Source: a virus
Virus genome (UHGV): UHGV-0072281
Length of the DNA: 64,000 nucleotides
Strand: one strand, 5' to 3'
Shown here: piece after piece, positions 1-64,000 of the stretch
Layout of the letters: each line of letters begins with the position of its first letter
Numbering within the stretch: position 1 is the stretch's first letter
The notes under the pieces: model-generated
What the model saw: only the letters and a program-made list of their open reading frames with translations
The model's database searches: none
What the model was told of the DNA's origin: nothing
Translations under genes and position numbers: made by a program

Positions 1-5
1 TAACG

Positions 6-1175
6 GTGACGTTACGACGTACCAGTGCTTCTCGCGATGAGTTATTGCGCTGGACAAACCGTTTAGACTCGTTAGTGGACATGGGTCGCTATTCGACAAT
101 GACCGAGTCAGAAGCGTTTTATTATATTCCGAAGCCAGCACTGAAATTGTTGAATGCCTGTTATGTCGCCGCAGGGACTCGTGTACCGACGTTTGACGAT
201 TTTAAAGCCTATCTCAAGGCGTACTTTACACCCGACGTGTTTCGCGCTGCTAACGTTGCCGGTGGACAGGAATCTATTGCGGTTCGCTATGCACCTACTC
301 GCTTAGAGACTGTATACGACGTTCAGACACCTGCCTGGGATAAAGACGAGAACCACTGGGAAGCTACATTCGTCGTGCGTTTCTCTTATCAACGTCCTGA
401 AGAGATTGTGGTTTCGTATCCGTATATCATCAACCAGACACCGCTTCCTGATGAATATTGGCCAGAGATAGATCCACCGTGGGTGTCTAACGAAGAACTG
501 GTGTATCGTCATCCGCAACAAAAGAATCTCGATTCAACGTGGTGGATTAACGAAACCCGTCAGTATATTCGTTTACCGTATCTACTGTCACCGACAGAAC
601 AGTTCCACCGTACACATTCCCCGTTAAAAGATAAACTCTTACACGTTTTCGGAACAGACGTTGTATTTGATGAAGACAACATGAGCTCACCGAAAGTGTT
701 ATCTGTGGAGGATTTACCGTACGAGTGGAATCCAGATTTGTTGCCGTATATCGAACACTGTCGAGCAATAGACCCTACCGGGCAGACAGGTGTCTTCCGT
801 GTGGAGCTGTTCGAAGAAGGACAAATCATCGAACCGCGTTTCTATCATTGGGAAGACAATACCTTCTTTTTGAAAGGACGTGATTTAAAAGTTAACAAGA
901 GTTACTACCTAACCGAATCGGTGATGTTCGACTGGCGAGGGATGAACCTGTGGCCACTCCAGCTCTATCCTAAAGCTGCGAAGGTGTTGATAGAATGGTT
1001 ATTTCCGAAATGGGATGTACCGGACTGGTGGTGGGATAAACCCGTATTACCGCCTAGTGTTGTCGACGACATTAATAAACTGATTCCTAACGTAGAAGCC
1101 CGCGTCTTGCTGACGGTGCTGAACTCGACTGTGATTACCATGCGAGGGACAGAGAATGCTCAAAGCGAAGCGTGA
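6..1175 (+). CDS. hypothetical protein, probable virion module; 5' end may lie upstream of the window
   Basis: Long ORF open to the window edge; translationally coupled to the next gene (start of next overlaps its stop). Confidence 0.55.
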   Translation: MTLRRTSASRDELLRWTNRLDSLVDMGRYSTMTESEAFYYIPKPALKLLNACYVAAGTRVPTFDDFKAYLKAYFTPDVFRAANVAGGQESIAVRYAPTRLETVYDVQTPAWDKDENHWEATFVVRFSYQRPEEIVVSYPYIINQTPLPDEYWPEIDPPWVSNEELVYRHPQQKNLDSTWWINETRQYIRLPYLLSPTEQFHRTHSPLKDKLLHVFGTDVVFDEDNMSSPKVLSVEDLPYEWNPDLLPYIEHCRAIDPTGQTGVFRVELFEEGQIIEPRFYHWEDNTFFLKGRDLKVNKSYYLTESVMFDWRGMNLWPLQLYPKAAKVLIEWLFPKWDVPDWWWDKPVLPPSVVDDINKLIPNVEARVLLTVLNSTVITMRGTENAQSEA

Positions 1176-2526
1176 TAAGCCGTCAACATTTGAACCCGTA
1201 GACCGGCCTATCCCCGAATTAAATAAACCACAGGACGGTGTAAAAGAAACCACCAATATCGTTACGCAACCCACACGTACAACCGTTACTGATTTAGACC
1301 GTATTCCAAAGCAATACCTAATGAAGTATCTGGAGGGGTCAGCGTGGACGGTGGACTTCTTTAACTTCCTGAAAGGAAGAAACGACGCCAAGAAGTTTTT
1401 CGATTCGAAAGTGCTTACACCTGACCAACAGGTGGAGAAAATCATCGGGTTGGAGCTGCGTGTAACGTCACCTCTCGACCGAAGCCAAGACACCACGAAC
1501 AAAACGTTCAGCATGTCAGGCGCTGCAACAATTGCAAACTCGATTATCCCTAACGAAGGTTGCTTTTTCATCGCCCCTATCGGTGACGGTCGTTTCGCGT
1601 TGTTTAACGTTACCAACGTTGTGCGTATGTCGAATAACAAAGTCGCGACGTACAACATTGAATACACGTTACTTTTCGAAGTTGACCCAGAAACCGCAGA
1701 AACGATTCGTCGTTGTACCGTACGTGAATACTACTACGTTGCAGAGCGTGCCTGGACAGGTGGTGATACACTTCTCACACCGAAAGAGTACCGTGCGTTC
1801 CTGGAAGTCGTTGACGCGATTGAAGACATTGAACAGACATATGTGAAACGTTTCTACGACGGTGAAACGGCCACGTTGTTGTTCCCACACGATCGTCACA
1901 GCGACGGTTTGCGTAGCCGTGCTTACTACGACGTGTTCTTAGCGCTGTTTGTGCGTGCGGTGGGGTTACGTACCGTAGGTAAGGATATTCAGATTTATCC
2001 GCATCCACCGATGAACGTGGAAGACATTGAAACGGTGTGGACAGCGCTGCTGCAACAGTCGCCAACGTTCTTAGCAGATTACAAACGTGACAGCACGGTG
2101 TGGCAAACGAAAACTTTCCGTACGATGCAACATCGTAACTCGGTAACGTGGTCGTTGATCTCTGATACCCGGTTCTTTACGGAAGAGTTAAAGCCAGGTT
2201 ACGGGATGGCGCAACGTTTCCCCGGTCAGTGGCCAGAATGGAAACCATTTGAACCGGTTGAAGTTGAAAACTATCGTGGGAACGAAGGGGAGTCTATTCC
2301 GGCCTTCCTACCACTGTCCTTTAAACCGTATTTGCTGAGCGAGACGTTCTACGACGGTTCTTACAGTTCGTTGTTGGAATACGGCTTGTACTTGTATCTG
2401 CATAAACGTCCGCTACCGTCGGTAATTGCGTTAAAACTGTTTGAGGAAGTTTATAAGCTCCCGAAAGACGCACAGTTCTATTACATTCCGATGGTGTATC
2501 TGCTTTTAAGATATTCGAGGGATTAA
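1156..2526 (+). CDS. hypothetical protein (456 aa), probable virion module
   Basis: ATG at 1156 with GAGGGA 6 nt upstream; overlaps previous stop; long ORF. Confidence 0.6.
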   Translation: MLKAKRDKPSTFEPVDRPIPELNKPQDGVKETTNIVTQPTRTTVTDLDRIPKQYLMKYLEGSAWTVDFFNFLKGRNDAKKFFDSKVLTPDQQVEKIIGLELRVTSPLDRSQDTTNKTFSMSGAATIANSIIPNEGCFFIAPIGDGRFALFNVTNVVRMSNNKVATYNIEYTLLFEVDPETAETIRRCTVREYYYVAERAWTGGDTLLTPKEYRAFLEVVDAIEDIEQTYVKRFYDGETATLLFPHDRHSDGLRSRAYYDVFLALFVRAVGLRTVGKDIQIYPHPPMNVEDIETVWTALLQQSPTFLADYKRDSTVWQTKTFRTMQHRNSVTWSLISDTRFFTEELKPGYGMAQRFPGQWPEWKPFEPVEVENYRGNEGESIPAFLPLSFKPYLLSETFYDGSYSSLLEYGLYLYLHKRPLPSVIALKLFEEVYKLPKDAQFYYIPMVYLLLRYSRD

Positions 2527-2527
2527 T

Positions 2528-3067
2528 GTGTCAGTGAAACGTAGTGCGGCATTTATGCTGTTCCATAAGTGGGTAGCATGGCGGGTTCCTGAATGGACAA
2601 CCATTACCCAGTATATGTCGCAAGAACACGGATTGTTCTTGCCGAATGACGAAAAGAAAGCACGAGCGATTTTGTTGAATAAGAAAACGGTGTATATGCG
2701 GCCATTTGAAGTGGCGGTGTATGCAGAGACCGGTGCTGCGTTAGATGTTCACGATCCGAATGATGGTATTATCGTTTACGGGTATATCATGGAACACCTA
2801 GCAGATTGGTTACATTACATGCAAGAGCCTCATCTGACGACGCGTAAAGTGCCGATAGAAGGACTCCGCCAGTTCAACGCCTTAGCATGTAAACTTTTTC
2901 CCGTTGCTAACCGATACGGTTATTTTAAGAAACCGGAAGTGACGATGGCGACGTCGGTACAAGCGTTATTTGGAGAGGTGCGTTTAGAAACGCAGCAACA
3001 CCGTTTTAACGATACGATAATGCGTCGCATAGAAGCGATTTATCGTAAAAGGGGAGGTATACTGTAA
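2528..3067 (+). CDS. hypothetical protein (179 aa)
   Basis: GTG start with GAGGGA upstream; 1-nt gap after previous stop. Confidence 0.5.
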   Translation: MSVKRSAAFMLFHKWVAWRVPEWTTITQYMSQEHGLFLPNDEKKARAILLNKKTVYMRPFEVAVYAETGAALDVHDPNDGIIVYGYIMEHLADWLHYMQEPHLTTRKVPIEGLRQFNALACKLFPVANRYGYFKKPEVTMATSVQALFGEVRLETQQHRFNDTIMRRIEAIYRKRGGIL

Positions 3068-4386
3068 TGTCGTTTGGTCGGTTACAGAACATAGCAAACG
3101 TGCACATTGCACAAGCGGCGGGATTACCGGCCATCGAATACGTGCCTATCATTACGGTACGTGGCACAGTTATCAGCGTATTCAAAACGTTGTCGATAAT
3201 CCATGCCAGTAACTTCGCACAGGACTTAACGACTATCACCCATCTTACCGTGATGATACCGTTAAGCCAACAGCGTGTGTTAACGTCTTCCGCAGACGGG
3301 GATTTGTCCGTGAAAATTCTAATGCGGACAATGAACAAGAAAACCGTTGCGAAACTCGACTATCGGGGTATCGTCGTGAACAACCACGATCCCGATATGG
3401 AATCGCCCACGATGTTCTTAGGTGAGTCTGACCAGAAAGCGTTAGCGGTCGTCACCCTGGAGTTGATGGACGAGTCGATGTGGTTCTTACGTTGCCGTCA
3501 AGTCGGTGGGATTTATCACGAGACAGATGGTCTTAGTGTTGTTCGTGCACTGCTGGCAGATACGTTACCTACTGGTGATGCGCCAGAAGGCCAGTTGGTG
3601 GGTGTGGAGTACGAGGAAGAGGAGCAACAGCCCTATCGGGATATTTTGATTCCTGACTCGGAAAGTTTCCTGTCCGTGTTCGATTACCTTCAGAATCGTT
3701 ACGGGGTTTATAGTCAAGGTCTGGGGGTGTTCCTCTACAAACACCGTTGGTATATTTTCCAACCTTGGGACTCTAAGAAGTTTTCATCAGCGAAGAATAA
3801 GCTGGTGATTATAAACCTACCGAAAGAGAAAGCAGCGTATCTGAATAAGACCTGCCACATTGACGGTGACGTGATTTACCTGATATGTGGTGGTGATGTC
3901 CACACCTTCGAAGATAAAGACTCCTTAGCACTAAACCAAGGTACCGGTTATCGTGTGGGGTCTATCCGTGCGTTGGATGGCCGTGCGTCTTCTTTCTCGT
4001 CAGGCGATGTTTCTGCTACAACGTCAGATTCGTTCGTGTCAGCGGCTGATCCGACGCAATATCCAGGTGGGGTAGTTAACGCACCAATAGACCCGAACCA
4101 ACACTTCTCGGATACGGATAAACCGCAACGGTCTAAGTTGGCGGCGGCGAAAGGGACGCTAACAGCAACAACCTGGAACGCATCAACGTACGGCTTACTC
4201 CGTCCTGGGATGGCAGTAAAATACATTTATGCGAATAACTATGGTGTATACACGCGTTACGGAACATTAGTTGCAGAAGTTTTCCAAGGTGCAATTGATG
4301 GTGGTTCAGCGGCTTCACCACGGTTTAATACCATTAGTCAGTTGACGTTGTGGCTGACTAATGAAAATTTTACATCCACAACGTAA
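3067..4386 (+). CDS. hypothetical protein (439 aa), probable structural
   Basis: ATG preceded by GGGAGGT; coupled to the upstream gene. Confidence 0.6.
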   Translation: MSFGRLQNIANVHIAQAAGLPAIEYVPIITVRGTVISVFKTLSIIHASNFAQDLTTITHLTVMIPLSQQRVLTSSADGDLSVKILMRTMNKKTVAKLDYRGIVVNNHDPDMESPTMFLGESDQKALAVVTLELMDESMWFLRCRQVGGIYHETDGLSVVRALLADTLPTGDAPEGQLVGVEYEEEEQQPYRDILIPDSESFLSVFDYLQNRYGVYSQGLGVFLYKHRWYIFQPWDSKKFSSAKNKLVIINLPKEKAAYLNKTCHIDGDVIYLICGGDVHTFEDKDSLALNQGTGYRVGSIRALDGRASSFSSGDVSATTSDSFVSAADPTQYPGGVVNAPIDPNQHFSDTDKPQRSKLAAAKGTLTATTWNASTYGLLRPGMAVKYIYANNYGVYTRYGTLVAEVFQGAIDGGSAASPRFNTISQLTLWLTNENFTSTT

Positions 4387-4418
4387 GTTATGTCGACAGC
4401 AACCTAAAGGATTTGTTA

Positions 4419-5219
4419 ATGAGCAATTTACTTACTTTCCGCATGTCTGGTCAAACGTTAATGCAGATTGACGAGTACGAAAAAGAACATTTCGCTAAAC
4501 CGTCCAAACTGTTAGAACGTTGCTTAAAGGTTATTCCAGGCGGCGAGCACTGTCAGCTAGATTTCGTCATGGCGTCTTCTGCTGACAAAACGGTCTCTGT
4601 TATCTACACGGTTGACGGAGTACAGGGCCATCGCTTATTACCGATTGAAGAAAAAGGTTCTTTGGGTAATTTGTTGTTCTTGCACGCAATCACGACTGCG
4701 GTAGTGACGGGAGCACTGGGAGCGCAGTACGGTTTCGCCTATTGTTATTTCTACGCACAGAAGTTGGCGAATGCGGTAGTTCCAGGAGAACCAGAAACGT
4801 ATCCGAAGTATATCGAACGTTTGCTTCCGACGCATTTTGCTGAGTCTGACGACTATGAGTTCAATGCTTTCCGTTTCACGATGATTGGCGAAGCACGCGA
4901 TCCTGAAAACACCATTGCGTTACGTGCTGTTGTTCGTTACGCAGTAATTTCGTCTGACAGCGGAATGGCAAGCAACTTCAACGAAGTGTTCCCGGTTATG
5001 CAACTAGGTCCGTATATCACGTTTAACGCGTATGTACCGTTTACTTGTCAGTTAATCGGCCCGCAGGATAATGATTCTATCCTCCCGATTACTGAAGAGA
5101 AAGGTCTACATATTCGTGATGCCGTAGAAGTCATCAACGATAAACGTTTTACGATCTCATCGAAAAGCGGCATCGCCGATGAAGAACTTGCGGTTGTGAA
5201 CAAAATGCAAGTGATGTAA
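4419..5219 (+). CDS. hypothetical protein (~266 aa)
   Basis: ATG at 4419 with AAGGA 8 nt upstream (track start 4413 is a TTG); followed by terminator hairpin. Confidence 0.55.
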   Translation: MSNLLTFRMSGQTLMQIDEYEKEHFAKPSKLLERCLKVIPGGEHCQLDFVMASSADKTVSVIYTVDGVQGHRLLPIEEKGSLGNLLFLHAITTAVVTGALGAQYGFAYCYFYAQKLANAVVPGEPETYPKYIERLLPTHFAESDDYEFNAFRFTMIGEARDPENTIALRAVVRYAVISSDSGMASNFNEVFPVMQLGPYITFNAYVPFTCQLIGPQDNDSILPITEEKGLHIRDAVEVINDKRFTISSKSGIADEELAVVNKMQVM

Positions 5220-5225
5220 AATTAT

Positions 5226-5264
5226 CCCGTTACCCACAAAGGTAACGGGATGTCCTTTTATTTA
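5226..5264 (+). terminator. rho-independent terminator
   Basis: Stem cccgttacc/ggtaacggg with 6-nt loop, followed by a T-rich run. Confidence 0.6.
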
Positions 5265-5383
5265 CTCGTAAACGCGTCTTAGACGCTGTTTTACACCTTA
5301 AGACGATTAATGGTGTTTAAAAAATAAAAGGTCGTCAGAATGCGATACAGCGCGTTTTAGAGGGTGTTTTAATTAAAATATTT

Positions 5384-5424
5384 TCAGATATATATTACTT
5401 AGGTGAGAGAATTACGTAATACTC
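5384..5424 (+). promoter_or_regulatory. conserved phage promoter motif (TCAGATATATATTAC-TTAGGTGAGAG) plus downstream palindrome
   Basis: One of four near-identical copies in the window; lies after a terminator and ~50 nt before an RBS and ATG. Confidence 0.55.
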
Positions 5425-5455
5425 ATTTATCGTATACCTAATTAGGAGCTATATC

Positions 5456-5599
5456 ATGATTTCTGTAAAACACAAAAAAGCTATCTTCGCTGTTGTTATC
5501 GCTGTTGTTCTGGGTTGCCTGTACCTGGATATCGACAAAGGCTACGACACTTGCATCGACAACGGTAATTCCGTTGCGCAGTGCACTGGTCGTGGTTAA
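5456..5599 (+). CDS. small lipoprotein-like membrane peptide (47 aa)
   Basis: AGGAG RBS; hydrophobic N-terminus ending VLGC (lipobox-like); three Cys; codon usage of a highly expressed gene; own promoter and terminator. Below the length cutoff of the ORF track. Confidence 0.5.
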   Translation: MISVKHKKAIFAVVIAVVLGCLYLDIDKGYDTCIDNGNSVAQCTGRG

Positions 5600-5604
5600 T
5601 GTAT

Positions 5605-5635
5605 AAGGCACCTTCGGGTGCCCTTAATTTTTTTA
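5605..5635 (+). terminator. rho-independent terminator
   Basis: aaggcacc-ttcg-ggtgcctt hairpin followed by a T run. Confidence 0.7.
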
Positions 5636-5653
5636 TTAATTGGAGCATAAACG

Positions 5654-6469
5654 ATGATTACTATTAAAGATTATTTTCCGCGTGGGTTGAGCAATGAAAA
5701 CTTCGTTCCAACTGAAGACATTGCCATCGTTGCAGAGTCCAGCGATAAGTCTTTTAAACTCTACTTGAGTACGGCAGCAGGAAAATCCACTCTTATCCTT
5801 CGTGAACCTGAAGTGATAAGCATCTGCTCGTTTGGGGGTGGTGTAGAAGGAACGATTAACTGGTTGAAATCCAGAATGCATCGTTTGCTTATCGTGAATA
5901 CCGATCCTGTGATTCGTTTACAGCAATTGAAATCGTTGAATGAAATTATCGTCGGATTATTGGAACATGAAACGTTTGGTAATGCTGAGATTGCGGAAGC
6001 GATTAAATCTGTAGAACTAATCGAGTGGAGCGATATCGAATACGAACGTGCTGGGTTATTCGCAATGTACGGTGATGATAATCCCGTTGCGTTTGCACAA
6101 ACGTTGGATAATGTTACCGTAACAGCGCGCGTATTGTTTGGTTTACAACGTGTTGAGTTTGAACTGAAACACGTCTACGTGAGCAATAAACCGGAGATGG
6201 TGGAGACATTGATTCGTGCTTTCGCATACCCGTTAGACGGTGAATGGGAACAGCAGATTAATGAAGCGTTAGAAGCCATGCATTTCCTGGCTGAAACGTT
6301 AAGGAAGGATGAGAAATTGAAAGGTCGTGTTTATCCAGAACACGATTTTGTTTGTGAAGAATGTGGAGCACAGTATCAAATCCGTGTTCCTTTAACCGGC
6401 CTAACATTCCCGCAAGCCAACGTGCAATGTAAGGAATGTGGTCATGTTCAATACGTAGCGATTAAATAA
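5654..6469 (+). CDS. hypothetical protein with C-terminal CxxC...CxxC zinc ribbon
   Basis: ATG with GGAG upstream; C-terminal CEECG...CKECG pair. Confidence 0.6.
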   Translation: MITIKDYFPRGLSNENFVPTEDIAIVAESSDKSFKLYLSTAAGKSTLILREPEVISICSFGGGVEGTINWLKSRMHRLLIVNTDPVIRLQQLKSLNEIIVGLLEHETFGNAEIAEAIKSVELIEWSDIEYERAGLFAMYGDDNPVAFAQTLDNVTVTARVLFGLQRVEFELKHVYVSNKPEMVETLIRAFAYPLDGEWEQQINEALEAMHFLAETLRKDEKLKGRVYPEHDFVCEECGAQYQIRVPLTGLTFPQANVQCKECGHVQYVAIK

Positions 6470-6475
6470 AAGCAA

Positions 6476-6517
6476 CCCCTAATCCCGAAAAGGATTAGGG
6501 GTACACTTTATTTATTT
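6476..6517 (+). terminator. rho-independent terminator
   Basis: cccctaatcc/ggattagggg stem followed by a T-rich tract. Confidence 0.65.
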
Positions 6518-6541
6518 TCGCTCTTAAAAGGAAATTGTGTC

Positions 6542-6697
6542 ATGAGAAATGTTAATGCAATGCTTAACCAGGCATTTGTTAACCAACAGCGTTTTCAGGA
6601 ACGCTTAGCACAACTTAAAACACAACACAGACCACCACAACAAAGAGTGGTTAAGAGCAAGTTCGGCGAAATGGTTTTCGAAAGAAAATCTTTCTAA
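6542..6697 (+). CDS. small basic protein, paralogue A of a tandem triplet (51 aa)
   Basis: AAGGA RBS; shares FxERL and C-terminal F(E/T)ERxS with the next two small ORFs; own terminator. Confidence 0.45.
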   Translation: MRNVNAMLNQAFVNQQRFQERLAQLKTQHRPPQQRVVKSKFGEMVFERKSF

Positions 6698-6706
6698 TAA
6701 CCGTTA

Positions 6707-6729
6707 GGGGTGTGACAGCACCCCTTTTT
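6707..6729 (+). terminator. rho-independent terminator
   Basis: ggggtg/cacccc stem followed by TTTTT. Confidence 0.55.
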
Positions 6730-6847
6730 ACGCTTTAACTTTTCCAAAGAGAAGTTAAAGCAGTAAGGACTGTTGGCGCAGTCCTTACTTGTCATCGCTA
6801 TTACAGAAACGTGATAGCACAATTCTAATTTTTAGAGGCGATCAGAA

Positions 6848-7015
6848 ATGTTCGACAGTATTACACAAATTTTTAACACTACCGTAAACAATCACGCTCA
6901 GCAAGCGAAGTTTAATGAACGATTAAGGGAAGTTCAACAATTAGGATTAAATAAAAGATTAAAATCTTCCAATAATCCTCGAGTACAGATCTTCACCGAA
7001 AGGAGAAGTAACTGA
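6848..7015 (+). CDS. small basic protein, paralogue B (55 aa)
   Basis: AGAGG RBS; QLGxNKRLKxSxN...QIxTExRS shared with paralogue C. Confidence 0.5.
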   Translation: MFDSITQIFNTTVNNHAQQAKFNERLREVQQLGLNKRLKSSNNPRVQIFTERRSN

Positions 7016-7024
7016 TAAAAACAA

Positions 7025-7052
7025 GGTGAGCTGTTGGAGCAGCTCACCTTTT
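7025..7052 (+). terminator. rho-independent terminator
   Basis: ggtgagctg/cagctcacc stem followed by TTTT. Confidence 0.65.
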
Positions 7053-7111
7053 ACAACGCCATTACGTTTCCGTAATGGATTTCTTTAATCACCCTACAAA
7101 GAGGGCTTACC

Positions 7112-7285
7112 ATGAACAATGGTTACTACTTTACTGACAAAATGCTTGCAGAACAATATGCAGCAAAAACCAATTTACAGCAACGTATCTACGAGTATAG
7201 TCAACTCGGTGCGAATAAACGATTAAAACCATCAACCAACCGTTTCACACAGATAATCACTGAAAAAAGGAGTGAACGCTACTAA
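7112..7285 (+). CDS. small basic protein, paralogue C (57 aa)
   Basis: AGAGGG RBS; clear protein-level similarity to paralogue B. Confidence 0.5.
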   Translation: MNNGYYFTDKMLAEQYAAKTNLQQRIYEYSQLGANKRLKPSTNRFTQIITEKRSERY

Positions 7286-7420
7286 CTAATAAAAGGGGGT
7301 GTGCTACCACCCCCTACTTAGTTCAGCAGTTGTCTTTCGTTCATAAATATTAGATGTCTTGTTTTTTTTTGCTTTTCGGGACGCATAAGGGGTCGTAGGG
7401 GGAGCCGAAGCTCCCCAGAC

Positions 7421-8983
7421 TCAAAAGAGTTCGTCACCCATACCGCCTGTAAAGACGTTAATCGACGATGCAGTCACTGTTTCTTCTTTATCGCAATCCC
7501 ATGGCAGAATGCCAACTTCACGGAAAGGTATTACTGTATAATGGTAAGCTTCTTTAGTATCGATAATTGTACGGTGTTTACCACGTTGTACTTCTAAGTA
7601 ACTATGCCCATTGACAACACGTTTGTTAAAATACATCTCACCGTCAGCTTCGTTATCCAAGCTGGAGCAGTTATCGTAAAGACCGCGACCTGGTAAGTTC
7701 TTACAGAAACTTGCTGGGTCTAACGCTTTTAATTTTTTGCCTTCTGGTGAGATTTGGTGTGGCGCTAACAAGAAACCACGGTTACGTACTACCTGGATGT
7801 TTCGAGCGATACGATAAATTTCTTTAATGTCGCTACCGGCAATCCCGTTACCGTGACCTGCTTTACTGATAGTCCCGAAATAGTCTCCGCGAATCCCAGC
7901 TACATGATAACCTCGACGCTTTAAGTCCAGTATTAAGTCGTTTAAGTAATGTATTTTAAAATCTGAGTTTGTGTGTTTCTGAAAGATGTACTCCCAACCG
8001 TTAGCCCGCATTTTACTACAGAGGTAGTCCGACATTTTTGTGTTGTGTAAAGCTTTCTCTTCGTCGGTAGCGTTTTCAGAAGCAACCATAACCGGTGCTT
8101 CACCTTCAAAATGACCGTAGAGCGCTTGGTACGCATACGCCAAATTAACGTCCAGTTCGTTCTCTAAACTTAAATCGAGAATAACCGGCTGTAAATCCCC
8201 TTTAACGTTTTCCATTACCTTTTCAGGCGTATTGAATACCGGAATACTGATAGACAACAACAGACTAAAAAGCGATTTACAGTTAAAGGGCAGTGCAGGC
8301 ATTAGCCAAAGTTCTTCAGTAATCCCTTTGTTACAACCCAACATCTGGTTAATGGCTTTCCATCCGGTACGTAAACCATTACCCGCTGCTTTCTTACTGA
8401 TTGAGTCGAACACATGTACGAACGGTGCACGGTTATCCGTAATAAGTTCACCTACGAGTGAGGGAATCTTATTATGAGAGCGTTCACTGAACGTAGAGAG
8501 ACTATCTCTGAGGTCGTTGAGCGCTGTTTGTAAATCAACGCGCGTTTCGGTTCCGTTCAGTGCGCCTAACGTACGACCTAATTTTTGTTTCAGTTGTACG
8601 CCTTGAATAGCTTGACGTAATTGGAAGTAGTATTGTGCTACTTGACGGTTAAGATGCTCGATGCGTGCTTCTGGTTCTTCTGGAATATCATCTTCCAGGA
8701 ATTTGGTAATCGTATCGTATAGAGGACGTATTTGCGTAGTGGCCAGTTTCAAACGTTTCATGACGTTTGTGTGGTCGTAAGGCATACCGCCGTCTATGAT
8801 GGATGTGATGATATCCTTGATTTCGACGAGGGCGGCACGTTCGTCACCTTCCTCTACGTAATCAGGAAGCTTAGCCTCTAACAGCACTTTTCTTATGACC
8901 TCGTGATCCTTCTCAGGGTCGGTCAGCAGACTTTCAGTGTATAGTGTGGCTAATGCGGTTATCAACATCATTTTGTTATTCAT
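7421..8983 (-). CDS. hypothetical protein (520 aa)
   Basis: Long minus-strand ORF; no motif recognised. Confidence 0.6.
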   Translation of the reverse strand: MNNKMMLITALATLYTESLLTDPEKDHEVIRKVLLEAKLPDYVEEGDERAALVEIKDIITSIIDGGMPYDHTNVMKRLKLATTQIRPLYDTITKFLEDDIPEEPEARIEHLNRQVAQYYFQLRQAIQGVQLKQKLGRTLGALNGTETRVDLQTALNDLRDSLSTFSERSHNKIPSLVGELITDNRAPFVHVFDSISKKAAGNGLRTGWKAINQMLGCNKGITEELWLMPALPFNCKSLFSLLLSISIPVFNTPEKVMENVKGDLQPVILDLSLENELDVNLAYAYQALYGHFEGEAPVMVASENATDEEKALHNTKMSDYLCSKMRANGWEYIFQKHTNSDFKIHYLNDLILDLKRRGYHVAGIRGDYFGTISKAGHGNGIAGSDIKEIYRIARNIQVVRNRGFLLAPHQISPEGKKLKALDPASFCKNLPGRGLYDNCSSLDNEADGEMYFNKRVVNGHSYLEVQRGKHRTIIDTKEAYHYTVIPFREVGILPWDCDKEETVTASSINVFTGGMGDELF

Positions 8984-8996
8984 GGAGCATCCTTAA

Positions 8997-9521
8997 ATGC
9001 AAATTCGTTTTAGTCCACCGTGGGAAGTTCAGCCTAACATAGATAAAGGCGCTGCCGTTAAAAGTGTAGAATTGCTCCAGGCAGGGTTCTTTAACTGGTT
9101 ATATGACTGTCCGAATGGTTTCAGTTCTATCATCTTACCTGAAGTAAGTCGTTCTGCTATTTATAAAGCGTTAATGGCTCCGCCTGTACTTCCAGGTAAA
9201 TATTATGATCAGGTGTTACGTCTGGTCGAATCAGGCGAAAAGGTTTCCCTTGACGATTTATATGGGGAAACAATTCCTTGTCGCTTACGCTGGGTCTTTA
9301 CCCAACGTGGTGATACGATTGTGGCGTCATTTGCAGAAGCGAAGTCCGGTTCGGGTTTTTCTTCGGGTGAAGACCACGCTGCGAAAAAGATGTTCTGCGC
9401 AGAACTTTTTAAATATATGCGTACCAAGACTCGCGTCGTGGATGACTGCTTCAGTACCTCAACGCAGTTTGCCGCTAACGAAGTGCTGACGCAATTATAC
9501 GCATGTCATTTATCTCATTAA
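8997..9521 (+). CDS. hypothetical protein (174 aa)
   Basis: ATG with GGAG upstream; immediately precedes the highly expressed 761-aa gene. Confidence 0.55.
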   Translation: MQIRFSPPWEVQPNIDKGAAVKSVELLQAGFFNWLYDCPNGFSSIILPEVSRSAIYKALMAPPVLPGKYYDQVLRLVESGEKVSLDDLYGETIPCRLRWVFTQRGDTIVASFAEAKSGSGFSSGEDHAAKKMFCAELFKYMRTKTRVVDDCFSTSTQFAANEVLTQLYACHLSH

Positions 9522-9533
9522 GGTATTAAACAA

Positions 9534-11819
9534 ATGAAAGATACCCGAATCTCTAATTTAGAGAAACTCGTAGAAGCCGGTACTAGTCTGGCCCAAAACG
9601 TCATCGGCAACAACACCGCCAGCGAAATGTGGAAGACGATTGTTGCAGGCGAGTCCGTACGTAGCAACGCAAAAGTATTTGGCGCTCTGCGTGACGAAGC
9701 ATCACAGCACTATGCCAACGCTTTTGGCGGCAAGAAAATGTCTCATGCTGCGACCGTCGCTTCCGCAATGATTCTGGGCGTAGCTAACCACGGTAAAGAC
9801 CTGCAAGAACGTGTTGCCCAGGAATACGCTAAGCCGGAATTCCACACCAAGTATAACCTGGATATTGGTATCCCTGGTGCGCAAGGTGGTGATTGGGGTC
9901 GTGAGCGTATGGTTGTTGCTCAGGAATACTACAGCAACAAAGACTACGACAAAAACTTGGGCCTGACCTGGACCCTGAACGTACGTGCTCTGGAAACTCA
10001 GTCCAAGTTTGCTGAAACACTGTTCCCGACCATTACCGTTGACACCAACGATGTTGGTATTACCGTACGTACTAAAGTGACTACCGTTTCTCGCGGTATC
10101 ATGAACGCGCTGCTGAGCAAAGACGTCGTTGAAGATCATCGTCGTCCGCTGCACAACGCACTGACTGACCACACCGTTCTCCAGGACGAAGCGATCAACA
10201 TCGTTCCTTACGTAATGGAAACCGGTGAAAACCAGGAATACTTCGTAAGCGAAGATCTGGTTCCGAACGAAAAAGTTCGCCTGGGTCGTGTACCTCCGTA
10301 TCCGACTAACTACCTGAGCTTTGCAAACGACACGCTGAACCTGTTCCAGCTGTCTGCGCATCCGGGTATCGTTCAGGAAGGTTACGATGAAACTGATGAA
10401 ATCGCACCGGGTTGTGCTCTGGGCAGCCTGCTGATTTCTGTACGTAAACCGGCCGAAGAAGCGAAAGCGGGTAAATTCATCAAACTGCACGTTCGTGACA
10501 TGCAGTTCGCAACCTTCCAGCGTCCTGCTGAAGGTGACGGCCGTGAACTGGTTCTGCAATTCCGTCGTACCGCGTTCTCTCTGAATGCGAAAACCACTGA
10601 CTGGAAAGGCGACGCTATTCCGGCACTGCAAGCACTGGGCCAGAACTCCTACACCCTGCGCTACGTTATCACCATCACCATGTCCCTGTTCACCAGCGGC
10701 CAGTTCGGTGGTAAAGTAGACATTTCCGGCCACAAACTGGAAATCGAAGGTCTGTACGATGCAACTGGTAACAAAGTTGATACCAAGTCTGGTACCGGCA
10801 AAGTTATCCTGGATGGCCTGAAACTCGAACTGATGGGCTGGCGCTTCGATGGTACTCGTACCAACGAAAACCGTCGTACCCAGGGTCTGCTGCTTGACCC
10901 AATTTGGGAACAGGAAAACTACAAACTGCAATACGGTTCTCCGATTCTGACCAAGTCTCCGGTTGGTGTTGAATACGACGACACTGAACGTCTGGATGAC
11001 CTGATCTCTGCGGTGAACATCCGTAACGAACAGCTGGCTATTACTCAGACGCTGTCTTACACTGAAGCAGTACGTAACGCAGCCGCTGCGATGATCACTC
11101 CGTGGGACAAACCGGCTATCCGTGGTCTGGGCCGTCACTGGGTTGCTCCGTGGTTCAAAGAGTCTGACTACAAAGTCGATGAAGTTGTTCAGTCTCTGGA
11201 TACCAAAGAAGCGCTGATCAACGCTCGTCAGGGTCTGTTGCAGCGTATCGGTAGCCAGGTAACTCAGGCTATCCAGGATTCTCGTTTCATTCCTGCACTG
11301 CGCCTGCTGACCGCTGATCCGGACATTCTTCCGAAAGTTATTATCGCAACTGACGAACCGACTGCATCCATGCTGCTGCTGGTTCAGGGCGACCAACGTC
11401 TGCTGGGCGACCGTTATGAATACGAAGTCGTTACCACCAACGATGACCGCTGGCGTATCTACAACGCAGCTGACGATTCCTGGACTCGTCGTCTGCAATG
11501 GTTCCTGAAAGTTCCGACTGCGGACGATGGTTCCTACTGCGTACTGAACTGGGGTAACCACTTCTGGTCTCCGATCATGGTTACCAACATCAACATTCAG
11601 CGTAACGGTTCTACTTCTAAAGAACTGGCTGTACAGCCGCGTAACGCGCATATCTGCCACTGCCCGATCACTGGTCTGATTTGGGTTAAAGGCATCACCA
11701 AACTGGTTGAAGAAAAACTGGCTTACAACGTTTCTGTAGAACAGAACGGCCAGAAACAAACCGAAGGTGGTGTAGCAGGTAACCTTGCTGTCGAAGGCAA
11801 AGCTACCGCTGGTAAATAA
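9534..11819 (+). CDS. major virion structural protein, candidate major capsid protein (761 aa); tail sheath not excluded
   Basis: Codon usage sharply different from neighbours (CTG, CGT, GGT, ACC, AAA, GAA dominate); strong terminator directly downstream; size is in the range I recall for jumbo-phage capsid proteins (from memory, unverified). Confidence 0.45.
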   Translation: MKDTRISNLEKLVEAGTSLAQNVIGNNTASEMWKTIVAGESVRSNAKVFGALRDEASQHYANAFGGKKMSHAATVASAMILGVANHGKDLQERVAQEYAKPEFHTKYNLDIGIPGAQGGDWGRERMVVAQEYYSNKDYDKNLGLTWTLNVRALETQSKFAETLFPTITVDTNDVGITVRTKVTTVSRGIMNALLSKDVVEDHRRPLHNALTDHTVLQDEAINIVPYVMETGENQEYFVSEDLVPNEKVRLGRVPPYPTNYLSFANDTLNLFQLSAHPGIVQEGYDETDEIAPGCALGSLLISVRKPAEEAKAGKFIKLHVRDMQFATFQRPAEGDGRELVLQFRRTAFSLNAKTTDWKGDAIPALQALGQNSYTLRYVITITMSLFTSGQFGGKVDISGHKLEIEGLYDATGNKVDTKSGTGKVILDGLKLELMGWRFDGTRTNENRRTQGLLLDPIWEQENYKLQYGSPILTKSPVGVEYDDTERLDDLISAVNIRNEQLAITQTLSYTEAVRNAAAAMITPWDKPAIRGLGRHWVAPWFKESDYKVDEVVQSLDTKEALINARQGLLQRIGSQVTQAIQDSRFIPALRLLTADPDILPKVIIATDEPTASMLLLVQGDQRLLGDRYEYEVVTTNDDRWRIYNAADDSWTRRLQWFLKVPTADDGSYCVLNWGNHFWSPIMVTNINIQRNGSTSKELAVQPRNAHICHCPITGLIWVKGITKLVEEKLAYNVSVEQNGQKQTEGGVAGNLAVEGKATAGK

Positions 11820-11834
11820 TATCGAATAAAAAGT

Positions 11835-11872
11835 GTCTAAGCCCCAAAAGGGCTTAGACCTTTTATTTTTTT
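11835..11872 (+). terminator. strong rho-independent terminator
   Basis: gtctaagccc/gggcttagac 10-bp stem followed by a 12-nt T-rich run. Confidence 0.8.
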
Positions 11873-12000
11873 CTTTCTATTATTTTTCGGATAGATATTA
11901 TTAAAGAGAGACTGTCAGTTGGTTTAAAGGAGAGTTTATGGAAAAATTACAGTTAAAACTAAAGATATGTACCATTATTAAAACTTAATCTGGCCCTTAC

Positions 12001-13011
12001 ATGAACCGTCTTGATATTGATGTGGTACCCAGTGTTACTGACCGCTCGTTGTATCAAAAGTCAGGACTACAAAAACTCATCACTTTTGAGAATAATACTG
12101 GTGTGCCAATTTACGTCACTGAAACCAGTGGCGGTAGCTTTATTTTAACTCCGTCCAAAAGCACGGCTGATGAGCATGGGGTTGTTGTTTATGTAACGTA
12201 TCAATCGTTCGGAAATCTGGCTAACCTGAACGGGTTTGCAGAAGTCTTACCAGAAAAACAATTCACTAAATTTTGTGCAGATTTAAAGGAGAAAGGAGAG
12301 GTCACACTCCGATACGTCGTCGACGATATCGGTGCTTTATTACGTGGGGACTTGGTTGTATTGAAGCAGTTAGGATTTGCATTTTCAATTACACCAGTTC
12401 GATTAGAAAGTACACCACCGAGTGTAAGGCCAGGAGGTGAGAGAACTGAATTTACATTGGGTGTTATTGTTGTGCAGCGTTACGACGATCCCGAATTATA
12501 TCGTTGGATTAGATTCTACGGAACGCGCATGGAAGTACAACCGATTCTATCGCGGTATTACGAACCGGGTGTGTACATGGTAATAGGAGGAGGAGACAAA
12601 GTAGAAGGGAGCAGGATGATTCACTTTGAGTTCGATGACTTATTGTCACCGTTCCGTGTTTTTAAAGATAAAGAAACAGCCACTGCGTTTCGATGGCAAG
12701 AAACGTTACCGGATATTCACGAGATAAAGGAAAAGCTGGAAAGTCAATACAGAGAAAAATTAGAAAGTTTGGATTCGGCAAAAGACAAACTGGAATTAGA
12801 ACACAAAAAACAACTACAGAATTTGGCTTTAGAAAAGGAGCGTTTGACTCTAGCGTATAAACAACAAGAACTAGAAGCAAAGTCTCGGGCAGAGGCACGA
12901 AAAGAATTCTACGAGACTCGTTCTTACATTCGTAAAGATGGGTCAGACCTATTTAAATCAGTCCCTGCGTATCTGGCGGCGGGTGTCGCATTTATAGGGA
13001 TGCTAAAGTAA
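12001..13011 (+). CDS. hypothetical protein with coiled-coil region and hydrophobic C-terminus (336 aa)
   Basis: Heptad-like K/E/L-rich segment; C-terminal AYLAAGVAFIGMLK. Confidence 0.55.
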   Translation: MNRLDIDVVPSVTDRSLYQKSGLQKLITFENNTGVPIYVTETSGGSFILTPSKSTADEHGVVVYVTYQSFGNLANLNGFAEVLPEKQFTKFCADLKEKGEVTLRYVVDDIGALLRGDLVVLKQLGFAFSITPVRLESTPPSVRPGGERTEFTLGVIVVQRYDDPELYRWIRFYGTRMEVQPILSRYYEPGVYMVIGGGDKVEGSRMIHFEFDDLLSPFRVFKDKETATAFRWQETLPDIHEIKEKLESQYREKLESLDSAKDKLELEHKKQLQNLALEKERLTLAYKQQELEAKSRAEARKEFYETRSYIRKDGSDLFKSVPAYLAAGVAFIGMLK

Positions 13012-13021
13012 GGAGCGTGGC

Positions 13022-14797
13022 GTGTTTAAAGATGCAATCAGAAAGCTTAAAGAGGATGGCAAAATAGTACCCTTTAACCGAGCGATTGCGGAAGGTGTCG
13101 GTTATACCCAGGCCAAAGATGGTATACACGAACGTGTTCAGATTATCTTGAAACGTGAGCTGGATTATCATCCTGTTGATAATCCGCGTGTTCCTGAAGG
13201 GCTGGCTGTATTAGGTGTACGGTTAATGTCGCCGTTTGAAACGTTCATCTATAAGCTGTCTCGTTCTGAGAGCAGCAGAATGGATAGACGCCGTGGTGTG
13301 ATGTCCATTGCGAACACCGATGCGTATATGGTCATGTCAACATTCCGTATTCCAGGAGATTCTCGACCGATCTCAAGACCGATTAACTTACCCTTTATCC
13401 GTCGTGGTGGTTTAATGAACTATTACGGTACGACGTATCACGTTGCGCCGGTTATTCACCAGCCAGGTATCTGTCGCGAACACGGTGGGGTATTTGTTAA
13501 CTTTGACTTTAAACGTAAAGCCTCGTTGAAATTCTGTAAGCAACCTGTCCGTGTGTTAGTCAACGGTAAAAAAGAGGAGCTATTCTTACCAGGAACCAAA
13601 AACCTGTTCAAAGCGAAGAACGCAACACATCCCGATACTGACGAGAAACCGTTAATGTATTGGTTGTTCGGACGTTACGGATTTAAAGAAGCGATTAAAC
13701 GCTATACTGGTGTTGACGTAGAAATTTATCCATCGTTTAAGATCCCAGAACTCGATCTCAACGAGAAAGTTGTAATCAGTTCCGGTGAATCGAAATATAA
13801 CCGTTCGATAATGTACGCGGTTGTCGTACCCGCAGAAGCATTGCCGAACGTGGATAAAGTCGGTTGGGATCAAAACGAGCATTTATTGCTGGCTGCAATT
13901 GCTGCGTTCTTCAAAGCTGCTCACTACTATTGCAGTAAACAATCTATTAAGAACGGTAACGTCACACCGCTGCCGCCGCTGTTTACCGCAATTAACGAGT
14001 TAGCGATGGAAGACGATATTGCTAATCTGAACTCTGCTCCGATTTGGCGTGAGATTCTGGGAAGAAGTATCGTAGGACTGAAACCTTCCGATATTGAGTT
14101 AGCGCACAGTATGGCGAAACACTATACTGAATGTGATCGCTATGTTAACTCAACGTTCCGTGCAGAACTGAAGATGACCGATCCCGACATTCCAGACGAT
14201 ATGGATATGTTTGATTTCTTCTGGTATGCAACGAAACTGATGGTACGTACCCGTTTGACCAAACAGGGCGACATTCCGTCGATGTACGGAAAACGTTTAA
14301 CCGTAACTGACTACTTACTGTTAGGTGACCGTGGGTTTACACCAACGGTAGCGGCTATTCGTTTCCAGCTGGGACAAACGGAGAACCGTTCGCCGGAATC
14401 CTGCGCGAATATGATTCGTAGCGCACTCAATAAAGAAATTGTCACGAGTCTGGTACTGCGTAATATCACCGGTAATGGCGGTGTAAGTTATTTTAACGCA
14501 TCAACAGAATCCATGGTGTTAGGAGTATCCACACACGCGATCAGTCAAACTGAAACGGAATCTAAACGCAACAGCAAGGGCGGTAAAACGGTTAACCTTA
14601 ACGACCGTACGAAACACGCTTCTGCATCGCATCTGGAGTGTGGTAACGTTTATTATATTCCGAAATCATCCCCGTTCAAATGGGGTGTCCTTAACCCGTA
14701 TATGAAAACTAACCGTCAGTTAGTGATGGTTCGTAATCCAAAACTTGACGAGTTAATTCAAGCAACTGAAGAAGACATTGCGAAGATTGGCCGTTAA
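13022..14797 (+). CDS. hypothetical protein (591 aa)
   Basis: GTG start with AAGGAG 6 nt upstream; long ORF. Confidence 0.6.
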   Translation: MFKDAIRKLKEDGKIVPFNRAIAEGVGYTQAKDGIHERVQIILKRELDYHPVDNPRVPEGLAVLGVRLMSPFETFIYKLSRSESSRMDRRRGVMSIANTDAYMVMSTFRIPGDSRPISRPINLPFIRRGGLMNYYGTTYHVAPVIHQPGICREHGGVFVNFDFKRKASLKFCKQPVRVLVNGKKEELFLPGTKNLFKAKNATHPDTDEKPLMYWLFGRYGFKEAIKRYTGVDVEIYPSFKIPELDLNEKVVISSGESKYNRSIMYAVVVPAEALPNVDKVGWDQNEHLLLAAIAAFFKAAHYYCSKQSIKNGNVTPLPPLFTAINELAMEDDIANLNSAPIWREILGRSIVGLKPSDIELAHSMAKHYTECDRYVNSTFRAELKMTDPDIPDDMDMFDFFWYATKLMVRTRLTKQGDIPSMYGKRLTVTDYLLLGDRGFTPTVAAIRFQLGQTENRSPESCANMIRSALNKEIVTSLVLRNITGNGGVSYFNASTESMVLGVSTHAISQTETESKRNSKGGKTVNLNDRTKHASASHLECGNVYYIPKSSPFKWGVLNPYMKTNRQLVMVRNPKLDELIQATEEDIAKIGR

Positions 14798-14836
14798 CCA
14801 CGAAAGACGTATTAAGACCTATTAGGAGAATTAAGA

Positions 14837-16447
14837 ATGGCAAGCTACAGCGAAACTCGTGAATTTATCTTGAAAGTTGTAATGGCTAAACAGGATCAGC
14901 TGTTGAACTATCTCGTCGATGCGATGAATGCGAAAGGGATAAAAGAAGATCCGTTTGTTAATGCAGCGTGCATTGTAGGTAACTGGTATCTGCAAAACCG
15001 TCGTCCTAACGACCAGACTAACGTTGCGGTTATCGAAACCTTTAAGGCAACGCTGTATAGCCGTCTGTTAGGTTTAGGCCTGACGCCGTTGCAGCCGGAC
15101 ATTCATAGCGCGTTAGAGAAAGCGTTTGTGCTGGCGAATCAACTTGCAGAAGAAGCTCGTCGTGCCGGGCAGGGTGGATTCGGTGTACGTACTGAACCAG
15201 TTAACTTCGGTATTCAGAATTCACAGAATGCGCAACCAACCGCACCGATTCAGGGTTCTTCTGTACCAATGGCCAGCTATACTCCGGCAGGTGTAACAGT
15301 GCAACCTGTACAACCCGCTCCGGTATTCGGCGGTACTCCGCAACCTCAACCTCAGCCGCAATCGCAGCCTGCTATTATTCAGCCGGCTGTTCCGCAGGAA
15401 GTGATGAACAAAAGCAAGCCTGTGGATATGAATAAGGAAACGATGGATGATATCATTCAACGTGCTAACCGTCCTCACCATGACATTTTGCGGGTAGAAA
15501 TTGTGGAAGACTATTTAGATCACGAGCTGAAAGAAAAGATTCAGCAAAACGTTGTTTCGCCGAAAGAAGCTAACACACGCGTCAAGAATTCTGTGTATGC
15601 AGAACATCGTGACTGGGGTGATAAGGTTAGTGAACTGGTTGAAGATAACGACAAACAATATTGCTCGTATGACGATGCGGGTATCATGGTGAAAGTCGAA
15701 AGCGAATATCGTCTGTATCCGATGGCACAGACTGAAACTTCTGCGGTGTATCTCCAGGAGTTTTATAGTTCGGTTCGCCAGATTATCGACGATCTCGATA
15801 CCGTACGTGATATTGACGATATTGAAAAGCTGATGGAGCGTGTTTCTAATGACGTCTTCAGACTGCGTGACCTTGCACAACGTTTGTTAATGTACTTCCT
15901 CACCAAATCTGATGAGAATGAAACGTATCGTAGCGAATGTTCAATGTTTACTCGTCGTTTCGTTGCAACATTAACCGTGCTGGTTCACAACGCTATCTCC
16001 GTGGCATCTGCTTACGGTAAAGACGTTCCGGGTACGAAATTCGTACAATTGGAATGCTGCCTGGATGACATGACCTACTTTAAAGAGACAGTGTATGGTC
16101 GTACCATCGGTGAAAACGGCGTGAGCAAGTCTGCGGATTATTTCCGTGAAATGTTCCTGCTAATCGCACGTTCTCTGCGTAAGCTGCACATTCGTCTGAC
16201 CTGCGATAATAAAGCCATTGAACTGTCTCAGGTAACGTACACGATTTCTCTGCAAGCAGATTATCAATCCGCTAACGATCGTCATATCGTGGAAATCTCT
16301 TCGTTTGGTAATAGCTTCGAACCGATTGTTTCAATCTACGAAGTCATTAACCAGAAAGCACCAGAAGCGTTCATTAAACTTAAGACCCCGTCTCACGTTT
16401 ATTCGCTACTGAGCACAGGTGACGTTACTGCACCGGTTCGTTATTAA
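14837..16447 (+). CDS. hypothetical protein with PQ-rich linker (536 aa)
   Basis: AGGAG RBS; low-complexity PQPQPQPQSQP segment. Confidence 0.6.
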   Translation: MASYSETREFILKVVMAKQDQLLNYLVDAMNAKGIKEDPFVNAACIVGNWYLQNRRPNDQTNVAVIETFKATLYSRLLGLGLTPLQPDIHSALEKAFVLANQLAEEARRAGQGGFGVRTEPVNFGIQNSQNAQPTAPIQGSSVPMASYTPAGVTVQPVQPAPVFGGTPQPQPQPQSQPAIIQPAVPQEVMNKSKPVDMNKETMDDIIQRANRPHHDILRVEIVEDYLDHELKEKIQQNVVSPKEANTRVKNSVYAEHRDWGDKVSELVEDNDKQYCSYDDAGIMVKVESEYRLYPMAQTETSAVYLQEFYSSVRQIIDDLDTVRDIDDIEKLMERVSNDVFRLRDLAQRLLMYFLTKSDENETYRSECSMFTRRFVATLTVLVHNAISVASAYGKDVPGTKFVQLECCLDDMTYFKETVYGRTIGENGVSKSADYFREMFLLIARSLRKLHIRLTCDNKAIELSQVTYTISLQADYQSANDRHIVEISSFGNSFEPIVSIYEVINQKAPEAFIKLKTPSHVYSLLSTGDVTAPVRY

Positions 16448-16491
16448 GTTTGGATTGGGGGTGGAAACATCCCCATTTTTAAGGAGTGCGT

Positions 16492-16740
16492 ATGGCCGCT
16501 TATGTTGATTACAGTAAAGCCAAGATAGAGCTAAACGTAATTGATACCGTAGAGCGTTTAAAGCAACAACTTTCTTTGGAGTTATATCAACTTCGCGTCC
16601 GTATTCACGAGCGTGAACAACTTATTGAGAAACATCCATTATTTATCGACGAGAAGCAGGTAAAACTTATCACTGCGGAGTTAGAAGTTATGGCCGCAGA
16701 GAAACTGTTACTCGAAGAACGCATCGCTGCTATTGGTTAA
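16492..16740 (+). CDS. small coiled-coil protein (~82 aa)
   Basis: AGGAGT RBS before ATG 16492; heptad-rich sequence. Confidence 0.5.
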   Translation: MAAYVDYSKAKIELNVIDTVERLKQQLSLELYQLRVRIHEREQLIEKHPLFIDEKQVKLITAELEVMAAEKLLLEERIAAIG

Positions 16741-16750
16741 TCATCACACA

Positions 16751-16782
16751 AGGAGAGCCGAAGCTCTCCTCCTTTATTTTTA
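16751..16782 (+). terminator. rho-independent terminator
   Basis: aggagagc-cgaa-gctctcct hairpin followed by a T-rich tract. Confidence 0.7.
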
Positions 16783-16828
16783 TTCCCCAATTTATTATAG
16801 CCGCCCACTATAGTGAGGGAATGAGGAA

Positions 16829-17134
16829 ATGATTAAATATGTTGTTATTAATGTAAACTACGAACGTAGTCCACGTTTTCGCTTCGAATTACCTGAAACC
16901 AATGCAACCATGGAGTTTAATCGCTACTTTTTAGAGCATTCAAACACCAAAGTCAATCGCGGTAGATACTAGCTTATCTACTATAATGCACGTAATGAGT
17001 TACTGAAAGCCGTCAAGAAATCAGGTCAGCAAGAATTGTTAGCGAAACTGATGGCGTTTGATAACGATCCTTTAGCAATAGGAATTATGTTAGACCTTGT
17101 TATCAATAAAGACGAAATAGCGTGGTCCGAATAA
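16829..17134 (+). CDS. small ORF interrupted by one in-frame TAG (47 codons, TAG, 53 codons); readthrough candidate or pseudogene
   Basis: ATG 16829; TAG at 16970-16972 in context TAC TAG CTT; same frame stays open to TAA 17132-17134; terminator follows. Confidence 0.35.
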
Positions 17135-17138
17135 AAAA

Positions 17139-17188
17139 GCTACTCCGACCCCAGAAGGGTCGGAGTAGGCTCGAATTATTTTTTTTTT
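17139..17188 (+). terminator. bidirectional terminator between convergent genes
   Basis: tactccgaccc/gggtcggagta 11-bp stem flanked by an A run upstream and T10 downstream. Confidence 0.7.
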
Positions 17189-17193
17189 GCTAT

Positions 17194-19911
17194 TTAGAGA
17201 GTTTCATCGCTGTTGTCATCTGCACCGGTATCCGTCTCGTCCGTGCCTTCAGTTGAAACGTCTTCTTCCGTTGCCGTATCGGTTTCCGTCGTTTCATCGT
17301 CAGTCATGTCCAAGTCTTCATCACCGCCCAGATCGTCACCACCTAAGTCCTCATCGCCTCCTAAGCCGCCGTCATCTTCAGTGCCGCCGCCAAAGTCGCT
17401 GCTACCGCCGAAGTTATTGGCGTCTTCAGGATTCAGATCAGCCGCTTTTGCTAACGTTTCAACTTTCCCTGTTACACGTTTTGCCAACTGAATCAGTGTC
17501 TTAGATGCAGACGCAATTTCGTCAGAGATCATCTTAACGTTTTCACCGCGTTTCTCTTCATCGTAAATCAGGTCGAACATATCGTTCTCAATACCCTGAC
17601 TACGTAACCAGTGGCGCGCGTAGAAGGTCTTAACCATCGTCTTGAGGTCATCAGGTGACATTTCAATACCTTCGTTCTGAAGCATATTAGCAATGTCATC
17701 CGTGACCACCAGATCTGCAAGTTTCTCGATAAATTCATAGCGTTTATCGAAGAGATCAGCTTGAGATGCTGTTGCAGAAGTATCAGGTGGTGGCAAGGTG
17801 ACCTTCATACCGTTGATAAACTTCGCCATATACTCTGACGTTTGTTTTGTCATCTCTTCGCTAGATACATTCGGATTCTGCTCACGGATATACTCAACGA
17901 TAATACGGATGAGTTCTGCTTGCAGTTTCGGTGAAGCTTGCAGACTGTTTGTAACGTAGCGCGTAAGCGGGGTTGAGAGGATTTCCTGTTTCTTCACAAT
18001 CTGTTGAGTAACCAACAGCGATTTAGAATAAATCTGAGAAGCAAACTCCAGGTTCTCCGGGGTAAGTACAAGGTCAGGATCAACACACGCGATGTGACAT
18101 GTACGGCGTAACAGGTTCTCGTCAATTTGTTGATCAGGAACTTTATACTCCGGCGTGGTATCAGACACAGACACTTTGTGGCTGGCGTAGTAATCGTTAC
18201 CCGTTACGTTAAAGGCAATCCCCGCGTTAGCTCCCATTGCCCAAGCATCGTTAATATCCCCCCACATCGGTAAACGACGGTTGTAGGAGTTAAGGATATC
18301 TGATTTGGCTTGGTCGACAGTTTTTTGACCGTTTGCATCGTCCGGTGACAGCTCAATGTCGTACTGCATGTGACGTGCCGAGTTTAGTACAGATGAGTTC
18401 ATTGTCGCAAACAGCAGTGCCATCCTGACGGTGGAGATGATAAAAGAGCGTTCAGTGATAGAAACCCCGATACCATCTTCGTTAAAATCCGTTGCAAAAT
18501 AGCATAGGTTATTAACCGGAATGTAAACCACTTGAGTATGACGTTTTGCGAGATGACGCGCTAACAGAATACGGCCGAATGTTTCGGTAATATTCATGCT
18601 GATTTCTGCGCCACCTAGTGCCTGACTTAATGCGCGAGCAAATTCGTTTTCAGCGATTTCACCGCAACGTGTACTTAAACGGTTGGCGATTTCCGGGGTA
18701 ATGCGAGAAGTGTTCCCTAAGCCCAGATTAGAACGGTTAATGATGCTGTCCGTCATCCCGTCGTTATTCAGGTAGTTCATAAAGTTCGCATCGCCGTACA
18801 GCGAGGAGCGAGCATTGATGAAGTTACCCATGTCATCTACGATGGTCAGATAACCAATAGGGTTACGAACGTCATCGCCAATTACCAGTGGCAGCGTTGA
18901 CTCTGCGGGCAGTAAACGTTCGATGTATTCGATTTTGTTATTCTCATCCATTGAGATAATAGGAATATCACCGTACGTTTGTGTTTTCGGTGTTGACTTA
19001 TACGCCTCGTTTAAATCACCCAAGTTAATGAACCCTTTTTCAGCAGCGTCACGCTGACGGTCATCGAAAGATTGGTTAGGGTCGAACGGACTGCCACCGT
19101 TTGGTGTAGACGGCTTTTCATATGCGGCTTGCTCTAATTGCCCGTACAAACCCGTACGTGCGTTCTCATGCGCGATACGACGATACAAATCCGGCAGCAT
19201 GGTAATGCGCGGGTTATCGGTAATCGTGATTTCCATCTGGAATTTATCCGAGAACATCGAATCGTGCTTACCGAAATCGATTTTCAACGTCTGAGGACCA
19301 GTAACGGCTCCGTGTAAACGGTTGAGAATTGATTCCACACCAACTCGCTGCCCTTCTTTCGGCGCATTAATAGGCCCGAGAATACCAAGCTGTTGTTCGA
19401 AGAACGCCGTTTGGGAACGACGAATAGATTCAGTAGCGACCTTTGTATTCAGACCGAATAATTGGTCGAAGCCGGTATCCGAGATTATCATCACTGGACT
19501 TGCGCCTTTGGTTTTTAACGCATCGTAAATCCACTGATATAATTTCTTAGGTAGCTGACGAATGTTATCGTGATAATCACGGGTCGGTGTCAGTAGCGCG
19601 TTACGCAGATCAATGGGGATGTCCGCGAAGTTGTCGTAAATCAACGTCGTGTTGATTAAGTCTTTTGTTGATAACAGGCTCGAAGTTGCAATAGTAACGA
19701 TTGTTTCGAGTTCAGGTAACGCATCAAAGATACGTTCCGCATTTTTGATAGTACGAATACGTGAACTCGCAATTGCCGTGAGTTCTTGACGTGTTGGCGT
19801 AGAACCACCCTCGCTACGCGTACCGCGTTGTTGCTGAGGTGCTGGGCCCGTAGTTTTACGAAGAATTGCAGCTACGGCGGGGTCGCCCGTTAATTTACTA
19901 ATATCGTCCAT
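17194..19911 (-). CDS. large virion-type protein with acidic low-complexity C-terminal tail (905 aa); portal is one possibility
   Basis: Long minus-strand ORF; GGAGA RBS on minus strand; C-terminal ~70 aa are D/E/G/T-rich. Portal assignment is speculative. Confidence 0.6.
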   Translation of the reverse strand: MDDISKLTGDPAVAAILRKTTGPAPQQQRGTRSEGGSTPTRQELTAIASSRIRTIKNAERIFDALPELETIVTIATSSLLSTKDLINTTLIYDNFADIPIDLRNALLTPTRDYHDNIRQLPKKLYQWIYDALKTKGASPVMIISDTGFDQLFGLNTKVATESIRRSQTAFFEQQLGILGPINAPKEGQRVGVESILNRLHGAVTGPQTLKIDFGKHDSMFSDKFQMEITITDNPRITMLPDLYRRIAHENARTGLYGQLEQAAYEKPSTPNGGSPFDPNQSFDDRQRDAAEKGFINLGDLNEAYKSTPKTQTYGDIPIISMDENNKIEYIERLLPAESTLPLVIGDDVRNPIGYLTIVDDMGNFINARSSLYGDANFMNYLNNDGMTDSIINRSNLGLGNTSRITPEIANRLSTRCGEIAENEFARALSQALGGAEISMNITETFGRILLARHLAKRHTQVVYIPVNNLCYFATDFNEDGIGVSITERSFIISTVRMALLFATMNSSVLNSARHMQYDIELSPDDANGQKTVDQAKSDILNSYNRRLPMWGDINDAWAMGANAGIAFNVTGNDYYASHKVSVSDTTPEYKVPDQQIDENLLRRTCHIACVDPDLVLTPENLEFASQIYSKSLLVTQQIVKKQEILSTPLTRYVTNSLQASPKLQAELIRIIVEYIREQNPNVSSEEMTKQTSEYMAKFINGMKVTLPPPDTSATASQADLFDKRYEFIEKLADLVVTDDIANMLQNEGIEMSPDDLKTMVKTFYARHWLRSQGIENDMFDLIYDEEKRGENVKMISDEIASASKTLIQLAKRVTGKVETLAKAADLNPEDANNFGGSSDFGGGTEDDGGLGGDEDLGGDDLGGDEDLDMTDDETTETDTATEEDVSTEGTDETDTGADDNSDETL

Positions 19912-19922
19912 TGGGGTCTCCG

Positions 19923-22106
19923 ATGCAGAGATTTAACATATTTCGTGAACAGAACATCGCGTTGGCGAAATCACTGATTATTAAATCAGAATCAATCGCA
20001 CAACAGATGAATCTGGCAATAACCGAGAACGGCGGTTTCGTTTCCGATAACCGAAGTACGTGGCGATACTACCTGCATTTAGCAGGACAACGTCACGAAT
20101 GGGATAAGCCCATTTACATAACGTCGCTCGACACGCAAGAGCAGATAGAATTAACGACAGCCAACCTGTCCCGTCATAAAAAGACCTCAAACGTATTTCG
20201 TTCGAACGGTGAGTACATTGAGGAGCTGATCAGAACGTATCCTGACTACGCGATTTATATCCGAGGTGTGTTTAATCCGGTGGATATAAACTACGCCATC
20301 CGTGTGGCTGATTGTTCTATTCTCTATTACGACAGTTCATTAGTGGAGTCGCAAGAGACGTCACTGATGTCGAGATTGGAAGACAGAATAAGGGCAGCTC
20401 ACGTTCGCTATATGTCAGAAGGGTGGAAAGTTCACAACGATGCGTTCGTGTTAGCATTCTACTGTATTCTGTATCCGCAGCTACCCGGCATTATCGGCTA
20501 TATCCGTTCTTCTTTACAGCATACCACGGAAACACACTCGTTTTACGTGACAGAGTTCTTAGCATCACACCAAGAACTTCACGAGTTTATGCCGTATCTG
20601 ACCCAGAAACAGAAATTCATTCTTTATCGGAACATTCGTTACTGGGAACGTAACTCGGGGAAAGAGGAGATTTTCGACTGGCAGATTGATGCATTGCTGA
20701 CAGGTTGGGGGATGCCTGCGGTTGGGTATAATGTTGCACAACAGATACACGAACCGAAGGATGATGATGACTCCACGTTAACACCGTTACCGATCGGTTA
20801 TCAGCAATCGCTTAACTATACGGAAAAGGATTCTGGTCGAGACCTTGACATTGTAACGACGACAGACATTATCCAGAAGGAAGTCGCGTTAGCGTACAAT
20901 AACCCGGCGTACGAACCGGAGTATCAGGAAGACTTAGATACCCGTTTAAGTTTAACGCAATACCCTAACCTGAAAACCAAACTCATTGAAGTTACAGCAG
21001 TCGACCCAGAAGCGATTGAGCGCTTCGAGTATCTGCATAACCTCTTTAACGAATGGGTACATCTCGTCGCGAAAGGGAAATACAACATTTACCACGAGAT
21101 TCTTAACCCAACAAACGGGGATACCTTAAAGCTTAGCTCAAAAGAGTTATTGGCGCTGTTCTTATACGCGGCGTATAAAGGGTATTCTGACGTTGCGTTA
21201 GAAGAGATTCCTGCGTTCAACGTATTCGGGGTGTTAATCAAACGTTGGGTTTCGTTCGACGAAATGGAACAACATTTAATCCCGAGCTGGGAAAACCGTT
21301 TCGAAGCGTTGATTAACTATTATACCGATACACACACAGAAGTCGTCGGAACGATTCTTAGTGCTGATGAACTCTACGACACGGTTAATGAAATCATTAC
21401 CCAGAAACGTCGTCGTTGGCGTTATAGTCAAAACCGTCGGAAGATTCCTGACCGTGCTGCGGGCTTGATGCTGTTTAACTACCATTACCGTGATTATCGC
21501 TGCGATTTAAAACTGAACTACCGTAACTACGATGAGTTCTTTAAAACGTTCGGGTTAGATTATACATTGGTTTCGGCGGAGACGTGGCAAGACATTGCTA
21601 TTGATGCGTTTAACACCGCGACTAACCTGGAAACCCGTGCAACGATTTCACAGTCTGAGATTCAGCGTGCAATGGTACGATTGATGACGAAGTTGTCATC
21701 CTACACCGTACATTTTGCTGCGCGAATGGGGTCAGATTCTTACGACGTTATGGACCCGCTCTGTCCCATCTTAGGGGATATCCCTATGAGTGGGGAGGGG
21801 ACAATTACAATTATTGAACCCCTCTTAGGCGTACAGCAAGTTACGCGTCACCAGTATATATCCACCGACACTGTGTTACCGGCAGCGCCTGTTATTAAAG
21901 AACTGTCGATGCCGCAGCACATCAAACTCAGGATGAACATTTACATGGGCATCCGAGTGAAAGTAACACAGCAGGTTGTGGTGGATATTAACGAGCCGAC
22001 TACCGGGGTTGTTAAAGTGAAATCTTCGCTTGACGATTGGACGTTAAACGAACAGGTGAAAATTAACGATCTTGACGGCTTCACGCTTGACCAGCTACCT
22101 AAGTGA
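19923..22106 (+). CDS. hypothetical protein (~727 aa)
   Basis: ATG at 19923 (track start 19911 is a TTG); diverges head-to-head from the 905-aa gene with an 11-bp gap. Confidence 0.6.
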   Translation: MQRFNIFREQNIALAKSLIIKSESIAQQMNLAITENGGFVSDNRSTWRYYLHLAGQRHEWDKPIYITSLDTQEQIELTTANLSRHKKTSNVFRSNGEYIEELIRTYPDYAIYIRGVFNPVDINYAIRVADCSILYYDSSLVESQETSLMSRLEDRIRAAHVRYMSEGWKVHNDAFVLAFYCILYPQLPGIIGYIRSSLQHTTETHSFYVTEFLASHQELHEFMPYLTQKQKFILYRNIRYWERNSGKEEIFDWQIDALLTGWGMPAVGYNVAQQIHEPKDDDDSTLTPLPIGYQQSLNYTEKDSGRDLDIVTTTDIIQKEVALAYNNPAYEPEYQEDLDTRLSLTQYPNLKTKLIEVTAVDPEAIERFEYLHNLFNEWVHLVAKGKYNIYHEILNPTNGDTLKLSSKELLALFLYAAYKGYSDVALEEIPAFNVFGVLIKRWVSFDEMEQHLIPSWENRFEALINYYTDTHTEVVGTILSADELYDTVNEIITQKRRRWRYSQNRRKIPDRAAGLMLFNYHYRDYRCDLKLNYRNYDEFFKTFGLDYTLVSAETWQDIAIDAFNTATNLETRATISQSEIQRAMVRLMTKLSSYTVHFAARMGSDSYDVMDPLCPILGDIPMSGEGTITIIEPLLGVQQVTRHQYISTDTVLPAAPVIKELSMPQHIKLRMNIYMGIRVKVTQQVVVDINEPTTGVVKVKSSLDDWTLNEQVKINDLDGFTLDQLPK

Positions 22107-22113
22107 GAAAACC

Positions 22114-22641
22114 ATGGCATATCGCGTCGACTTAACGAAAACTCCGAAACAAATTCTGGTAGATCGTATTAACTACGTTTTCGGGGTATCCTATACCACT
22201 GACAACATCGATTTTAACGATAAAGGTGTGCAACCACTGACGAAAGACGAAGCCCGTCGTTATGGACTGGAATCGAAAGTGGCCGCTGACTTTAAAAACG
22301 GTGTTGCGGGGAACCAGGAATTCATCTTAACCCGTGTTGACCTGGCAGCGTTCTTAGCTGACGAACCGGTTACGGTACCGAAAGGCGAAGTAACCAGCAG
22401 CCAAGAACTGGCAGACTATATCGTTGCTCAGACCGGTATTGATTTGACCAAAGACGACATTATGATCGAGCCTATCAGTGAGGAACTCGATTCTTATGAT
22501 GTTCGCTTAGTCCCGAATCACTTATCTTTTAAAGGAACGATTCCGGTCGTATTTACTGACCCCACACCACGTACGTTGGCGTCTCTCGTGACGAAACTTG
22601 CGCTGGACGGGTTCCGCCCTGGAGAATTAATCAATGTCTAA
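22114..22641 (+). CDS. hypothetical protein (~175 aa)
   Basis: ATG at 22114 in frame with track ORF; coupled to neighbours. Confidence 0.5.
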   Translation: MAYRVDLTKTPKQILVDRINYVFGVSYTTDNIDFNDKGVQPLTKDEARRYGLESKVAADFKNGVAGNQEFILTRVDLAAFLADEPVTVPKGEVTSSQELADYIVAQTGIDLTKDDIMIEPISEELDSYDVRLVPNHLSFKGTIPVVFTDPTPRTLASLVTKLALDGFRPGELINV

Positions 22642-23521
22642 TGTCAAAGTTTACGACGGTAAACTCTCGACGGTAACACTTAATGCGATGCGTCTGGCTA
22701 CCGCATTAATTACCGGTGCCGATGTGCAATACCCACAGAAGTCCACACTGAATGAGTTTTATAAGCTCATGCAAACCCCAGTGCCGGACGGTAAAGCACG
22801 TCCCCATTTGCAGTACATGGCGATTGGTAACCGTGGCCACATGGTCGACACATCAGATGTTGTTGCTGATGTTGTTCCTGTAGCTAAAGAACCTATCGCG
22901 TCCGGGATGTTTTCACGCGTTCCGTTTGTCCTGCGTACTAAAGACAACGATTTGTCTGATGAACAGCGTAAGAACTACGCTTTCCGTACTCTGGAAACCA
23001 TCAACAAACGTGAGTATTGGGCGTACTATTTAAAACGCATTGACATGCGTGCAGTAAAAACTACCGACTACGACATTAAGCGTGAGAACGGTGTTGAAAC
23101 TGTAGAAGACTTTGTTTATACGGACACTGAACTGAACCCAGTACCGAAAGTGTTGCCGGATTACGATTACGATGATGACGGTACTGTTGCAATTCCAGAT
23201 GGCCGTTATGTGGAATCAGGTGCAGACCTGGTTATCCCGTGGACGGACTTTGATGTTCAGGAGTACATGAACGTGACCAGCATTATGCGCGGCAGCCCTC
23301 GTAGTTCGATTATCTCTGAACTGGCACTGTGCTCCGGTTTAGACCAGGTAACGTCTGGTGACTCTGCGACTGGTTCGAAGTTCAGTTACACTGAAGCTAT
23401 TGGTGTACAAGCCCTGTATTACATTTCGATGTTTACTAACCTGGCGCAGACGAACGATAAATTGTCACTGACAATCCGTATCGGTCAACCTGCGCCGTTC
23501 TTCTTAGGGACAGCGAATTAA
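22634..23521 (+). CDS. hypothetical protein (295 aa)
   Basis: GGAGA RBS; overlaps upstream stop. Confidence 0.55.
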   Translation: MSNVKVYDGKLSTVTLNAMRLATALITGADVQYPQKSTLNEFYKLMQTPVPDGKARPHLQYMAIGNRGHMVDTSDVVADVVPVAKEPIASGMFSRVPFVLRTKDNDLSDEQRKNYAFRTLETINKREYWAYYLKRIDMRAVKTTDYDIKRENGVETVEDFVYTDTELNPVPKVLPDYDYDDDGTVAIPDGRYVESGADLVIPWTDFDVQEYMNVTSIMRGSPRSSIISELALCSGLDQVTSGDSATGSKFSYTEAIGVQALYYISMFTNLAQTNDKLSLTIRIGQPAPFFLGTAN

Positions 23522-24165
23522 TGTTGATTCCTGAGCCGAGACTTCCCGATAAGATGGTCAGGATCGCGGCGATAGACCCCGGTACGAGCCATCTCGGGAT
23601 GGCGGTGTTGGATTGGGAATATGGCAGCGACCAAGCCGAAGTGGTGTGGGCTGATACTATGCATGTATTAGACCCAACACATCCAAGTGCGTTTGCAGAA
23701 TGTGTTGGTAAACGCGACGATCGCTTAGTAAAACTCGAAGCGTGCTACCGTGAGTTTCTTCGGATTGCGCGTCCGACGTTCGTTGCAACAGAAACGCCGT
23801 TCATGCGGCGGGCAAAACTCTCCGCGTATGAATCTGGCGTAGAGTTACAGCTGATGCTGAGACGGGCGTTATGGGACGTGTTTCCAGAGAAGGTGCTACA
23901 CGGGTTCAATCCGATTATTGTAAAATCATTCGTCGGTGTGGAAGCGAAAGGAACGGACAAAACAGATATGTTTCGTGCCGTAACGAAGTTGTATCGCGAC
24001 CACGCGTTGATTGACATTACGACTTTGGACGAGCACAGTATCGATGCCGTGGCGGTGGGGAATATCTTTGTCAGGGTAAACCTGTTAAACTTGAATAGTC
24101 TCCTACCGCCAAAACAAAAGTCTATTAAGACAGCAAAACGGCGGAGAAGACGTCGGAGGAAATAG
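23521..24165 (+). CDS. RuvC-like Holliday junction resolvase with poly-Arg C-terminal tail
   Basis: N-terminal IAAIDPGTSHLGMAV matches the RuvC GIDPG motif; ATETPF acidic motif; DEHSIDAVAVG matches the RuvC D-x-H-x-x-D-A-x-A catalytic motif; ends KRRRRRRRK. True start may be ATG 23554. Confidence 0.6.
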   Translation: MLIPEPRLPDKMVRIAAIDPGTSHLGMAVLDWEYGSDQAEVVWADTMHVLDPTHPSAFAECVGKRDDRLVKLEACYREFLRIARPTFVATETPFMRRAKLSAYESGVELQLMLRRALWDVFPEKVLHGFNPIIVKSFVGVEAKGTDKTDMFRAVTKLYRDHALIDITTLDEHSIDAVAVGNIFVRVNLLNLNSLLPPKQKSIKTAKRRRRRRRK

Positions 24166-24167
24166 CG

Positions 24168-24746
24168 ATGTCGCAACCAACACAAGACGTGTCGGCCGCA
24201 ATTCTTGACATTCTTATCCAAGCGGGGAACAGAAAGTTAAGTAAAGAGCAGTCCGAAGAACTGTCTAAGATTCTCAAAGACAACTTCGGTGACGAAATCT
24301 CTGTAGACGTAACACGGTCGGGTACAAAGATTCTGTCGGAGTTACGTCCAACGCTTCTTGAGAACCTCGGAAAGATGGCGGAAAACTTTCAGCAGCAAGC
24401 CACAAACGCTGTAGAGAGTTTAGGTGACGAAGTAAGCAAAGAAACGATGTTGACACTGTGGCCGAAACTTGCTGGCGCACAGAAGTTCATTATTGTTCTG
24501 CTTGCATTCGCCACTGTTGTCGTGACAGGCTTCTTAGCGTACGACACTCATCAGAACTTTCCAAAAGACAGCATGGAAGTGTTGTTTGTATCCTTACTTC
24601 CGCTGTTCGGATTGGTAGTGTTCTCAACGTGGCCAATTAAAACATTGGCTTACAAGTCGTTGGAGATTGCTACCAAAGTCGTCGAGAAGAAACTTGAGAA
24701 ATCAGGTCAGGTCATCGCGAAGCCAGAAACAAAGACAACGAAATAA
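24168..24746 (+). CDS. membrane protein with two predicted transmembrane helices (192 aa)
   Basis: GGAGGA RBS; hydrophobic segments FIIVLLAFATVVVTGFLAY and VLFVSLLPLFGLVVFSTWPI. Confidence 0.6.
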   Translation: MSQPTQDVSAAILDILIQAGNRKLSKEQSEELSKILKDNFGDEISVDVTRSGTKILSELRPTLLENLGKMAENFQQQATNAVESLGDEVSKETMLTLWPKLAGAQKFIIVLLAFATVVVTGFLAYDTHQNFPKDSMEVLFVSLLPLFGLVVFSTWPIKTLAYKSLEIATKVVEKKLEKSGQVIAKPETKTTK

Positions 24747-24752
24747 AACCAA

Positions 24753-24790
24753 CCTCTACCTTCGGGTAGAGGTTTTCTTCTTTTTATTTT
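24753..24790 (+). terminator. rho-independent terminator
   Basis: cctctacc-ttcg-ggtagagg hairpin followed by a long T-rich run. Confidence 0.75.
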
Positions 24791-24834
24791 ACAATTTTTG
24801 ATCATACTGTGAGACTTCTAGCGAGGAGATTTAG

Positions 24835-25521
24835 ATGAAGGAATTGCAATTAAGAAAGCGTACTACTCTTATCCCCCTTAAGGAACTAAAACAGTGTCCC
24901 GTTTTCTACTCACCGAAAGATCACCTAGATTTATCTAAAGAGAAAAAGATTATTATTTCTGCCTTCCGAGAAGTAATCAATCTTCGTTATTTCGCGGCAC
25001 CAATGGATTGTGCTATCGAACATGCTATGTTGGATGGAAGAACGTCGCTTACAGTTTACGATTTGTTAGAAGAAAAGAATATCGGTATTGAAACTGGTAT
25101 ACTGAGAGTAAACAAAAATGAGTTATTAGAAAGTCAAAAACAACTAATGACAGGTGTTCAATTACTCTTAGAGCAATATGGCTTCTATTCGGAAAAACCA
25201 ACTTCTGCGGTATCTACACAACCCATCATCTGTGACCATGGGTTTGAGGTAGAATGGAAAACAATTCGAGGGCAAGATTTTATTTTAATACATTGGTTCG
25301 TTCCCTATCTTTGGAAAGAGCGTACCACAGTTTATGCTTTACTTGAATTCGCTGTCTACTGGAGCATTTATAAAAAAGAACGTGCTACTGCAATGAAAAC
25401 GGTAATGACCACACCGTTAAATCAACTTTTTACCTCTGGGTTAGAAACAGATTTTAACGAACTATGTACAACTATTTTCAAGATGGAGTATGGCTATGCA
25501 CCAGTTGGATATAACCGCTGA
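24835..25521 (+). CDS. hypothetical protein (228 aa)
   Basis: GGAGA RBS; first gene after a terminator. Confidence 0.55.
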   Translation: MKELQLRKRTTLIPLKELKQCPVFYSPKDHLDLSKEKKIIISAFREVINLRYFAAPMDCAIEHAMLDGRTSLTVYDLLEEKNIGIETGILRVNKNELLESQKQLMTGVQLLLEQYGFYSEKPTSAVSTQPIICDHGFEVEWKTIRGQDFILIHWFVPYLWKERTTVYALLEFAVYWSIYKKERATAMKTVMTTPLNQLFTSGLETDFNELCTTIFKMEYGYAPVGYNR

Positions 25522-25972
25522 TAAAATCTCCGCTAAATTTCCACAATTACGTGAATACATCAACGACTTAAATTCAATTCGGGAAACACCGGTTAGAATT
25601 ACGTTAGCAGTTGAAGATGATATTACTCACGGTATTGCGATCTGGGAGCCGGGGAATCTTATTTATCTGGTGGTGGCGGAAGGTTCTCGACGTTTCGGTG
25701 TTGGTTCGTTTTTATTGCAATATGTTCAATTGAATTCCGATCGTCAAATGGTGACGTGCCGTGTCCACCCTTCGAACATTGACGGCCTGTGTTTCTTTTC
25801 GAAAAAGGGCTACCAGATTGACCGTTGGTATATCGCCAGCGACTCTCGTCGGTATTTTCGTATGACGAACGGTAACGTTGTTTCGTCATACGCCCCGCCG
25901 GAAGAAGGATATTTGGTGGATTTTATCGAAAACACGCCCATCTTTCTCTCTGTTGCGGATAAAATTTATTAA
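25490..25972 (+). CDS. GNAT-family N-acetyltransferase (probable)
   Basis: RRFGVGSFLL resembles GNAT motif A (R/Q-x-x-G-x-G/A); size ~160 aa. Confidence 0.45.
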   Translation: MAMHQLDITADKISAKFPQLREYINDLNSIRETPVRITLAVEDDITHGIAIWEPGNLIYLVVAEGSRRFGVGSFLLQYVQLNSDRQMVTCRVHPSNIDGLCFFSKKGYQIDRWYIASDSRRYFRMTNGNVVSSYAPPEEGYLVDFIENTPIFLSVADKIY

Positions 25973-25988
25973 CCGTTGAGAGTCTAAA

Positions 25989-26465
25989 ATGATACGTGTC
26001 GAATATGAGACGCGGTGCTTAGAAGACAATCGAGCAAAAGCATTACGTTGTGTTGAAATCGTCCCCGCACACGAACTGGATATTCAAGCTGGTAAGGTTC
26101 GGGGCGTTCCGGTTAAGATCGTACAACACAGCCATTGTTCGCAATATAAAGAGAAAGCTGTCCCAGTAGTACGTTCCAGTAAACGAGAAGACTTTTCAGA
26201 ACTCCGTAAGTGTTTTCAACGACACTACCGCCGGAGTAAATGGAAGGTGTTGGTATTAATGTTAGTCGACGATTTCATTAAAGACCTGGTTTGGGAAGAA
26301 GTGCTTAAAGAGCGTGGTTTTCAACCCAAACCGTTCTCGTATCACTGGGAACGTTTCAAAAAGAAATACCACGAGTCATTGCGTTGGTCTCCGAACACAC
26401 GGAATATGATGCCACGTTTGGAATCAATGCCTTGGCTTCGTGTTTATCTCGATGAGGTAAACTGA
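25989..26465 (+). CDS. hypothetical protein (158 aa)
   Basis: ORF with RBS; no recognised motif. Confidence 0.5.
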   Translation: MIRVEYETRCLEDNRAKALRCVEIVPAHELDIQAGKVRGVPVKIVQHSHCSQYKEKAVPVVRSSKREDFSELRKCFQRHYRRSKWKVLVLMLVDDFIKDLVWEEVLKERGFQPKPFSYHWERFKKKYHESLRWSPNTRNMMPRLESMPWLRVYLDEVN

Positions 26466-26854
26466 TGAAACGTTTTATTACCCCCTTTCTAATGTTACTT
26501 TCGTTTTCTGTATTAGCGGATTTTAAACCTTGTGATATCAGTCGTTACGAACCCGCTGTTCCTGGTGATAAACCAGTCGTGTTTAAAGCAGGTGACCAAC
26601 CCGTAACTGCGGTTCAAAACGAAGAGTTTGCAGTGGTGAACTACGGCAAAACGGAGTTATGCCCTGCGGGTGGATTTTATCTGGTGAACATCAAACGTCG
26701 GACTTACCAGTTTGTTGATCCGGGTAGCTGCTCTGCAACGGTTAAGGTAACGTTAGAAACCGTACCTTACACGAATAAAAACATTAATATACAACGTTTA
26801 ACCTTTTATGCGGGTGATGAAATCACAGCACGTTATCCGTTATACGGGTATTAG
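26465..26854 (+). CDS. secreted or periplasmic small protein with signal peptide (129 aa)
   Basis: N-terminal MKRFITPFLMLLSFSVLA; four Cys in the mature part. Confidence 0.55.
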   Translation: MKRFITPFLMLLSFSVLADFKPCDISRYEPAVPGDKPVVFKAGDQPVTAVQNEEFAVVNYGKTELCPAGGFYLVNIKRRTYQFVDPGSCSATVKVTLETVPYTNKNINIQRLTFYAGDEITARYPLYGY

Positions 26855-26877
26855 TGATTACCCCCCACGGAGTTCGT

Positions 26878-27516
26878 ATGTCTTTTGTAATTGATTTCGA
26901 CGTTGGCCACAGACAGAACTTACTTAATCTCGTTAGTTATTGTAACAGCGACAGTGTACGGAAAAAGCTTTCGGCTGAAAAGGTGGATGTTACGCTCGTC
27001 GGTGCCCCAACACCGGAAGGGCGTTATAAGGTAAAGTTAACGAATCGTAATGATATTAACGATGCGGTAATGATTACCTACACAAAACTTCAACTGAACG
27101 ACTTCCTTGAGATTCCTGCCAAGTATCTTGATTGGTTTGATTTCGAAAACGGACAACCTAAGAACTACGATACGTGGGCAGCTTCCGCTAAAGTCGCCGT
27201 AGAGAAAATGTGCCAAGACCGAGGTATGGTGTTATCGCGAGCATGGGATACCGGTTCGCAATGCCATATCGACTACGATGAATCAATCGAACGGTACGTG
27301 GTCATTTACGAGTGCGACTCTTTTATTTATAGTGCGAGAAACCGATTCATCTTACCTCTACACTTAGGGCAGGTGATTAAAGACACGACATTAGACGGTC
27401 TTGATTACAATAACGAACTGAACAAGAAACCTTTGGCGGATTTGGACGGCGAGTTAGAAGTGTGGATGGGTCAGGCGCTGGTTGAGACAGTAGTCTTAAG
27501 CGGCCTGGAAGTGTAA
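26878..27516 (+). CDS. hypothetical protein (~212 aa)
   Basis: ATG 26878 with ACGGAG upstream (track start 26854 is a GTG). Confidence 0.5.
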   Translation: MSFVIDFDVGHRQNLLNLVSYCNSDSVRKKLSAEKVDVTLVGAPTPEGRYKVKLTNRNDINDAVMITYTKLQLNDFLEIPAKYLDWFDFENGQPKNYDTWAASAKVAVEKMCQDRGMVLSRAWDTGSQCHIDYDESIERYVVIYECDSFIYSARNRFILPLHLGQVIKDTTLDGLDYNNELNKKPLADLDGELEVWMGQALVETVVLSGLEV

Positions 27517-27529
27517 TAGTAACGGTGGG

Positions 27530-27568
27530 TAGAGAGAGCTTTCGGGCTCTCTCTACTTTTCTTTTTTT
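27530..27568 (+). terminator. rho-independent terminator
   Basis: tagagagagc/gctctctcta stem followed by a T-rich run. Confidence 0.7.
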
Positions 27569-27597
27569 CATTATCGACGGTCTTTATGGAGGTGACT

Positions 27598-28152
27598 ATG
27601 AAAGAATATAGAATTGCGATCATCGGGTCTCGAGAAACGCCAGAAGACGTTATGCAGGAAATGTTAGAAACGTTACGGGAAGGGTTTCGAATCTTACGAA
27701 AGAAAGGCTATACGATTACCACCCGTTCTGGCGGGTGTTATAAAGGACCAGACCAACTTCAGTTTATGTTAGCACGCACAGAGGACGTTAAGAGCGTTTG
27801 TTACCTGCCGGATGAAAAGAAAATGTGGTTAGGGAAAATACACCCTAAGGTAGAGTTCCGTTATATCGCACAAGACGTTCAGTACCGCGCAATCGTTGCT
27901 TCACTTCACCCAAACCCAGATAAGCTCTCGCCGATTGCCTGGGCGTTACACGGGCGTAATCTGAATATCATCGCAGGGGATTGTTTAGACGAGCCGGTAG
28001 ACACAGTATATTACTTTAGCGACCACGACAAACACGGGAACGCAAAAGGTGGCACCGCAATGGGTGTGAAATACGCGAAGTCAATCGACGTTCCTTGTTA
28101 TTATCATACCACCGATCGGGATAAGTGGTTGGAAAGCCTTCGTTTATTATGA
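27598..28152 (+). CDS. Rossmann-fold protein, DprA/SLOG-like (tentative)
   Basis: IAIIGSRE followed by ITTRSGGCYKGPD resembles the DprA/LOG-type nucleotide-binding core; GGAGGT RBS. Confidence 0.35.
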   Translation: MKEYRIAIIGSRETPEDVMQEMLETLREGFRILRKKGYTITTRSGGCYKGPDQLQFMLARTEDVKSVCYLPDEKKMWLGKIHPKVEFRYIAQDVQYRAIVASLHPNPDKLSPIAWALHGRNLNIIAGDCLDEPVDTVYYFSDHDKHGNAKGGTAMGVKYAKSIDVPCYYHTTDRDKWLESLRLL

Positions 28153-28323
28153 ACTTGACTTTAACCGCTTTACAAAGGAAACCTCGATAAGCGTCGTAGT
28201 TGAGTTCAGCGATTCACCGTGCGATGGGGTATATCCCCAATCTGATGGGAACAGAAGTTACTGCGTATCCGTTAGCAGGGTGAACTGGGTAAAAGTAAGA
28301 TCAAAGCAAACGAGTAAATTATC

Positions 28324-29457
28324 ATGTCAACGTTAGATAGCGACTTAGAAGTGCTTTGTGACGATTACGACCGACTCGTAGCGTTAGAATCCATTGGAGT
28401 AAAAGACAATTATCCGGCTATCGTTGCTATCCGTAAACGTTGGCTTTTGGATGATGTGGTTGTTGCGTCAGAGTCTGCGGCCATGATGCACCGTGCGCAG
28501 TTTTTGTCAGATACGGAACCTGATAAAGGGATTGGCAAAGCGGCGGCGCGACTCACCGGACGTGCGGTTCGTGGCGTAAGTCGGGTTGCAGGGCGTGCTG
28601 CTAGTGCAGGCGCAAAAGCATCAGCGAGTTTCGCAGGTAAACATTCCAAACAACTTGCTTTACGTTTTGTGGACTTTGCTGAAGCTGCGGGTAAAGAAGT
28701 CATTAAGGAATTAAAAGAAGCGACGTCTAAAGCAACGACCTTAGAACGCAAACTGCAAAGGTTAAATGCACGTCTAAGTTTAATCGATGACAAAGACACC
28801 TTAAAACCGGTTGACTGCGACACGGGAAGCTGGACGACTAAAGTTTGTTTAGAAGACAAACCTAACGTAAAAGCGTGTATTGAGTTCAGTAAGAACCTGA
28901 GCGCATTGGATGCGATGGTCAACGAGTACACCGTTAAAACGCGCACCATTATCGGTAAGAGCAAGAAAGTTACCGAGAGTGGTTTGGAGAAAGTAGGCCG
29001 GTCAACGAACTGGGCGATTAAACGTAGCGCAGGGTTGTTCGGTATTATTGATCCGTTTAAAACGGTGAAAGCGTATCCGTGGCCAGGTAACGTGGTGGTC
29101 GTTGAACACAACGGCGGTAAGATTGAGTGGGCGATTGCTCGTGATGGCGATTTTGGCCACACAATCAAATCGCTGAACTTACACGAAATCGGTTCGGCGC
29201 TCGAAGCCGTTGAAAACATTATCCGTGCTTTACGTCATCGTGGTACGAAGCGACGTAGCGTTGGTTATACCGGTATTTACGATGAAATTCAGCGAATGAA
29301 AAAAGAACTGAAATCGTTAGACGGTCGTGAGTTACGCGATGCTACCGTTCGGTATAAAAACGCACTGCGTTTAGAAGATGCGTTTACTACCTCGTTAGTG
29401 CGTGTTGCGGAGGGCTTACTGGAATGGTGCAGGTTATCGCTGATTGAGGTTAAATAA
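28324..29457 (+). CDS. hypothetical protein (377 aa)
   Basis: Sense ORF in the plus-strand gene series; basic Ala/Arg-rich N-terminal region. Confidence 0.55.
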   Translation: MSTLDSDLEVLCDDYDRLVALESIGVKDNYPAIVAIRKRWLLDDVVVASESAAMMHRAQFLSDTEPDKGIGKAAARLTGRAVRGVSRVAGRAASAGAKASASFAGKHSKQLALRFVDFAEAAGKEVIKELKEATSKATTLERKLQRLNARLSLIDDKDTLKPVDCDTGSWTTKVCLEDKPNVKACIEFSKNLSALDAMVNEYTVKTRTIIGKSKKVTESGLEKVGRSTNWAIKRSAGLFGIIDPFKTVKAYPWPGNVVVVEHNGGKIEWAIARDGDFGHTIKSLNLHEIGSALEAVENIIRALRHRGTKRRSVGYTGIYDEIQRMKKELKSLDGRELRDATVRYKNALRLEDAFTTSLVRVAEGLLEWCRLSLIEVK

Positions 29458-29924
29458 TGCGTATCACTATTATTCTCAAACCCGACAGTAAATACGGAAG
29501 GTTATACGGCGACCAGGTACTCAAACTGCACAACATGTTGTTCGCAGAAGAGAAACTGCGTATTAGTCAGTTAACCGGTCGTGACACGTTCAACCCAATT
29601 GAACACCTAGAAGAGATTTGGCCTCAAGATTATCTCTGTGCGTGTGCGGTGGATGACAACGAACAGCTTCTGGGATTTATGACGTTCTCATTGGGTTCTT
29701 GCTCAAAAGACACGTTTGTTTACATCGGGAATTACTATGTGATTCCTGAAGCACGTTCTCAAGGGGTAGGGCGTGCGCTTATGGACAAAGTCCGTGAATA
29801 CGGAAAGTCCAAAGGTTGTGGTTGGATGAGTCTGGATGTGTTAGACAACAACGTTAAAGCTATCTCCTTGTATGAGAAAATGGGATTCCGTACCGAATGC
29901 AGGGAAATGATAAAGGAAATCTAA
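29457..29924 (+). CDS. GNAT-family N-acetyltransferase
   Basis: ARSQGVGRALMDKV (motif A) and NVKAISLYEKMGF (motif B-like); 155 aa. Confidence 0.7.
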   Translation: MRITIILKPDSKYGRLYGDQVLKLHNMLFAEEKLRISQLTGRDTFNPIEHLEEIWPQDYLCACAVDDNEQLLGFMTFSLGSCSKDTFVYIGNYYVIPEARSQGVGRALMDKVREYGKSKGCGWMSLDVLDNNVKAISLYEKMGFRTECREMIKEI

Positions 29925-29925
29925 A

Positions 29926-30558
29926 ATGGCTGTAAGATTCGTACCGTTTCACGACGGGTCTAGATATACTTTTGGTGTAGAGCGTTACGCTGTGGGTTTT
30001 CGTCCTGGTTGGAGAGTGGTACGAATCGATAAAACGTGTTGGTGTTTACCGACCAGCATTTTTGATTACTTTACACCTGAAGCTTTAACGCGGTTTGTTT
30101 CTCTGGGTTCACCCACGCAACGTGCTGCGTGGGAAAAGAAAATTCGTTGCCGTTATTTGGGTAAAACACGAAACGCGACGGTACGTGGTGTTTATCACGT
30201 AGGGAGTCGTTGGTTACACGTTGAATCAACACATCCCCGTTGTGCAGTTACACCCTTTAACGGTGAATATCACGGTCAGGTGTATACCGGAATACATTTT
30301 GCGTTCCCGGATAACCCTGACCTTAATTATTTTCTGGCTACCCCGAAAGACGTTACATTAGCCACGTTCTATAAATACCTTTTGTTCTATCCTGCGTACG
30401 TCGTTGCAGAATACGAACACAAAGCATTTCCTCTGCCTTACGGTAGAGACAGGAGATTAGCAGGATGTTCTATCGAGAACTTCAGCAATACACCGACGCT
30501 CTCCGAAAAGCGACCATCGATGCTCACAACAACCTCAGAGATGTCGTTAGCGTTATAG
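29926..30558 (+). CDS. hypothetical protein (210 aa)
   Basis: ORF with RBS; 3' end overlaps the next ORF, so exact boundaries are uncertain. Confidence 0.45.
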   Translation: MAVRFVPFHDGSRYTFGVERYAVGFRPGWRVVRIDKTCWCLPTSIFDYFTPEALTRFVSLGSPTQRAAWEKKIRCRYLGKTRNATVRGVYHVGSRWLHVESTHPRCAVTPFNGEYHGQVYTGIHFAFPDNPDLNYFLATPKDVTLATFYKYLLFYPAYVVAEYEHKAFPLPYGRDRRLAGCSIENFSNTPTLSEKRPSMLTTTSEMSLAL

Positions 30559-30836
30559 AACAGTGTTCGGATGTATTGTATGCGGAAACGATTGAAACGC
30601 CAACCCACGACGGTGTGAAATCGCTCCAGCTACACGTTTGTAGTAAACACGGCAGTCTGTCGTTAAACTTCCGTGTAGGTTTAGATTATTACATGGTTCG
30701 CAAGAGCTATTTAAGTTGTGACGGTGACCTCTATCCGGTTGTCTGGAACAACGACTATTCTAAGTTTGTTTATCCACTTGAAGAACACCGACGCACGGTT
30801 TATGAATTTGTGAAAGCTGTTCTCGAGGGGTTCTAA
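30465..30836 (+). CDS. hypothetical protein (123 aa)
   Basis: ORF in the gene series; start uncertain. Confidence 0.4.
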   Translation: MFYRELQQYTDALRKATIDAHNNLRDVVSVIEQCSDVLYAETIETPTHDGVKSLQLHVCSKHGSLSLNFRVGLDYYMVRKSYLSCDGDLYPVVWNNDYSKFVYPLEEHRRTVYEFVKAVLEGF

Positions 30837-30849
30837 AGAGGGTATTGTG

Positions 30850-31455
30850 ATGTCAGAGATGATTCTCGACTCATTACTGCTGATTACGGTGGCGTATATC
30901 AACAAAACCGGTAAGCTACCAAAGCGTGGGGTGACGATTGAGCGGGAGGGATTTAAGCACCGCTACCCGTTAACGAAAGTTCTCGATTTGGCAGCGCGGT
31001 TAGCGAAGATGCGTAGACCGACGTCAGACGCAGCACCGAAGTACGTATTAGTGGTACTTCAACGTGCGATTTCTGAAGTTCGTCGTGCGCGTCGTCGTGC
31101 CTCGTTTCGCTTTTATCCAAACTCTACGCAACAGGTTGTGGGGGTCTATAACGAAATGGTTGTTGATTTACGTGCCGAACACTGTAACGTTACGGGACTT
31201 GCGTATAACCGCCTCAAACGCATTCTGGACAACTCAGACGCGTTTACCACACCGCAAGAAGGTCAAGCGGCTTTAGCGCTTCTACGTGGCGCTGAGCTCG
31301 TTATTGTGGACACCGCAGTACAGGCCGCAAGAATGCAGCACTATCTTGCTAAGCAAGGGTTAGTTTTACTGTGTGTAGCGTCTGCACAGGCTGCTAATCT
31401 TACCGGACCGGAAAAGTCAGAAGTGTGGAGTGGTCCGATTGTTGACCATCAATAA
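30850..31455 (+). CDS. hypothetical protein (~201 aa)
   Basis: ATG 30850; followed by terminator. Confidence 0.5.
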   Translation: MSEMILDSLLLITVAYINKTGKLPKRGVTIEREGFKHRYPLTKVLDLAARLAKMRRPTSDAAPKYVLVVLQRAISEVRRARRRASFRFYPNSTQQVVGVYNEMVVDLRAEHCNVTGLAYNRLKRILDNSDAFTTPQEGQAALALLRGAELVIVDTAVQAARMQHYLAKQGLVLLCVASAQAANLTGPEKSEVWSGPIVDHQ

Positions 31456-31462
31456 AACCTTA

Positions 31463-31496
31463 CCCCTACCTAACGGTAGGGGCGGGTTTCTTTTTT
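31463..31496 (+). terminator. rho-independent terminator
   Basis: cccctacc/ggtagggg stem followed by T-rich tract. Confidence 0.7.
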
Positions 31497-31593
31497 ATCC
31501 TAAAATTTATTACAACCAATAGCTATTATGTGAACGCCGGTATGGAATAAAGAAGTATCGGTTTAAATTTTTGTGCGTAAAGGTAAAACAATA

Positions 31594-32217
31594 ATGCTTA
31601 AGACAGTGTCTATTGATGGCCCTGACTTTTCTGGGAAATCGACGTTGTGCAAAATAGTAAAAGGTATGCTGGAATCTGCGGGGTTAAAGGTCTGCATCCG
31701 TAATCACCCTACGACGGAGACCGAAGCGGGTATCCGCGCGCGCAGTTTAGTCGTTCAGTCCGCAGCAAAAGCAAAAATTGCCGAAGCGATGTGCGACGAT
31801 TTCCTCCACACGCTAGACCATGTTGTTGACGATTACGATGTTGTTATTTTCGACAGGTTCTGTCCCTCTACAGTCGTTTACCAGGGCGTCGACGGTAAAG
31901 ACGAAGTTTTCCGACGTAAGCTAACGCGTCATTTCCACGCACCAGATTTGTACGTTTGGACAGATGTGGATTACGACGGCGCAGTAGCACGCTTTAAGAA
32001 ACGGGTAGAAGAACAAGGTAAGAATTGGGACGATGAGGTTCTTACCGTTAAGTATTTAAAAGACAACCAAAGCTGGGAAGCGTTACGTGATCACTACCGT
32101 TTCGCCCACCACATTCTCACTGAAGGCGGTTGTCTGCACCATTTATTACTCGTGAAGCAAGACGACGATTACCGTTTAAAAGCGGCTGAAATCGTTGCTT
32201 GTATTTTAGAGAATTAA
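31594..32217 (+). CDS. tmk: thymidylate (dNMP) kinase
   Basis: P-loop SIDGPDFSGKST near the N-terminus; DRFCPSTVVYQG matches the Tmk DR-x-x-S-T-x-x-YQG motif. Confidence 0.6.
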   Translation: MLKTVSIDGPDFSGKSTLCKIVKGMLESAGLKVCIRNHPTTETEAGIRARSLVVQSAAKAKIAEAMCDDFLHTLDHVVDDYDVVIFDRFCPSTVVYQGVDGKDEVFRRKLTRHFHAPDLYVWTDVDYDGAVARFKKRVEEQGKNWDDEVLTVKYLKDNQSWEALRDHYRFAHHILTEGGCLHHLLLVKQDDDYRLKAAEIVACILEN

Positions 32218-32224
32218 TCACATA

Positions 32225-32259
32225 CCCCTACCTTCGGGTAGGGGGTTATTTAATTTTTT
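32225..32259 (+). terminator. rho-independent terminator
   Basis: cccctacc-ttcg-ggtagggg hairpin followed by T-rich tract. Confidence 0.7.
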
Positions 32260-32260
32260 C

Positions 32261-32300
32261 TCAGATATATATTACCTTAGTGAGATTACACAGTAATCTC
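32261..32300 (+). promoter_or_regulatory. conserved phage promoter motif plus 8-bp hairpin (gagattac/gtaatctc)
   Basis: Copy 2 of TCAGATATATATTACC; directly after a terminator; precedes the XRE regulator gene. Confidence 0.55.
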
Positions 32301-32334
32301 TTACGACTTGTTCTACAGATTAGGATTAATTATC

Positions 32335-32694
32335 ATGGCTTACAATCACAACTCTATTGTTTTAGCAAAACGTAAATTCGGTCTTCATCTTTCTTACGTG
32401 ATTCGTCATTTGACAGCGAAAGACATTACACAGCGTGAACTTGCCCAGCTTGCGAAAGTTTCACAACCGGTTATTTCATCTATTAAGAACGAACGCAGCG
32501 AATGCCTGAGTCTCCCAATAATGATGAAGGTTGCTGATGCGATTCGTCTGAAATATCAGATTACGTTTAATTCTGTTAAAGGGAGTTGCTCAGTAACGGT
32601 TCACGTAGAGTCTGCGTTGGACTACGTTGCAAATACGTCCCTTAAACGTACAGCGAAGAATATTCGTTTTGTTACTAACGGCGCAACACACTAA
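32335..32694 (+). CDS. XRE-family helix-turn-helix transcriptional regulator
   Basis: ITQRELAQLAKVSQPVISSIKN is a typical HTH_3 (Cro/CI-type) motif; first gene after the promoter motif. Confidence 0.65.
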   Translation: MAYNHNSIVLAKRKFGLHLSYVIRHLTAKDITQRELAQLAKVSQPVISSIKNERSECLSLPIMMKVADAIRLKYQITFNSVKGSCSVTVHVESALDYVANTSLKRTAKNIRFVTNGATH

Positions 32695-32715
32695 CCAACC
32701 TAAAGGAGTATTATC

Positions 32716-33402
32716 ATGGCACCGAAAACTAAGAAAACTGAAGTTAAAGAAACTGAAGAAAAACCGGTTAACTTCTATAATGACGAACAGGTTAAGCAGA
32801 CTGAGCCTAGCAAGAAGCTTGCGCTTATGCCGCCTACCACAGAAATACACGGGGATAAAATCTTAAGTTACACTCCGCGCATGAGTTTAGCGATCGATAT
32901 TTACCATTACCCGGTATTCGACCTGTACACGCTTGTCTGTCGACTCGACGATGAGATACTGGCAGTCGTTCCAGGTATCCACAAAGAAAAACTGCTTACG
33001 GGTTCAGTCATTAGCGAGATTTTCCTGCGCCTGATGTTTAAATCAGACGATAAGAGAATCAGCCAGATTGCTGGTAAAATGACTGACTTCTTTGTTGAGG
33101 CTTCAACGTGGTTAGGCTTTCACCCAACGGCTTATTTCATTTTCGACACCAAAATGTTGTATGCTGAAATGGGCGACAGCGTTAAGTATCCTATCTTACT
33201 TAATGAAGAAGTCGTTCCGTTTTCCCTTTCCAGTCCTAACAAACATCTTCGCTTTCATCCGGCGTTAGAAAGCCTGATCGAACACCAACGGTTGGAAAAA
33301 TATTACGCTTATCATCGCATGTTCTTTGAGCTTCTGCGTGATAAATTAAGAGGCAAAGTTCCAGATTCTAGTGTATCGTTCACTAGTTCTAAGCTTTGGT
33401 AG
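32716..33402 (+). CDS. hypothetical protein (228 aa)
   Basis: AAGGAG RBS. Confidence 0.55.
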   Translation: MAPKTKKTEVKETEEKPVNFYNDEQVKQTEPSKKLALMPPTTEIHGDKILSYTPRMSLAIDIYHYPVFDLYTLVCRLDDEILAVVPGIHKEKLLTGSVISEIFLRLMFKSDDKRISQIAGKMTDFFVEASTWLGFHPTAYFIFDTKMLYAEMGDSVKYPILLNEEVVPFSLSSPNKHLRFHPALESLIEHQRLEKYYAYHRMFFELLRDKLRGKVPDSSVSFTSSKLW

Positions 33403-33415
33403 TTTGTAACAAACA

Positions 33416-33441
33416 GGGAGCTTCGGCTCCCTTTTTCTTTT
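33416..33441 (+). terminator. rho-independent terminator
   Basis: gggagc-ttcg-gctccc hairpin followed by a T run. Confidence 0.75.
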
Positions 33442-33488
33442 TACAACTTTTTCTTTTGTTGTGAGGAAAGCCGATAAGGAGTATTAAA

Positions 33489-34475
33489 ATGGTATATCGT
33501 AAAACGATAGAAAGAACCTCTTCTGATTTAACAGTAGGACGCTTAGCCCGTAGAGATATTCGCAATCCTCAACTTCAGGCATGTTTAATGGGTCCTAACG
33601 GTGCGGTGATTCGTGAAGCACTGTGTAATACCGAGCTGAATACGTTCTCTTTACAAAAAGGAAAAACAATCCAAGGGTTTATCATCACAAAACACATTTA
33701 CGGTGATCCAACGTTACACTGCTTGTATATGCACGAAATTGTACCAGGCTGTTTGAACAAACTGAGTCTTCTATTGGTACTTGACTATACGGGTTTTACG
33801 TACCTTAACCGAATTGCCAGAGGCGTGGAAGAAATTGCTGAGCTTAACGATTTAGGGTTTAGACATACCCACACAGCATATCGTTTAGGTACACGTACGC
33901 TATCGGATGTCACTTTACCGACGAACGTGAAGAACGTCTCCGGCGACTTCTATAAAGACTTAACCGGAGCACAACGTGAGCAGCTCATGACATTGTTTGG
34001 CACTAGTGTCGTTGAAAATATCAATGCTGACCCTGTAACGCGTTCTCGACAAATAATGCCGCAAGTTGAAACATTGGTGGAGTTAGTGCGGCACGTCAAT
34101 CACTACACTTACGTTTGGATGGGCGGTAATGACGTTGTGGGTGTGGTGCAAGTTAAATCACGTAATCTTAGTGAGTGCGAACTAAAAGCCATTGCGGTAA
34201 GTGAATCACACCGGGGCCGTGGGATTGGGCGTGCGTTGCTGTATCGTGCTTTACAGATTGCATCGACAACAGCGGCACCATTAGAAATAGGGTGTTACAA
34301 TAACAATTCAGCATTTAGACACCTGGCTGTAGATTTGTTTAAATTCCGTCCCTACGAGTACGAATTTGTTTTAGTGCGCGACGACGATGTCGTCAGTTGG
34401 GAGCGTCGGAAAAACCGCGTCGCGTTAGTGTTAGGCGACGAAATGTCAACGTTACAAGGCGGAATTAATGCATAA
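33489..34475 (+). CDS. two-domain protein with C-terminal GNAT acetyltransferase domain (328 aa)
   Basis: C-terminal HRGRGIGRALLYRALQIA (GNAT motif A); N-terminal ~200 aa unassigned; stop overlaps the dam start. Confidence 0.55.
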   Translation: MVYRKTIERTSSDLTVGRLARRDIRNPQLQACLMGPNGAVIREALCNTELNTFSLQKGKTIQGFIITKHIYGDPTLHCLYMHEIVPGCLNKLSLLLVLDYTGFTYLNRIARGVEEIAELNDLGFRHTHTAYRLGTRTLSDVTLPTNVKNVSGDFYKDLTGAQREQLMTLFGTSVVENINADPVTRSRQIMPQVETLVELVRHVNHYTYVWMGGNDVVGVVQVKSRNLSECELKAIAVSESHRGRGIGRALLYRALQIASTTAAPLEIGCYNNNSAFRHLAVDLFKFRPYEYEFVLVRDDDVVSWERRKNRVALVLGDEMSTLQGGINA

Positions 34476-35283
34476 ACCAATTATAAAGTGGATGGGTGGC
34501 AAATCGCGGATCATCGACACCTTACTACAAGTCTTACCTGAACGTACAACATTCGTTGAACCGTTTGTTGGTGCAGGGTCGGTGTTTTTGAACACACGTT
34601 ATAAACGTTACATTCTTGCTGACTCTAACCCTGACTTAATACAGTTGCTGAACGTGGCGAAAGACCAACCTGAAGAACTTATCTTAAAGTCGAAACCGCT
34701 ATTCGAAGACGGTAACGATTGTATTAAGTATATGGAGAGACGAGAACTGTTTAATCGCGAAACGGATATGGCCCCGTTAGACCGTGCTGCAATGTTTCTG
34801 TACTTAATGCGTCATGGTTTTAACGGGATGTGTCGTTACAACGGCGGCGGAGGTTTTAACGTTCCGTTTGGTCGCTATCCTAACGGTGTGTATTACCCGT
34901 TAGAAGAGATTCGTGGTTGGGCTAAACGTTGTCAAGAACCGGAATACTTAGAAATTGTTTGTGAAGATTTCCGAACAGTTTTAGAGCGTACACCGGAAGA
35001 CAGCGTGATTTACGCAGACCCACCTTATATACCGCTCTCAGAGACCGCTAAACACGCCCAATACCATCGGAAGGAGTTTTCCCAGGCTGACCATCGGGAA
35101 CTCGCCAGAGCGCTGTTTAAGCAGGTTGAGAAGGGGAATAGCGTTGTGTTGTCCAATGCAGATACGTTACTAACGCGTGAGATTTATTACGGGTTCGAAT
35201 GGCGTTCTGTGGAAGTAGGGCGGTATATGGGTGCATCGGGCGCTGCTCGTAAAACGGTAACGGAATTGTTAGGAGTGCTCTAA
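34468..35283 (+). CDS. dam: DNA adenine methyltransferase (Dam family, GATC-type)
   Basis: IKWMGGKSRIID...VEPFVGAGSVFLN (AdoMet binding) and DPPY catalytic motif; close to E. coli Dam as recalled from memory. Confidence 0.85.
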   Translation: MHKPIIKWMGGKSRIIDTLLQVLPERTTFVEPFVGAGSVFLNTRYKRYILADSNPDLIQLLNVAKDQPEELILKSKPLFEDGNDCIKYMERRELFNRETDMAPLDRAAMFLYLMRHGFNGMCRYNGGGGFNVPFGRYPNGVYYPLEEIRGWAKRCQEPEYLEIVCEDFRTVLERTPEDSVIYADPPYIPLSETAKHAQYHRKEFSQADHRELARALFKQVEKGNSVVLSNADTLLTREIYYGFEWRSVEVGRYMGASGAARKTVTELLGVL

Positions 35284-36056
35284 TGCGTATAGTGGATATC
35301 CACGATTATCGTAATGACCATTTAGCGATTGGTGTAGAAGGTAAAATGGTTTCGTTAACCCGTGTACGTAAAGGGTTAATGGAAAAGGAAATCATTCGGG
35401 AATCTGAAGACCCTACTTTTATCATCCTTTCGAATACTAACCAGTTACAGGGCATCTTTTCAGGGCGTGCAGACGGTAAGATTTTCTATATGTCCGCGAT
35501 CGTTGTGTTTGCGAAGAAGAACATCAACTTCGCCCAACTCAAACGTTTGTTAAACGTGAAGATGTTCGATGTCACGTACCCTGCTAACGACCTAAAACGT
35601 CGTAATCAATTAATGACGTTTTTAGGTATGCAACCAACGTCTATCGATTATGACCTTACGATTACTGAAAAGCCGGAAGTGCGCACTGACTTACCTGACG
35701 TAGACGATGTTGAATCCTTAACGTTAGAAGAGACGTTTACGATTCCTAAGGTTGTTAATGTCAACCTGGACACGCACTGTTTAGGGTTGTTAGCCGTAGG
35801 TGCAGCAGAAGGGTTGTGTTGTCGTAAAGACGGTAAGGTTGAAGGTATCTTAGTCTATTCGAAAATCAACGAAAAGACATTTGCCACCGAAGGCTTTTTC
35901 TATAACGATTGCACTTACGGAAACGCTCTACTAACCACGTATTTCCGTATTGCTTATCTGAAAGGCGCAACTGTACGCCTCACGTTTCCATACACAGCTC
36001 CACCGTCTATGGGTGGAGTTGAGGTAGAAGCATTAACCGGTCACTTTATCTTTTAA
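35283..36056 (+). CDS. hypothetical protein (257 aa)
   Basis: Coupled to dam (ATG overlaps its stop). Confidence 0.55.
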   Translation: MRIVDIHDYRNDHLAIGVEGKMVSLTRVRKGLMEKEIIRESEDPTFIILSNTNQLQGIFSGRADGKIFYMSAIVVFAKKNINFAQLKRLLNVKMFDVTYPANDLKRRNQLMTFLGMQPTSIDYDLTITEKPEVRTDLPDVDDVESLTLEETFTIPKVVNVNLDTHCLGLLAVGAAEGLCCRKDGKVEGILVYSKINEKTFATEGFFYNDCTYGNALLTTYFRIAYLKGATVRLTFPYTAPPSMGGVEVEALTGHFIF

Positions 36057-36065
36057 GGACGATGA

Positions 36066-36293
36066 ATGGAAATCAAACGTATTGTAACCAAAAACAAACA
36101 GATTGTTTACGTCGCAGGTGATAACGAATTCTCGGCGGTAATTAACAGCGAAAATGCGCTCATTATCGGTTATCCGGGTAAAGTTATTACGCGCAGTCAC
36201 CAACGTGCGATTGACAAACTTATCGCGAAAGCGAAAGCGCGCGACGGTGTTGGTTCAGTACAAACCCACACAGGGTTAACGCTGACCCTCTAG
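36066..36293 (+). CDS. small hypothetical protein (75 aa)
   Basis: Short ORF in the gene series; ends with TAG. Confidence 0.45.
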   Translation: MEIKRIVTKNKQIVYVAGDNEFSAVINSENALIIGYPGKVITRSHQRAIDKLIAKAKARDGVGSVQTHTGLTLTL

Positions 36294-36332
36294 TCAGCAG
36301 GTAATATGACCTCTTAACTGGAGACTTTAATA

Positions 36333-36839
36333 ATGAGTGAGACTCTGGATTTTAATCAGCTCGAACAACACGATTTTGATCTCGGTGTTCGTGATATCGA
36401 TGCTGATCATGAAACACGTTGTAAAGAGCTGTTTAACCGTTACGGTCAGCTCATCACCGGTGCCTCTGATGACACCGAATTCAGTTTAGATGAGTTTGAA
36501 AAAGTTTTGTCGTGTTTTATCACCGATTGCCTGGCGAAGAAAGCGTTACTTGTAGAACTGAACTTAGACTCCGTCGAACCTACCGATGCCCACGCGGTGT
36601 TGAAAGAATCCATTATCCCAACTGATGAGATTATGGACACGGTAGCAGGTATTCGTGGTACGTTTGAAACCGCTGTAGATGAATACACGGAACAGCTTCG
36701 TGAGTCAGGACTGACGTTGTGTGCGCCAGCAGGCGAGCAATTACCGTCCGACGCAGAAACTGAAGAAGCGCGTAGCCGCTTAGCACGTTATGTTATCACG
36801 TCTATCTTGGTAGATGATCGCGAAGAGAATCTGCTGTAA
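36333..36839 (+). CDS. strongly acidic protein (168 aa), DNA-mimic candidate
   Basis: High D+E content throughout; own terminator. Confidence 0.5.
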   Translation: MSETLDFNQLEQHDFDLGVRDIDADHETRCKELFNRYGQLITGASDDTEFSLDEFEKVLSCFITDCLAKKALLVELNLDSVEPTDAHAVLKESIIPTDEIMDTVAGIRGTFETAVDEYTEQLRESGLTLCAPAGEQLPSDAETEEARSRLARYVITSILVDDREENLL

Positions 36840-36845
36840 GCTGCA

Positions 36846-36880
36846 CCCTCTCTCCAGACGGAGAGAGGGTGTATTTTTTT
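36846..36880 (+). terminator. rho-independent terminator
   Basis: ccctctctcc-agac-ggagagaggg hairpin followed by a T run. Confidence 0.75.
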
Positions 36881-36935
36881 ACGCGTATAGCCGTAGTTAT
36901 GCACAAGTAAACAAAATTAATTGAGGAACAATCTG

Positions 36936-37253
36936 ATGTGGTTAAGTGCTATTCATCGCGATTTACCGAAAACGGCAGTGAGTTTTGCTAAGAAAACTCC
37001 TGTTCCTAACGTTGGTGTTGCTAAATTTGAACGAGTGGAAGAGGGGCAATTCGTTGTAACGGATCATAAAGAAAACGAATTTATGTTGTATCATCCAGAA
37101 GTGGATACCTCTGAAATTTGTGAGGGTGTTTTTTTATTGTCCTGGCAAGACCCTGAAACTAAAGAGTGGAAGTGGTGCACCGCTAAACCATTAAAAGAAA
37201 TCGAAAACGGTTATGGGATTGGAGAAATTTATGTCGAACCAGAACCACACTAA
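36936..37253 (+). CDS. hypothetical protein (~105 aa)
   Basis: ATG 36936 with GAGGA 8 nt upstream. Confidence 0.5.
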   Translation: MWLSAIHRDLPKTAVSFAKKTPVPNVGVAKFERVEEGQFVVTDHKENEFMLYHPEVDTSEICEGVFLLSWQDPETKEWKWCTAKPLKEIENGYGIGEIYVEPEPH

Positions 37254-37298
37254 TTTCGATATAACATCAGCATTGCGTTGTTAACGGTCTAAAAAATT

Positions 37299-37332
37299 TA
37301 AGATATATTTCATCTATGTGAGAATTCTCACT
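37299..37332 (+). promoter_or_regulatory. degenerate copy of the promoter motif plus 14-bp palindrome gtgagaattctcac
   Basis: taAGATATATttcatctatGTGAGA followed by a perfect palindrome, 25 nt upstream of the ATG at 37355. Confidence 0.35.
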
Positions 37333-37354
37333 TAACTAAATGGAGTAATCTAAA

Positions 37355-37624
37355 ATGGCTAAGATTTACATTGTTGAAAAACGTTCAGGTAATGTTCTTT
37401 CTTATCACGAAGAAGGCAAACCCGAAAGAGTTAAAACGCTCAAGCTTGAAGGTTTTGATGTGAAAAGCCTGCGTAAAGGCGTGAAGATTACTTTCAAAGG
37501 TTTGATTCGTGCAAGTAACTTACACATCATTAAAACGGACGGAACGATGGTTGCATTAGCACCGGCTACCGCTGCGAAAACGACAGCCGGTCGGGGTTGC
37601 TACGGCAGCAGTCGTAAGATTTAA
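37355..37624 (+). CDS. small hypothetical protein (89 aa)
   Basis: ORF between promoter-like element and terminator. Confidence 0.5.
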   Translation: MAKIYIVEKRSGNVLSYHEEGKPERVKTLKLEGFDVKSLRKGVKITFKGLIRASNLHIIKTDGTMVALAPATAAKTTAGRGCYGSSRKI

Positions 37625-37631
37625 GCAGTGC

Positions 37632-37668
37632 CCCTCTCTCCTAGCGGAGAGAGGGTACTTTTATTTTT
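37632..37668 (+). terminator. rho-independent terminator, near-duplicate of the one at 36846
   Basis: ccctctctcc-tagc-ggagagaggg hairpin followed by a T run. Confidence 0.75.
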
Positions 37669-37682
37669 CTTCGAGGTGTGTG

Positions 37683-38171
37683 ATGACAACGGTATTAGTA
37701 ACAAAGGATTACATTTTAGCTGATCGTTTAGTGGAATATAGTGGAACAGTTAAAGAATTGCCCAAACTACACAAACACAAAAACAAGTTTGTTTTCTACA
37801 CGGGGGAACGTGTACTGGACACCGAGTTTTGGAAAATGTCGATGACCGTTACTATAGAAAAATATTTAGACGAGGATAAACGCAAGAAAGTTGAGCCGTT
37901 GCTTGTGGAACTTTTCGAAAAAGAGCAATTGTTTGATCAAATCGTCATTTTTACGGTCAGAGAAACCTATTGGCTAGGATTAGTATCAGATAAGTTTAAA
38001 ACGTTTGTAATAAATAAAAATGCGGTCTGGACGACGGGATCTGGTGGCGGCTTTGCGCGGGCAGCTTGGGCAACAGGAATATCAGAAAAGAAAATTATGC
38101 CATTGGTAGGATCAATTGATACAGCATCATCACAAACGTACGACTTGTTTTACAGGAAGCATTTACGATGA
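37683..38171 (+). CDS. hypothetical protein (~162 aa)
   Basis: GAGGT RBS before ATG 37683. Confidence 0.5.
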   Translation: MTTVLVTKDYILADRLVEYSGTVKELPKLHKHKNKFVFYTGERVLDTEFWKMSMTVTIEKYLDEDKRKKVEPLLVELFEKEQLFDQIVIFTVRETYWLGLVSDKFKTFVINKNAVWTTGSGGGFARAAWATGISEKKIMPLVGSIDTASSQTYDLFYRKHLR

Positions 38172-38689
38172 AAATAAATGCGGTTTTAATTGGCGATGAA
38201 ATATTCGTTAATACAAAAACACAATATATGTGTTACGAAGGTATTACTGTAATAGACGATTATTACGGTAAATACGGTTGGTGGGTTCCGTCTCCTAATT
38301 CTTTACGATTAGAAGAGGCATTAACTGCCGAAGAGAACAAACTGGATGACGAATGGACTTATATCAGCTCCGTAATTGACGTCAGTGGACGAATTAAAGA
38401 CGTCTTCTGGGCTAAAGATATAGGGTGGCGTGTTACACTACACCAACCAACCCCGGTAAGATTGCTCTACGACCACGCCGATACTTCAGAGTTAGCGTTT
38501 ACCATTGAGACGCTCTCGGTACGTAAAGATTTAGATAACGTAGGTAAAGGGAAGTGGTCTATTGAACGCGTAGAGGAAATTCTTAGTCACTTTAAAGCCA
38601 ACAACAAATTTAAACGTTGGTGCACGTTACCTGAATTAGTAGAGGAGTTGAAAAAGCGGGATTGCAAGCCGCTACCTTTTAATCCGTAA
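38168..38689 (+). CDS. hypothetical protein (173 aa)
   Basis: Start overlaps upstream stop. Confidence 0.5.
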   Translation: MKINAVLIGDEIFVNTKTQYMCYEGITVIDDYYGKYGWWVPSPNSLRLEEALTAEENKLDDEWTYISSVIDVSGRIKDVFWAKDIGWRVTLHQPTPVRLLYDHADTSELAFTIETLSVRKDLDNVGKGKWSIERVEEILSHFKANNKFKRWCTLPELVEELKKRDCKPLPFNP

Positions 38690-38733
38690 CTTTTTACGAA
38701 TGTAGCTATTTTAATGATTAGGAGAATATAGAG

Positions 38734-39129
38734 ATGACAGCAATACTAGGTGTAATGACAAGAAAAGCCGATGCCATTGAAACGTTTATTGAACAATACA
38801 ACAACTCACCGTATACGCGTTTTAGATTGCATAAACCGAAGAATAGTACAGAATGGGTTCGTTGGTTTAGGATTTGGGATAAAACAATAAGTAAAATTGA
38901 TCCGTTATTTAGAATAACGGTTGAACCTGCTTATTGGATAGTAATGGAAATTTCGCTATTGCGTATTATCGAAAAACGTCCTATTGACACAAAGACGATG
39001 TTTGGGAATGATACGTATAAAATGTTGACTAACGGTTTTGTAGGTAATGGAGAACACACTTTGTATCAGGCGATGCTGGAAATGTGTTTGTTCGATTTAG
39101 TTACATACGAATTGGAGATTTCAAAATGA
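38734..39129 (+). CDS. hypothetical protein (131 aa)
   Basis: AGGAGA RBS. Confidence 0.5.
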   Translation: MTAILGVMTRKADAIETFIEQYNNSPYTRFRLHKPKNSTEWVRWFRIWDKTISKIDPLFRITVEPAYWIVMEISLLRIIEKRPIDTKTMFGNDTYKMLTNGFVGNGEHTLYQAMLEMCLFDLVTYELEISK

Positions 39130-39590
39130 ATTGCTTCGAATCTAAAGAAATTGTTGAGTTGTTTAAACAGCGTGAGAAAACCTCTTTCCGTGACTTGTAC
39201 GATTCTGATTATCGTCCACTATTTGCGGTATTGTTGAAACTGGATAAAGAACCCGAAATCGCGTTAGCAGAAGTCCAACACCATCATGTCAGTTTCGTGT
39301 TAACTGAAAACAAGGAACGTTGGGTAGATGACATACTGAACCGTATCGCGCTTTTGGAAACGCCACATCGCTGGGAAGTGGTTATTCAGAAATCGTTGTT
39401 CCCGCGTGAAGACATTTTCAACAACTATCGTCCGAAACAATATTACAACCACGATGGGTCGCCAAAACGTGCTTTCCTGGCACCCCAGCATTTCGTAACC
39501 TACGTAACGTTGCGTTACAAAGACACCGTGGTGCCGTTTGACACCTATTTGGAAATGCGTGAGATAATTTTAGGGAAGAATCCGATATGA
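39126..39590 (+). CDS. hypothetical protein (~154 aa)
   Basis: ATGA overlap with upstream stop; GGAGA upstream. Confidence 0.5.
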   Translation: MNCFESKEIVELFKQREKTSFRDLYDSDYRPLFAVLLKLDKEPEIALAEVQHHHVSFVLTENKERWVDDILNRIALLETPHRWEVVIQKSLFPREDIFNNYRPKQYYNHDGSPKRAFLAPQHFVTYVTLRYKDTVVPFDTYLEMREIILGKNPI

Positions 39591-40069
39591 TTCAATTTTG
39601 TGTTGACGCAGAAAGATTGGCGTCATTTAAAGAGCGTGCTCAGTTTGCAGTTAAAAACGGTTACATTGAGAAAGGTGTTCGTGATACTTGTAAACTAATC
39701 AACGACCATCCGCACCTGGCGACAATGTGGAGCTGTGAAGGCCACGGTATGTATTCTAAGTCGCCTGGAATTCTGCACATTGTTTTTGCAACAGATGCTA
39801 TTGGAAGCCAGCTTCCAATGCAGATTACGTCTGAACTTGCAAAATGCGATCTGCCCAATTTCTGGAATCTTAGTTTGCGTCGCCTTTTTTTACCTGACGA
39901 ATTTTCGGATTTGGTATATCTTGAACCCGATTACGGGTTAAACACAGACGACACTTCCTACTGGGCTTGGAGAGTCGGATACATGCGCTTGATTAATCGT
40001 CCTGCGTTAGTTGAAGCACGACAAGCTCTTTATAAAGCATTTCACACAGTATTAGTTGAGAATAAATAA
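39587..40069 (+). CDS. hypothetical protein (160 aa)
   Basis: ATGA overlap with upstream gene. Confidence 0.5.
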   Translation: MIQFCVDAERLASFKERAQFAVKNGYIEKGVRDTCKLINDHPHLATMWSCEGHGMYSKSPGILHIVFATDAIGSQLPMQITSELAKCDLPNFWNLSLRRLFLPDEFSDLVYLEPDYGLNTDDTSYWAWRVGYMRLINRPALVEARQALYKAFHTVLVENK

Positions 40070-40761
40070 TGGCTACCAAGCAAAAGAAACCTCGTAACAA
40101 AAAGTATAACCCGAAAGCAGCTGCTAACCGTACAGCACACGCCATTGCTGAAAATGCGCTAAACCGCATTACTTTCGTCGGTAGCTCTATTCGCCCCATC
40201 GGCCCGTATGCAGGACGCGGTTTCCAGTTTACAACGTCGCCGCGTATGCGCATGGCAGCCACCGATATGTTAATCGGTGGTTTGTTTGATGAACCGCGTA
40301 ATTGGAAGCTATGGGTTGCGCATTTGTACGAGATGGATAATGGCGTACAAGCAGAAACCATCGTTGCAACACTTGACGATTATACGTTGGGTGATTTCTG
40401 TCAACATGGTGATAAAATCATTAAGTCGCTACGTGAGACAGAAGAAAATTACTTCGGTTATGCTTTTGTTGCTGCACCTAACGAACGTTATGATTTCGAC
40501 CAGGGAGAAGAGCGCTTACTGGAAAACTTCATGCATTCTGGACTGTTAGACAAATCCTTACACTTACCTGAAGAAGAACTGGTGGTTACGCGTAAGGATA
40601 TGGTAACGTTGCTACTAGCCGATCGTGGTCGTTTTGATATTACTGAACCCCATGTACGTAAAGTACAGAAACTCGTGGATAAAGTAGACGAAACTGACCT
40701 GGACACTAACGAAGTCGCAACACGACTTCAGTCTGTGGTAAACCAGATTGAGGATTACTAA
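40069..40761 (+). CDS. hypothetical protein with basic N-terminus (230 aa)
   Basis: N-terminal KQKKPRNKKYNPK; coupled start. Confidence 0.5.
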   Translation: MATKQKKPRNKKYNPKAAANRTAHAIAENALNRITFVGSSIRPIGPYAGRGFQFTTSPRMRMAATDMLIGGLFDEPRNWKLWVAHLYEMDNGVQAETIVATLDDYTLGDFCQHGDKIIKSLRETEENYFGYAFVAAPNERYDFDQGEERLLENFMHSGLLDKSLHLPEEELVVTRKDMVTLLLADRGRFDITEPHVRKVQKLVDKVDETDLDTNEVATRLQSVVNQIEDY

Positions 40762-40763
40762 AC

Positions 40764-41294
40764 GTGATAGCGAGACTTATGAGTTGGTTTAAGCAATGTC
40801 GGGCAAAGGCGGTCGAATGGCCGCCTATTACGCACGATGAAAAGGTGGTTGCTTTTCTGAATTATAACAAAGACTTGAAGAGATTAGGCGAGTTAATGCG
40901 CTTAACGGAATGTCAGGTTTTTGCTAAGATTTCAAGTAGTGCTTTACGTAAACAGGTAATTCCCTACCTATCCTTTTCAGGGCAGGTTTATGCAATAACA
41001 GCAGAAGAATTTTTATCGATGGTGGGCAATGAAACCCCACGTATACGGTACTCGGTTGCGGGTTCATCTGATGCGGTCGGTACAGTTGATTTCGGACGGT
41101 TGTATCAGAGCATTAAAAGTGTGGGGCATATACATGTTAAGCGATTATCAGAAACTTCTGTAGTGATTTATCATCGCACTGAGCACGATTTGTTAGGGTG
41201 TGTTATAAGGCTAACAAATTTACATAGTTTTTACGTTGATTTACTTACAGAGTTTTATCCAGAATCATGGTGCTATATAGATGAAAATAAATGA
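40764..41294 (+). CDS. hypothetical protein (176 aa)
   Basis: Track start is a GTG; ATG 40779 is an alternative. Confidence 0.45.
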   Translation: MIARLMSWFKQCRAKAVEWPPITHDEKVVAFLNYNKDLKRLGELMRLTECQVFAKISSSALRKQVIPYLSFSGQVYAITAEEFLSMVGNETPRIRYSVAGSSDAVGTVDFGRLYQSIKSVGHIHVKRLSETSVVIYHRTEHDLLGCVIRLTNLHSFYVDLLTEFYPESWCYIDENK

Positions 41295-41493
41295 CGGATA
41301 TATCATCTCAGCAATTGTTTCAACTGCGTTGATTGTAGCGATGTTGATGTTCTACGTTAAGACGTTCGACGAATCACGTAGAGAGTCCCTTTATCGTGAA
41401 TGTATGTCAGGTACTACTGTAGATAACCCACGTTACGCTGAATTAGTAATGGCGTGTACGGAATACGCTAAACGAATGGGAGGCGGACGATGA
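41281..41493 (+). CDS. small membrane-anchored protein (70 aa)
   Basis: N-terminal hydrophobic helix IISAIVSTALIVAMLMF; paralogous to the next gene. Confidence 0.5.
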   Translation: MKINDGYIISAIVSTALIVAMLMFYVKTFDESRRESLYRECMSGTTVDNPRYAELVMACTEYAKRMGGGR

Positions 41494-41687
41494 AAATTTG
41501 GTTGCCGATTGTAGTTTTTATCCTTATCGCAGGGGCACTAGCGAACGCCGAGTACGAGAGTCGTGTTTTAGAAACGAAACGCATGTTGTATCTGAATTGT
41601 ATAAAGGATTATACACCAGGCACAGAGCTTCATGCACAGGCTGTAAAAAGCTGTGCATTGATGGCTGAATCACAGACTCGCTCCTAA
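41490..41687 (+). CDS. small signal-peptide or membrane-anchored protein (65 aa)
   Basis: MKIWLPIVVFILIAGALANA; shares ESR...Y..C...A.C pattern with the previous gene. Confidence 0.5.
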   Translation: MKIWLPIVVFILIAGALANAEYESRVLETKRMLYLNCIKDYTPGTELHAQAVKSCALMAESQTRS

Positions 41688-42061
41688 TGCGTATCTGGAC
41701 GCTACAACTTGCTAAGTGGCGGTTAGCTAAGCAGAAAGGATTTCACGCAGTGGATATTACTGTGAAGTCAGGGCGAAAGGAACTCGCCCCCGACTGGGAT
41801 TTCCTAATGGCGTATAAAGTTTCTGCCCAGGACGCTACCGCTGAACGTGAGTACACGATAAAGTATTTGTACAAACTCGAACAACTGTTAGATACTGATG
41901 CCGAAGTTTTAGTGTCGTTACTCAGGCACGATGACTTGGTTTTGATGTGTTATTGTCCCGCAGGTAAGTTTTGTCATCGTTACTTACTGGCGAACAAACT
42001 TCAAGAAGTAGGAATGATATTCGGTATCGACGTTGAGTTATGTGGAGAATTAACCGAATGA
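41687..42061 (+). CDS. hypothetical protein, possibly DUF488-like
   Basis: MCYCPAGKFCHRYLLANKL resembles the DUF488 C-x-C...CHR signature as I recall it. Confidence 0.35.
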   Translation: MRIWTLQLAKWRLAKQKGFHAVDITVKSGRKELAPDWDFLMAYKVSAQDATAEREYTIKYLYKLEQLLDTDAEVLVSLLRHDDLVLMCYCPAGKFCHRYLLANKLQEVGMIFGIDVELCGELTE

Positions 42062-42495
42062 AAGTAAAAGCAGCAGTAGAAGTTATTCCCAAAAAAGAAA
42101 TCGTAGTGTGTTCCGGTTTAGTATTCGAGCTGCCGCGCACTGAATGTTATAATAGCACCAATCCTGAAACGATAATTAGACGCCTTTCAAGACATTGCCT
42201 AAACTACTGTCAAGTTGTTACACCGACAAAGGATGGCGATATAGTCCAAGAACATTTGATTATTAATGAACTCGTGGGCGGTGTCCTTAACGGAATGGAG
42301 CTTGAAGAAGTGAATGGTTCGTTAAAGCTTTATGCCAACTTTCGTCCATGTGGACCACTGGGCAATAAAGTAAATGAATTTATTCAGTCACACGGGTATG
42401 TAAAGCTTAAACCACGTTTACACTATATCGATTCTAAAGTAGCTATGATTTCAGCTATCGATATTGACCTATCAAAACCTTCTGAAAATCACTAA
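42058..42495 (+). CDS. hypothetical protein (~145 aa)
   Basis: ATGA overlap with upstream stop. Confidence 0.5.
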   Translation: MKVKAAVEVIPKKEIVVCSGLVFELPRTECYNSTNPETIIRRLSRHCLNYCQVVTPTKDGDIVQEHLIINELVGGVLNGMELEEVNGSLKLYANFRPCGPLGNKVNEFIQSHGYVKLKPRLHYIDSKVAMISAIDIDLSKPSENH

Positions 42496-42526
42496 CCGTC
42501 CTTGATTTTCAGCTACAGATTAGTTT

Positions 42527-42572
42527 CCTACCGCCCGATTCTATGGGCGGTAGGTGTTTTATTTTTTTTTTT
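42527..42572 (+). terminator. rho-independent terminator
   Basis: cctaccgccc/gggcggtagg 10-bp stem followed by a T-rich tract. Confidence 0.75.
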
Positions 42573-42588
42573 GATCTTGGAGGGTTAA

Positions 42589-43152
42589 GTGGCCACATCT
42601 TACGTACCTGATTTGAGTCTGACCTCAGCAGAGCTAGTGGTCGCTTTAATCAATCATGATAACGGGTTACAGCTTACGCTAAACGAAATCCGTATTAGCG
42701 GAACCGTAACAAACCCATCACCAACAACTTCGCGTCGTAACACCATCACCGAAATCAGTAAAATCAGAAAACCGGATGGTGCGTCTGTTGTGGTCTACTA
42801 CGACAGACTTGACGCCGATGAGGTATTAACGTCTGAACCTATTTTGATTTCGTTAGACGGTACCGAAGCGAATATCCGTGACGTTCTGAGTGTTGTAAAT
42901 GAACACTGCGGTACGAACTTACAGCCTGAAGACTTACGCGTTTCTGATATTACTTCAGGTAACGATCCTATTGCCGTTAACGTTGCCGACGATTCACCTG
43001 CGTGGATGAATGCGTTTATGGTGACGTTATTTGATAAAACTGAGCGTGCGTTAGCGAACGAAGAAGATGAAATCTTCTGCATCGGTGACGATAGCGTTCT
43101 TACCTTTGAGGTTCCAGATGACGACTCAGCTGAAGAAAACCCGACTACATGA
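42589..43152 (+). CDS. fibre-associated protein, paralogue 1 of a four-member family
   Basis: GTG start with GGAGGG upstream; shares PDLSLTS, VNHD, NLQ-x-DL and C-x-GDDSVLTF with the 48883 gene; precedes fibre 1. Confidence 0.55.
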   Translation: MATSYVPDLSLTSAELVVALINHDNGLQLTLNEIRISGTVTNPSPTTSRRNTITEISKIRKPDGASVVVYYDRLDADEVLTSEPILISLDGTEANIRDVLSVVNEHCGTNLQPEDLRVSDITSGNDPIAVNVADDSPAWMNAFMVTLFDKTERALANEEDEIFCIGDDSVLTFEVPDDDSAEENPTT

Positions 43153-43357
43153 ACTTGATGATTTTTACCGGTAATGGAGGACAAAGCAAACTTTTATCAA
43201 GACTTAGCAAACCAAAATCATGAAAACGCGAAATTGAACATCGCTTTCACGTTAGAAGATGATGTATTAAAACCAGGGCAATAGTAACCCGCTTATAAAA
43301 AATTGGGGGGTAAACTACTCTCCTGATCTTTTAGCTCCCGATAGAGAATTAAATATC

Positions 43358-46300
43358 ATGGCTAAAGCGGTAAAGAAAATTCGTTTACACGATTTACGTC
43401 CATACACCGGTGATATCGGTGAAGGCGTTTTACTTTTCTCCAAGGATGAGAAAGATTATAAGTTACCAGTCCGTGAGGTTATTGCAGATATTGACACCGT
43501 ACGTAATGCGGTGGCTGATGCACAAACAGCAGCAGCACAATCACAAGAAGCTGCAACTCAGGCTACGCAAGCAAAAGTTTTAGCAGAAGCAGCAAAACAA
43601 CAAACTGACACAGTTGCGGCAACGGTTGCACAACAAGCGCAAACCGTAACCGAAAAAGCAACAGAAGTCAGTACAAAACATACCGAAGTGTTAGCCGCGA
43701 AAACGGCGGTAGACGCTCAGGCTGTGTCCATTAATGAGAAAGCACAAGCGGTAGCGACAAGTGAGGCAAACGTCACACAAGCAGAAACTACCGTTACGAA
43801 GAAAGCAGAAACTGTTGCCACACAAGCCGGGCGGGTCGAACAGTCACTTACGGCAGTTAACGAAGCTGTTGCGTCGGTAGAGTCGTCGAAAGCTGCCGTA
43901 GAAGCTAAAGCAACACAAGTTACTTCAGACAAAGAAACCGCAGAGAATGCGGCAACTCGTTCTGAGGCAGCCGCTAAGCGTGCGGAAGAAATCGTTGCTC
44001 AAGGTACTGTTGATGCAACAACGACCAGTAAAGGTGTCGTTAAACTTAATAATACCTTAACCAGTGACTCTGTTACTGAAGCGGCTACACCGTCAACGGT
44101 TAAGCAGTTAAATGATGAATTGCAGTTAAAAGCAAACCGTCACAACCCAACTTTTACCGGTGTGGTAAAAGCACCGACTCCTGCTTCGGATTCTAACGAC
44201 ACGAGCGTCTCAACGACTGCATGGGTACGGCAAGCGATTGCTGAATTAGTGGACTCTTCACCCGAGACGTTAGATACGTTATCAGAAATTGCAGCCGCGT
44301 TAGGAAACGATCCTAACTTTGCGACAACGATAACGAACCAACTAGCGGGTAAACAGCCGTTAAGTCCGTTACTGACAGCGATTGCCGCAGTCACCACCGC
44401 TGCAAACAAACTCCCTTACTTTACCGGTAGTAATCAGGTAGGGTTAGCGGATTTCACCTCGACTGCTCGCGAATTATTAGCGAAAGGGTCGACGGCCGAT
44501 ATCATCAGCTTCCTGGGGTTGAAAACCACCGTTGATAAAGCTGCGGGCGCTATGCAACGTAGTTCTAACGGTGCCGATATTCCCGATAAAGCCACCTTCG
44601 CGAAGAACATCGGGTTGTCAGCAGAGACGTACCTGAAGTTTAATGGGGAGATGCCAGTAGATGCAGACATCAACACCTTCGGCCCGGTTGAAGCGTTTAT
44701 GGGCGTTTGGTCTAAAGCCACGTCTACGAACGCAACAGTTGCAAAGAATTTTCCAGAAGAAAACGCAGTTGGTTGTTTAGAAGTTTTCAAAGCGGGTAAC
44801 TACAGCGGAAGTCAACGTTTTACTGTACGTAACGGTAACATCTATACACGTCATCTTACTGCTGCATGGAATGGGACAAACGGTCCTTGGTCAGAATGGC
44901 GTAATGTTGCTGGTTCCGCCAGAACGTTGAACGAACAAAATAATCTGAATGACTTGGGTGGTGAGGCCGCACTAGGTGTTTGGAGAAACAGTTCGAGTAC
45001 ATTAGCAACAACCGCGCTGAATTATCCTGAAGAAGGCTCTTTTGCCCAGGGCGTATTAGAAGTTCTCAAAGGTGGCAACTATAGTTACACACAACGCTAC
45101 ACTACCCGCAGAGGCAATGTATACGTTCGTTGTCTACAAGCCACGTGGGACGCTTCAAACCCGCAATGGGAAGAATGGCGCTGTGTTGGTCATCAATCTG
45201 TCAGCACATATTTCGAAGGCGATCTCGACACGTTAACTTCGCCTAACCGTTATAGCATTACTGATAAAGCGACAAACGTTCCTTTAATCGACGGTACTAA
45301 AATTATCGGTATCTTGGACGTCAGTCGTCGTTTTGATAACATTAGTGTCGAACAAAAATTCACCTCGTTTGGTTCTGGGAGCAAAACTACAGGGCGTATT
45401 TTCACACGTGTATTCTCCGGTCAATCAAACGGTAAATGGAGTGAGTGGCGAGAGGTTTTCACCTCGTATTCACTTCCGTTAGTTTTAGGTATCGGTGGGG
45501 TTGCAGCTAAGGTTGACCCGTTAGACTGGCAAACCTACGACTTCGTTCCTGGACAGATGTTAACGACGCCGTTGAACACCATGAAAAACATTCCTGCAGG
45601 AATGGATTGGGGTACTATTGACGGTAACTTAGTTAACATCCTTGTAGGGCCGTCTGACGACACCGGTACTGGTCGGAGTATGCTGGTTTGGCGTAGCACA
45701 GTGTCTGTTGCTAACTATCGCTTCTTTGCGGTACGTATCGCTGGTGAGAAGGGTAGTCGTACGATTACGCCGCGTCAGATGCCTGTGTTGAACGCAGCGC
45801 ACACCTGGTCAGAGAAACAAACGTTCTCTAAAGGTTTAGCGGGTGAATTAACCGGTAATGCTTCTTCAGCAACGAAACTTCAAACAGCCCGTTTAATCGG
45901 CGGCGTAAGTTTCGACGGCACCAAGGACATTGCACTCCCTGGCGTTAACGCACAAGGTACGCAGAACACCACTGGGAATGCGGCTACCGCAACCAAATTA
46001 CAAACGGCTAGAAATATCAACGGTGTGAAATTCGATGGCTCTGGAGACATCAATATCAACACCTTAGTAGGTCGTGGACGTGTCACTGCTCTGGCTGGAT
46101 CAAACAAAGGTACACCTGGTATCCAGATGTACGAGGTTTACAATAACGGTTATCCGACCGCGTATGGTAATTTACTGCATTTAGGTGGTGCTACTGCCGT
46201 AGGTGAAGGTGAACTACTGATCGGTTGGTCTGGTACCAGTGGCGCACACGCACCTGTTTATATCCGTAGTCGTCGAGACACTACAGATGCGCCGTGGTCA

Positions 46301-47674
46301 GAATGGGCGCAAGTTTATACTGCACGAGACAGCATTCCGGGTGTCAACACCACAGGTAATCAGGATACGACCGGAAACGCAGCTACCGCTACAAAACTTA
46401 AAACCACACGTAAAATAGGCGGGGTTAATTTTGACGGAACGGGTGATATTAACCTACCAGGTGTAAACCAGCAGGGCAACCAGAACACAACAGGTAACGC
46501 TGCGACAGCGACTAAACTCCAGACTGCCCGAAATATTGGTGGTGTGGCTTTCGATGGTACTAAAGACATCAGTTTACCTGGGGTAAACCAAACAGGGAAT
46601 CAGTCAACTACGGGGAACGCTGCTACTGCAACGAAGTTGCAGACAGCAAGAAGTATCAACAACGTACCATTCGATGGTTCGAAAGATATTACTCTAACGC
46701 CAAGTAATATCGGTGCGGCTGCCTCCTCAATGACTTGGTTAAATACCGGGGATAATGGTGCAGCGCTTAGTACAGATTCTTTTATTACTTTGTTGCAAAA
46801 TAACGGGGCTTTTAATTCCAGAACTTGGATAGCCCGATGCTCTTGGGCGTATGCTCAAAATGGCGTGATTCCAGATAGTGAAACAAAGTGCGGTACTATT
46901 CCACTTGCAGGCTCAGTTATTGAAGTTGTAAGTTTTGGGATGACCAACTACACCATTCGTATCACAACCCCTACGACGACATCGGTTAGCGGAGCAAAAA
47001 CCAACTCTGAGTTTATTTATTGCTATAATGGTAAAGATTATTCTCCAGGTTGGCGACGGCAGTATAACACTGTTAATAAACCGTCTGCTAGTGACGTTGG
47101 CGCTCTACCAACTGGTGGCGGTACTGTCAGTGGCGATTTGACGGTTAATGGTAAACTGGTTACGAAAAATGCCGATTTTCGAATTGCTTACGGTAGTTAC
47201 GGTTTCATTTTACGTAACGATGGCAATAGCACCTATTTCTTAGTAACAGCATCTGGTCAAGCTGCAACGGGTTCCTGGAATAACTTACGACCGATGTATT
47301 TTAGCAACTCTACCGGTCAAGTAACCTTCGGGCACAACGTTACTGGTAACGGGAACGGTTCGTTTAACGACGTACAGATTCGTTCTGACCGTCGTAACAA
47401 ACGTAATCTGGTGAAACTGGATAATGCATTAGACCGTTTAGAACTCCTTACCGGGTATCTGTACGAAGTTCAACATCCTGACGATGGATGGAATACTTCG
47501 GTAGGCTTAATTGCCCAGGATGCATTAGTTGCGTTACCTGAATTGGTTACTGAAGACGATGACGCTATTTCTGGTGAAAAACGTTTACGTTTGAACTATA
47601 ATGGTGTTATTGCGTTGTTGGTAGAGGGCATTAAAGACCTTCGTCGTGAGCTTAAGGAACTCAAGGGGAAATAA
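43358..47674 (+). CDS. long tail fibre protein (gp37-like distal fibre) with C-terminal intramolecular chaperone (peptidase S74-type) domain
   Basis: 1438 aa; Ala/Gln-rich coiled-coil N-terminal region; five copies of TGNAATATKLQTAR-I-GV-FDG-KDI; three ~70-aa tandem domains; C-terminal SDRRNKRNLVKLD...YNGVIALLVEGIKDL matches the self-cleaving chaperone signature. Confidence 0.85.
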   Translation: MAKAVKKIRLHDLRPYTGDIGEGVLLFSKDEKDYKLPVREVIADIDTVRNAVADAQTAAAQSQEAATQATQAKVLAEAAKQQTDTVAATVAQQAQTVTEKATEVSTKHTEVLAAKTAVDAQAVSINEKAQAVATSEANVTQAETTVTKKAETVATQAGRVEQSLTAVNEAVASVESSKAAVEAKATQVTSDKETAENAATRSEAAAKRAEEIVAQGTVDATTTSKGVVKLNNTLTSDSVTEAATPSTVKQLNDELQLKANRHNPTFTGVVKAPTPASDSNDTSVSTTAWVRQAIAELVDSSPETLDTLSEIAAALGNDPNFATTITNQLAGKQPLSPLLTAIAAVTTAANKLPYFTGSNQVGLADFTSTARELLAKGSTADIISFLGLKTTVDKAAGAMQRSSNGADIPDKATFAKNIGLSAETYLKFNGEMPVDADINTFGPVEAFMGVWSKATSTNATVAKNFPEENAVGCLEVFKAGNYSGSQRFTVRNGNIYTRHLTAAWNGTNGPWSEWRNVAGSARTLNEQNNLNDLGGEAALGVWRNSSSTLATTALNYPEEGSFAQGVLEVLKGGNYSYTQRYTTRRGNVYVRCLQATWDASNPQWEEWRCVGHQSVSTYFEGDLDTLTSPNRYSITDKATNVPLIDGTKIIGILDVSRRFDNISVEQKFTSFGSGSKTTGRIFTRVFSGQSNGKWSEWREVFTSYSLPLVLGIGGVAAKVDPLDWQTYDFVPGQMLTTPLNTMKNIPAGMDWGTIDGNLVNILVGPSDDTGTGRSMLVWRSTVSVANYRFFAVRIAGEKGSRTITPRQMPVLNAAHTWSEKQTFSKGLAGELTGNASSATKLQTARLIGGVSFDGTKDIALPGVNAQGTQNTTGNAATATKLQTARNINGVKFDGSGDININTLVGRGRVTALAGSNKGTPGIQMYEVYNNGYPTAYGNLLHLGGATAVGEGELLIGWSGTSGAHAPVYIRSRRDTTDAPWSEWAQVYTARDSIPGVNTTGNQDTTGNAATATKLKTTRKIGGVNFDGTGDINLPGVNQQGNQNTTGNAATATKLQTARNIGGVAFDGTKDISLPGVNQTGNQSTTGNAATATKLQTARSINNVPFDGSKDITLTPSNIGAAASSMTWLNTGDNGAALSTDSFITLLQNNGAFNSRTWIARCSWAYAQNGVIPDSETKCGTIPLAGSVIEVVSFGMTNYTIRITTPTTTSVSGAKTNSEFIYCYNGKDYSPGWRRQYNTVNKPSASDVGALPTGGGTVSGDLTVNGKLVTKNADFRIAYGSYGFILRNDGNSTYFLVTASGQAATGSWNNLRPMYFSNSTGQVTFGHNVTGNGNGSFNDVQIRSDRRNKRNLVKLDNALDRLELLTGYLYEVQHPDDGWNTSVGLIAQDALVALPELVTEDDDAISGEKRLRLNYNGVIALLVEGIKDLRRELKELKGK

Positions 47675-47677
47675 AGG

Positions 47678-48220
47678 ATGGCAGTTGTTGAAGTTCCAGG
47701 TTATATCGGTTCTTCTGCAAAGGAAGTTACTGGCGAAGAGATGATGTCTGAAGCGATGACCGAACTCGGCGTTGTCGTACCAGGGATGATGTCTGAAATG
47801 GCAGGTCTGTCAATGGGTTGCTATGTAACGTTTGAGGAGTGGACTACCGTTGAAGATGGCCTTGATGTTCGATGGATCGGTGCGTCTACTTCCGAGTGGA
47901 CAGACGGCTACGGCAAACCGGTCGTTAAAGGAAAAATATCCGGGGCGAAGATGTTTGGTTTGAATGTCGAAGCGGAGCTGATCGGAATGCACTATAAAAA
48001 GCATCCGCGATTCCCTTGGTCAGTCGAACTAAAATGTCGCTGCGAAAAAGGTAGCAATTTCAGTTATACGTTAGACGGTGTAAGCGGTTCTGTATCGAGT
48101 GATGGTACCGGTACAACCGGAATGCAAATTCGTACATTCAAATTTAACAATTTCAGTGCAGCATTTAAGGAAAAGATAGAGCAAGTTGGTGTCAAGATGC
48201 CAACATCACGTAAATATTAA
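47678..48220 (+). CDS. gp38-like tail fibre adhesin, copy 1
   Basis: N-terminus MAVVEVPGYIGSSAKEVTGEEMMSEA...MMSEMAGLSMGC closely matches the conserved N-terminal attachment domain of T2-type gp38 adhesins (recalled from memory); directly follows the fibre gene. Confidence 0.55.
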   Translation: MAVVEVPGYIGSSAKEVTGEEMMSEAMTELGVVVPGMMSEMAGLSMGCYVTFEEWTTVEDGLDVRWIGASTSEWTDGYGKPVVKGKISGAKMFGLNVEAELIGMHYKKHPRFPWSVELKCRCEKGSNFSYTLDGVSGSVSSDGTGTTGMQIRTFKFNNFSAAFKEKIEQVGVKMPTSRKY

Positions 48221-48227
48221 AAGAGTA

Positions 48228-48253
48228 GCGTAGGGGTGACCTCCCCCCTACGC
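48228..48253 (+). other. hairpin followed by a G10 tract in place of a T run
   Basis: gcgtagggg/cccctacgc stem; its C6 run could alternatively pair with the downstream G10. Confidence 0.5.
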
Positions 48254-48264
48254 GAATCTTAACA

Positions 48265-48274
48265 GGGGGGGGGG
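48265..48274 (+). repeat. homopolymeric G10 tract, 3 nt upstream of the adhesin-2 start codon
   Basis: Ten consecutive G at -12 to -3 relative to ATG 48277. Confidence 0.9.
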
Positions 48275-48276
48275 TA

Positions 48277-48780
48277 ATGGCGGTTAACTCGGGTTGGGTC
48301 GGTTCTTCGGCTAAGAGCGAAACGGGCGAACAGTGGATGAGCGCTGCGGGTGCCAAATTGGGATTGGGTAAACCTTTTATGATGAGTCAAATGGTGGGAC
48401 GATCTATGGGCTGTAAAATTTCAACTGCTGCATATAGTGATTCTTTAGGTAAGAAATGGGGTGCTGTGGGATCAAGTTGGCCATTAACTCAGAAAAATCA
48501 GGGAACCATTCAAAACGCGGGTAACTGCGGGGTGGGAACTTTAGTAGGTATAGAGTTACAATTAACGACGGTAGTTGCCAACGCAACGCCTACTCTAGCG
48601 GTCTATTTACAAGGCGGCAGGGCCTCTAACATCACTGCAAATCTAGGCGGTAACACTTGTGCGCTGACCTATCAGCAGGTTATTAATGGCCAACATTATT
48701 ACTGGACCAATAACATTAGTGCCGCGTTCCAAAACGTGATGAAATCGACCGGTACACTAAGAGATTTCAAAATTAGTTAA
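48277..48780 (+). CDS. gp38-like tail fibre adhesin, copy 2 (divergent C-terminal domain)
   Basis: N-terminus MAVNSGWVGSSAKSETGEQWMSAA...MMSQMVGRSMGC paralogous to copy 1; Gly/Asn/Thr-rich C-terminal region; flanked by G10 tracts. Confidence 0.55.
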   Translation: MAVNSGWVGSSAKSETGEQWMSAAGAKLGLGKPFMMSQMVGRSMGCKISTAAYSDSLGKKWGAVGSSWPLTQKNQGTIQNAGNCGVGTLVGIELQLTTVVANATPTLAVYLQGGRASNITANLGGNTCALTYQQVINGQHYYWTNNISAAFQNVMKSTGTLRDFKIS

Positions 48781-48817
48781 TTATTTTTCAAACGAATGTG
48801 TTTGAAAACGTAATCGA

Positions 48818-48827
48818 GGGGGGGGGG
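48818..48827 (+). repeat. second homopolymeric G10 tract
   Basis: Ten consecutive G, 55 nt upstream of the GTG start at 48883. Confidence 0.9.
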
Positions 48828-48882
48828 TGAAGTGTTTTTAGCCAACATTTTATGTCTCCCCAACCGTAGGAGGTAAATATAC

Positions 48883-49395
48883 GTGGAACAATTCACGCCA
48901 GATTTGTCGTTAACTTCACTTAACATGGTTATTTCACTGGTTAACCATGACCTCCAACTTGACTTGCAAGAGAATGAGGTCGAAGTCAGTGACGTAAAGA
49001 CCAGTGACGAAATGGAACGTGACACCACTGCTGTTGTAAAGATAAAACGTTCTGGTAACAGAACGTTACAAATCTACTACAACCGTTTAACTGCAGAGCG
49101 GTGGTTAAACCGACAACCTGTACTTGTAAAAGTAACAGGCGAAGGGTTTAATGCGCACGATCTAATCGAATCCATCAACACCGTTTGTGGTGCTAACTTA
49201 CAAACCGACGATTTAACCGACCAGTCGTTCACGGTGGGTAAAGACGCGGTAATATTTAGCATCGCTCCGAGTTCCCTCGGCTACAAAGGTCAGTTCTCCG
49301 TGGTGGTTTTCGGTCCAGATGAAACACCGTGTGGTATCGGTGACGATTCTGTCGTGCTAACGTTTGACAATAAAATCTTAACCTTTGGAGAGTAA
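48883..49395 (+). CDS. fibre-associated protein, paralogue 2
   Basis: GTG start with AGGAGGT upstream; paralogous to 42589; precedes fibre 2. Confidence 0.55.
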   Translation: MEQFTPDLSLTSLNMVISLVNHDLQLDLQENEVEVSDVKTSDEMERDTTAVVKIKRSGNRTLQIYYNRLTAERWLNRQPVLVKVTGEGFNAHDLIESINTVCGANLQTDDLTDQSFTVGKDAVIFSIAPSSLGYKGQFSVVVFGPDETPCGIGDDSVVLTFDNKILTFGE

Positions 49396-49398
49396 TAG

Positions 49399-51531
49399 AT
49401 GAGTCAGCCAATTGGAAAGAAGCGTATTCATGAGCTGGAAACATTTGAAGGTGAATTAGCAGGAGTCGTTCTGCTGATGTCCAAAGACGACAAAGAATAT
49501 AAACTTGACGCATCTCGTTTACAAAACGATAAGCTGTATCTAGCTTGCGGTACACCTTTTCCTAAACTAGTATTCCAAAACGATAAAACACTTTACAATA
49601 TTAATCCGTACAGTGACTACGACACTTATGAAGTTTCTGCAAATAAAGGTCGGGTATCTAAAGTTACTCGTGCCACATTTAGCGTGATGGCTGGGTCTTT
49701 ATCGGTTGGCGAGAAAATACAACTTACAGTTACGCGCAATGGCGTACCATTTCAATTTGAAGTTACCGTATCGGGACCGCGTATCACTACTCCCACTTGG
49801 ACACTTCCAGTTAATGGCGGTAAATTGAGCGTAACGCCAACCTTTGAAGTAACTGACTATCAAGCCTATCCATATACCAACACCGGTAATCAACAGACCG
49901 CTGCCAGTTGGGAAATTTCCACTAGTGAAGATTTCTCAACTACAGTTTTCCAATCACTGAACGACACCGTCAACAAAACAACCATCAGTATCCCAGAAGG
50001 TAAGTTAGAACCAGGTCAAACTTACTACGCACGTGTTCGCTTCCATAACGCAGTAACCGAAAGTGATTGGTCCGTTGTTCAATTCTCAGTCGGCGAAGCA
50101 TTTATTCAGCGTCCTGCACTGATCGAACCCACCGTAGACATGGTGTTAAGCGCATCGAATATTACACTTAAAACTGATGTTTTTAAATGGGTCGGTGACG
50201 AACCTGCGGAGACCCACGTATCGACTGACTGGCAGGTTACTTACGGTAGCAACGATTTTGACGAAATGAATAATCTCGTTAACCAATTAGAAGATGCGAT
50301 TAACCTGACGTCGCTTAAATTACCGTCTGATCGGGTTTACGTTAATAACAGTTATCGTGCACGCGTGCGTTTTCGTGGTGAGAGAAGCGTCAGTGATTGG
50401 TCTGAACCTTTAACGTTCCGTGTAAGTCGCGGGAACGTACCAACAAGTGAATTCCAGTCAATTTCTGCTTCTGGATTTACAGGTAATTCAATCGGTGCTG
50501 AGTTGGCATGTACTGACGACGGTTTGCTGTTTGCTGCTACTGGCGTTGCACAGAAAGCGAAATTCTTACATATCTTTAAGAAAGACTTCCCGTCTTACAA
50601 CAAAGTTGCCTCTTTAACAGCTGCTACTGAGGTTGACGCAGACAGAGATGGTCGCTGTCCGGTCAGTATGTCAGCCGACGGTAAGATTATTGTTGTCGGT
50701 GTTAGCGCATCTAAAGCTAACGAAGACCACGGCGAAGTTATCGTTTACCGTAACCCAGATAACGCTGAGTGGAGTACAATCAACGGAATAACTTTAGCGG
50801 GATTACCCACAGAAGGGTTCCATGGCCTTGCAGTAAAACTGTCAAAAGACGGCAATCGTTTGATTGTGGGTAACGGTACGAAAGTGCTGTCTATGTATTC
50901 CAATACCGATCAATTTGCTACACGTACGGCTGTGTCGCCGACACTAAGTGCCGAAGACGCCACTTGTGGTGGTATTGGTAGCATTGCAATGTCTGAAGAC
51001 GGTAACGGTTTAGTGCTTGGCGAAACTAACGGAACGAAATTCCACGTACTGGCTTGGGAATCGGATAGTTGGGTGACTAAGGCATCTATTACACCAAAAG
51101 ACTTGACTGAGAAAGCAACGATTAAAGTCGCTGCTTCTTCTGACTTGTCTACGATTCTTGTTTCTGTAGTTGAGACACACAAATACTACGTTTACAAGAA
51201 AACCGGTGATAGTTGGTCTCTGTTCCAAACCTTGGATTATACCGAACTGGATTACTCCATTACTTCTACCCGTTACCCGACGGGAGACATTAATGTTGCG
51301 CCTTCCGGAAGCTGGTTAATTTTCGGTATGGTGGGTTCGTTGGGTTCTATTTTCGAATTTCGTAATAGTACCTACCAACGACAAAATAGCATTTACGGCA
51401 GTAGTCTTAGCGATCCTGAGAATTACCACTTCTATACGTCACAAGCCATCAGTGCACAAAACGATTTGTTCGTCGGTGCTGATGTTAAAGAAAGTGCTTC
51501 GTACTTCCCACAAATCAAAGTTTACATGTAA
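49399..51531 (+). CDS. second tail fibre or receptor-binding protein (710 aa)
   Basis: N-terminal ~45 aa homologous to fibre 1 (KKRIHELE...GVVLLMSKDDKEYKL); two tandem domains ending Y-ARVRF...SDWS; C-terminal repeated S-x-DG-x-x-IVVG blade-like motifs. Confidence 0.7.
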   Translation: MSQPIGKKRIHELETFEGELAGVVLLMSKDDKEYKLDASRLQNDKLYLACGTPFPKLVFQNDKTLYNINPYSDYDTYEVSANKGRVSKVTRATFSVMAGSLSVGEKIQLTVTRNGVPFQFEVTVSGPRITTPTWTLPVNGGKLSVTPTFEVTDYQAYPYTNTGNQQTAASWEISTSEDFSTTVFQSLNDTVNKTTISIPEGKLEPGQTYYARVRFHNAVTESDWSVVQFSVGEAFIQRPALIEPTVDMVLSASNITLKTDVFKWVGDEPAETHVSTDWQVTYGSNDFDEMNNLVNQLEDAINLTSLKLPSDRVYVNNSYRARVRFRGERSVSDWSEPLTFRVSRGNVPTSEFQSISASGFTGNSIGAELACTDDGLLFAATGVAQKAKFLHIFKKDFPSYNKVASLTAATEVDADRDGRCPVSMSADGKIIVVGVSASKANEDHGEVIVYRNPDNAEWSTINGITLAGLPTEGFHGLAVKLSKDGNRLIVGNGTKVLSMYSNTDQFATRTAVSPTLSAEDATCGGIGSIAMSEDGNGLVLGETNGTKFHVLAWESDSWVTKASITPKDLTEKATIKVAASSDLSTILVSVVETHKYYVYKKTGDSWSLFQTLDYTELDYSITSTRYPTGDINVAPSGSWLIFGMVGSLGSIFEFRNSTYQRQNSIYGSSLSDPENYHFYTSQAISAQNDLFVGADVKESASYFPQIKVYM

Positions 51532-51540
51532 GGAAACGCG

Positions 51541-52101
51541 ATGAAATATGCTTATTTAAAAGACGGTAATGTGATCGACTGGAATGTTACCGAAGACATG
51601 ATTGCTTTGCGTGGCCACACTGTAGATATTTATACGCCTGTAGTAGAATCTGCTAAACCGGTTGTTAACCCTGATTGTTATATCGTGTTCGAAACAACAC
51701 CAAAACTGGTAAAAGGCAAGCTGGTTCAACAGTGGGTGACTGAAGTGCTGCCTAAAGAAACGGTAGTACGTAACCAGAAGGCACGTTTAGCGGAAATTCG
51801 TTATGCGAAAGAAACTGCCGGGATTACGTTTAAAGACCAAACTATTCCTACGACACGTGATGTACGTTATCAGTTAATTCAGTCTAAACACGTTGATTCT
51901 ACGCAACCTATTAACTGGAAGCTAGGCGATACGTGGCTAAGTCTTACTCAGGAAGACATTGATGCGCTGCTGGTTGCAATCGCAACTTATGTTGAGAAAT
52001 GCTACGCGGCAGAACGCACAGTCTCCGAGAAAATCACTAAGGTGAAAGCACCTGAAAAACTGGATGTAGAAACCTTATTTAACGACGCTTTCGCAGCGTA
52101 A
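51541..52101 (+). CDS. possible tail fibre assembly or chaperone protein (186 aa)
   Basis: Position directly after a fibre gene; faint resemblance to Tfa-type chaperones. Weak. Confidence 0.3.
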   Translation: MKYAYLKDGNVIDWNVTEDMIALRGHTVDIYTPVVESAKPVVNPDCYIVFETTPKLVKGKLVQQWVTEVLPKETVVRNQKARLAEIRYAKETAGITFKDQTIPTTRDVRYQLIQSKHVDSTQPINWKLGDTWLSLTQEDIDALLVAIATYVEKCYAAERTVSEKITKVKAPEKLDVETLFNDAFAA

Positions 52102-52105
52102 CACG

Positions 52106-52147
52106 GTAGCAGGGGCTAAGCCCCTGCTACCTTTTTCTTTATTTTTT
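52106..52147 (+). terminator. rho-independent terminator
   Basis: gtagcagggg-ctaag-cccctgctac hairpin followed by a long T-rich run. Confidence 0.8.
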
Positions 52148-52148
52148 C

Positions 52149-52192
52149 TCAGATATATATTACCTAGAGGAGAGTGAAATTTACATTCACTC
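52149..52192 (+). promoter_or_regulatory. conserved phage promoter motif plus hairpin (gagtgaa/ttcactc)
   Basis: Copy 3 of TCAGATATATATTACCTAG; directly after a terminator. Confidence 0.55.
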
Positions 52193-52221
52193 CATTAGTT
52201 ATAGCCGAAAAGGAGGATTAG

Positions 52222-53073
52222 ATGTATCACCCGTATTATCTCCCGCACATTCTAGCAAATAGAGACCCTGGTTATTACTACGAACAAACAAAAGGATCTT
52301 TTAATCGGCTCTACATTCGCGAATTTAATACTGATGAAATGACCGATGACCAGTATCTGGAGTATCTAAAAGACCTCTACGGTTTTTCAAAATCGAATAA
52401 AGGTGGCTTTGGACGTTCCGCAGTTATTAGAGTTGGTGAATATCGTCATTTGGCTAAGCCCGTTACGTATCCTATTGTTACACGCGCTTATACATCGGAT
52501 AGGCAATATATTGCTGAACTAAAATTTCCTTTACGGATAGACGGGCCACAAATTAGCGCTATAGAAGTAGAAATTCAACCAATTGCTGAAGACTATATTG
52601 AAGTCTACTTCAAGAAAGCTAAAGAGGTACTCGAGGAGGGTTTAAGCTACTATGAAGAAGGAACGATTTGTCTTCTTTCGTTACTCACGAAGGCTTATGT
52701 CACAGCAAATTTCCGTATCTCCGACTCCAGTGACTATAACACATTTACCCCCTCTAAGGCAAAACCTGTTTATTGGGACGATCAGTTAGTCGACAGACAA
52801 CGCTGGCTTACTATCTTAGATAAAGTAAAATTCGAACCCCCTAAACACACTGAAGACAACTTTATTCTATCCCACAACTTCGAACCGATCTATATTCCGA
52901 CGCATTTTGAGCAAGCCTTACGTCATCGATTGAAGTATGTGTTGGAATTACGGTACGGGAAGATAAATGGGCTAACTTGTTCTGGTGAATTGAGTGAAGA
53001 AGAACGCGAGAAGATAAAAATCGTGTTTGATAAGTTGGTTGAAGATTACATTAAGAAGGAAGGACAGTTATGA
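52222..53073 (+). CDS. hypothetical protein (283 aa)
   Basis: AAGGAGGA RBS; first gene after the promoter motif. Confidence 0.6.
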   Translation: MYHPYYLPHILANRDPGYYYEQTKGSFNRLYIREFNTDEMTDDQYLEYLKDLYGFSKSNKGGFGRSAVIRVGEYRHLAKPVTYPIVTRAYTSDRQYIAELKFPLRIDGPQISAIEVEIQPIAEDYIEVYFKKAKEVLEEGLSYYEEGTICLLSLLTKAYVTANFRISDSSDYNTFTPSKAKPVYWDDQLVDRQRWLTILDKVKFEPPKHTEDNFILSHNFEPIYIPTHFEQALRHRLKYVLELRYGKINGLTCSGELSEEEREKIKIVFDKLVEDYIKKEGQL

Positions 53074-53513
53074 AACCAAATACTACTAACGGCATTATGT
53101 TACTTTGTGATTCTGAAACGTTAGCAAACCGTATTCGTGGTTTGATGCAAGTACGTTGGCAGCAAAAGGTTCGCGTGGATTATGCTGCTCCGTTTGTTCA
53201 CGTTAGTTGGTTGCCAGAAGCTAACGATTTCAAAGAAAATATCACCACGAAAAGAATTAAAAATTGGTTAATGGCAATCATTAACAAACAGATTACCGTT
53301 ATCAATTTCCAGTTGTTCGGTAGTAAAGAGGAACATGATACCTTAAAACGCTGTTTAAGGGGATTGGATCTTGCCTTTTCTGTTCGTGGAAATTGTTACA
53401 CAGCGTTCTTCATCGGTTCTCTCGAGTTATTTCAGGGAACATTAAACATTCAACTAAAAGAAGATTACGGGATTGTAAATAAGATTGATTTCGAATTCCC
53501 AGCAATGATTTAA
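53070..53513 (+). CDS. hypothetical protein (147 aa)
   Basis: ATGA overlap with upstream gene. Confidence 0.5.
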   Translation: MKPNTTNGIMLLCDSETLANRIRGLMQVRWQQKVRVDYAAPFVHVSWLPEANDFKENITTKRIKNWLMAIINKQITVINFQLFGSKEEHDTLKRCLRGLDLAFSVRGNCYTAFFIGSLELFQGTLNIQLKEDYGIVNKIDFEFPAMI

Positions 53514-53524
53514 GGAGTAGTAGC

Positions 53525-54352
53525 ATGTTACAGTTCGAACTCACCGAAGAAAGAAAAGTCGTTAACGAGTTTAAAATTTCCCCTATCCCTACCGAAAAAC
53601 AAATTAAAGAAATCGCTGAGTTACAAAATAAGTACAGCTTTTACTATAAAGTTAAATCGGAAACATTTAATATTTTCTGGACCGAAGACGAGGTCAATTT
53701 CCCTAACAAACTCATTAATGCGGCTCTAGATATTTTAGTACGGCCTGTTGAGACGTCTAAAGATCCAGAACAAACCACTTGTAGGTTGAAAGTCGAGCGC
53801 CCAGCGAAGGATGTTGCTTACTTCACAGACGAGATTCTACTTACCTCCAAACAGGCAGGTAAAATTGGATCAATATTATACCTTTTTTACAGCGACAAAT
53901 TCACTTATCTGGTTGAAAACAACGTACTTAAAGTGAACTATGAATATGCTAGTTATCGTGTTCTTTTAAATCAACTATTGGAAGACATAGAGGGAGAAAA
54001 TGTTCTGGTATTTACAGTTGAATATATTAGCAAAGCCGATGCTGGCGAGTTTATCCGCCGCGTGAAAGATGAACTCGAAGACCGTGAATTTATGATTTAT
54101 CAAAGCAAATATCTTGAAGGTAACTTGAATCTCTTGATCAGAAACGAATCATGGATTCTTAAAGTTTTGGAATCCCATGCGCAGAAAATTAAGAGAGGCA
54201 GTGATTGTTTTAAACAAATTTTCGAGAAATACGAAACGGAAATTAGACAACGGCTTGCATCCCACTGGGCCGTAGATCAGGATGTGGAATACGCCCAGCT
54301 ATTTGATAAGTTTTATAACGAGATGAGGAGGGTTTGGGATCTTAAACAATAG
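53525..54352 (+). CDS. hypothetical protein (275 aa)
   Basis: ORF with AGGAG upstream. Confidence 0.55.
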   Translation: MLQFELTEERKVVNEFKISPIPTEKQIKEIAELQNKYSFYYKVKSETFNIFWTEDEVNFPNKLINAALDILVRPVETSKDPEQTTCRLKVERPAKDVAYFTDEILLTSKQAGKIGSILYLFYSDKFTYLVENNVLKVNYEYASYRVLLNQLLEDIEGENVLVFTVEYISKADAGEFIRRVKDELEDREFMIYQSKYLEGNLNLLIRNESWILKVLESHAQKIKRGSDCFKQIFEKYETEIRQRLASHWAVDQDVEYAQLFDKFYNEMRRVWDLKQ

Positions 54353-54432
54353 GCCGAAGATCATTTCCGTAAGTATTAAACAGGGGGATTTACGTCCCCT
54401 CAACACAGAGCAAACCCCTAAAGGAGCATTAA

Positions 54433-54948
54433 ATGTCAGTAAATATTAACATGAATCTTTATACTAAACGTGAACGTCAGATTCTGGCGAATCAACCCGG
54501 TGTTACGACTATTGACGGTAAACCCATTGACCGTTTAAAAGTTATCGTTGCGCGAAATTGCCATGAACGCGATTGGGACATTACCTACTTCCGTTGTTGT
54601 TCGGTCGCAAACGCGCTTACCCAACTCTCCAACTACCACCCAGGGCCGTTATTAAAAGACTGGGTTTGGTTAGTACCCAAAACACCTTCGGCGATTGAAT
54701 ACCCCTCAGGGTTGGTTTATATCCGTCCTGTTGCTTATCCAGAACGTCTGAAAGAGTATCTTGAAGTTATCTGGAACCGTCCTCGTAAAGAGCTGGTGAC
54801 GATCATTAATTTACTGCAACAGATCGATATCCCCGGAGTTTTGAATTTGAAACTCACGTCTCGCGATATTAACCAGGCTTACTGGGAACTAGAGTGGACA
54901 GAACCGAAATTCGAAAACACTAACCGTATTTTCTTGCACCGGGGGTAA
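54433..54948 (+). CDS. hypothetical protein (171 aa)
   Basis: AAGGAG RBS. Confidence 0.55.
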   Translation: MSVNINMNLYTKRERQILANQPGVTTIDGKPIDRLKVIVARNCHERDWDITYFRCCSVANALTQLSNYHPGPLLKDWVWLVPKTPSAIEYPSGLVYIRPVAYPERLKEYLEVIWNRPRKELVTIINLLQQIDIPGVLNLKLTSRDINQAYWELEWTEPKFENTNRIFLHRG

Positions 54949-54950
54949 AA

Positions 54951-55232
54951 ATGTTAAATTGGTTGTTGGGTTTAATTAACTCACGTCAACAGGAGCTTTA
55001 TAAAGAAAACACACGATTACGGCAGGAACTTAATAACAATCGTCAGACCAAACGACAATTAATTCGGATGGTAAAACAACAGGCGCGTTGTATACGGGAT
55101 ATCGATTATCAGTATCACCGTCTGAATACCTTAGACCCAACAACAAAAGCTTTAGGTAGTACGATTGGACACGCACGTAAAGTCAGTCACGATGCGTTAG
55201 TTCGAATCGATACAATAGAAGAGAAACTGTGA
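54951..55232 (+). CDS. small hypothetical protein (93 aa)
   Basis: Coupled to upstream gene. Confidence 0.45.
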   Translation: MLNWLLGLINSRQQELYKENTRLRQELNNNRQTKRQLIRMVKQQARCIRDIDYQYHRLNTLDPTTKALGSTIGHARKVSHDALVRIDTIEEKL

Positions 55233-55275
55233 TTAGCACTCCCTCGGTTTTCCCGAGGGAGATAAGGTGTTTTGC

Positions 55276-55665
55276 ATGAAGCGTTTATCTTACTTAAAAA
55301 GACGTTTGTTACTAAAGGTCCAATTATTCATCAATGGGAAAGTTAAAAACTGGCTATGTGGTGAAAGGGTACAACGTATCGTCAGTGAGGGCGACTGGTA
55401 TACGGAAATCGTGGTTTCCCCAAATGGCGAGCTTATAAACGTTACCATTCGTGACGTTTTGGTTAAGATTGGCAGGGAAGGTGGTTTGCTGTTTGAATCG
55501 GAAACTACAAAAGTCGTTGCTAAACAATTGAAAGAAGGTCGGATTATATTCAACGTTGCTGCCCAAAAATACTACGACAATTTATTCGAATGTCAACGAG
55601 CAATAGGCAGAATGACTCGTGAGATGCGAAGAATGCACATCACGGAGATCACTATAGGAGTTTAA
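55276..55665 (+). CDS. hypothetical protein (~129 aa)
   Basis: ATG 55276 (track start is a GTG). Confidence 0.45.
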   Translation: MKRLSYLKRRLLLKVQLFINGKVKNWLCGERVQRIVSEGDWYTEIVVSPNGELINVTIRDVLVKIGREGGLLFESETTKVVAKQLKEGRIIFNVAAQKYYDNLFECQRAIGRMTREMRRMHITEITIGV

Positions 55666-55667
55666 CG

Positions 55668-55976
55668 ATGGAAAATAAAATCGCAAACACAACGGCACCT
55701 GAGAACATCGTCAACTATATTCTCAGTGGCGGGTTATTAGAAGACAACAAAGAAACGTGCGATAAACTCGTTTCACAACTACTGCCTATTCGTTCAGAAT
55801 ACTGCGAAATCGTTATCTTAGGTTCTGAGTATTGCGTACGTTCTTACTGTCGTCGTTTCGAAGCCTTACGCGTTCCACGTACGTTAGGTGGCGTGATACT
55901 CTTAGTCTCTAACTTTCACAGTGCACACGTTCGTGTTGCAACCTGGATTGCAAACGGTGGCGATAATGGTTTTTAA
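55668..55976 (+). CDS. hypothetical protein (102 aa)
   Basis: Coupled start. Confidence 0.45.
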   Translation: MENKIANTTAPENIVNYILSGGLLEDNKETCDKLVSQLLPIRSEYCEIVILGSEYCVRSYCRRFEALRVPRTLGGVILLVSNFHSAHVRVATWIANGGDNGF

Positions 55977-56077
55977 TTTATTTAAACGTAAGGAATGTCC
56001 TGTCTGCGAAACCTGCGAAAAAAATTATCTCTACGCAAGATGAGCTAATCAAACAGCAAGATAAGTTGCTCACTGAA

Positions 56078-56254
56078 ATGGGCGAACTCTATTTTAAACT
56101 TTGTGCTATTACCGAACTGGTTAGTGAAGGTGTGTTAACGAAAGACGGTGGATTAGAGTTGGTCAAGAAGGCAACGATTCACTGTCGTCCTGAAGTAGAA
56201 AAATATAAACTTGAAGTGAAACGTGAAATGTGGGAGATTATTAATGAAGCGTGA
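56078..56254 (+). CDS. small hypothetical protein (~58 aa)
   Basis: ATG 56078 in frame with track ORF; weak. Confidence 0.35.
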   Translation: MGELYFKLCAITELVSEGVLTKDGGLELVKKATIHCRPEVEKYKLEVKREMWEIINEA

Positions 56255-56525
56255 AACAGTTGTATTTCGTAGTAATGGTGATGTGGTTTTGTATCGTGGT
56301 AAGAAACGTATTCGTACGTTAGAATACCGTGAAGCAAAACGTTTTGTTGAAGAGTGTGCATGGTTAATGCATTACGAAGGGAACTATCGTGCTATCTTAG
56401 AAGCTCCGCGTTTAGAACGTGCGGTTGCACAGATGGCAATAGGTAATCCTAAGAACTGTTACCTGGCCCGTAAGCCAAAATACTTACAGCGTCTTTCGTT
56501 AGGCAGCTTTATTGCTGGATTTTAA
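56244..56525 (+). CDS. small hypothetical protein (~93 aa)
   Basis: ATG overlaps upstream stop. Confidence 0.4.
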   Translation: MKRETVVFRSNGDVVLYRGKKRIRTLEYREAKRFVEECAWLMHYEGNYRAILEAPRLERAVAQMAIGNPKNCYLARKPKYLQRLSLGSFIAGF

Positions 56526-56536
56526 TAAAAATAATT

Positions 56537-56578
56537 TCAGATATATATTACCTAGGTGAGAGTTCAGTTACTCTCACT
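56537..56578 (+). promoter_or_regulatory. conserved phage promoter motif plus hairpin (gtgagagt/actctcac)
   Basis: Copy 4 of TCAGATATATATTACCTAGGTGAGAG. Confidence 0.55.
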
Positions 56579-56607
56579 TAACCAAAACCATTTTAGGAGC
56601 ATATACC

Positions 56608-57102
56608 ATGAACTTCACTAGACTTGACTACACTAACGAATTAGTCGACAAAGAAAAATACAAATTCACCGTTGGCTTGGGTTACGGATTACTGGACGTA
56701 GAAAAAGACGTCCTGCACAAAGAATTCCGTGAACAGTTCGGTGCTCTGTTCTGCGCAGGTTTCCGCAGAAACACTATCGATATCGGTTATAGCGCAACAG
56801 CGTATACCGACGAAGAAATGTTTAAGCTGGTAACACAGATTATCGGTACGCGTGGAGCCAAACGACTCAACTATTCCAACGAACTTGTTTCGAAAGAACA
56901 TTACAAGTTCACCGTTAGACTACCTGTTCCCCTCACAGAAGAGGATAAGAACATCCTCTATAAAGCCCTTCAAACCGAATTCGGTAAAACGCTCAAAGTA
57001 GGGTTCCGTAATCGTAGTATCGATATCGGAATTAGTGTAGACGTATGCAGTGACGATGACCTTTACGAACTAGTTTCGGAAGTTATCGGAAAACATCTTT
57101 AA
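56608..57102 (+). CDS. hypothetical protein built from two tandem ~80-aa repeats (164 aa)
   Basis: AGGAG RBS; the two halves align (L-x-Y-x-NELV-x-KE-x-YKFTV...FG...GFR-x-x-IDIG...LVS...IG). Confidence 0.6.
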   Translation: MNFTRLDYTNELVDKEKYKFTVGLGYGLLDVEKDVLHKEFREQFGALFCAGFRRNTIDIGYSATAYTDEEMFKLVTQIIGTRGAKRLNYSNELVSKEHYKFTVRLPVPLTEEDKNILYKALQTEFGKTLKVGFRNRSIDIGISVDVCSDDDLYELVSEVIGKHL

Positions 57103-57145
57103 CGTAAATTAACACTTCGACTTGTAAATCTAAAAGGAAAATAAA

Positions 57146-57937
57146 ATGGCTACTTTAACTATTGCTAATACTCTTACTCCTCGTAAAATGAAACGTCTTA
57201 CGACTTTTATCTCTCGCTGCACACCTAGCGTCAAATTGGAAACGACCTCTGACAAAATCACGTTTTGGACTTATAGTGACGTAGAACTTGAAACTGTGAA
57301 AGGGTTTGTTAATGGGCTAGTTGAAAATACCGCATCATCACTCGTTATTAGCTTCACTAGCGAAAATAGCGAGATGAACGAAGCAACAATTTCGGATGCA
57401 ATCTATTACGCGACTGGCAATAATTTTGATACCGCCGACAGACTTAATCTTTCTAATAACCTTTGTAAAATCGACGACAAGACTTACATCCTGTATTTTA
57501 ATAGTCCGTTCCCACAAATCGGAGGTTTTAAACATTATCTTTCAATGAAACCTATCTTGGGTATAGAAGTTTTCTCTACGGATCTTGAAGACAATGTACA
57601 GCTAAACCGTATTCGTTATCGTGGTAAACGTCCAACCGAAACAGATTCTGAATACGGTGCTTGTGCTGAATGTATTCTGGTTCATAAAGATCGCTTCGCT
57701 TACTACAACCAAGACGATATTGAACGTCTTGTAGAAGCCGTCAATTTATACACTCGCGATTTTGCATTCCGATTGGTTTATAACACTTATCCGAATGGTG
57801 TAACGGCTTTCTATATCCCTCCCTACCTTTTCGACAAGGTTTATTGTATTCTGTCTAAAGAACTGGAAAAAATTAAACCGGTTTTCGTGGGCGAAGACGC
57901 TATGGCTTATATCAGGAGTGGTGCTAATGTCCTCTAA
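57146..57937 (+). CDS. hypothetical protein (263 aa)
   Basis: AAGGAAA upstream of ATG. Confidence 0.55.
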   Translation: MATLTIANTLTPRKMKRLTTFISRCTPSVKLETTSDKITFWTYSDVELETVKGFVNGLVENTASSLVISFTSENSEMNEATISDAIYYATGNNFDTADRLNLSNNLCKIDDKTYILYFNSPFPQIGGFKHYLSMKPILGIEVFSTDLEDNVQLNRIRYRGKRPTETDSEYGACAECILVHKDRFAYYNQDDIERLVEAVNLYTRDFAFRLVYNTYPNGVTAFYIPPYLFDKVYCILSKELEKIKPVFVGEDAMAYIRSGANVL

Positions 57938-58358
57938 ACTTAAAGATGAATTGCGTGATTACATTCGTAAATACCCAGCCAGTATTCCGGTACTGGCTTC
58001 ACTCTCTCTGTCGGGTATGGACCTTAATACCTTAACGGTAGAAAAATTCCACGAAGTGGTAAAATCATCGTACCAAATTGTTACCGATATGTCAGTGCGG
58101 AAACGTGCTGACTACCCAGACGGTGATTTCGGTACGGAGATGTTCACAGACTACGCAGTTGCGTATCTGATGGGACGTCACTTTATCGATAAACTCAATA
58201 CGGCTGTAGAAGGAGAAACAGTTTCGGAAATTGTCAATGCTTGGCAACAACGTACTGTGAGTGATGCTTACTGTCGTCAAGCCTTAAAGAAAATGTCGGC
58301 AGTAGCGCTAACCAATGACCAACGTGCTTTAGAGTTCCTTAAGCACAATTACGAATAA
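57918..58358 (+). CDS. hypothetical protein, paralogue of the 59642 gene (146 aa)
   Basis: Shared LKD-x-x-R-x-YIR, KR-x-R-x-x-YP-x-G and C-terminal L-x-x-L-x-HN pattern. Confidence 0.5.
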   Translation: MVLMSSKLKDELRDYIRKYPASIPVLASLSLSGMDLNTLTVEKFHEVVKSSYQIVTDMSVRKRADYPDGDFGTEMFTDYAVAYLMGRHFIDKLNTAVEGETVSEIVNAWQQRTVSDAYCRQALKKMSAVALTNDQRALEFLKHNYE

Positions 58359-58379
58359 TTTACCAAAAGGAAAAGTACC

Positions 58380-64000: not shown

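Follow-up and report, generated by a model that had tools for sequence, protein, structure and literature searches.

Two otherwise unrelated tail fibres of a phiKZ-type jumbo phage begin with a homologous N-terminal anchor of about 45 residues, and sequence comparison identifies this anchor as a genuine conserved module that is clade-wide. It is probably a clade-specific docking peptide, through which SPN3US-like jumbo phages would fix interchangeable receptor-binding proteins to their outer (peripheral) baseplate.

Results

The stretch of DNA that we analysed (the window, 64,000 nucleotides) belongs to a jumbo phage of the phiKZ type, with Salmonella phage SPN3US and Erwinia Erskinevirus among its relatives; the source is an uncultured, SPN3US-like phage. 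The genes from 42589 to 52101 are co-directional and lie between two terminator-like sites (Table 1), and both anchor slots sit 3′ of a short DUF7941 gene. The fibre 2 gene starts after TAA TAG. No long inverted repeats, invertible segment or invertase signature were found at the module, and this arrangement favours co-expression over a genetic switch, so that both fibres are likely to be co-expressed.

Table 1 Features of the fibre module (positions in the window)
Feature	Position	Strand	Basis or remark
Strong terminator-like hairpin	42527–42554	+	Just 5′ of the fibre module; 11-bp stem, 8 GC pairs, then T run
DUF7941_A, 187 aa, SPN3US gp122 homologue	42589–43152	+	Pfam PF25613, E 1e-19
Decayed third anchor, 5′ stump of deleted gp123-like gene, MTTQLKKTRLHELDDFYR*	43118–43174	+	Anchor HMM
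Fibre 1 anchor, residues 1–47	43358–43498	+	BLASTP and anchor HMM
Fibre 1, long mosaic tail fibre, 1438 aa	43358–47674	+	Pfam, PHROGs, tblastn against phages
gp38-like adhesin a	47678–48220	+	Pfam Gp38_N, E 4e-11; phrog_1121 tail fiber adhesin
gp38-like adhesin b	48277–48780	+	Pfam Gp38_N, E 1e-20
DUF7941_B, 170 aa	48883–49395	+	Pfam PF25613, E 1e-13; AF2 model
Fibre 2 anchor, residues 1–47	49399–49539	+	BLASTP and anchor HMM
Fibre 2, 710 aa	49399–51531	+	AF2 model, Foldseek against PDB, Pfam Ig_Rha78A_N match
DUF4376 accessory protein	51541–52101	+	Pfam PF14301, E 2e-12
Strong terminator-like hairpin, closing the module	52105–52131	+	12-bp stem, 9 GC pairs, then T run

Two divergent fibres share an N-terminal anchor

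Fibres 1 and 2 align without gaps over residues 1–36, with 16 of 36 residues identical (44%) and 26 of 36 positive (BLASTP, E 3e-7); this is the only significant segment between them, every other one having E > 2. Over the first 60 residues, the Smith-Waterman score is 88, compared with 21.6 ± 4.2 (maximum 50) for shuffled sequences, and none of 20,000 shuffles reached the observed value. The initial annotation had proposed that the fibres share a homologous anchor of about 45 residues and diverge completely past it. The alignments bear out both the homology and the divergence, and the proposed length agrees with the junctions to foreign distal modules in relatives, which fall at residues ~45–47; homology is detectable until about residue 41–47. 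When all of the window's 1,059 six-frame segments were searched with an anchor HMM made from four sequences, matches were confined to both fibres (E ~1e-27) and one truncated remnant at 43118–43165 (E 1.4e-4).

Pfam scans gave no N-terminal family in either fibre, including no T7 gp17-type or T4 gp10-like anchor or branching family. In the AlphaFold2 (AF2) monomer model of fibre 2, residues 1–43 have pLDDT values of 36–43 and are not confidently folded, as is expected of a peptide that folds upon binding.

Because the segment is short (36–47 residues), its likeness might be due to chance or low complexity, or might reflect a signal at the nucleotide level, for instance a translation-initiation region, instead of a protein module. 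The shuffles and a search of 1.84 billion proteins with the anchor profile effectively refute this reading, which we consider extremely improbable: the profile matches down to E 2e-22, about 16 of its 22 matches start at residue 1, and the DNA identity of the anchors is just ~52%, yet the four-sequence alignment has 12 invariant residues, which argues against a nucleotide signal.

The anchor is joined to unrelated distal parts in relatives

The matches of the profile search correspond to only about 16 anchor-bearing clusters. SPN3US gp123, a tail-associated protein, and Asesino gp140 start with the same anchor (50–58% identity), and purified SPN3US virions contain gp123 and the adjacent gp124, neither of which is flagged 'Head' (PMC5694885 Supplementary Table 1). 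Among syntenic relatives, at least seven distal parts with no relation to each other follow the anchor, joined to it at residue ~45–47, namely those of fibre 1, a 710-aa FN3/propeller fibre, a 706-aa SASA esterase fibre, 273-aa, 205/206-aa and 188-aa proteins, and the 153–157-aa gp123 type. The esterase fibre (P0035, in L025) occurs within an otherwise identical gene order. PHROG matches of the distal parts, to C-terminal portions of tail-fibre families, begin at residue ~47–58.

A recombination and module boundary lies where the anchor ends. Comparison of the window with L003 gives a nucleotide identity of 89–97% over DUF7941_B and 54–77% from about position 49413, inside the anchor. Anchors in the slot after DUF7941_B have 49–76% mutual similarity, compared with 39–56% to other anchors, whatever distal part follows. 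SPN3US and Asesino each encode just one anchor protein, while genomes of the window clade have one to three, side by side.

A third anchor has decayed in the window. Its stump overlaps the end of DUF7941_A, exactly at the start site of the intact anchor genes in SPN3US, Asesino and the related locus L013, and when it is scored against the anchor of SPN3US or of Asesino, none of 20,000 shuffles does as well. The alignment of the window with L013 runs to 43158 and resumes at 43246, with positions 7571–10958 of L013 left out. The stump marks a 3.4-kb deletion of the gp123/gp124 homologues, and it is only through this deletion that fibre 1 adjoins DUF7941_A, which was kept at 83–95% identity after the loss of its original neighbours. 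The initial annotation had not noted the clade-wide spread of the anchor, its decayed third copy or the part of the deletion in placing fibre 1.

Fibres 1 and 2 carry different distal modules

Past its anchor, fibre 1 consists of an Ala/Thr/Gln-rich stretch, which we assume from its composition to be a helix or coiled coil, a Phage_fiber_2 repeat, a shaft like those of P1 S, P2 H and Goslar gp90, a Gp34_trimer domain and a C-terminal Peptidase_S74 domain (Pfam E 3e-9), a predicted self-cleaving intramolecular chaperone. Its C-terminal 112 residues are 82% identical to ORF65 of Stx phage P13374. The following gp38-like adhesin b is 61% identical to ORF66 of the same phage, and the 5′ end of its gene has 85–89% nucleotide identity with Stx phages. 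Both gp38-like adhesins carry a Gp38_N fibre-tip-binding domain (Pfam) and may cap fibre 1.

For fibre 2, the initial annotation had suggested a beta-propeller end, and this suggestion is supported by an AF2 model whose confidence is moderate (mean pLDDT 69; mostly 60–90 in the C-terminal ~345 residues). Its C-terminal half superposes on the seven-bladed propellers G-beta and WDR5 (Foldseek against PDB, TM 0.65–0.75 normalised to the target), and its middle part matches tandem FN3/Ig domains. On this model, fibre 2 is probably composed of the anchor, about three FN3/Ig-like domains (~45–345) and a seven-bladed beta-propeller (~365–710). By sequence, fibre 2 has no PDB match, no PHROGs family and no BLASTP similarity to the C-terminal propeller region of phiKZ gp131 (best E 4.4); a distant relative, P0023, has a precomputed Pfam match to PF14312. 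The DUF4376 gene after fibre 2 is also found in L003 and is absent where the slot after DUF7941_B holds the SASA-esterase fibre; it travels with the propeller fibre, and its product is possibly a fibre-assembly or accessory factor.

DUF7941 proteins are candidate docking partners

DUF7941_A and DUF7941_B, put forward as candidate adaptors in the initial annotation, are paralogues (33% identity, E 1e-31) that score 71.5 and 51.4 bits against DUF7941 (PF25613; Pfam cut-off 27 bits), and DUF7941_A is 45–47% identical to SPN3US gp122 and Asesino gp139. The AF2 model of DUF7941_B (mean pLDDT 82) has a single significant PDB match, phiKZ gp127 (9xqd chain 0, E 5e-7, TM 0.63/0.70), so the modelled fold is equivalent to that of a baseplate member of the family; gp127 sits at the end of the gp139 band in the outer peripheral baseplate (PMC13250141). 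The gene order of a short DUF7941 followed by a fibre recurs in SPN3US, in Asesino, in the window clade and in the distant Goslar (gp91 then gp90).

Fusions in Goslar further suggest DUF7941 as a fibre partner. Goslar gp86 is a DUF7941 fused to a glycosidase-type TIM barrel, and gp92, whose residues 277–1188 are homologous to SPN3US gp124 (37–38% identity), has been described as DUF7941-headed (bioRxiv 10.64898/2026.04.21.720040), a module that Pfam did not confirm and that a local HMM matched just marginally. The same preprint proposes the DUF7941 linker as a head-to-tail docking element; the anchor has no profile similarity to this linker (hhalign E 0.38).

In SPN3US, the short DUF7941 protein gp122 was not detected in wild-type virions, unlike gp123 and gp124 (PMC5694885), and it may therefore not be a stoichiometric adaptor; other members of the family are abundant. 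The SPN3US study put the family ('Paralog family B') in the head, which conflicts with a baseplate placement. A simple picture of one private adaptor per fibre fails, since contig 078609 and L003 each have three anchors and two short DUF7941 genes.

Discussion

In the mechanism that we propose, a virion-proximal plug is conserved and distal parts would be exchanged by recombination at or just past it. Physical binding, its stoichiometry and the simultaneous display of the fibres are what we infer; most likely, the phage would carry two co-expressed auxiliary fibres of different specificity, one long and P1/P2/Stx-phage-like, perhaps capped by the gp38-like adhesins, the other made of FN3 domains and a beta-propeller. 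Both would be additional to the canonical phiKZ gp131-type fibres, given that SPN3US already encodes gp131-like fibres elsewhere (gp168–170). The most likely docking partner would be the product of the short DUF7941 gene that lies just upstream, or else the star lobe's DUF7941/gp139 structure. By analogy, and more tentatively, the anchor could be a non-covalent counterpart of the Goslar fusions between DUF7941 and receptor-binding domains, plugging receptor-binding proteins onto modules or filaments of DUF7941 at the baseplate rim of chimalliviruses; we hold this to be possible rather than probable.

The anchor might instead dock on another conserved baseplate protein, such as the gp139/DUF7208 band or a gp130-like protein, with the short DUF7941 merely syntenic or a non-virion assembly factor. 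Such a socket would agree with the failure to detect gp122 in virions, with the unequal numbers of anchors and short DUF7941 genes, and with the attachment of the phiKZ main fibres beneath gp130, not gp127. We nevertheless regard it as rather unlikely, because the conserved order of DUF7941 and fibre genes extends even to Goslar, where gp86 joins DUF7941 covalently to receptor-binding or enzymatic domains, the family has a solved baseplate member, and DUF7941_A was retained when its original neighbours were lost.

The preferred reading, two separate fibres on a DUF7941 socket, also has to be weighed against different arrangements of the fibres themselves; the initial annotation had named a branched fibre and alternative fibres as the two that a common virion site or adaptor would imply. 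Similar anchors imply similar sites and the distal modules are completely different, so that the fibres could compete for one limited set of sites, each virion carrying one fibre or a stochastic mixture and the population hedging its host range. This is unlikely in our view: the co-directional genes between terminator-like sites show no sign of a switch, and the slot-specific anchor subfamilies, together with the diverged DUF7941 paralogues, hint at distinguishable sites. Less likely still is a single branched fibre, in which the anchors of different proteins would co-assemble in one hetero-oligomeric base, as the N-terminal segments of phiKZ gp131/133/134/135 do in forming a hetero-hexamer (PMC13250141). 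The occurrence of one to three neighbouring anchor proteins per genome would fit such a base. Against it, homo-oligomers must suffice in SPN3US and Asesino, with their single anchor protein, and one of three anchors disappeared from the window lineage while the others stayed. The anchor is also unrelated in sequence to gp131-type N-termini, as far as a six-frame search of the phiKZ locus L006 (gp132–135 whole, the C-terminal part of gp131 only) gave no anchor HMM match at E ≤ 0.1, and the N-termini of gp132–135 look unrelated to it by eye.

Host recognition by phiKZ-type jumbo phages is poorly understood; their outer baseplate and fibres were modelled for phiKZ only in 2026 and resisted assignment in Goslar. 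An anchor that is short and portable, ends at a defined boundary and occurs with at least seven natural distal modules provides a concrete, testable rule for host-range change in this clade, and it comes with a named candidate socket, DUF7941, on whose virion location two papers disagree. If the more tentative reading is true, a non-covalent DUF7941 plug would be a previously unrecognised, clade-specific plug-and-socket system, which would let jumbo phages gain fibres from P1/P2-like, Stx and other phages beside their canonical gp131-type fibres. It would then also provide a means of re-targeting jumbo phages. In practical terms, the anchor is itself a design element with which the receptor-binding domains of jumbo phages of Salmonella, Shigella and E. 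coli could be exchanged.

Comparison with known systems

That a docking peptide stays conserved while receptor-binding domains are swapped is a well-known principle, and the value of our findings lies in the specific system, whose anchor family and DUF7941 context appear to be undescribed so far. The closest functional analogue, likened here by description, is found in the podophages KP32, K11 and KP34 of Klebsiella, where a conserved N-terminal peptide of the secondary receptor-binding protein (29 aa in KP32 gp38) is required for incorporation into the virion and can be transferred to foreign receptor-binding domains (PMC13352976). In both cases, a short N-terminal segment is found on receptor-binding proteins with unrelated distal parts, enzymatic ones in the podophages; there, however, the partner is a T4 gp10-like branching domain of the primary receptor-binding protein, whereas our anchor occurs in a jumbo myovirus and in a DUF7941 context.

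Within the same virus group, phiKZ gp131 and gp133–135 have a common N-terminal domain and divergent C-termini, and gp131 ends in a seven-bladed beta-propeller (PMC13250141), so that an N-terminal attachment part, differing distal parts and a propeller at the fibre tip recur. The tail fibre and Gp38-like adhesin cassette of Stx phages (Sepvirinae) resembles the window in the S74 end of fibre 1 and in gp38-like adhesin b; fibre 1 shares only this distal end, and its N-terminal anchor and most of its shaft differ. Goslar, for whose DUF7941 proteins a 'fibre cloud' has been proposed (bioRxiv 10.64898/2026.04.21.720040), likewise combines DUF7941 modules with carbohydrate-binding, hydrolytic and fibre domains, and its short DUF7941 gp91 lies immediately before the tail fibre gp90. 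Goslar lacks the 45-aa anchor, and its receptor-binding domains are instead fused to DUF7941 (gp86) or placed behind a P2/Mu-type Phage_tail_fib N-terminus (gp90).

True homologues are provided by SPN3US gp122-gp123-gp124 and Asesino gp139–141, in which a short DUF7941 is followed by an anchor protein at the same genomic position. These cassettes have one anchor, on a 157-aa protein, and then a separate 1005-aa tail protein; in the window, that pair has been lost except for the stump, and two other anchored fibres are found instead.

Genomic setting of the fibre module

Among 50,697 phage records, the phiKZ-type major capsid protein is most similar to those of Salmonella phage SPN3US and of Erwinia Erskinevirus phages, with an amino-acid identity of only 78–80%. 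Close relatives are known only as contigs of ~220–227 kb from metagenomes or assemblies, some of which carry the label Salmonella enterica, Shigella flexneri or E. coli. Together, these results identify the window as part of an uncultured SPN3US-like enterobacterial jumbo phage. The phage collection contains no isolate of its ~225-kb clade, whose capsid is at most 80% identical to those of SPN3US and Erskinevirus and which is probably a new genus. Database proteins of the clade (P0048, P0057, P0069 and similar) lie on 120–226-kb contigs in NCBI assemblies carrying the same three labels, and the presence of clade contigs in bacterial assemblies suggests a carrier-state or contaminating phage in the isolates.

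Positions of the features discussed (window coordinates)
Feature	Position	Description
Major capsid protein	9534–11819	phiKZ-type (Pfam PhiKZ_MCP, E 5e-207)
DUF7941 gene	22072–22641	
gp139/DUF7208 homologue	22634–23521	Pfam DUF7208, E 1e-100
Terminator-like hairpin	42527–42554	Strong; 5' edge of fibre module
DUF7941_A	42589–43152	Short DUF7941 member (Pfam)
Decayed third anchor	43118–43174	Overlaps DUF7941_A end
Deletion scar	43118–43288	
Fibre 1	43358–47674	1438 aa
Region matching Stx-phage cassette	47300–48780	
DUF7941_B	48883–49395	Short DUF7941 member (Pfam)
Fibre 2	49399–51531	710 aa
Terminator-like hairpin	52105–52131	Strong; 3' edge of fibre module
DUF7941 gene	60240–61088	
DUF7941 gene	61102–61581	

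The two hairpins bracket the fibre module exactly, suggesting that it is transcribed as a separate unit and may be moved or regulated en bloc. Fibre 1 contains Phage_fiber_2, Gp34_trimer and C-terminal Peptidase_S74 chaperone domains (Pfam), with a mosaic shaft whose segments resemble P1 S, P2 H and Goslar gp90, and its last 112 residues, the S74 end, share 82% identity with the Stx phage P13374 fibre. Side by side 3' of it are two gp38-like adhesin paralogues (Gp38_N), of which adhesin b shows 61% amino-acid identity to the P13374 adhesin and is 85–89% identical to Stx phages over its first ~150 nt; the sole megablast match of the fibre region was a 150-nt patch common to Stx phages. The match to the Stx-phage fibre/adhesin cassette indicates horizontal exchange between a jumbo phage and Sepvirinae.

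Two fibres share an N-terminal anchor

The open reading frames of both fibres agree with those of the initial annotation, which had also proposed that their N-termini are homologous. BLASTP between the fibres returned a single significant segment (residues 1–36, 44% identical, 72% similar, ungapped, E 3e-7), local alignment of the first 60 residues scored 88 against 21.6 ± 4.2 for shuffled sequences (0 of 20,000 reaching 88), and an anchor HMM run on the six-frame translation of the window matched only the two fibres and a third, truncated copy. The homologous anchor is thereby borne out, and the earlier reading was broadly right, if incomplete; the phage carries two intact anchors and one decayed copy.

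The same annotation had suspected a β-propeller at the end of fibre 2, which is supported with moderate confidence by an AF2 model built from 24 sequences (mean pLDDT 69; residues 1–43, 36–43). In Foldseek searches against the PDB, the C-terminal half of the model matched the seven-bladed propellers of G-beta and WDR5 (TM 0.65–0.75 normalised to the target), and the middle matched tandem FN3/Ig domains such as those of titin and contactin. In the distant relative P0023, blade repeats are visible and Pfam PF14312 is a precomputed hit. Fibre 2 belongs to no PHROG family, had no tblastn match in the 50,697 phage records and did not resemble the propeller of phiKZ gp131 in sequence.

The decayed copy (MTTQLKKTRLHELDDFYR*) lies at the exact start point of the intact anchor genes in SPN3US, Asesino and the relative L013. 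Alignment of the window to L013 and L012 runs as far as 43158 and resumes at 43246; the 3.39 kb that the window lacks comprises the rest of a 153-aa gp123-like gene and a 1001-aa gp124 homologue. What remains at the scar is an 18-codon gp123-like anchor stump followed by ~87 nt unrelated to L013/L012, including a 37-codon ORF (MEDKANFYQDLANQNH...); relative L014 has the same deletion arrangement with a longer stump. Fibre 1 therefore adjoins DUF7941_A only through deletion, so the two cassettes did not arise simply by tandem duplication. DUF7941_A and DUF7941_B share 33% identity as paralogues (E 1e-31).

Distal ends are exchanged behind a conserved anchor

Searched by tblastn, the fibre 1 N-terminus matched the starts of SPN3US gp123 (157 aa) and Asesino gp140 at 50–58% identity, each encoded directly between a short DUF7941 gene and a ~1000-aa tail protein. 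HMM scans of relatives' loci found that each module has between one and three intact anchors. IMG/VR contig 078609 has the order DUF7941_A, 153-aa anchor protein, 1001-aa gp124 homologue, fibre 1, two gp38-like genes, DUF7941_B and 206-aa anchor protein, and L003 bears anchors on fibre 1, a 273-aa protein and the propeller fibre. L025 (GCA_958329725.1) keeps the gene order of the window, with a 706-aa SASA-esterase fibre (Pfam SASA and DUF6645; 8001–10121) replacing fibre 2 and the DUF4376 gene (Pfam) that lies 3' of it, and the otherwise syntenic L017 holds a 206-aa tip protein (7510–8130) in the slot after DUF7941_B. From these replacements it follows that DUF4376 travels with the propeller fibre, for which its product may be an accessory factor.

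From residue ~47–58 onwards, the 273-aa, 206-aa and gp123-type proteins carry C-terminal pieces of unrelated tail-fibre families (PHROG). Anchors in the slot after DUF7941_B are 49–76% identical to each other, versus 39–56% to other anchors, regardless of the distal part. Nucleotide identity between the window and L003 is 89–97% through DUF7941_B and falls to 54–77% from about 49413, within the anchor, making the anchor region a recombination boundary. The anchor is most likely a docking module particular to this clade, with distal ends that can be swapped.

Exhaustively searching 1.84 billion representative proteins with the profile gave 22 matches. About 16 are true N-terminal anchors, and the proteins that bear them range from 55 to 1494 residues; the family is therefore a small one, restricted to this group of phages. 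This search superseded a word-indexed one with the 45-aa profile, which the tool's sensitivity limited to 2 proteins. Viral-contig scans with anchor and DUF7941 patterns yielded few loci, with informative flanks. Two database proteins, P0041 and P0046, carry SPN3US gp123/gp124 sequence in reversed 20-residue blocks, as if 60-nt record lines had been reversed, which is a data artefact and not biology.

Two other explanations of the module were rejected. Fibre switching by a Mu/P1-type invertible segment found no support, as the search detected no long inverted repeats. DUF7941_B and fibre 2 share a frame, but stop-codon read-through between them would have to pass two successive stops (TAA TAG) before the ATG, and L017 and SPN3US do not keep the shared frame.

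A proposed docking site on the peripheral baseplate

In SPN3US, gp123 and gp124 are low-abundance components of purified virions outside the proteins flagged as head (PMC5694885 Supplementary Table 1), so anchor-bearing proteins are virion parts. DUF7941, for which the literature searched yielded just two papers, has five genes in the window. The DUF7941_B model (mean pLDDT 82) has a single significant PDB match, phiKZ gp127 of the outer peripheral baseplate (9xqd; E 5e-7, TM 0.63/0.70), which ends the band formed by gp139 in each lobe of the baseplate star (PMC13250141). Directly 5' of the gp139 homologue in the window is a short DUF7941 gene, an order that echoes the gp139-to-gp127 contact of phiKZ. 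In Goslar, we confirmed that gp86 is a DUF7941 fused to a TIM-barrel module, that gp91, a short DUF7941, lies directly 5' of tail fibre gp90, and that residues 277–1188 of gp92 are 37–38% identical to SPN3US gp124. The stretch of gp92 between its N-terminus and this gp124-like part showed no similarity to SPN3US gp123. On the basis of the fusion-versus-split pattern and the conserved gene order, we propose that the anchor would plug receptor-binding proteins onto DUF7941 modules.

Several observations count against the DUF7941 step. SPN3US gp122 was undetected in wild-type virions (PMC5694885), some relatives have more anchors than short DUF7941 genes, and Goslar gp92 has no Pfam DUF7941 match and only a marginal one to a local HMM. 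By local HMM, SPN3US 'Paralog family B' (about 20 members; compared at locus L023, SPN3US gp138–154) is DUF7941, and the SPN3US study placed it in the head because it was seen in a tailless mutant (PMC5694885), in conflict with the peripheral baseplate location given by the Goslar preprint (bioRxiv 10.64898/2026.04.21.720040) and the phiKZ structure. The main gp131-type fibres of phiKZ, moreover, attach under gp130, not gp127 (PMC13250141); SPN3US has gp131-like proteins of its own (gp168–170), and the anchored proteins are therefore probably auxiliary fibres. That the anchor mimics the DUF7941 linker, the head-to-tail docking element proposed in the Goslar preprint, was unsupported in a profile-profile comparison of 12 anchors with 8 full-length DUF7941 proteins (E 0.38). 

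On the favoured reading, both intact fibres are most likely displayed on the particle, as auxiliary fibres at the rim of the baseplate.

Comparison with known systems

The anchor matched no described Pfam anchor family, and we found no description of it in the literature searched, other than phrog_9017, a PHROG for the whole gp123-type protein. Within the virus group, the nearest analogue is the N-terminal domain shared by phiKZ gp131 and gp133–135. Comparison of the anchor with the gp131-family N-termini of gp132–135 revealed no homology. In function, the anchor comes closest to a conserved 29-residue peptide on the secondary receptor-binding protein of Klebsiella podophages; experiments have shown this peptide to be portable and necessary for incorporation (PMC13352976). 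The general principle of a conserved docking module is well established. New here are the particular anchor family and where it ends, its DUF7941 setting and the natural swaps.

Follow-up and report, generated by a model that had tools for sequence, protein, structure and literature searches.

Two gp38-like adhesin genes behind one chaperone-bearing fibre

The window, a stretch of 64 kb out of a genome of roughly 225 kb, comes from an SPN3US/Asesino-like, phiKZ-related giant (jumbo) phage of enteric bacteria. It encodes two consecutive gp38-like adhesins, ORF1 and ORF2, directly downstream of a gp37-like fibre that carries its own chaperone. What is new here is the occurrence of this module in the SPN3US/Asesino-like jumbo lineage, together with a clear slot structure among its relatives. 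We propose, with a probability of about one half, that either protein, as a monomer, can cap the one trimeric fibre tip, which would result in mixed fibres and dual specificity.

Both adhesin genes lie within one operon that has strong terminators at both ends (all features described here are on the + strand). A terminator-like hairpin at 42527–42554 (11-bp stem with 8 GC pairs, T-rich tail) closes the preceding unit, and another at 52105–52131 (12-bp stem with 9 GC pairs, T-run) marks the downstream boundary. The first gene, syntenic with SPN3US gp144, encodes a DUF7941 virion structural protein of 187 aa (42589–43152; Pfam PF25613, 71.5 bits; phrog_2935 'virion structural protein'). It is followed by fibre 1, of 1438 aa (43358–47674), ORF1, of 180 aa (47678–48220), and ORF2, of 167 aa (48277–48780). 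Profile matches identify a second DUF7941 protein, of 170 aa (48883–49395), ahead of fibre 2, of 710 aa (49399–51531), which has the N-terminal anchor of fibre 1, an Ig-like and propeller-like C-terminal part, and no S74 chaperone. The final gene of the unit encodes a DUF4376 protein of 186 aa (51541–52101; Pfam PF14301, 47.7 bits). This domain is found in tail-fibre-assembly proteins, and from this and from the gene position our guess is that the protein assists the assembly of fibre 2. The phage is of the lytic jumbo type, with both adhesin genes on one strand. When the locus was compared with phage genomes by megablast, the match was limited to the 5' 150 nt of ORF2, and the locus is thus without a close cultured relative.

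Fibre 1 matches the Pfam profiles Phage_fiber_2, Gp34_trimer, and Peptidase_S74. It is built of an N-terminal anchor that the other fibres of this phage clade also have, a shaft rich in repeats, domains of the Mu S-like and Gp34_trimer types, a gp37-like tip, and a C-terminal S74 chaperone. Part of it is homologous to Mu S/S' (8ju3_A, E 2e-30), and its last ~160 aa, cleavage motif IR|SDRRNK included, align to S16 gp37 (6F45_A, E 2.5e-14). The intramolecular chaperone (IMC) occupies residues 1343–1438 (47384–47674); the Pfam match (PF13884, 37.4 bits for a cut-off of 22) spans residues 1343–1397. The Ser-Lys dyad S1343/K1348 lies in SDRRNK, which aligns to SDRRIK of S16, so that autocleavage is predicted before S1343 and the mature tip would end in ...NGNGSFNDVQIR. 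The cleavage motif is common to fibres of Stx phages, of the phage-plasmid CMS-2020a, and of the sister jumbo phages. The earlier note had counted the shedding of the chaperone among the signs of dual or switchable specificity; it is no special feature but the standard T-even design, as most relatives of the T-even phages first shed the IMC and then cap the fibre with gp38 (PMC9569957).

The attachment domain is complete in both proteins

ORF1 starts at 47678, immediately 3' of the stop of the S74-bearing fibre at 47674. Both proteins begin with the attachment domain Gp38_N (residues 1–48 of ORF1, 47678–47821; residues 1–46 of ORF2). Against Pfam PF21721, whose gathering cut-off is 25 bits, ORF1 scores 43 bits (E 4.4e-11) and ORF2 73.6 bits (E 1.2e-20), each over positions 1–40 of the 40 of the model. 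The two tandem gp38-like genes behind a gp37-like fibre that the earlier note described are thus borne out with exact coordinates and scores above threshold. The N-terminal motif it had pointed out is present in both translations, and its likeness to the tip-attachment domain of gp38 is confirmed by the profile search and by homology with S16 gp38: the family profile matches the solved structure (6F45_D) with an E-value of 1.8e-11, in a region confined to residues 1–48. Beyond Gp38_N, neither protein matched any Pfam family at E≤1, and no NCBIfam model was matched at E≤0.1.

In S16, one gp38 monomer caps the gp37 trimer through three conserved apex tryptophans (PMC6851490). These are probably W7, W20, and W36, the sole tryptophans in that stretch. 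Under this presumed mapping, the aligned residues are W7/W20/M35 in ORF2 and Y9/M22/M37 in ORF1, i.e., all are hydrophobic and not all are Trp, with all three apex tryptophans lost in ORF1. The N-domains of the two proteins are about 50–59% identical and split into two subtypes, 'AM..LGV.VPG.MS' and 'AG..LGLG.PF.MS'.

Since the subtypes differ, the two proteins could dock to different partners. ORF2 would then cap fibre 1, and ORF1 another tip encoded outside the window. The differences in subtype and apex residues fit such a scenario, as does the fact that jumbo phages of the clade encode several fibres with one common anchor, and the window covers only part of the genome. We nevertheless consider it unlikely. 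Fibre 1 is the sole IMC fibre of the window, and neither the 64 kb nor 20 kb of the related contig L003 contains a further fibre with an IMC or another gp37-like tip. Fibre 2, which lacks an IMC, is swapped for other fibres in relatives while the adhesin pair is unaffected. T4-like phages with a single gp37 also have two Gp38_N genes (PEi20, KLB31, CHI14, and EcS1). Finally, ORF1, with its start 3 nt past the fibre 1 stop, is coupled to this fibre in translation. ORF2 has its own Shine-Dalgarno (SD) sequence.

Both genes are under purifying selection in the genomes that have the pair, with dN/dS of 0.08–0.15 for ORF1 and 0.03–0.10 for ORF2, and the pair is conserved in the independent contigs L003, L004, and L006. 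They are thus real genes and not chance ORFs. Given that both encode Gp38_N, that a gp37-like IMC fibre lies just upstream, and that selection acts on both, two independent adhesins are the most economical reading.

The receptor-binding domains are remote homologues

The C-terminal parts of the two proteins (residues 49–180 of ORF1 and 47–167 of ORF2) share only 15 aa in a BLASTP comparison (E 0.012), and had been described in the earlier note as entirely different. More sensitive comparisons overturn this. The C-domains alone align in hhalign with 82.8% probability (E 9.4e-6, 99 columns), and both proteins match phrog_1121 at full length (ORF1 with E 4.8e-20, residues 1–168 to positions 1–172 of the 181 of the profile; ORF2 with E 1e-45). 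The AF2 models show an identical order of secondary structures, in a beta-sandwich of ~120 aa with a C-terminal helix, and have common neighbours in BFVD, including the gp38-like proteins of Proteus phages phiP4-3 and PM2. The two models were built from one common alignment of 22 sequences, and their N-domains are of low confidence on their own. The C-domains are thus homologues that have diverged very far, are predicted to adopt one beta-sandwich fold, and belong to the short-gp38 family (phrog_1121). Our searches found no solved structure for the receptor-binding domain of this family.

The earlier note had likened the N-termini to those of T2-type adhesins. The likeness does not extend to the receptor-binding parts: at E≤1, neither matches PF05268, and neither sequence contains poly-Gly or glycine-rich motifs. 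They are probably gp38-like in their way of working and are not T2-type in the receptor-binding part.

The receptor-binding domain of ORF1 is rare. A word-indexed search gave 2 matches, an exhaustive phmmer search found 1 real cluster among 1.84 billion representatives, plus matches limited to the N-domain, and a scan of IMG/VR found no relative. The alignment behind the model is shallow for the same reason. ORF2 is 90–95% identical to its counterparts in sister jumbo phages. Aligned at full length with the only adhesin of the Stx podophages and of CMS-2020a, it has 61–63% identity.

A constant downstream adhesin and an exchangeable upstream slot

The comparison of relatives points to a clear slot structure, in which the downstream adhesin is constant and conserved, and the upstream slot is empty, holds the rare domain, or holds a glycine-rich gp38. 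In L007, L052, and L053, an ORF2-type gene is the sole Gp38_N gene behind the same fibre tip, and slot 1 is empty; Stx phages, CMS-2020a, and SSU5 also have an ORF2-type gene as their only Gp38_N gene. The sister phages L008, L009, L010, and L054 carry a glycine-rich gp38 and an ORF2-type gene, and the slot-1 proteins of L008, L010, and L054 contain glycine-rich motifs. T2 and S16 have a glycine-rich gp38, attached to the virion, as their only adhesin (PMC6851490, PMC12892980). Each adhesin type, ORF2-type and glycine-rich gp38, is therefore sufficient alone elsewhere. The module of tip, chaperone, and adhesin is absent from the cultured relatives SPN3US and Lh1B. Enterobacter phage SonariX (248 kb) was considered as a cultured jumbo phage with gp38 and set aside, as its locus is T4-like.

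The strong conservation of the ORF2-type next to a variable slot 1 is what one would expect if ORF2 were a housekeeping factor, i.e., if only one of the two proteins were a virion adhesin and the other an unincorporated factor for tip assembly or maturation. The gp38 of T4 is such a released chaperone (PMC12892980), and several records of short gp38 are named accordingly ('gp38.1 / distal long tail fiber assembly catalyst'), although these are names only. This scenario is also improbable. Fibre 1 has its own intramolecular chaperone, the sequence of T4 gp38 is reported to differ strongly from that of S16-type gp38 (PMC6851490), and a separate DUF4376 protein is encoded at the end of the unit. 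In L007, L052, L053, the Stx phages, and SSU5, where fibres end at the IMC cleavage site, there is no candidate adhesin other than the ORF2-type. Moreover, ORF1 and ORF2 both retain the tip-attachment domain and a beta-sandwich of the surface type.

The rarity of the ORF1-type raises a different question, namely whether this gene is a recently acquired passenger cassette, recombined at conserved 5' codons and having little or no role. Sister phages live without it, a comparison of the window, L003, and L006 shows its N- and C-parts to be mosaic, and the junction in L007 places the cassette exactly between two ATGGC(A/G)GTT starts. We regard this as quite unlikely, given the strong purifying selection on both halves of ORF1 and the position of its start, coupled to the fibre stop. 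Furthermore, four independent assemblies all have an intact gene in slot 1, and among them its receptor-binding domain is of two widely differing kinds.

The N-domains of co-resident adhesins are more alike than those of cross-lineage pairings (60.7% versus 49.5% identity; none of 265 derangements is as high as observed), and in Hafnia phage Zyzzx they are 80% identical. This speaks for a shared tip, but may result from local duplication rather than from co-adaptation.

Intergenic elements and the case against a switch

A GC-rich hairpin, GCGTAGGGG/CCCCTACGC, lies between ORF1 and ORF2 (48228–48253). It is retained, through compensatory changes, in L003/L004 and in L006, and is missing from relatives with another adhesin type in slot 1. 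We rejected it as a terminator because it lacks a T-run on the + strand and its folding energy is no better than that of shuffled sequences (z of −0.7 to −1.9, not significant); it is possibly an attenuator or a stabiliser. A run of ten G at 48265–48274 forms the SD region of ORF2 and varies in length, being G6 in L003 and GGAGGGG in L006. Past ORF2 lies a conserved structured element (48786–48870), consisting of an AT hairpin, CGTAATCG, a G-run at 48818–48827, and then TGAAGTGTTTTTAGCCAACATTTTATGTCTCCCC; its folding energy has a z of −4.2, and its G-run counts 6–12 G in relatives. A scan of these intergenic elements with Rfam matched no family.

The earlier note had suggested that the specificity might be switchable, and the only two G10 runs of the window do flank ORF2, one on each side, with lengths ranging from 5–6 to 12 G among relatives. 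A genetic switch, in which the adhesins would alternate by G-run slippage or by DNA inversion, is very improbable all the same. Neither run lies in coding sequence. The upstream run is placed 5' of a fixed 'TA-ATG', so that slippage leaves the spacing between SD and start unchanged. There are no long inverted repeats of an invertible segment around the adhesin genes and no recombinase in the operon. The genes are on the same strand of one operon in a lytic-type phage, which also speaks against a switch.

Tandem gp38 genes and dual specificity in other phages

The earlier note had it that T2-type phages are usually described with one gp38, and one per fibre is indeed the usual description. Tandem pairs are nevertheless already annotated in Serratia phages CHI14, X20, and CBH8 (gp38.1 and gp38), Edwardsiella phages PEi20 and PEi26, Klebsiella phage KLB31, E. 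coli phage EcS1, and Hafnia phages Zyzzx and SarahDanielle. At least about 17 of 893 gp38-bearing phage records have such a pair, a lower bound obtained from tblastn place counts and inspected loci. A literature search for tandem or duplicated adhesins and for gp38.1 found no publication analysing these pairs. The tandem layout of the window is therefore real, yet it is also present in several other phage genomes, where it is unstudied. In the T4-like and FelixO1-like pairs, as in the window, two consecutive Gp38_N genes directly follow an IMC-bearing distal fibre. The downstream gp38 of PEi20 and KLB31 is ORF2-like (42–45% identical), and the pair of Zyzzx is a glycine-rich gp38 with a short gp38, as in the sister jumbo phages L008 and L054. 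These pairs belong to other lineages, and the pattern of a conserved resident with an exchangeable slot is not documented there.

The S16/T2 tip (PDB 6F45; PF21721, PF05268) resembles the locus in its order of fibre and adhesin, the gp37-homologous C-terminus, the S74 motif, and Gp38_N, and leads one to expect one adhesin monomer per trimer (PMC6851490); ORF1 and ORF2 differ from T2/S16 gp38 in having no polyglycine domain. Short gp38 proteins (phrog_1121) are found in the Stx podophages P13374 (ORF66) and phi191, in the phage-plasmids CMS-2020a and SSU5 (SSU5_022), and in the T4-like Kosakonia phage 305, Margaery, and Phynn. In the Stx phages and CMS-2020a, the fibres ahead of them have, like fibre 1, a ...NGNGSFNDVQIR|SD(K/R)RNKRNLVKLDNALDRLE tip and an IMC. 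Short gp38 is in single copy in these phages. The receptor-binding domain of ORF1 is a rare and very divergent branch.

Other phages reach dual specificity by different means, such as the invertible S/S' fibres of P1 and Mu or the branched LtfA/LtfB fibres of the T5-like phage DT57C (for P1 and DT57C: PMC10743462, PMC4728585). The outcome in the window would be the same, i.e., two receptor specificities from one fibre locus. It has, however, no invertible segment or recombinase and no branching protein; a separate monomeric cap would instead compete for one tip.

A proposed model with two caps for one fibre tip

We infer the following scenario. The domains of the proteins, their relationship to S16 gp37 and gp38, the selection acting on the two genes, and the slots among relatives are observed, whereas the cleavage, the capping by either protein, their exclusion of one another on a fibre, and the mixture on virions are deduced. 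A T-even-style receptor-binding module would have been grafted onto the long fibre of an SPN3US/Asesino-like jumbo phage. Fibre 1 would trimerise with the aid of its own C-terminal S74 chaperone, which would then cleave itself off at IR|SDRRNK. The exposed trimeric tip would receive one gp38-type adhesin monomer as a cap, with three hydrophobic residues at the apex of the N-terminal helical bundle of the adhesin fitting into the three pockets of the tip, which are related by symmetry. ORF2 would be the resident cap, and ORF1 an accessory cap, encoded between the fibre and ORF2 in a slot whose content can be exchanged. As one monomer would fill the whole tip, the two would be mutually exclusive on each fibre, and the virions from one cell would therefore mix ORF1-capped and ORF2-capped fibres that recognise two different receptors. 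Specificity would be constitutively dual, with no switch. Dual receptor specificity is a plausible outcome.

It is possible, though rather doubtful, that this scenario describes a general host-range device, 'two caps for one tip', in which a resident and an accessory cap compete and every burst contains mixed virions, as a form of bet-hedging free of any switch. The occupancy ratio would then be set by translational coupling, by the intergenic hairpin, and by the weakened docking residues of the accessory cap (Trp to Met/Tyr). The same slot logic would also explain the tandem gp38 pairs of T4-like, FelixO1-like, and jumbo phages.

In T-even phages, host range is determined mainly by gp38-type adhesins, which are also popular targets of engineering. 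The presence of the module of tip, chaperone, and adhesin on fibres of jumbo phages, Stx podophages, and phage-plasmids suggests that it is a plug-in for almost any trimeric fibre. The sister phages, with a slot 1 that is empty or holds the rare beta-sandwich or a polyglycine gp38, form a natural knockout series for the question of the shared tip. If the tip is shared, the tandem pair would be a simple, switch-free path to dual receptor specificity, and the host range of therapeutic phages could be broadened by adding a second cap gene while keeping the first.

Two gp38-like adhesin genes behind one fibre

The interval 47678-48780 holds exactly two ORFs, both on one strand: the accessory (slot-1) adhesin gene ORF1 (47678-48220, +, 180 aa) and the resident (slot-2) gene ORF2 (48277-48780, +, 167 aa). 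The stop of fibre 1 (43358-47674, +, 1438 aa) precedes the ORF1 start by 3 nt. Between the adhesin genes lies a 56-nt spacer with a hairpin rich in GC (48228-48253), and its G10 run (48265-48274) forms the ribosome-binding region of ORF2. The earlier note had proposed two tandem gp38-like genes, with an N-terminus resembling the gp38 attachment domain, downstream of a gp37-like fibre, and our searches bear this out. Both proteins match the Pfam tip-attachment domain Gp38_N (PF21721) end to end, ORF1 with 43 bits and ORF2 with 73.6, above the curated cut-off of 25 bits. The family profile retrieves one solved structure, S16 gp38 (6F45_D), over residues 1-48 only (E 1.8e-11). Fibre 1 has Phage_fiber_2, Gp34_trimer, and Peptidase_S74 domains in Pfam; an alignment to S16 gp37 (6F45_A, E 2.5e-14) covers its C-terminal ~160 residues, with the cleavage motif IR↓SDRRNK here versus VS↓SDRRIK in S16. 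Residues ~1115-1263 (46700-47140) are homologous to the tail fibre S/S' of phage Mu (8ju3_A, E 2e-30; 5yvq_A) and also to the C-terminal trimerisation domain of T4 gp34, and the shaft has about five copies of a ~38-aa repeat, 'TTGNAATATKLQTAR-I-GV-FDG--DI-LPGVN'.

Independent assemblies have the pair too: L003 is a scaffold of 226 kb from an ENA metagenome, L004 (GCA_025175435.1) is a contig within a Shigella sonnei assembly, and L005 and L006 are Logan contigs. Both genes are under purifying selection, with dN/dS against orthologues of 0.08-0.15 for ORF1 and 0.03-0.10 for ORF2. This argues against ORF1 being a passenger cassette, which we consider quite unlikely.

The receptor-binding domains are divergent homologues

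The C-terminal parts look unrelated by eye because BLASTP of these parts alone gives a match of just 15 residues (E 0.012), and the earlier note had called them entirely different. More sensitive comparisons contradict this. Each protein matches the short gp38 family phrog_1121 ('tail fiber adhesin') over its full length, and separate alignments of the two C-domains are matched by hhalign over 99 columns (82.8% probability, E 9.4e-6). The AF2 C-domains (pLDDT about 85-90) agree in how their elements follow one another (nine strands, then a C-terminal helix, then a last strand), in models built from one shared 22-sequence alignment, with shallow alignments behind that of ORF1. Both models have common neighbours in BFVD, including gp38-like proteins of Proteus phages phiP4-3 and PM2. 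On this profile and model evidence, the C-terminal domains are divergent homologues. Both proteins belong to the Gp38_N family and to the short-gp38 PHROG, whereas their receptor-binding domain is not that of T2-type gp38. The ORF1 domain is rare: a search of 1.84 billion representatives gave a single cluster, and IMG/VR gave none.

The fibre operon and its intergenic elements

Strong terminator-like hairpins border the fibre unit on its 5' (42527-42554) and 3' (52105-52131) sides. Between them lie a DUF7941 gene (42589-43152), fibre 1, ORF1, ORF2, a second DUF7941 gene (48883-49395), fibre 2 (49399-51531, 710 aa, without chaperone domain), and last a DUF4376 gene (51541-52101, 186 aa), whose product may, to guess from its position, help to assemble fibre 2. 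Each fibre cassette pairs a DUF7941 'virion structural protein', encoded first, with a fibre that has the common ~45-aa N-terminal anchor. Fibre 2 is exchanged wholesale in relatives: for SASA esterase and DUF6645 in L003 and L004, and for proteins of 206-273 aa in L006, L007, L009, L052, L053, and L054; L006 has a DUF4376 protein at the equivalent position. A DUF488-N3a family gene just 5' of the operon (41687-42061) is syntenic with SPN3US gp146, L003, and L053.

The 64-kb window has only two G10 runs (48265-48274 and 48818-48827), against 0.37 G8+ matches expected by chance. They lie on either side of ORF2 as part of an imperfect direct repeat of ~20 nt (AATCTTAACAG10 / AAACGTAATCGAG10), and their size differs between relatives (G6 upstream in L003; about G6 to G12 downstream). 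Contig L006 terminates in a similar G-run. A genetic switch between the adhesins, the 'switchable' specificity of the earlier note, is nevertheless highly improbable: the runs are non-coding and no inversion repeats were found. The element 3' of ORF2 (48778-48885; fold -35.2 kcal/mol, z -4.2 versus shuffles) is kept in six clade members as an AT hairpin with compensatory changes, CGTAATCG, a G-run, and then TGAAATGTTTTTAGCCAACATTTTATGTCTCCCC. It matches no Rfam family and may be a terminator and/or a promoter for the next fibre cassette.

A portable tip module in a jumbo-phage lineage

Judged by its sequence, the window is part of a jumbo phage; over its genes for capsid, helicase, and RNA polymerase, the DNA is ~77% identical to that of the Salmonella SPN3US group and of the Erwinia phages Asesino and Stratton. 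In SPN3US and in E. coli phage Lh1B, the syntenic locus encodes DUF488, DUF7941, an anchor protein, and a tail protein of 1005 aa; neither an S74 domain nor a Gp38_N gene was found there. Stx podophages (P13374 ORF66, phi191) and phage-plasmid CMS-2020a have a single adhesin, with which ORF2 shares 61-63% identity. The fibres of these elements share tip and chaperone with fibre 1 (...NGNGSFNDVQIR↓SD(K/R)RNKRNLVKLDNALDRLE) on unrelated upstream shafts. Tip, chaperone, and adhesin thus behave as a portable module gained by this jumbo lineage.

Contigs of the clade, some of 170-225 kb, also occur in assemblies under the names Shigella sonnei and Salmonella enterica (serovars Chester and Typhimurium) (L004, P0014, P0015, P0019). 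These bacteria are thus probable hosts, and the finding also speaks for carried-over phage or a carrier state in the isolates sequenced.

One resident adhesin, one exchangeable slot

Clade members, recognised by DUF7941 genes and the common fibre anchor, show three arrangements downstream of the fibre with the self-cleaving chaperone: an ORF2-type gene alone (L007, L052, L053); an ORF1-type then an ORF2-type gene (the window, L003, L004, L005, L006); or a classical glycine-rich gp38 of 212-263 aa (PF21721 and PF05268) then an ORF2-type gene (L008, L009, L010, L054). The ORF2-type gene is present in every clade locus, invariably last, with 90-95% identity in the loci nearest the window and a 61-63% variant in L010 and L054. 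The slot upstream varies even within one adhesin type: the L006 protein has an N-domain common with ORF1 and a receptor-binding part only 41% identical, and L003 shows the reverse. Modular shuffling of a similar kind has been described for gp38 (PMC3157838). The fibre-stop/ATG junction of L007 is identical to that between fibre 1 and ORF1; the ORF1 cassette, hairpin included, is therefore bounded precisely by two ATGGC(A/G)GTT start regions.

A proposed model: two caps for one tip

In most T-even relatives, gp37 has a self-cleaving C-terminal chaperone, after whose removal one gp38 monomer binds per fibre (PMC9569957). In S16, the gp37 trimer has three equivalent pockets, each of which takes up one of three conserved tryptophans set 120 degrees apart on the N-terminal three-helix bundle of gp38 (PMC6851490). 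It is the gp38 N-terminus that decides whether a gp38 is compatible with a gp37 (PMC12892980). At the aligned apex positions, the residues are hydrophobic and only partly tryptophan (W7/W20/M35 in ORF2, Y9/M22/M37 in ORF1). By analogy with the S16/T2 tip, we propose, with a probability of about 0.5, that ORF1 and ORF2 are two independent adhesins that would cap fibre 1. One monomer would fill all three pockets, so the two could not share a tip; if both dock, each fibre would bear one or the other and virions would be mixtures.

Several observations favour independent adhesins. Each type is somewhere the sole adhesin: T2 and S16 have just the glycine-rich gp38, and L007, L052, L053, Stx phages, and SSU5 just the ORF2-type; both genes remain under selection where they co-occur; and T4-like phages with only one gp37 also have pairs. 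Moreover, co-resident N-domains are more alike (60.7%) than cross-lineage pairings (49.5%; 0/265 derangements), reaching 80% in Hafnia phage Zyzzx. The two N-domain subtypes would fit ORF1 capping another fibre encoded outside the window, but its coupling to fibre 1, the lack of a further chaperone-bearing fibre in the visible part of the genome, and the T4-like precedents make this unlikely. It is similarly unlikely that one product is an assembly factor instead of a virion protein, as database names and ORF2 conservation might suggest, since fibre 1 has its own chaperone and in some genomes an ORF2-type protein is the only candidate adhesin.

Tandem gp38 genes in other phages

One gp38 per phage, the usual description of T2-type phages according to the earlier note, is not universal. 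A tblastn census, a lower bound for tandem pairs, gave 910 places in 893 gp38-bearing phage records. Inspection showed pairs in Serratia CHI14 (annotated gp38.1 and gp38), Edwardsiella PEi20 (both annotated gene 38), Klebsiella KLB31, E. coli EcS1, and Hafnia Zyzzx (glycine-rich and short gp38); X20, CBH8, and PEi26 have two places each from the census alone. Zyzzx (L048, MW749004.1), a FelixO1-like phage (Ounavirinae), encodes at 3-1276 a glycine-rich gp38 of 255 aa then a short one of 160 aa, with N-domains about 80% identical. It is the clearest case in this analysis of two caps apparently fitted to one tip.

Tandem gp38 genes are thus precedented, and our literature search found no paper discussing them. 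What is new is the jumbo-phage lineage as bearer of the pair, the rare ORF1 domain, and a natural series in which the conserved resident adhesin stands apart from an optional adhesin that can be exchanged.

What the first reader, a model, noticed from the sequence alone, without database searches (positions are those of the whole stretch)
48228..48827. Adhesin-2 gene is bracketed by two G10 homopolymer tracts, each preceded by a hairpin
G10 at 48265-48274 lies 3 nt upstream of the ATG, occupying the ribosome-binding region; a second G10 at 48818-48827 follows the gene. Two 10-nt G runs within 560 bp are far from chance in a ~46% GC genome. The upstream hairpin carries a C6 run that could instead pair with the G10 and occlude the RBS. 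Possible roles: slipped-strand phase variation of adhesin expression, an RNA structural switch, or recombination boundaries of an adhesin cassette.
Basis: seen in the sequence. Interest (0 to 1): 0.75.

Follow-up and report, generated by a model that had tools for sequence, protein, structure and literature searches.

The report
Hypervariable poly-G runs flanking phage adhesin
Two runs of ten Gs on either side of a spare receptor-binding (adhesin) gene in a giant gut phage are real and change length far faster than the rest of the genome; they sit in folded RNA leaders, so they may vary how much adhesin each progeny phage makes, though this is untested.

Summary
G10 runs lie at 48265-48274 and 48818-48827. 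They are the only G runs longer than 6 in 64 kb, and they flank a 167-aa Gp38_N adhesin gene.

The window comes from an uncultured ~225-kb SPN3US-like jumbo phage found in human-gut and Salmonella assemblies. The runs are not assembly artefacts: more than 10 independent assemblies carry them.

Their length is hypervariable. A 20.5-kb contig differs from the window only by G9 versus G10. A second pair of contigs differs only by G9 versus G11. Across relatives, tract 2 ranges from G6 to G11.

Both runs are non-coding.
- **Tract 1** is an expanded Shine-Dalgarno. It can pair with the C/U-rich arm of the hairpin upstream. The predicted fold switches sharply between G8 and G9.
- **That hairpin is reverse-complemented in one strain.** The flip creates a third G10 and frees the ribosome-binding site.
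- **Tract 2** is the 5' arm of a conserved hairpin in the leader of the next gene. The stem is fully paired at G9.

Best reading: these are non-coding contingency loci that tune adhesin expression. Any effect on expression is inferred, not shown. Neutral expansion of the runs is a strong rival. This is a new variant of a known kind.

The parts
42527..42572 (+). Canonical intrinsic terminator (GC hairpin plus T11). It marks the upstream end of the fibre operon.
   Evidence: The T run is T9 in strain L166.
42589..43152 (+). First DUF7941 virion-protein gene (187 aa).
   Evidence: Pfam PF25613, 71.5 bits.
43305..43323 (+). G6-UAAACUA-CUCUCC hairpin in the 5'UTR of fibre gene 1. It contains the only G6 run in the window.
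43358..47674 (+). Long tail-fibre gene (1438 aa) with a C-terminal Peptidase_S74 chaperone domain.
   Evidence: precomputed Pfam hits PF03406, PF21446 and PF13884.
47678..48220 (+). Adhesin-1 (180 aa). It has a Gp38_N domain and is 30% identical to adhesin-2.
   Evidence: It is absent from relatives L003 and L167-L171. The insertion is bounded by ATGGCRGTT microhomology.
48228..48253 (+). Hairpin HP1 (GCGTA-G4-TGACCT-C6-TACGC). Its core is found reverse-complemented and expanded (GCGTA-G10-AGGTCA-C6-TACGC) in strain ERR526064.
   Evidence: The minus-strand reading equals the flipped core. It is homologous to the hairpin in the 5'UTR of Stx-phage adhesin genes.
48239..48249 (+). C/U-rich strand (ACCUCCCCCCU) predicted to pair with tract 1 and occlude the Shine-Dalgarno.
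   Evidence: MFE fold; ensemble analysis.
48265..48274 (+). Tract 1: G10, 2 nt upstream of the adhesin-2 ATG. It is an expanded Shine-Dalgarno. It is G9 in strain ERR526064.
48277..48780 (+). Adhesin-2 (167 aa, Gp38_N). Its first ~150 nt are 85-89% identical to adhesin genes of Stx phages and phage CMS-2020a.
48785..48808 (+). AT-rich hairpin HP2a (9-bp stem) with a compensatory change in relatives. It is absent in L006.
48818..48827 (+). Tract 2: G10. It is G6, G8, G9, G10 or G11 in other assemblies.
48819..48861 (+). Hairpin HP2b. G7 pairs with UCUCCCC, and there is an inner 10-bp stem. It is conserved in all relatives that carry the DUF7941 gene downstream.
   Evidence: z about -4; stem energy saturates at G9.
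48868..49395 (+). AGGAGG Shine-Dalgarno plus the second DUF7941 gene (GTG at 48883, 170 aa).
   Evidence: It is 29-36% identical to virion proteins of SPN3US-like and Asesino-like jumbo phages.
49399..51531 (+). Second fibre gene (710 aa). Its N-terminus resembles that of fibre 1.
52105..52140 (+). Canonical terminator closing the fibre operon. A TATATTAC promoter-like motif follows at 52156.

Best explanation
The two G10 runs are slippage-prone homopolymers. They sit in the two intercistronic leaders that flank an accessory gp38-type adhesin gene. That gene lies inside one terminator-bounded late fibre operon of an SPN3US-like jumbo phage.

Shown:
- The tracts are real.
- Their length changes orders of magnitude faster than base substitution.
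- They are non-coding.
- The hairpin next to tract 1 exists in two reverse-complement states in nature.

Predicted by RNA folding: each run is one strand of a G:C/U helix in the mRNA.
- Tract 1 is the Shine-Dalgarno of adhesin-2. At 9 or more Gs it out-competes hairpin HP1 for the C/U-rich strand, which occludes the ribosome site. At 8 or fewer Gs, or with HP1 flipped, the site is free.
- Tract 2 is the 5' arm of a conserved 17-bp leader hairpin before the DUF7941-fibre-2 module. Nine Gs complete the stem, and further Gs add nothing.

Inferred: polymerase slippage, plus template-switch inversion of HP1, gives sibling phages different amounts of adhesin-2 relative to adhesin-1. Both adhesins carry the same fibre-docking Gp38_N domain. 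The result would be a non-coding contingency locus that diversifies receptor recognition. For tract 2, selection keeps at least 9 Gs for the stem, and variation above that length is tolerated.
For: Hypermutability:
- L165 (20,543 bp) shows 0 substitutions against the window and differs only by G9 versus G10 in tract 2.
- L159 and L162 show the same single difference over 6.5 kb.
- L168 and L169 show 0 substitutions over 3.5 kb and differ only by G9 versus G11.
- L163 has G8.
- Logan contigs break inside G runs (L160, L166 and L167).
- Tract 2 lengths across lineages are 6, 8, 9, 10 and 11.
- Tract 1 is G10 or G9.
- Relative L005 has a G8 run that includes the G of the adhesin ATG and continues into the first codons, where a change of 1 nt would shift the frame.

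Specificity: all G runs of 6 or more in the 64 kb lie in the fibre locus.

RNA roles:
- The MFE fold pairs tract 1 with CCUCCCCCCU.
- In the predicted ensemble, HP1 occupancy falls from 98% at G8 to 13% at G9, and the unpaired probability of the SD falls from 0.51 to 0.07.
- The flipped HP1 is formed 100% of the time, with the SD free at every length.
- HP2b has z about -4 in four relatives and is kept even where the flanks or the interior diverge (L006, L171, L175, L004).
- Changes in its 3' arm are C to U opposite G, giving G.U pairs that are tolerated only in RNA.
- Stem energy saturates at exactly G9, which matches the observed 9-11.

Two alternative adhesins share Gp38_N, and tandem adhesins are common in relatives.

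The operon is bounded by canonical terminators with none inside it.
Against: - No read-level data were available, so within-population heterogeneity is not shown. A G9/G10 difference between assemblies could partly reflect homopolymer miscalling.
- The predicted difference in opening energy at the ribosome site is small, about 1.3-1.5 kcal/mol.
- The length of tract 2 has no predicted effect on the downstream ribosome site.
- Changing the length of tract 1 does not move its 3' end relative to the ATG.
- Tract 1 and HP1 occur only in this lineage, so no covariation test is possible.
- The flipped hairpin is seen in one sample only, although two assemblers recover it.
- G4-5...C4-5 hairpins are the generic intergenic hairpin of this phage, so the tracts could simply be expanded arms with no regulatory role.
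Confidence: 0.45

Rival explanations
1. Neutral mutational by-product. The G arms of ordinary intergenic hairpins and a G-rich SD passed the slippage threshold and expanded. They persist because they are harmless in non-coding RNA, and length variation has no consequence for the phage.
For: - G4-5...C4-5 hairpins are the standard intergenic hairpin here.
- Tract 1 aligns with an ordinary GAAGGGGGAG SD in Stx-phage homologues.
- Predicted energetic effects are small.
- The T11 run of a terminator also varies, being T9 in L166.
- Phage DNA replicated inside a phage nucleus may escape host mismatch repair. This last point is inference from knowledge of the family.
Against: - Only the two leaders flanking adhesin-2 carry long runs, out of 33 intergenic gaps.
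- Tract 2 has stayed uninterrupted at G9-11 in about 10 diverged lineages, including ones with unrelated flanks. Neutral tracts should decay or become interrupted.
- The observed lengths sit at the computed stem-saturation point (G9) and at the switch threshold (G8/G9).
Confidence: 0.3
2. Recombination linkers. The G-tract hairpins are conserved boundary sequences at which adhesin and fibre modules are exchanged between phages.
For: - L006 becomes homologous to the window exactly at AATC-G10, with unrelated sequence upstream.
- L004 diverges just after the G...C hairpin.
- The adhesin-1 insertion ends 2 nt after tract 1, at ATGGCRGTT microhomology.
- The 5' end of adhesin-2 is 85-89% identical to Stx-phage genes in an otherwise unrelated genome.
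Against: - The junction of the adhesin-1 insertion is the shared start-codon microhomology, not the tract itself.
- No variant was found in which adhesin-2 has been deleted between the two G10 repeats.
- This model does not explain why the repeat is strictly G on the sense strand, nor the G.U-tolerant 3' arm.
Confidence: 0.1
3. The tracts are real, but the length differences between near-identical assemblies are sequencing or assembly errors at long G homopolymers. In nature each strain has one fixed length.
For: Illumina indel error rises at homopolymers of about 10 nt. Some contigs have low coverage (L171 has coverage 2.8; L163 is 1.3 kb). Contig breaks at G runs are also typical of coverage or quality drops.
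Against: - A 2-nt difference (G9 versus G11) between otherwise identical sequences is hard to get from a consensus error.
- Clearly diverged lineages carry different lengths, from 6 to 11.
- MEGAHIT and Logan agree on the flipped hairpin and on G9 for tract 1 in the same sample.
Confidence: 0.1
4. Classical coding-sequence phase variation (frameshift ON/OFF), as in Campylobacter Fletchervirus receptor-binding genes.
For: Relative L005 has a G8 run that starts with the G of the adhesin ATG and runs into the first codons. G7 gives an immediate TAG, and G9 gives a stop after 12 codons. In L171 the adhesin ORF runs into tract 2.
Against: - In the window neither tract lies in an ORF. There is no in-frame start upstream of tract 1.
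- The mini-ORF after tract 2 is not conserved, because a T5-to-T7 change creates a stop.
- The antisense ORFs that cover the tracts are shifted by the natural length variants and are absent in relatives.
Confidence: 0.03

Closest known systems
Hypermutable polyG tracts in Campylobacter Fletchervirus phages (Sorensen et al. 2021, Cell Rep 35:109214; cited in PMC12823448 and in bioRxiv 10.1101/2025.10.21.683753)
   Same: Uninterrupted G7-11 runs in the receptor-recognition genes of a lytic phage. Their length varies between close relatives. The proposed benefit is phenotypic diversity in host recognition.
   Different: In Fletchervirus the tracts lie inside coding sequences and act by frameshift. 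Here both tracts are non-coding and sit in intercistronic leaders. The host clade differs (Enterobacteriaceae), as does the phage type (SPN3US-like jumbo phage). No phenotype is known here.
Phage contingency loci in T2/T4 and other phages (Gomez, Barrick and Waters, bioRxiv 10.1101/2025.10.21.683753)
   Same: Homopolymer repeats of 6 nt or more mutate by polymerase slippage at high frequency and generate heterogeneous progeny. A few of those loci are intergenic.
   Different: That work demonstrates reversible frameshifts in ORFs (agt, rIIA), and no mechanism is given for the intergenic ones. Here the runs are much longer than any other in the genome. They are confined to one locus and embedded in RNA helices.
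[quoted passage not shown]
   Same: A hypervariable homopolymeric G-repeat in a 5' leader pairs with a C/U-rich RNA strand. Repeat length sets the level of translation gradually.
   Different: In H. pylori the C/U-rich partner is a trans-acting sRNA, and regulation has been shown experimentally. Here the partner is in cis (the arm of the neighbouring hairpin), and the effect is only predicted.
Inverted-repeat spacer inversion by replication template switching (PMC8604942; PMC8794818)
   Same: A short spacer between short inverted-repeat arms is replaced by its exact reverse complement as one multinucleotide event. This is what distinguishes HP1 in the window from HP1 in strain ERR526064.
   Different: Those are described as sporadic mutational events. 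Here the inversion moves a G/C-rich asymmetric core between strands, next to a ribosome site, and is accompanied by tract expansion (G6 to G10, C4 to C6).
Invertase-driven tail-fibre switches (Mu Gin / P1 Cin; van de Putte 1980, cited in PMC12823448)
   Same: A DNA flip next to alternative receptor-binding genes could alter host specificity within a phage population.
   Different: Those systems invert kilobase segments between long recombination sites using a dedicated recombinase, and they swap coding exons. Here 6-16 nt flips between 5-11-bp arms. No recombinase is implicated, and only leader RNA structure would change.

Membership tests
Phage polyG contingency locus (Fletchervirus / T-even type) | Uninterrupted homopolymer long enough to slip (G of 7 or more) | tested here: met
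   G10 twice in the window; G9-G11 in relatives.
Phage polyG contingency locus (Fletchervirus / T-even type) | Tract length changes much faster than the surrounding sequence | tested here: met
   Tract length is the only difference in 20.5 kb and in 3.5 kb. This compares assemblies; it was not measured within one population.
Phage polyG contingency locus (Fletchervirus / T-even type) | Tract lies inside an ORF, so a change of 1 nt switches the protein ON or OFF | tested here: not met
   Both tracts are intergenic in the window. The feature is met only in relative L005, where a G8 run includes the G of the ATG and extends into the coding sequence.
Phage polyG contingency locus (Fletchervirus / T-even type) | Length variants differ in phenotype (host range or defence escape) | not testable with these tools
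   This needs an isolated phage and locked variants.
Leader G-repeat translational rheostat (H. pylori tlpB/RepG type) | Variable G-repeat in the mRNA leader of the regulated gene | tested here: met
   Tract 1 lies 2 nt before the adhesin-2 ATG. Tract 2 ends 55 nt before the DUF7941 GTG. The operon has no internal terminators.
Leader G-repeat translational rheostat (H. pylori tlpB/RepG type) | C/U-rich RNA partner that base-pairs with the repeat | tested here: inconclusive
   Cis partners are predicted: CCUCCCCCCU for tract 1 and UCUCCCC for tract 2. A trans sRNA was not searched for systematically. No probing data exist.
Leader G-repeat translational rheostat (H. pylori tlpB/RepG type) | Repeat length sets the expression level | not testable with these tools
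   Only a thermodynamic prediction is available: a switch between G8 and G9 for tract 1, and no effect on the ribosome site for tract 2.
Intrinsic (rho-independent) terminator | GC-rich hairpin followed directly by a U run on the transcribed strand | tested here: not met
   HP1, HP2a and HP2b have no T run after the stem on the + strand. Only the minus-strand reading of HP1 has a weak T-rich tail. True terminators lie at 42527 and 52105.
Invertase-controlled inverton / tail-fibre switch | Long inverted repeats flanking an invertible segment of at least 100 bp, with a recombinase | tested here: not met
   The arms are 5-11 bp and the inverted core is 6-16 nt. A recombinase gene was not searched for.
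Template-switch inverted-repeat spacer inversion | Spacer replaced by its exact reverse complement between retained inverted-repeat arms | tested here: met
   TGACCT versus AGGTCA between the GCGTA...TACGC arms. The four substitutions needed to turn TGACCT into its exact reverse complement are all present.
T2-type Gp38 adhesin | N-terminal fibre-docking domain (PF21721) | tested here: met
   Adhesin-2 scores 73.6 bits and adhesin-1 scores 43 bits, against a cut-off of 25.
T2-type Gp38 adhesin | C-terminal glycine-rich receptor-binding domain (PF05268) | tested here: not met
   There is no PF05268 hit in adhesin-1 or adhesin-2. It is present in the first adhesin of L004, L005 and L175.

The most novel reading that the evidence does not exclude
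A two-part, purely non-coding stochastic switch in a phage. The first part is slippage of a poly-G Shine-Dalgarno across a sharp G8/G9 folding threshold. The second part is template-switch flipping of the adjacent hairpin. Together they decide whether the second of two competing gp38-type adhesins is translated. One burst would then contain phages with different receptor specificities, produced without any frameshift, recombinase or retroelement.
Probability: 0.2. Interest if true: 0.8.

Novelty: new variant of a known kind. Interest (0 to 1): 0.6.

Why it matters
Three ways are known for a phage to diversify its receptor-binding genes: invertases, diversity-generating retroelements, and coding polyG or other homopolymer frameshifts. 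If this locus works as proposed, it adds a fourth route. In that route, hypermutable repeats act through leader RNA structure to set the ratio of alternative adhesins. The phage is a jumbo phage of Salmonella or E. coli type found in the human gut.

This matters for predicting and engineering host range in therapeutic phages. It also warns that homopolymer length and hairpin orientation in phage assemblies can be biology rather than noise.

If the tracts prove to be neutral, they are still a clean natural measure of homopolymer instability in nucleus-forming jumbo phages.

Tried and rejected
1. **Metagenome scan.** The degenerate DNA pattern GAAANCGTAATCGNGGGG gave 119 or more chance hits and no relative.
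2. **Mini-ORF after tract 2 (GTG 48832 to TAA 48876).** Rejected. Its start is ATG or GTG depending on the genome, 2 of its 3 substitutions are non-synonymous, and T7 variants truncate it to 3 codons.
3. **Antisense ORFs covering the tracts (48192-48356 and 48777-49028, minus strand).** Rejected. Natural length variants shift their frame, and they are absent in relatives.
4. **Intrinsic-terminator role for the hairpins.** Rejected, because no U run follows them on the sense strand.
5. **Known RNA family.** Rfam found nothing relevant in the region.
6. **Tract 2 acting as an anti-anti-SD that frees the DUF7941 ribosome site.** Not supported, because the opening energy is flat from G3 to G11.
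7. **G-quadruplex formation.** Considered but not testable here. There are too few G runs in the window orientation.
8. **A G tract as a general feature of DUF7941 leaders.** Rejected. In SPN3US and SPAsTU an ordinary terminator precedes the homologue.
9. **Shared promoter motif upstream of the G runs.** None was found.
10. **Adhesin-1 relatives in IMG/VR.** None found.
11. **Leader element in GTDB genomes.** None found. No extra copies were found in IMG/VR either.
12. **tRNA as the explanation for a 60-nt match to other jumbo phages.** Rejected.
13. **Loop flips in the homologous Stx-phage hairpins or in HP2a.** None seen.
Full report

Yes. One search shows G10 at 48265-48274, followed by TA and then the ATG of a 167-aa ORF (48277-48780). 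A second G10 lies at 48818-48827.

One search shows that these are the only G runs longer than 6 in the 64-kb window. There is one G6, and no C run exceeds 6. From the run-length counts, P(G|G) is about 0.21 with roughly 11,800 G runs. About 0.009 runs of 10 or more are therefore expected on this strand. Two such runs 553 bp apart are far beyond chance.

Two small corrections apply. The spacer before the ATG is 2 nt, not 3. The window is 44.2% GC.

Both upstream hairpins exist. HP1 lies at 48228-48253 and HP2a at 48785-48808.

The gene is a gp38-type adhesin homologue. It scores 73.6 bits for Pfam Gp38_N against a cut-off of 25. Its first ~150 nt are 85-89% identical to genes annotated as tail fibre adhesin or Gp38 in Stx phages and in phage CMS-2020a.

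**2. Genomic context**

No phage in the GenBank collection matches the window at the DNA level, apart from that adhesin 5' end and a short promoter-like element.

IMG/VR holds relatives on contigs of 225,000 and 224,831 bp. The gene after tract 2 is a DUF7941 protein. It is 29-36% identical to virion structural proteins of the jumbo phages SPN3US, SPAsTU and Asesino. Homologues of adhesin-2 occur in Salmonella and E. coli assemblies, including contigs of 171,779 and 224,826 bp from S. Typhimurium.

The window is therefore part of an uncultured ~225-kb SPN3US-like jumbo phage. It is seen in human-gut metagenomes, and its host is probably an enterobacterium.

The locus is a single unit bounded by canonical terminators at 42527-42572 and 52105-52140. 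It has no internal terminator and no TATATTAC promoter-like motif. The gene order is:
- DUF7941 (42589-43152)
- fibre 1 (43358-47674; its C-terminus is a Peptidase_S74 chaperone domain)
- adhesin-1 (47678-48220)
- HP1, then tract 1
- adhesin-2
- HP2a, then tract 2 within HP2b
- DUF7941 (48883-49395)
- fibre 2 (49399-51531)
- DUF4376

Adhesin-1 and adhesin-2 share the Gp38_N docking domain but are only 30% identical overall.

Tandem adhesins are common in relatives. L004, L005, L006 and L175 have a canonical GP38 (PF05268) first and an adhesin-2-type gene second. L003 and L167-L171 have only the adhesin-2 type.

**3. The tracts are hypervariable**

Contigs that encode exactly the same proteins were recovered from independent assemblies. 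They show the following:
- L165 (JGI 3300045988, 20,543 bp) has no substitution against the window. Its single difference is G9 instead of G10 in tract 2.
- L159 and L162 show the same single difference over 6.5 kb.
- L163 has G8.
- In a different lineage, L168 (NCBI assembly GCA_044191855.1) and L169 (Logan SRR30609158) have no substitution over 3.5 kb. They differ only by G9 versus G11.
- Three Logan contigs stop or start inside a G run (L160, L166, L167).

Across lineages, tract 2 has these lengths:

| Length | Assemblies |
|---|---|
| G6 | L004 |
| G8 | L163 |
| G9 | L005, L159, L162, L168, L170 |
| G10 | window, L003, L006, L158 |
| G11 | L169, L171, L175 |

Tract 1 is G10 in three samples and G9 in sample ERR526064.

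The tracts are thus real, and they mutate by length at a rate far above base substitution. What cannot be shown without reads is heterogeneity inside one population. Part of the G9/G10 noise could also be homopolymer miscalling. The T11 run of the upstream terminator also varies, being T9 in L166.

**4. The two tracts have different origins**

*Tract 2.* This tract belongs to the leader of the downstream DUF7941 gene. In L006 the sequence after the adhesin is unrelated until AATC-G10, and from there it is nearly identical to the window. In L175 the adhesin is only 61% identical, yet HP2a, a G11 run and the hairpin are all present.

*Tract 1.* This tract is lineage-specific. The stretch HP1-spacer-G10-ATG aligns with the 5'UTR of Stx-phage adhesin genes (GTGGGGTGACACTCACCCCACGCATTCAGAAGGGGGAGATGAGATG). 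The G10 is therefore an expanded G-rich Shine-Dalgarno.

*The adhesin-1 insertion.* Relative to L003, the window carries a 599-bp insertion. It consists of adhesin-1 from about its fourth codon, HP1 and tract 1, and it is bounded by ATGGCRGTT microhomology at the two adhesin start codons.

*Related tracts in relatives.* In L005 the adhesin-2-type gene carries a G8 run that includes the G of its ATG. G7 or G9 would truncate the protein. L004 has G5 at that position.

**5. A flipped hairpin**

In sample ERR526064, MEGAHIT (L158/L164) and Logan (L160/L166) both give HP1 as GCGTA-G10-AGGTCA-C6-TACGC. The window, JGI 3300045988 and ENA ERZ27239574 give GCGTA-G4-TGACCT-C6-TACGC.

The core is the exact reverse complement of the window's core. 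The minus-strand reading is GCGTAGGGGGGAGGTCACCCCTACGC. The flipped version additionally carries four more Gs and two more Cs.

The window orientation is collinear with the Stx-phage hairpin, so it is the ancestral state.

This is the signature of inverted-repeat spacer inversion by replication template switching (PMC8604942, PMC8794818). It is not the work of an invertase, because the arms are only 5-11 bp. The flip produces a third sense-strand G10.

**6. What the tracts do in RNA (predicted)**

All long runs are G on the sense strand.

*Tract 1.* The minimum-free-energy fold of the window leader pairs all ten Gs with ACCUCCCCCCU, the 3' part of HP1. This buries the Shine-Dalgarno up to 2 nt from the AUG. 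Partition-function analysis gives these values for the window orientation:

| Tract 1 length | HP1 formed | Mean unpaired probability of the last six Gs |
|---|---|---|
| G8 or fewer | 98-100% | 0.51 |
| G9 | 13% | 0.07 |
| G10 | 10% | 0.08 |

The natural lengths (9 and 10) therefore sit just above a sharp threshold.

In the flipped orientation, HP1 becomes an 11-bp self-contained stem. It is formed 100% of the time, and the Shine-Dalgarno is free at every tract length.

The energetic cost difference at the ribosome site is modest, about 1.3-1.5 kcal/mol. A several-fold effect is therefore more plausible than a strict ON/OFF switch.

*Tract 2.* This tract is the 5' arm of hairpin HP2b (48819-48861). 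Seven Gs pair with UCUCCCC, one G is bulged, and one G joins a 10-bp inner stem. The z-score is about -4 in four relatives. Several observations point to an RNA structure under selection:
- The outer G:C/U stem is kept even where the interior has diverged (L171, L004) or the flank is unrelated (L006).
- Changes in its 3' arm are C to U opposite G (UCUCCCC, UCUCUCC, UCCCCC). These give G.U pairs, which are tolerated in RNA but not in DNA.
- Stem energy improves with each G up to G9 (-23.3 kcal/mol, against -19.3 at G8 and -16.0 at G6) and is flat beyond that. This fits the observed floor of about 9, with free variation from 9 to 11.
- The downstream ribosome site is not predicted to respond to tract length.

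The hairpin's own role is unknown. It could be mRNA processing, stabilisation or pausing between the two fibre modules.

*Genome-wide context.* G4-5...C4-5 hairpins are the generic intergenic hairpin of this phage (13 of 16 such hairpins found are intergenic). A G6:CUCUCC hairpin precedes fibre gene 1. The G10 tracts are therefore extreme expansions of a common element. They are confined to the two leaders that flank adhesin-2.

**7. Best explanation and rivals**

*Best reading (confidence 0.45).* These are hypermutable non-coding repeats that act through leader RNA structure. Tract 1, together with the HP1 flip, would tune translation of adhesin-2 relative to adhesin-1. Tract 2 is held at 9 or more Gs for its stem, and longer variants are tolerated.

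The steps have different status:
- Shown: the tracts are real, they are non-coding, they are hypermutable between assemblies, and the natural flip exists.
- Predicted: the pairings and the G8/G9 threshold.
- Inferred: the effect on expression and any benefit for host range.

*Rivals:*
- Neutral runaway expansion, 0.30. This is favoured by the small predicted energies and by the generic hairpin family. It is disfavoured by the restriction to this one locus, by the long-term maintenance of uninterrupted G9-11, and by the match of lengths to the structural thresholds.
- Recombination linkers, 0.10. Junctions do lie at or near the tracts, but the adhesin-1 junction is start-codon microhomology, and no G10-to-G10 deletion variant was found.
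- Length differences as sequencing artefacts, 0.10.
- Coding frameshift switching, 0.03 in this genome, although it is plausible in L005.

**8. Comparison with what is known**

PolyG tracts of 7-11 G in the receptor-binding genes of Campylobacter Fletchervirus phages are the closest precedent. Homopolymer contingency loci in T2/T4 come next. Both act by frameshift in ORFs (bioRxiv 10.1101/2025.10.21.683753, which cites Sorensen 2021). That defining feature was tested here and is not met.

In mechanism, the closest analogue is the variable G-repeat in the H. pylori tlpB leader, which pairs with the C/U-rich sRNA RepG (PMC8295292). Here the partner is in cis.

The hairpin flip matches template-switch spacer inversion.

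I therefore classify the finding as a new variant of a known kind. It is moderately interesting as it stands. It would be considerably more interesting if the predicted length- and orientation-dependent control of the second adhesin were confirmed.

Noticed in passing
window 56523-56585 (also 5390, 28007, 32267, 52155): A ~60-nt intergenic element (…GATATATATTACCTAGGTGAGAGTTCAGTTACTCTCAC…) is 86-99% identical to intergenic sequence in Erwinia and Salmonella jumbo phages, several of which carry 3 copies per genome. It is not a tRNA. The TATATTAC core recurs 5 times in the window, at least four of them intergenic. From memory it resembles phiKZ-type early promoters; this was not verified.
   Followed up: partly
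window 48277-48429: The first ~150 nt of adhesin-2, which encode the Gp38_N docking domain, are 85-89% identical to adhesin genes of E. coli/Shigella Stx prophages and phage CMS-2020a. The rest of the genome has no DNA-level relative in GenBank phages. This points to recent horizontal exchange of the adhesin docking module between temperate lambdoid phages and a jumbo phage.
   Followed up: partly
window 42562-42572: The T11 run of the terminator upstream of the fibre operon is T9 in strain L166. Long homopolymers other than G therefore also vary between strains.
   Followed up: no
window 39278-40582: Nearly all of the 151 substitutions between the window and strain ERR526064 (L166) are packed into this ~1.3-kb stretch. 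The rest of the 10.5 kb is almost identical. This looks like a recombined mosaic patch.
   Followed up: no
window 42589-43152 and 48883-49395: Each of the two fibre genes is preceded by its own DUF7941 virion-protein gene, and the two fibres share an N-terminal motif. The phage therefore appears to carry two parallel DUF7941-plus-fibre modules. In L004 the DUF7941 domain is fused to the C-terminus of a 644-aa protein.
   Followed up: partly
L005 4994-5001: A related 225-kb phage has a G8 run that includes the G of the start codon of its adhesin-2-type gene and extends into the coding sequence. G7 gives an immediate TAG, and G9 gives a stop after 12 codons. It is a candidate classical frameshift phase-variable adhesin.
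   Followed up: partly
L171 1048-1058: In a low-coverage ENA contig the adhesin ORF lacks its usual stop codon and runs into a G11 tract that ends in TGA. The upstream flank (CCCCTCCAACCCTTAACC-G11-TGAAATG) resembles the window's tract 1 flank (CCTCCCCCCTACGCGAATCTTAACA-G10-TAATG).
   Followed up: no
window 6707, 7295, 7398, 16457, 28226, 52112, 54383, 59591, 61591: Intergenic hairpins with a G4-5 5' arm and a C4-5 3' arm recur throughout the window. Some are followed by T runs and so look like terminators; others are not. The one at 54383 (GGGGGATTTACGTCCCC) shares the ...TACGTC(T)CCCC 3' arm with the tract 2 hairpin.
   Followed up: partly
L168/L169 loop of HP2b: The T run in the loop of the tract 2 hairpin is T7 in L168 and L169, against T5 in the window and in L170. 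This is a second small homopolymer polymorphism inside the same element.
   Followed up: no
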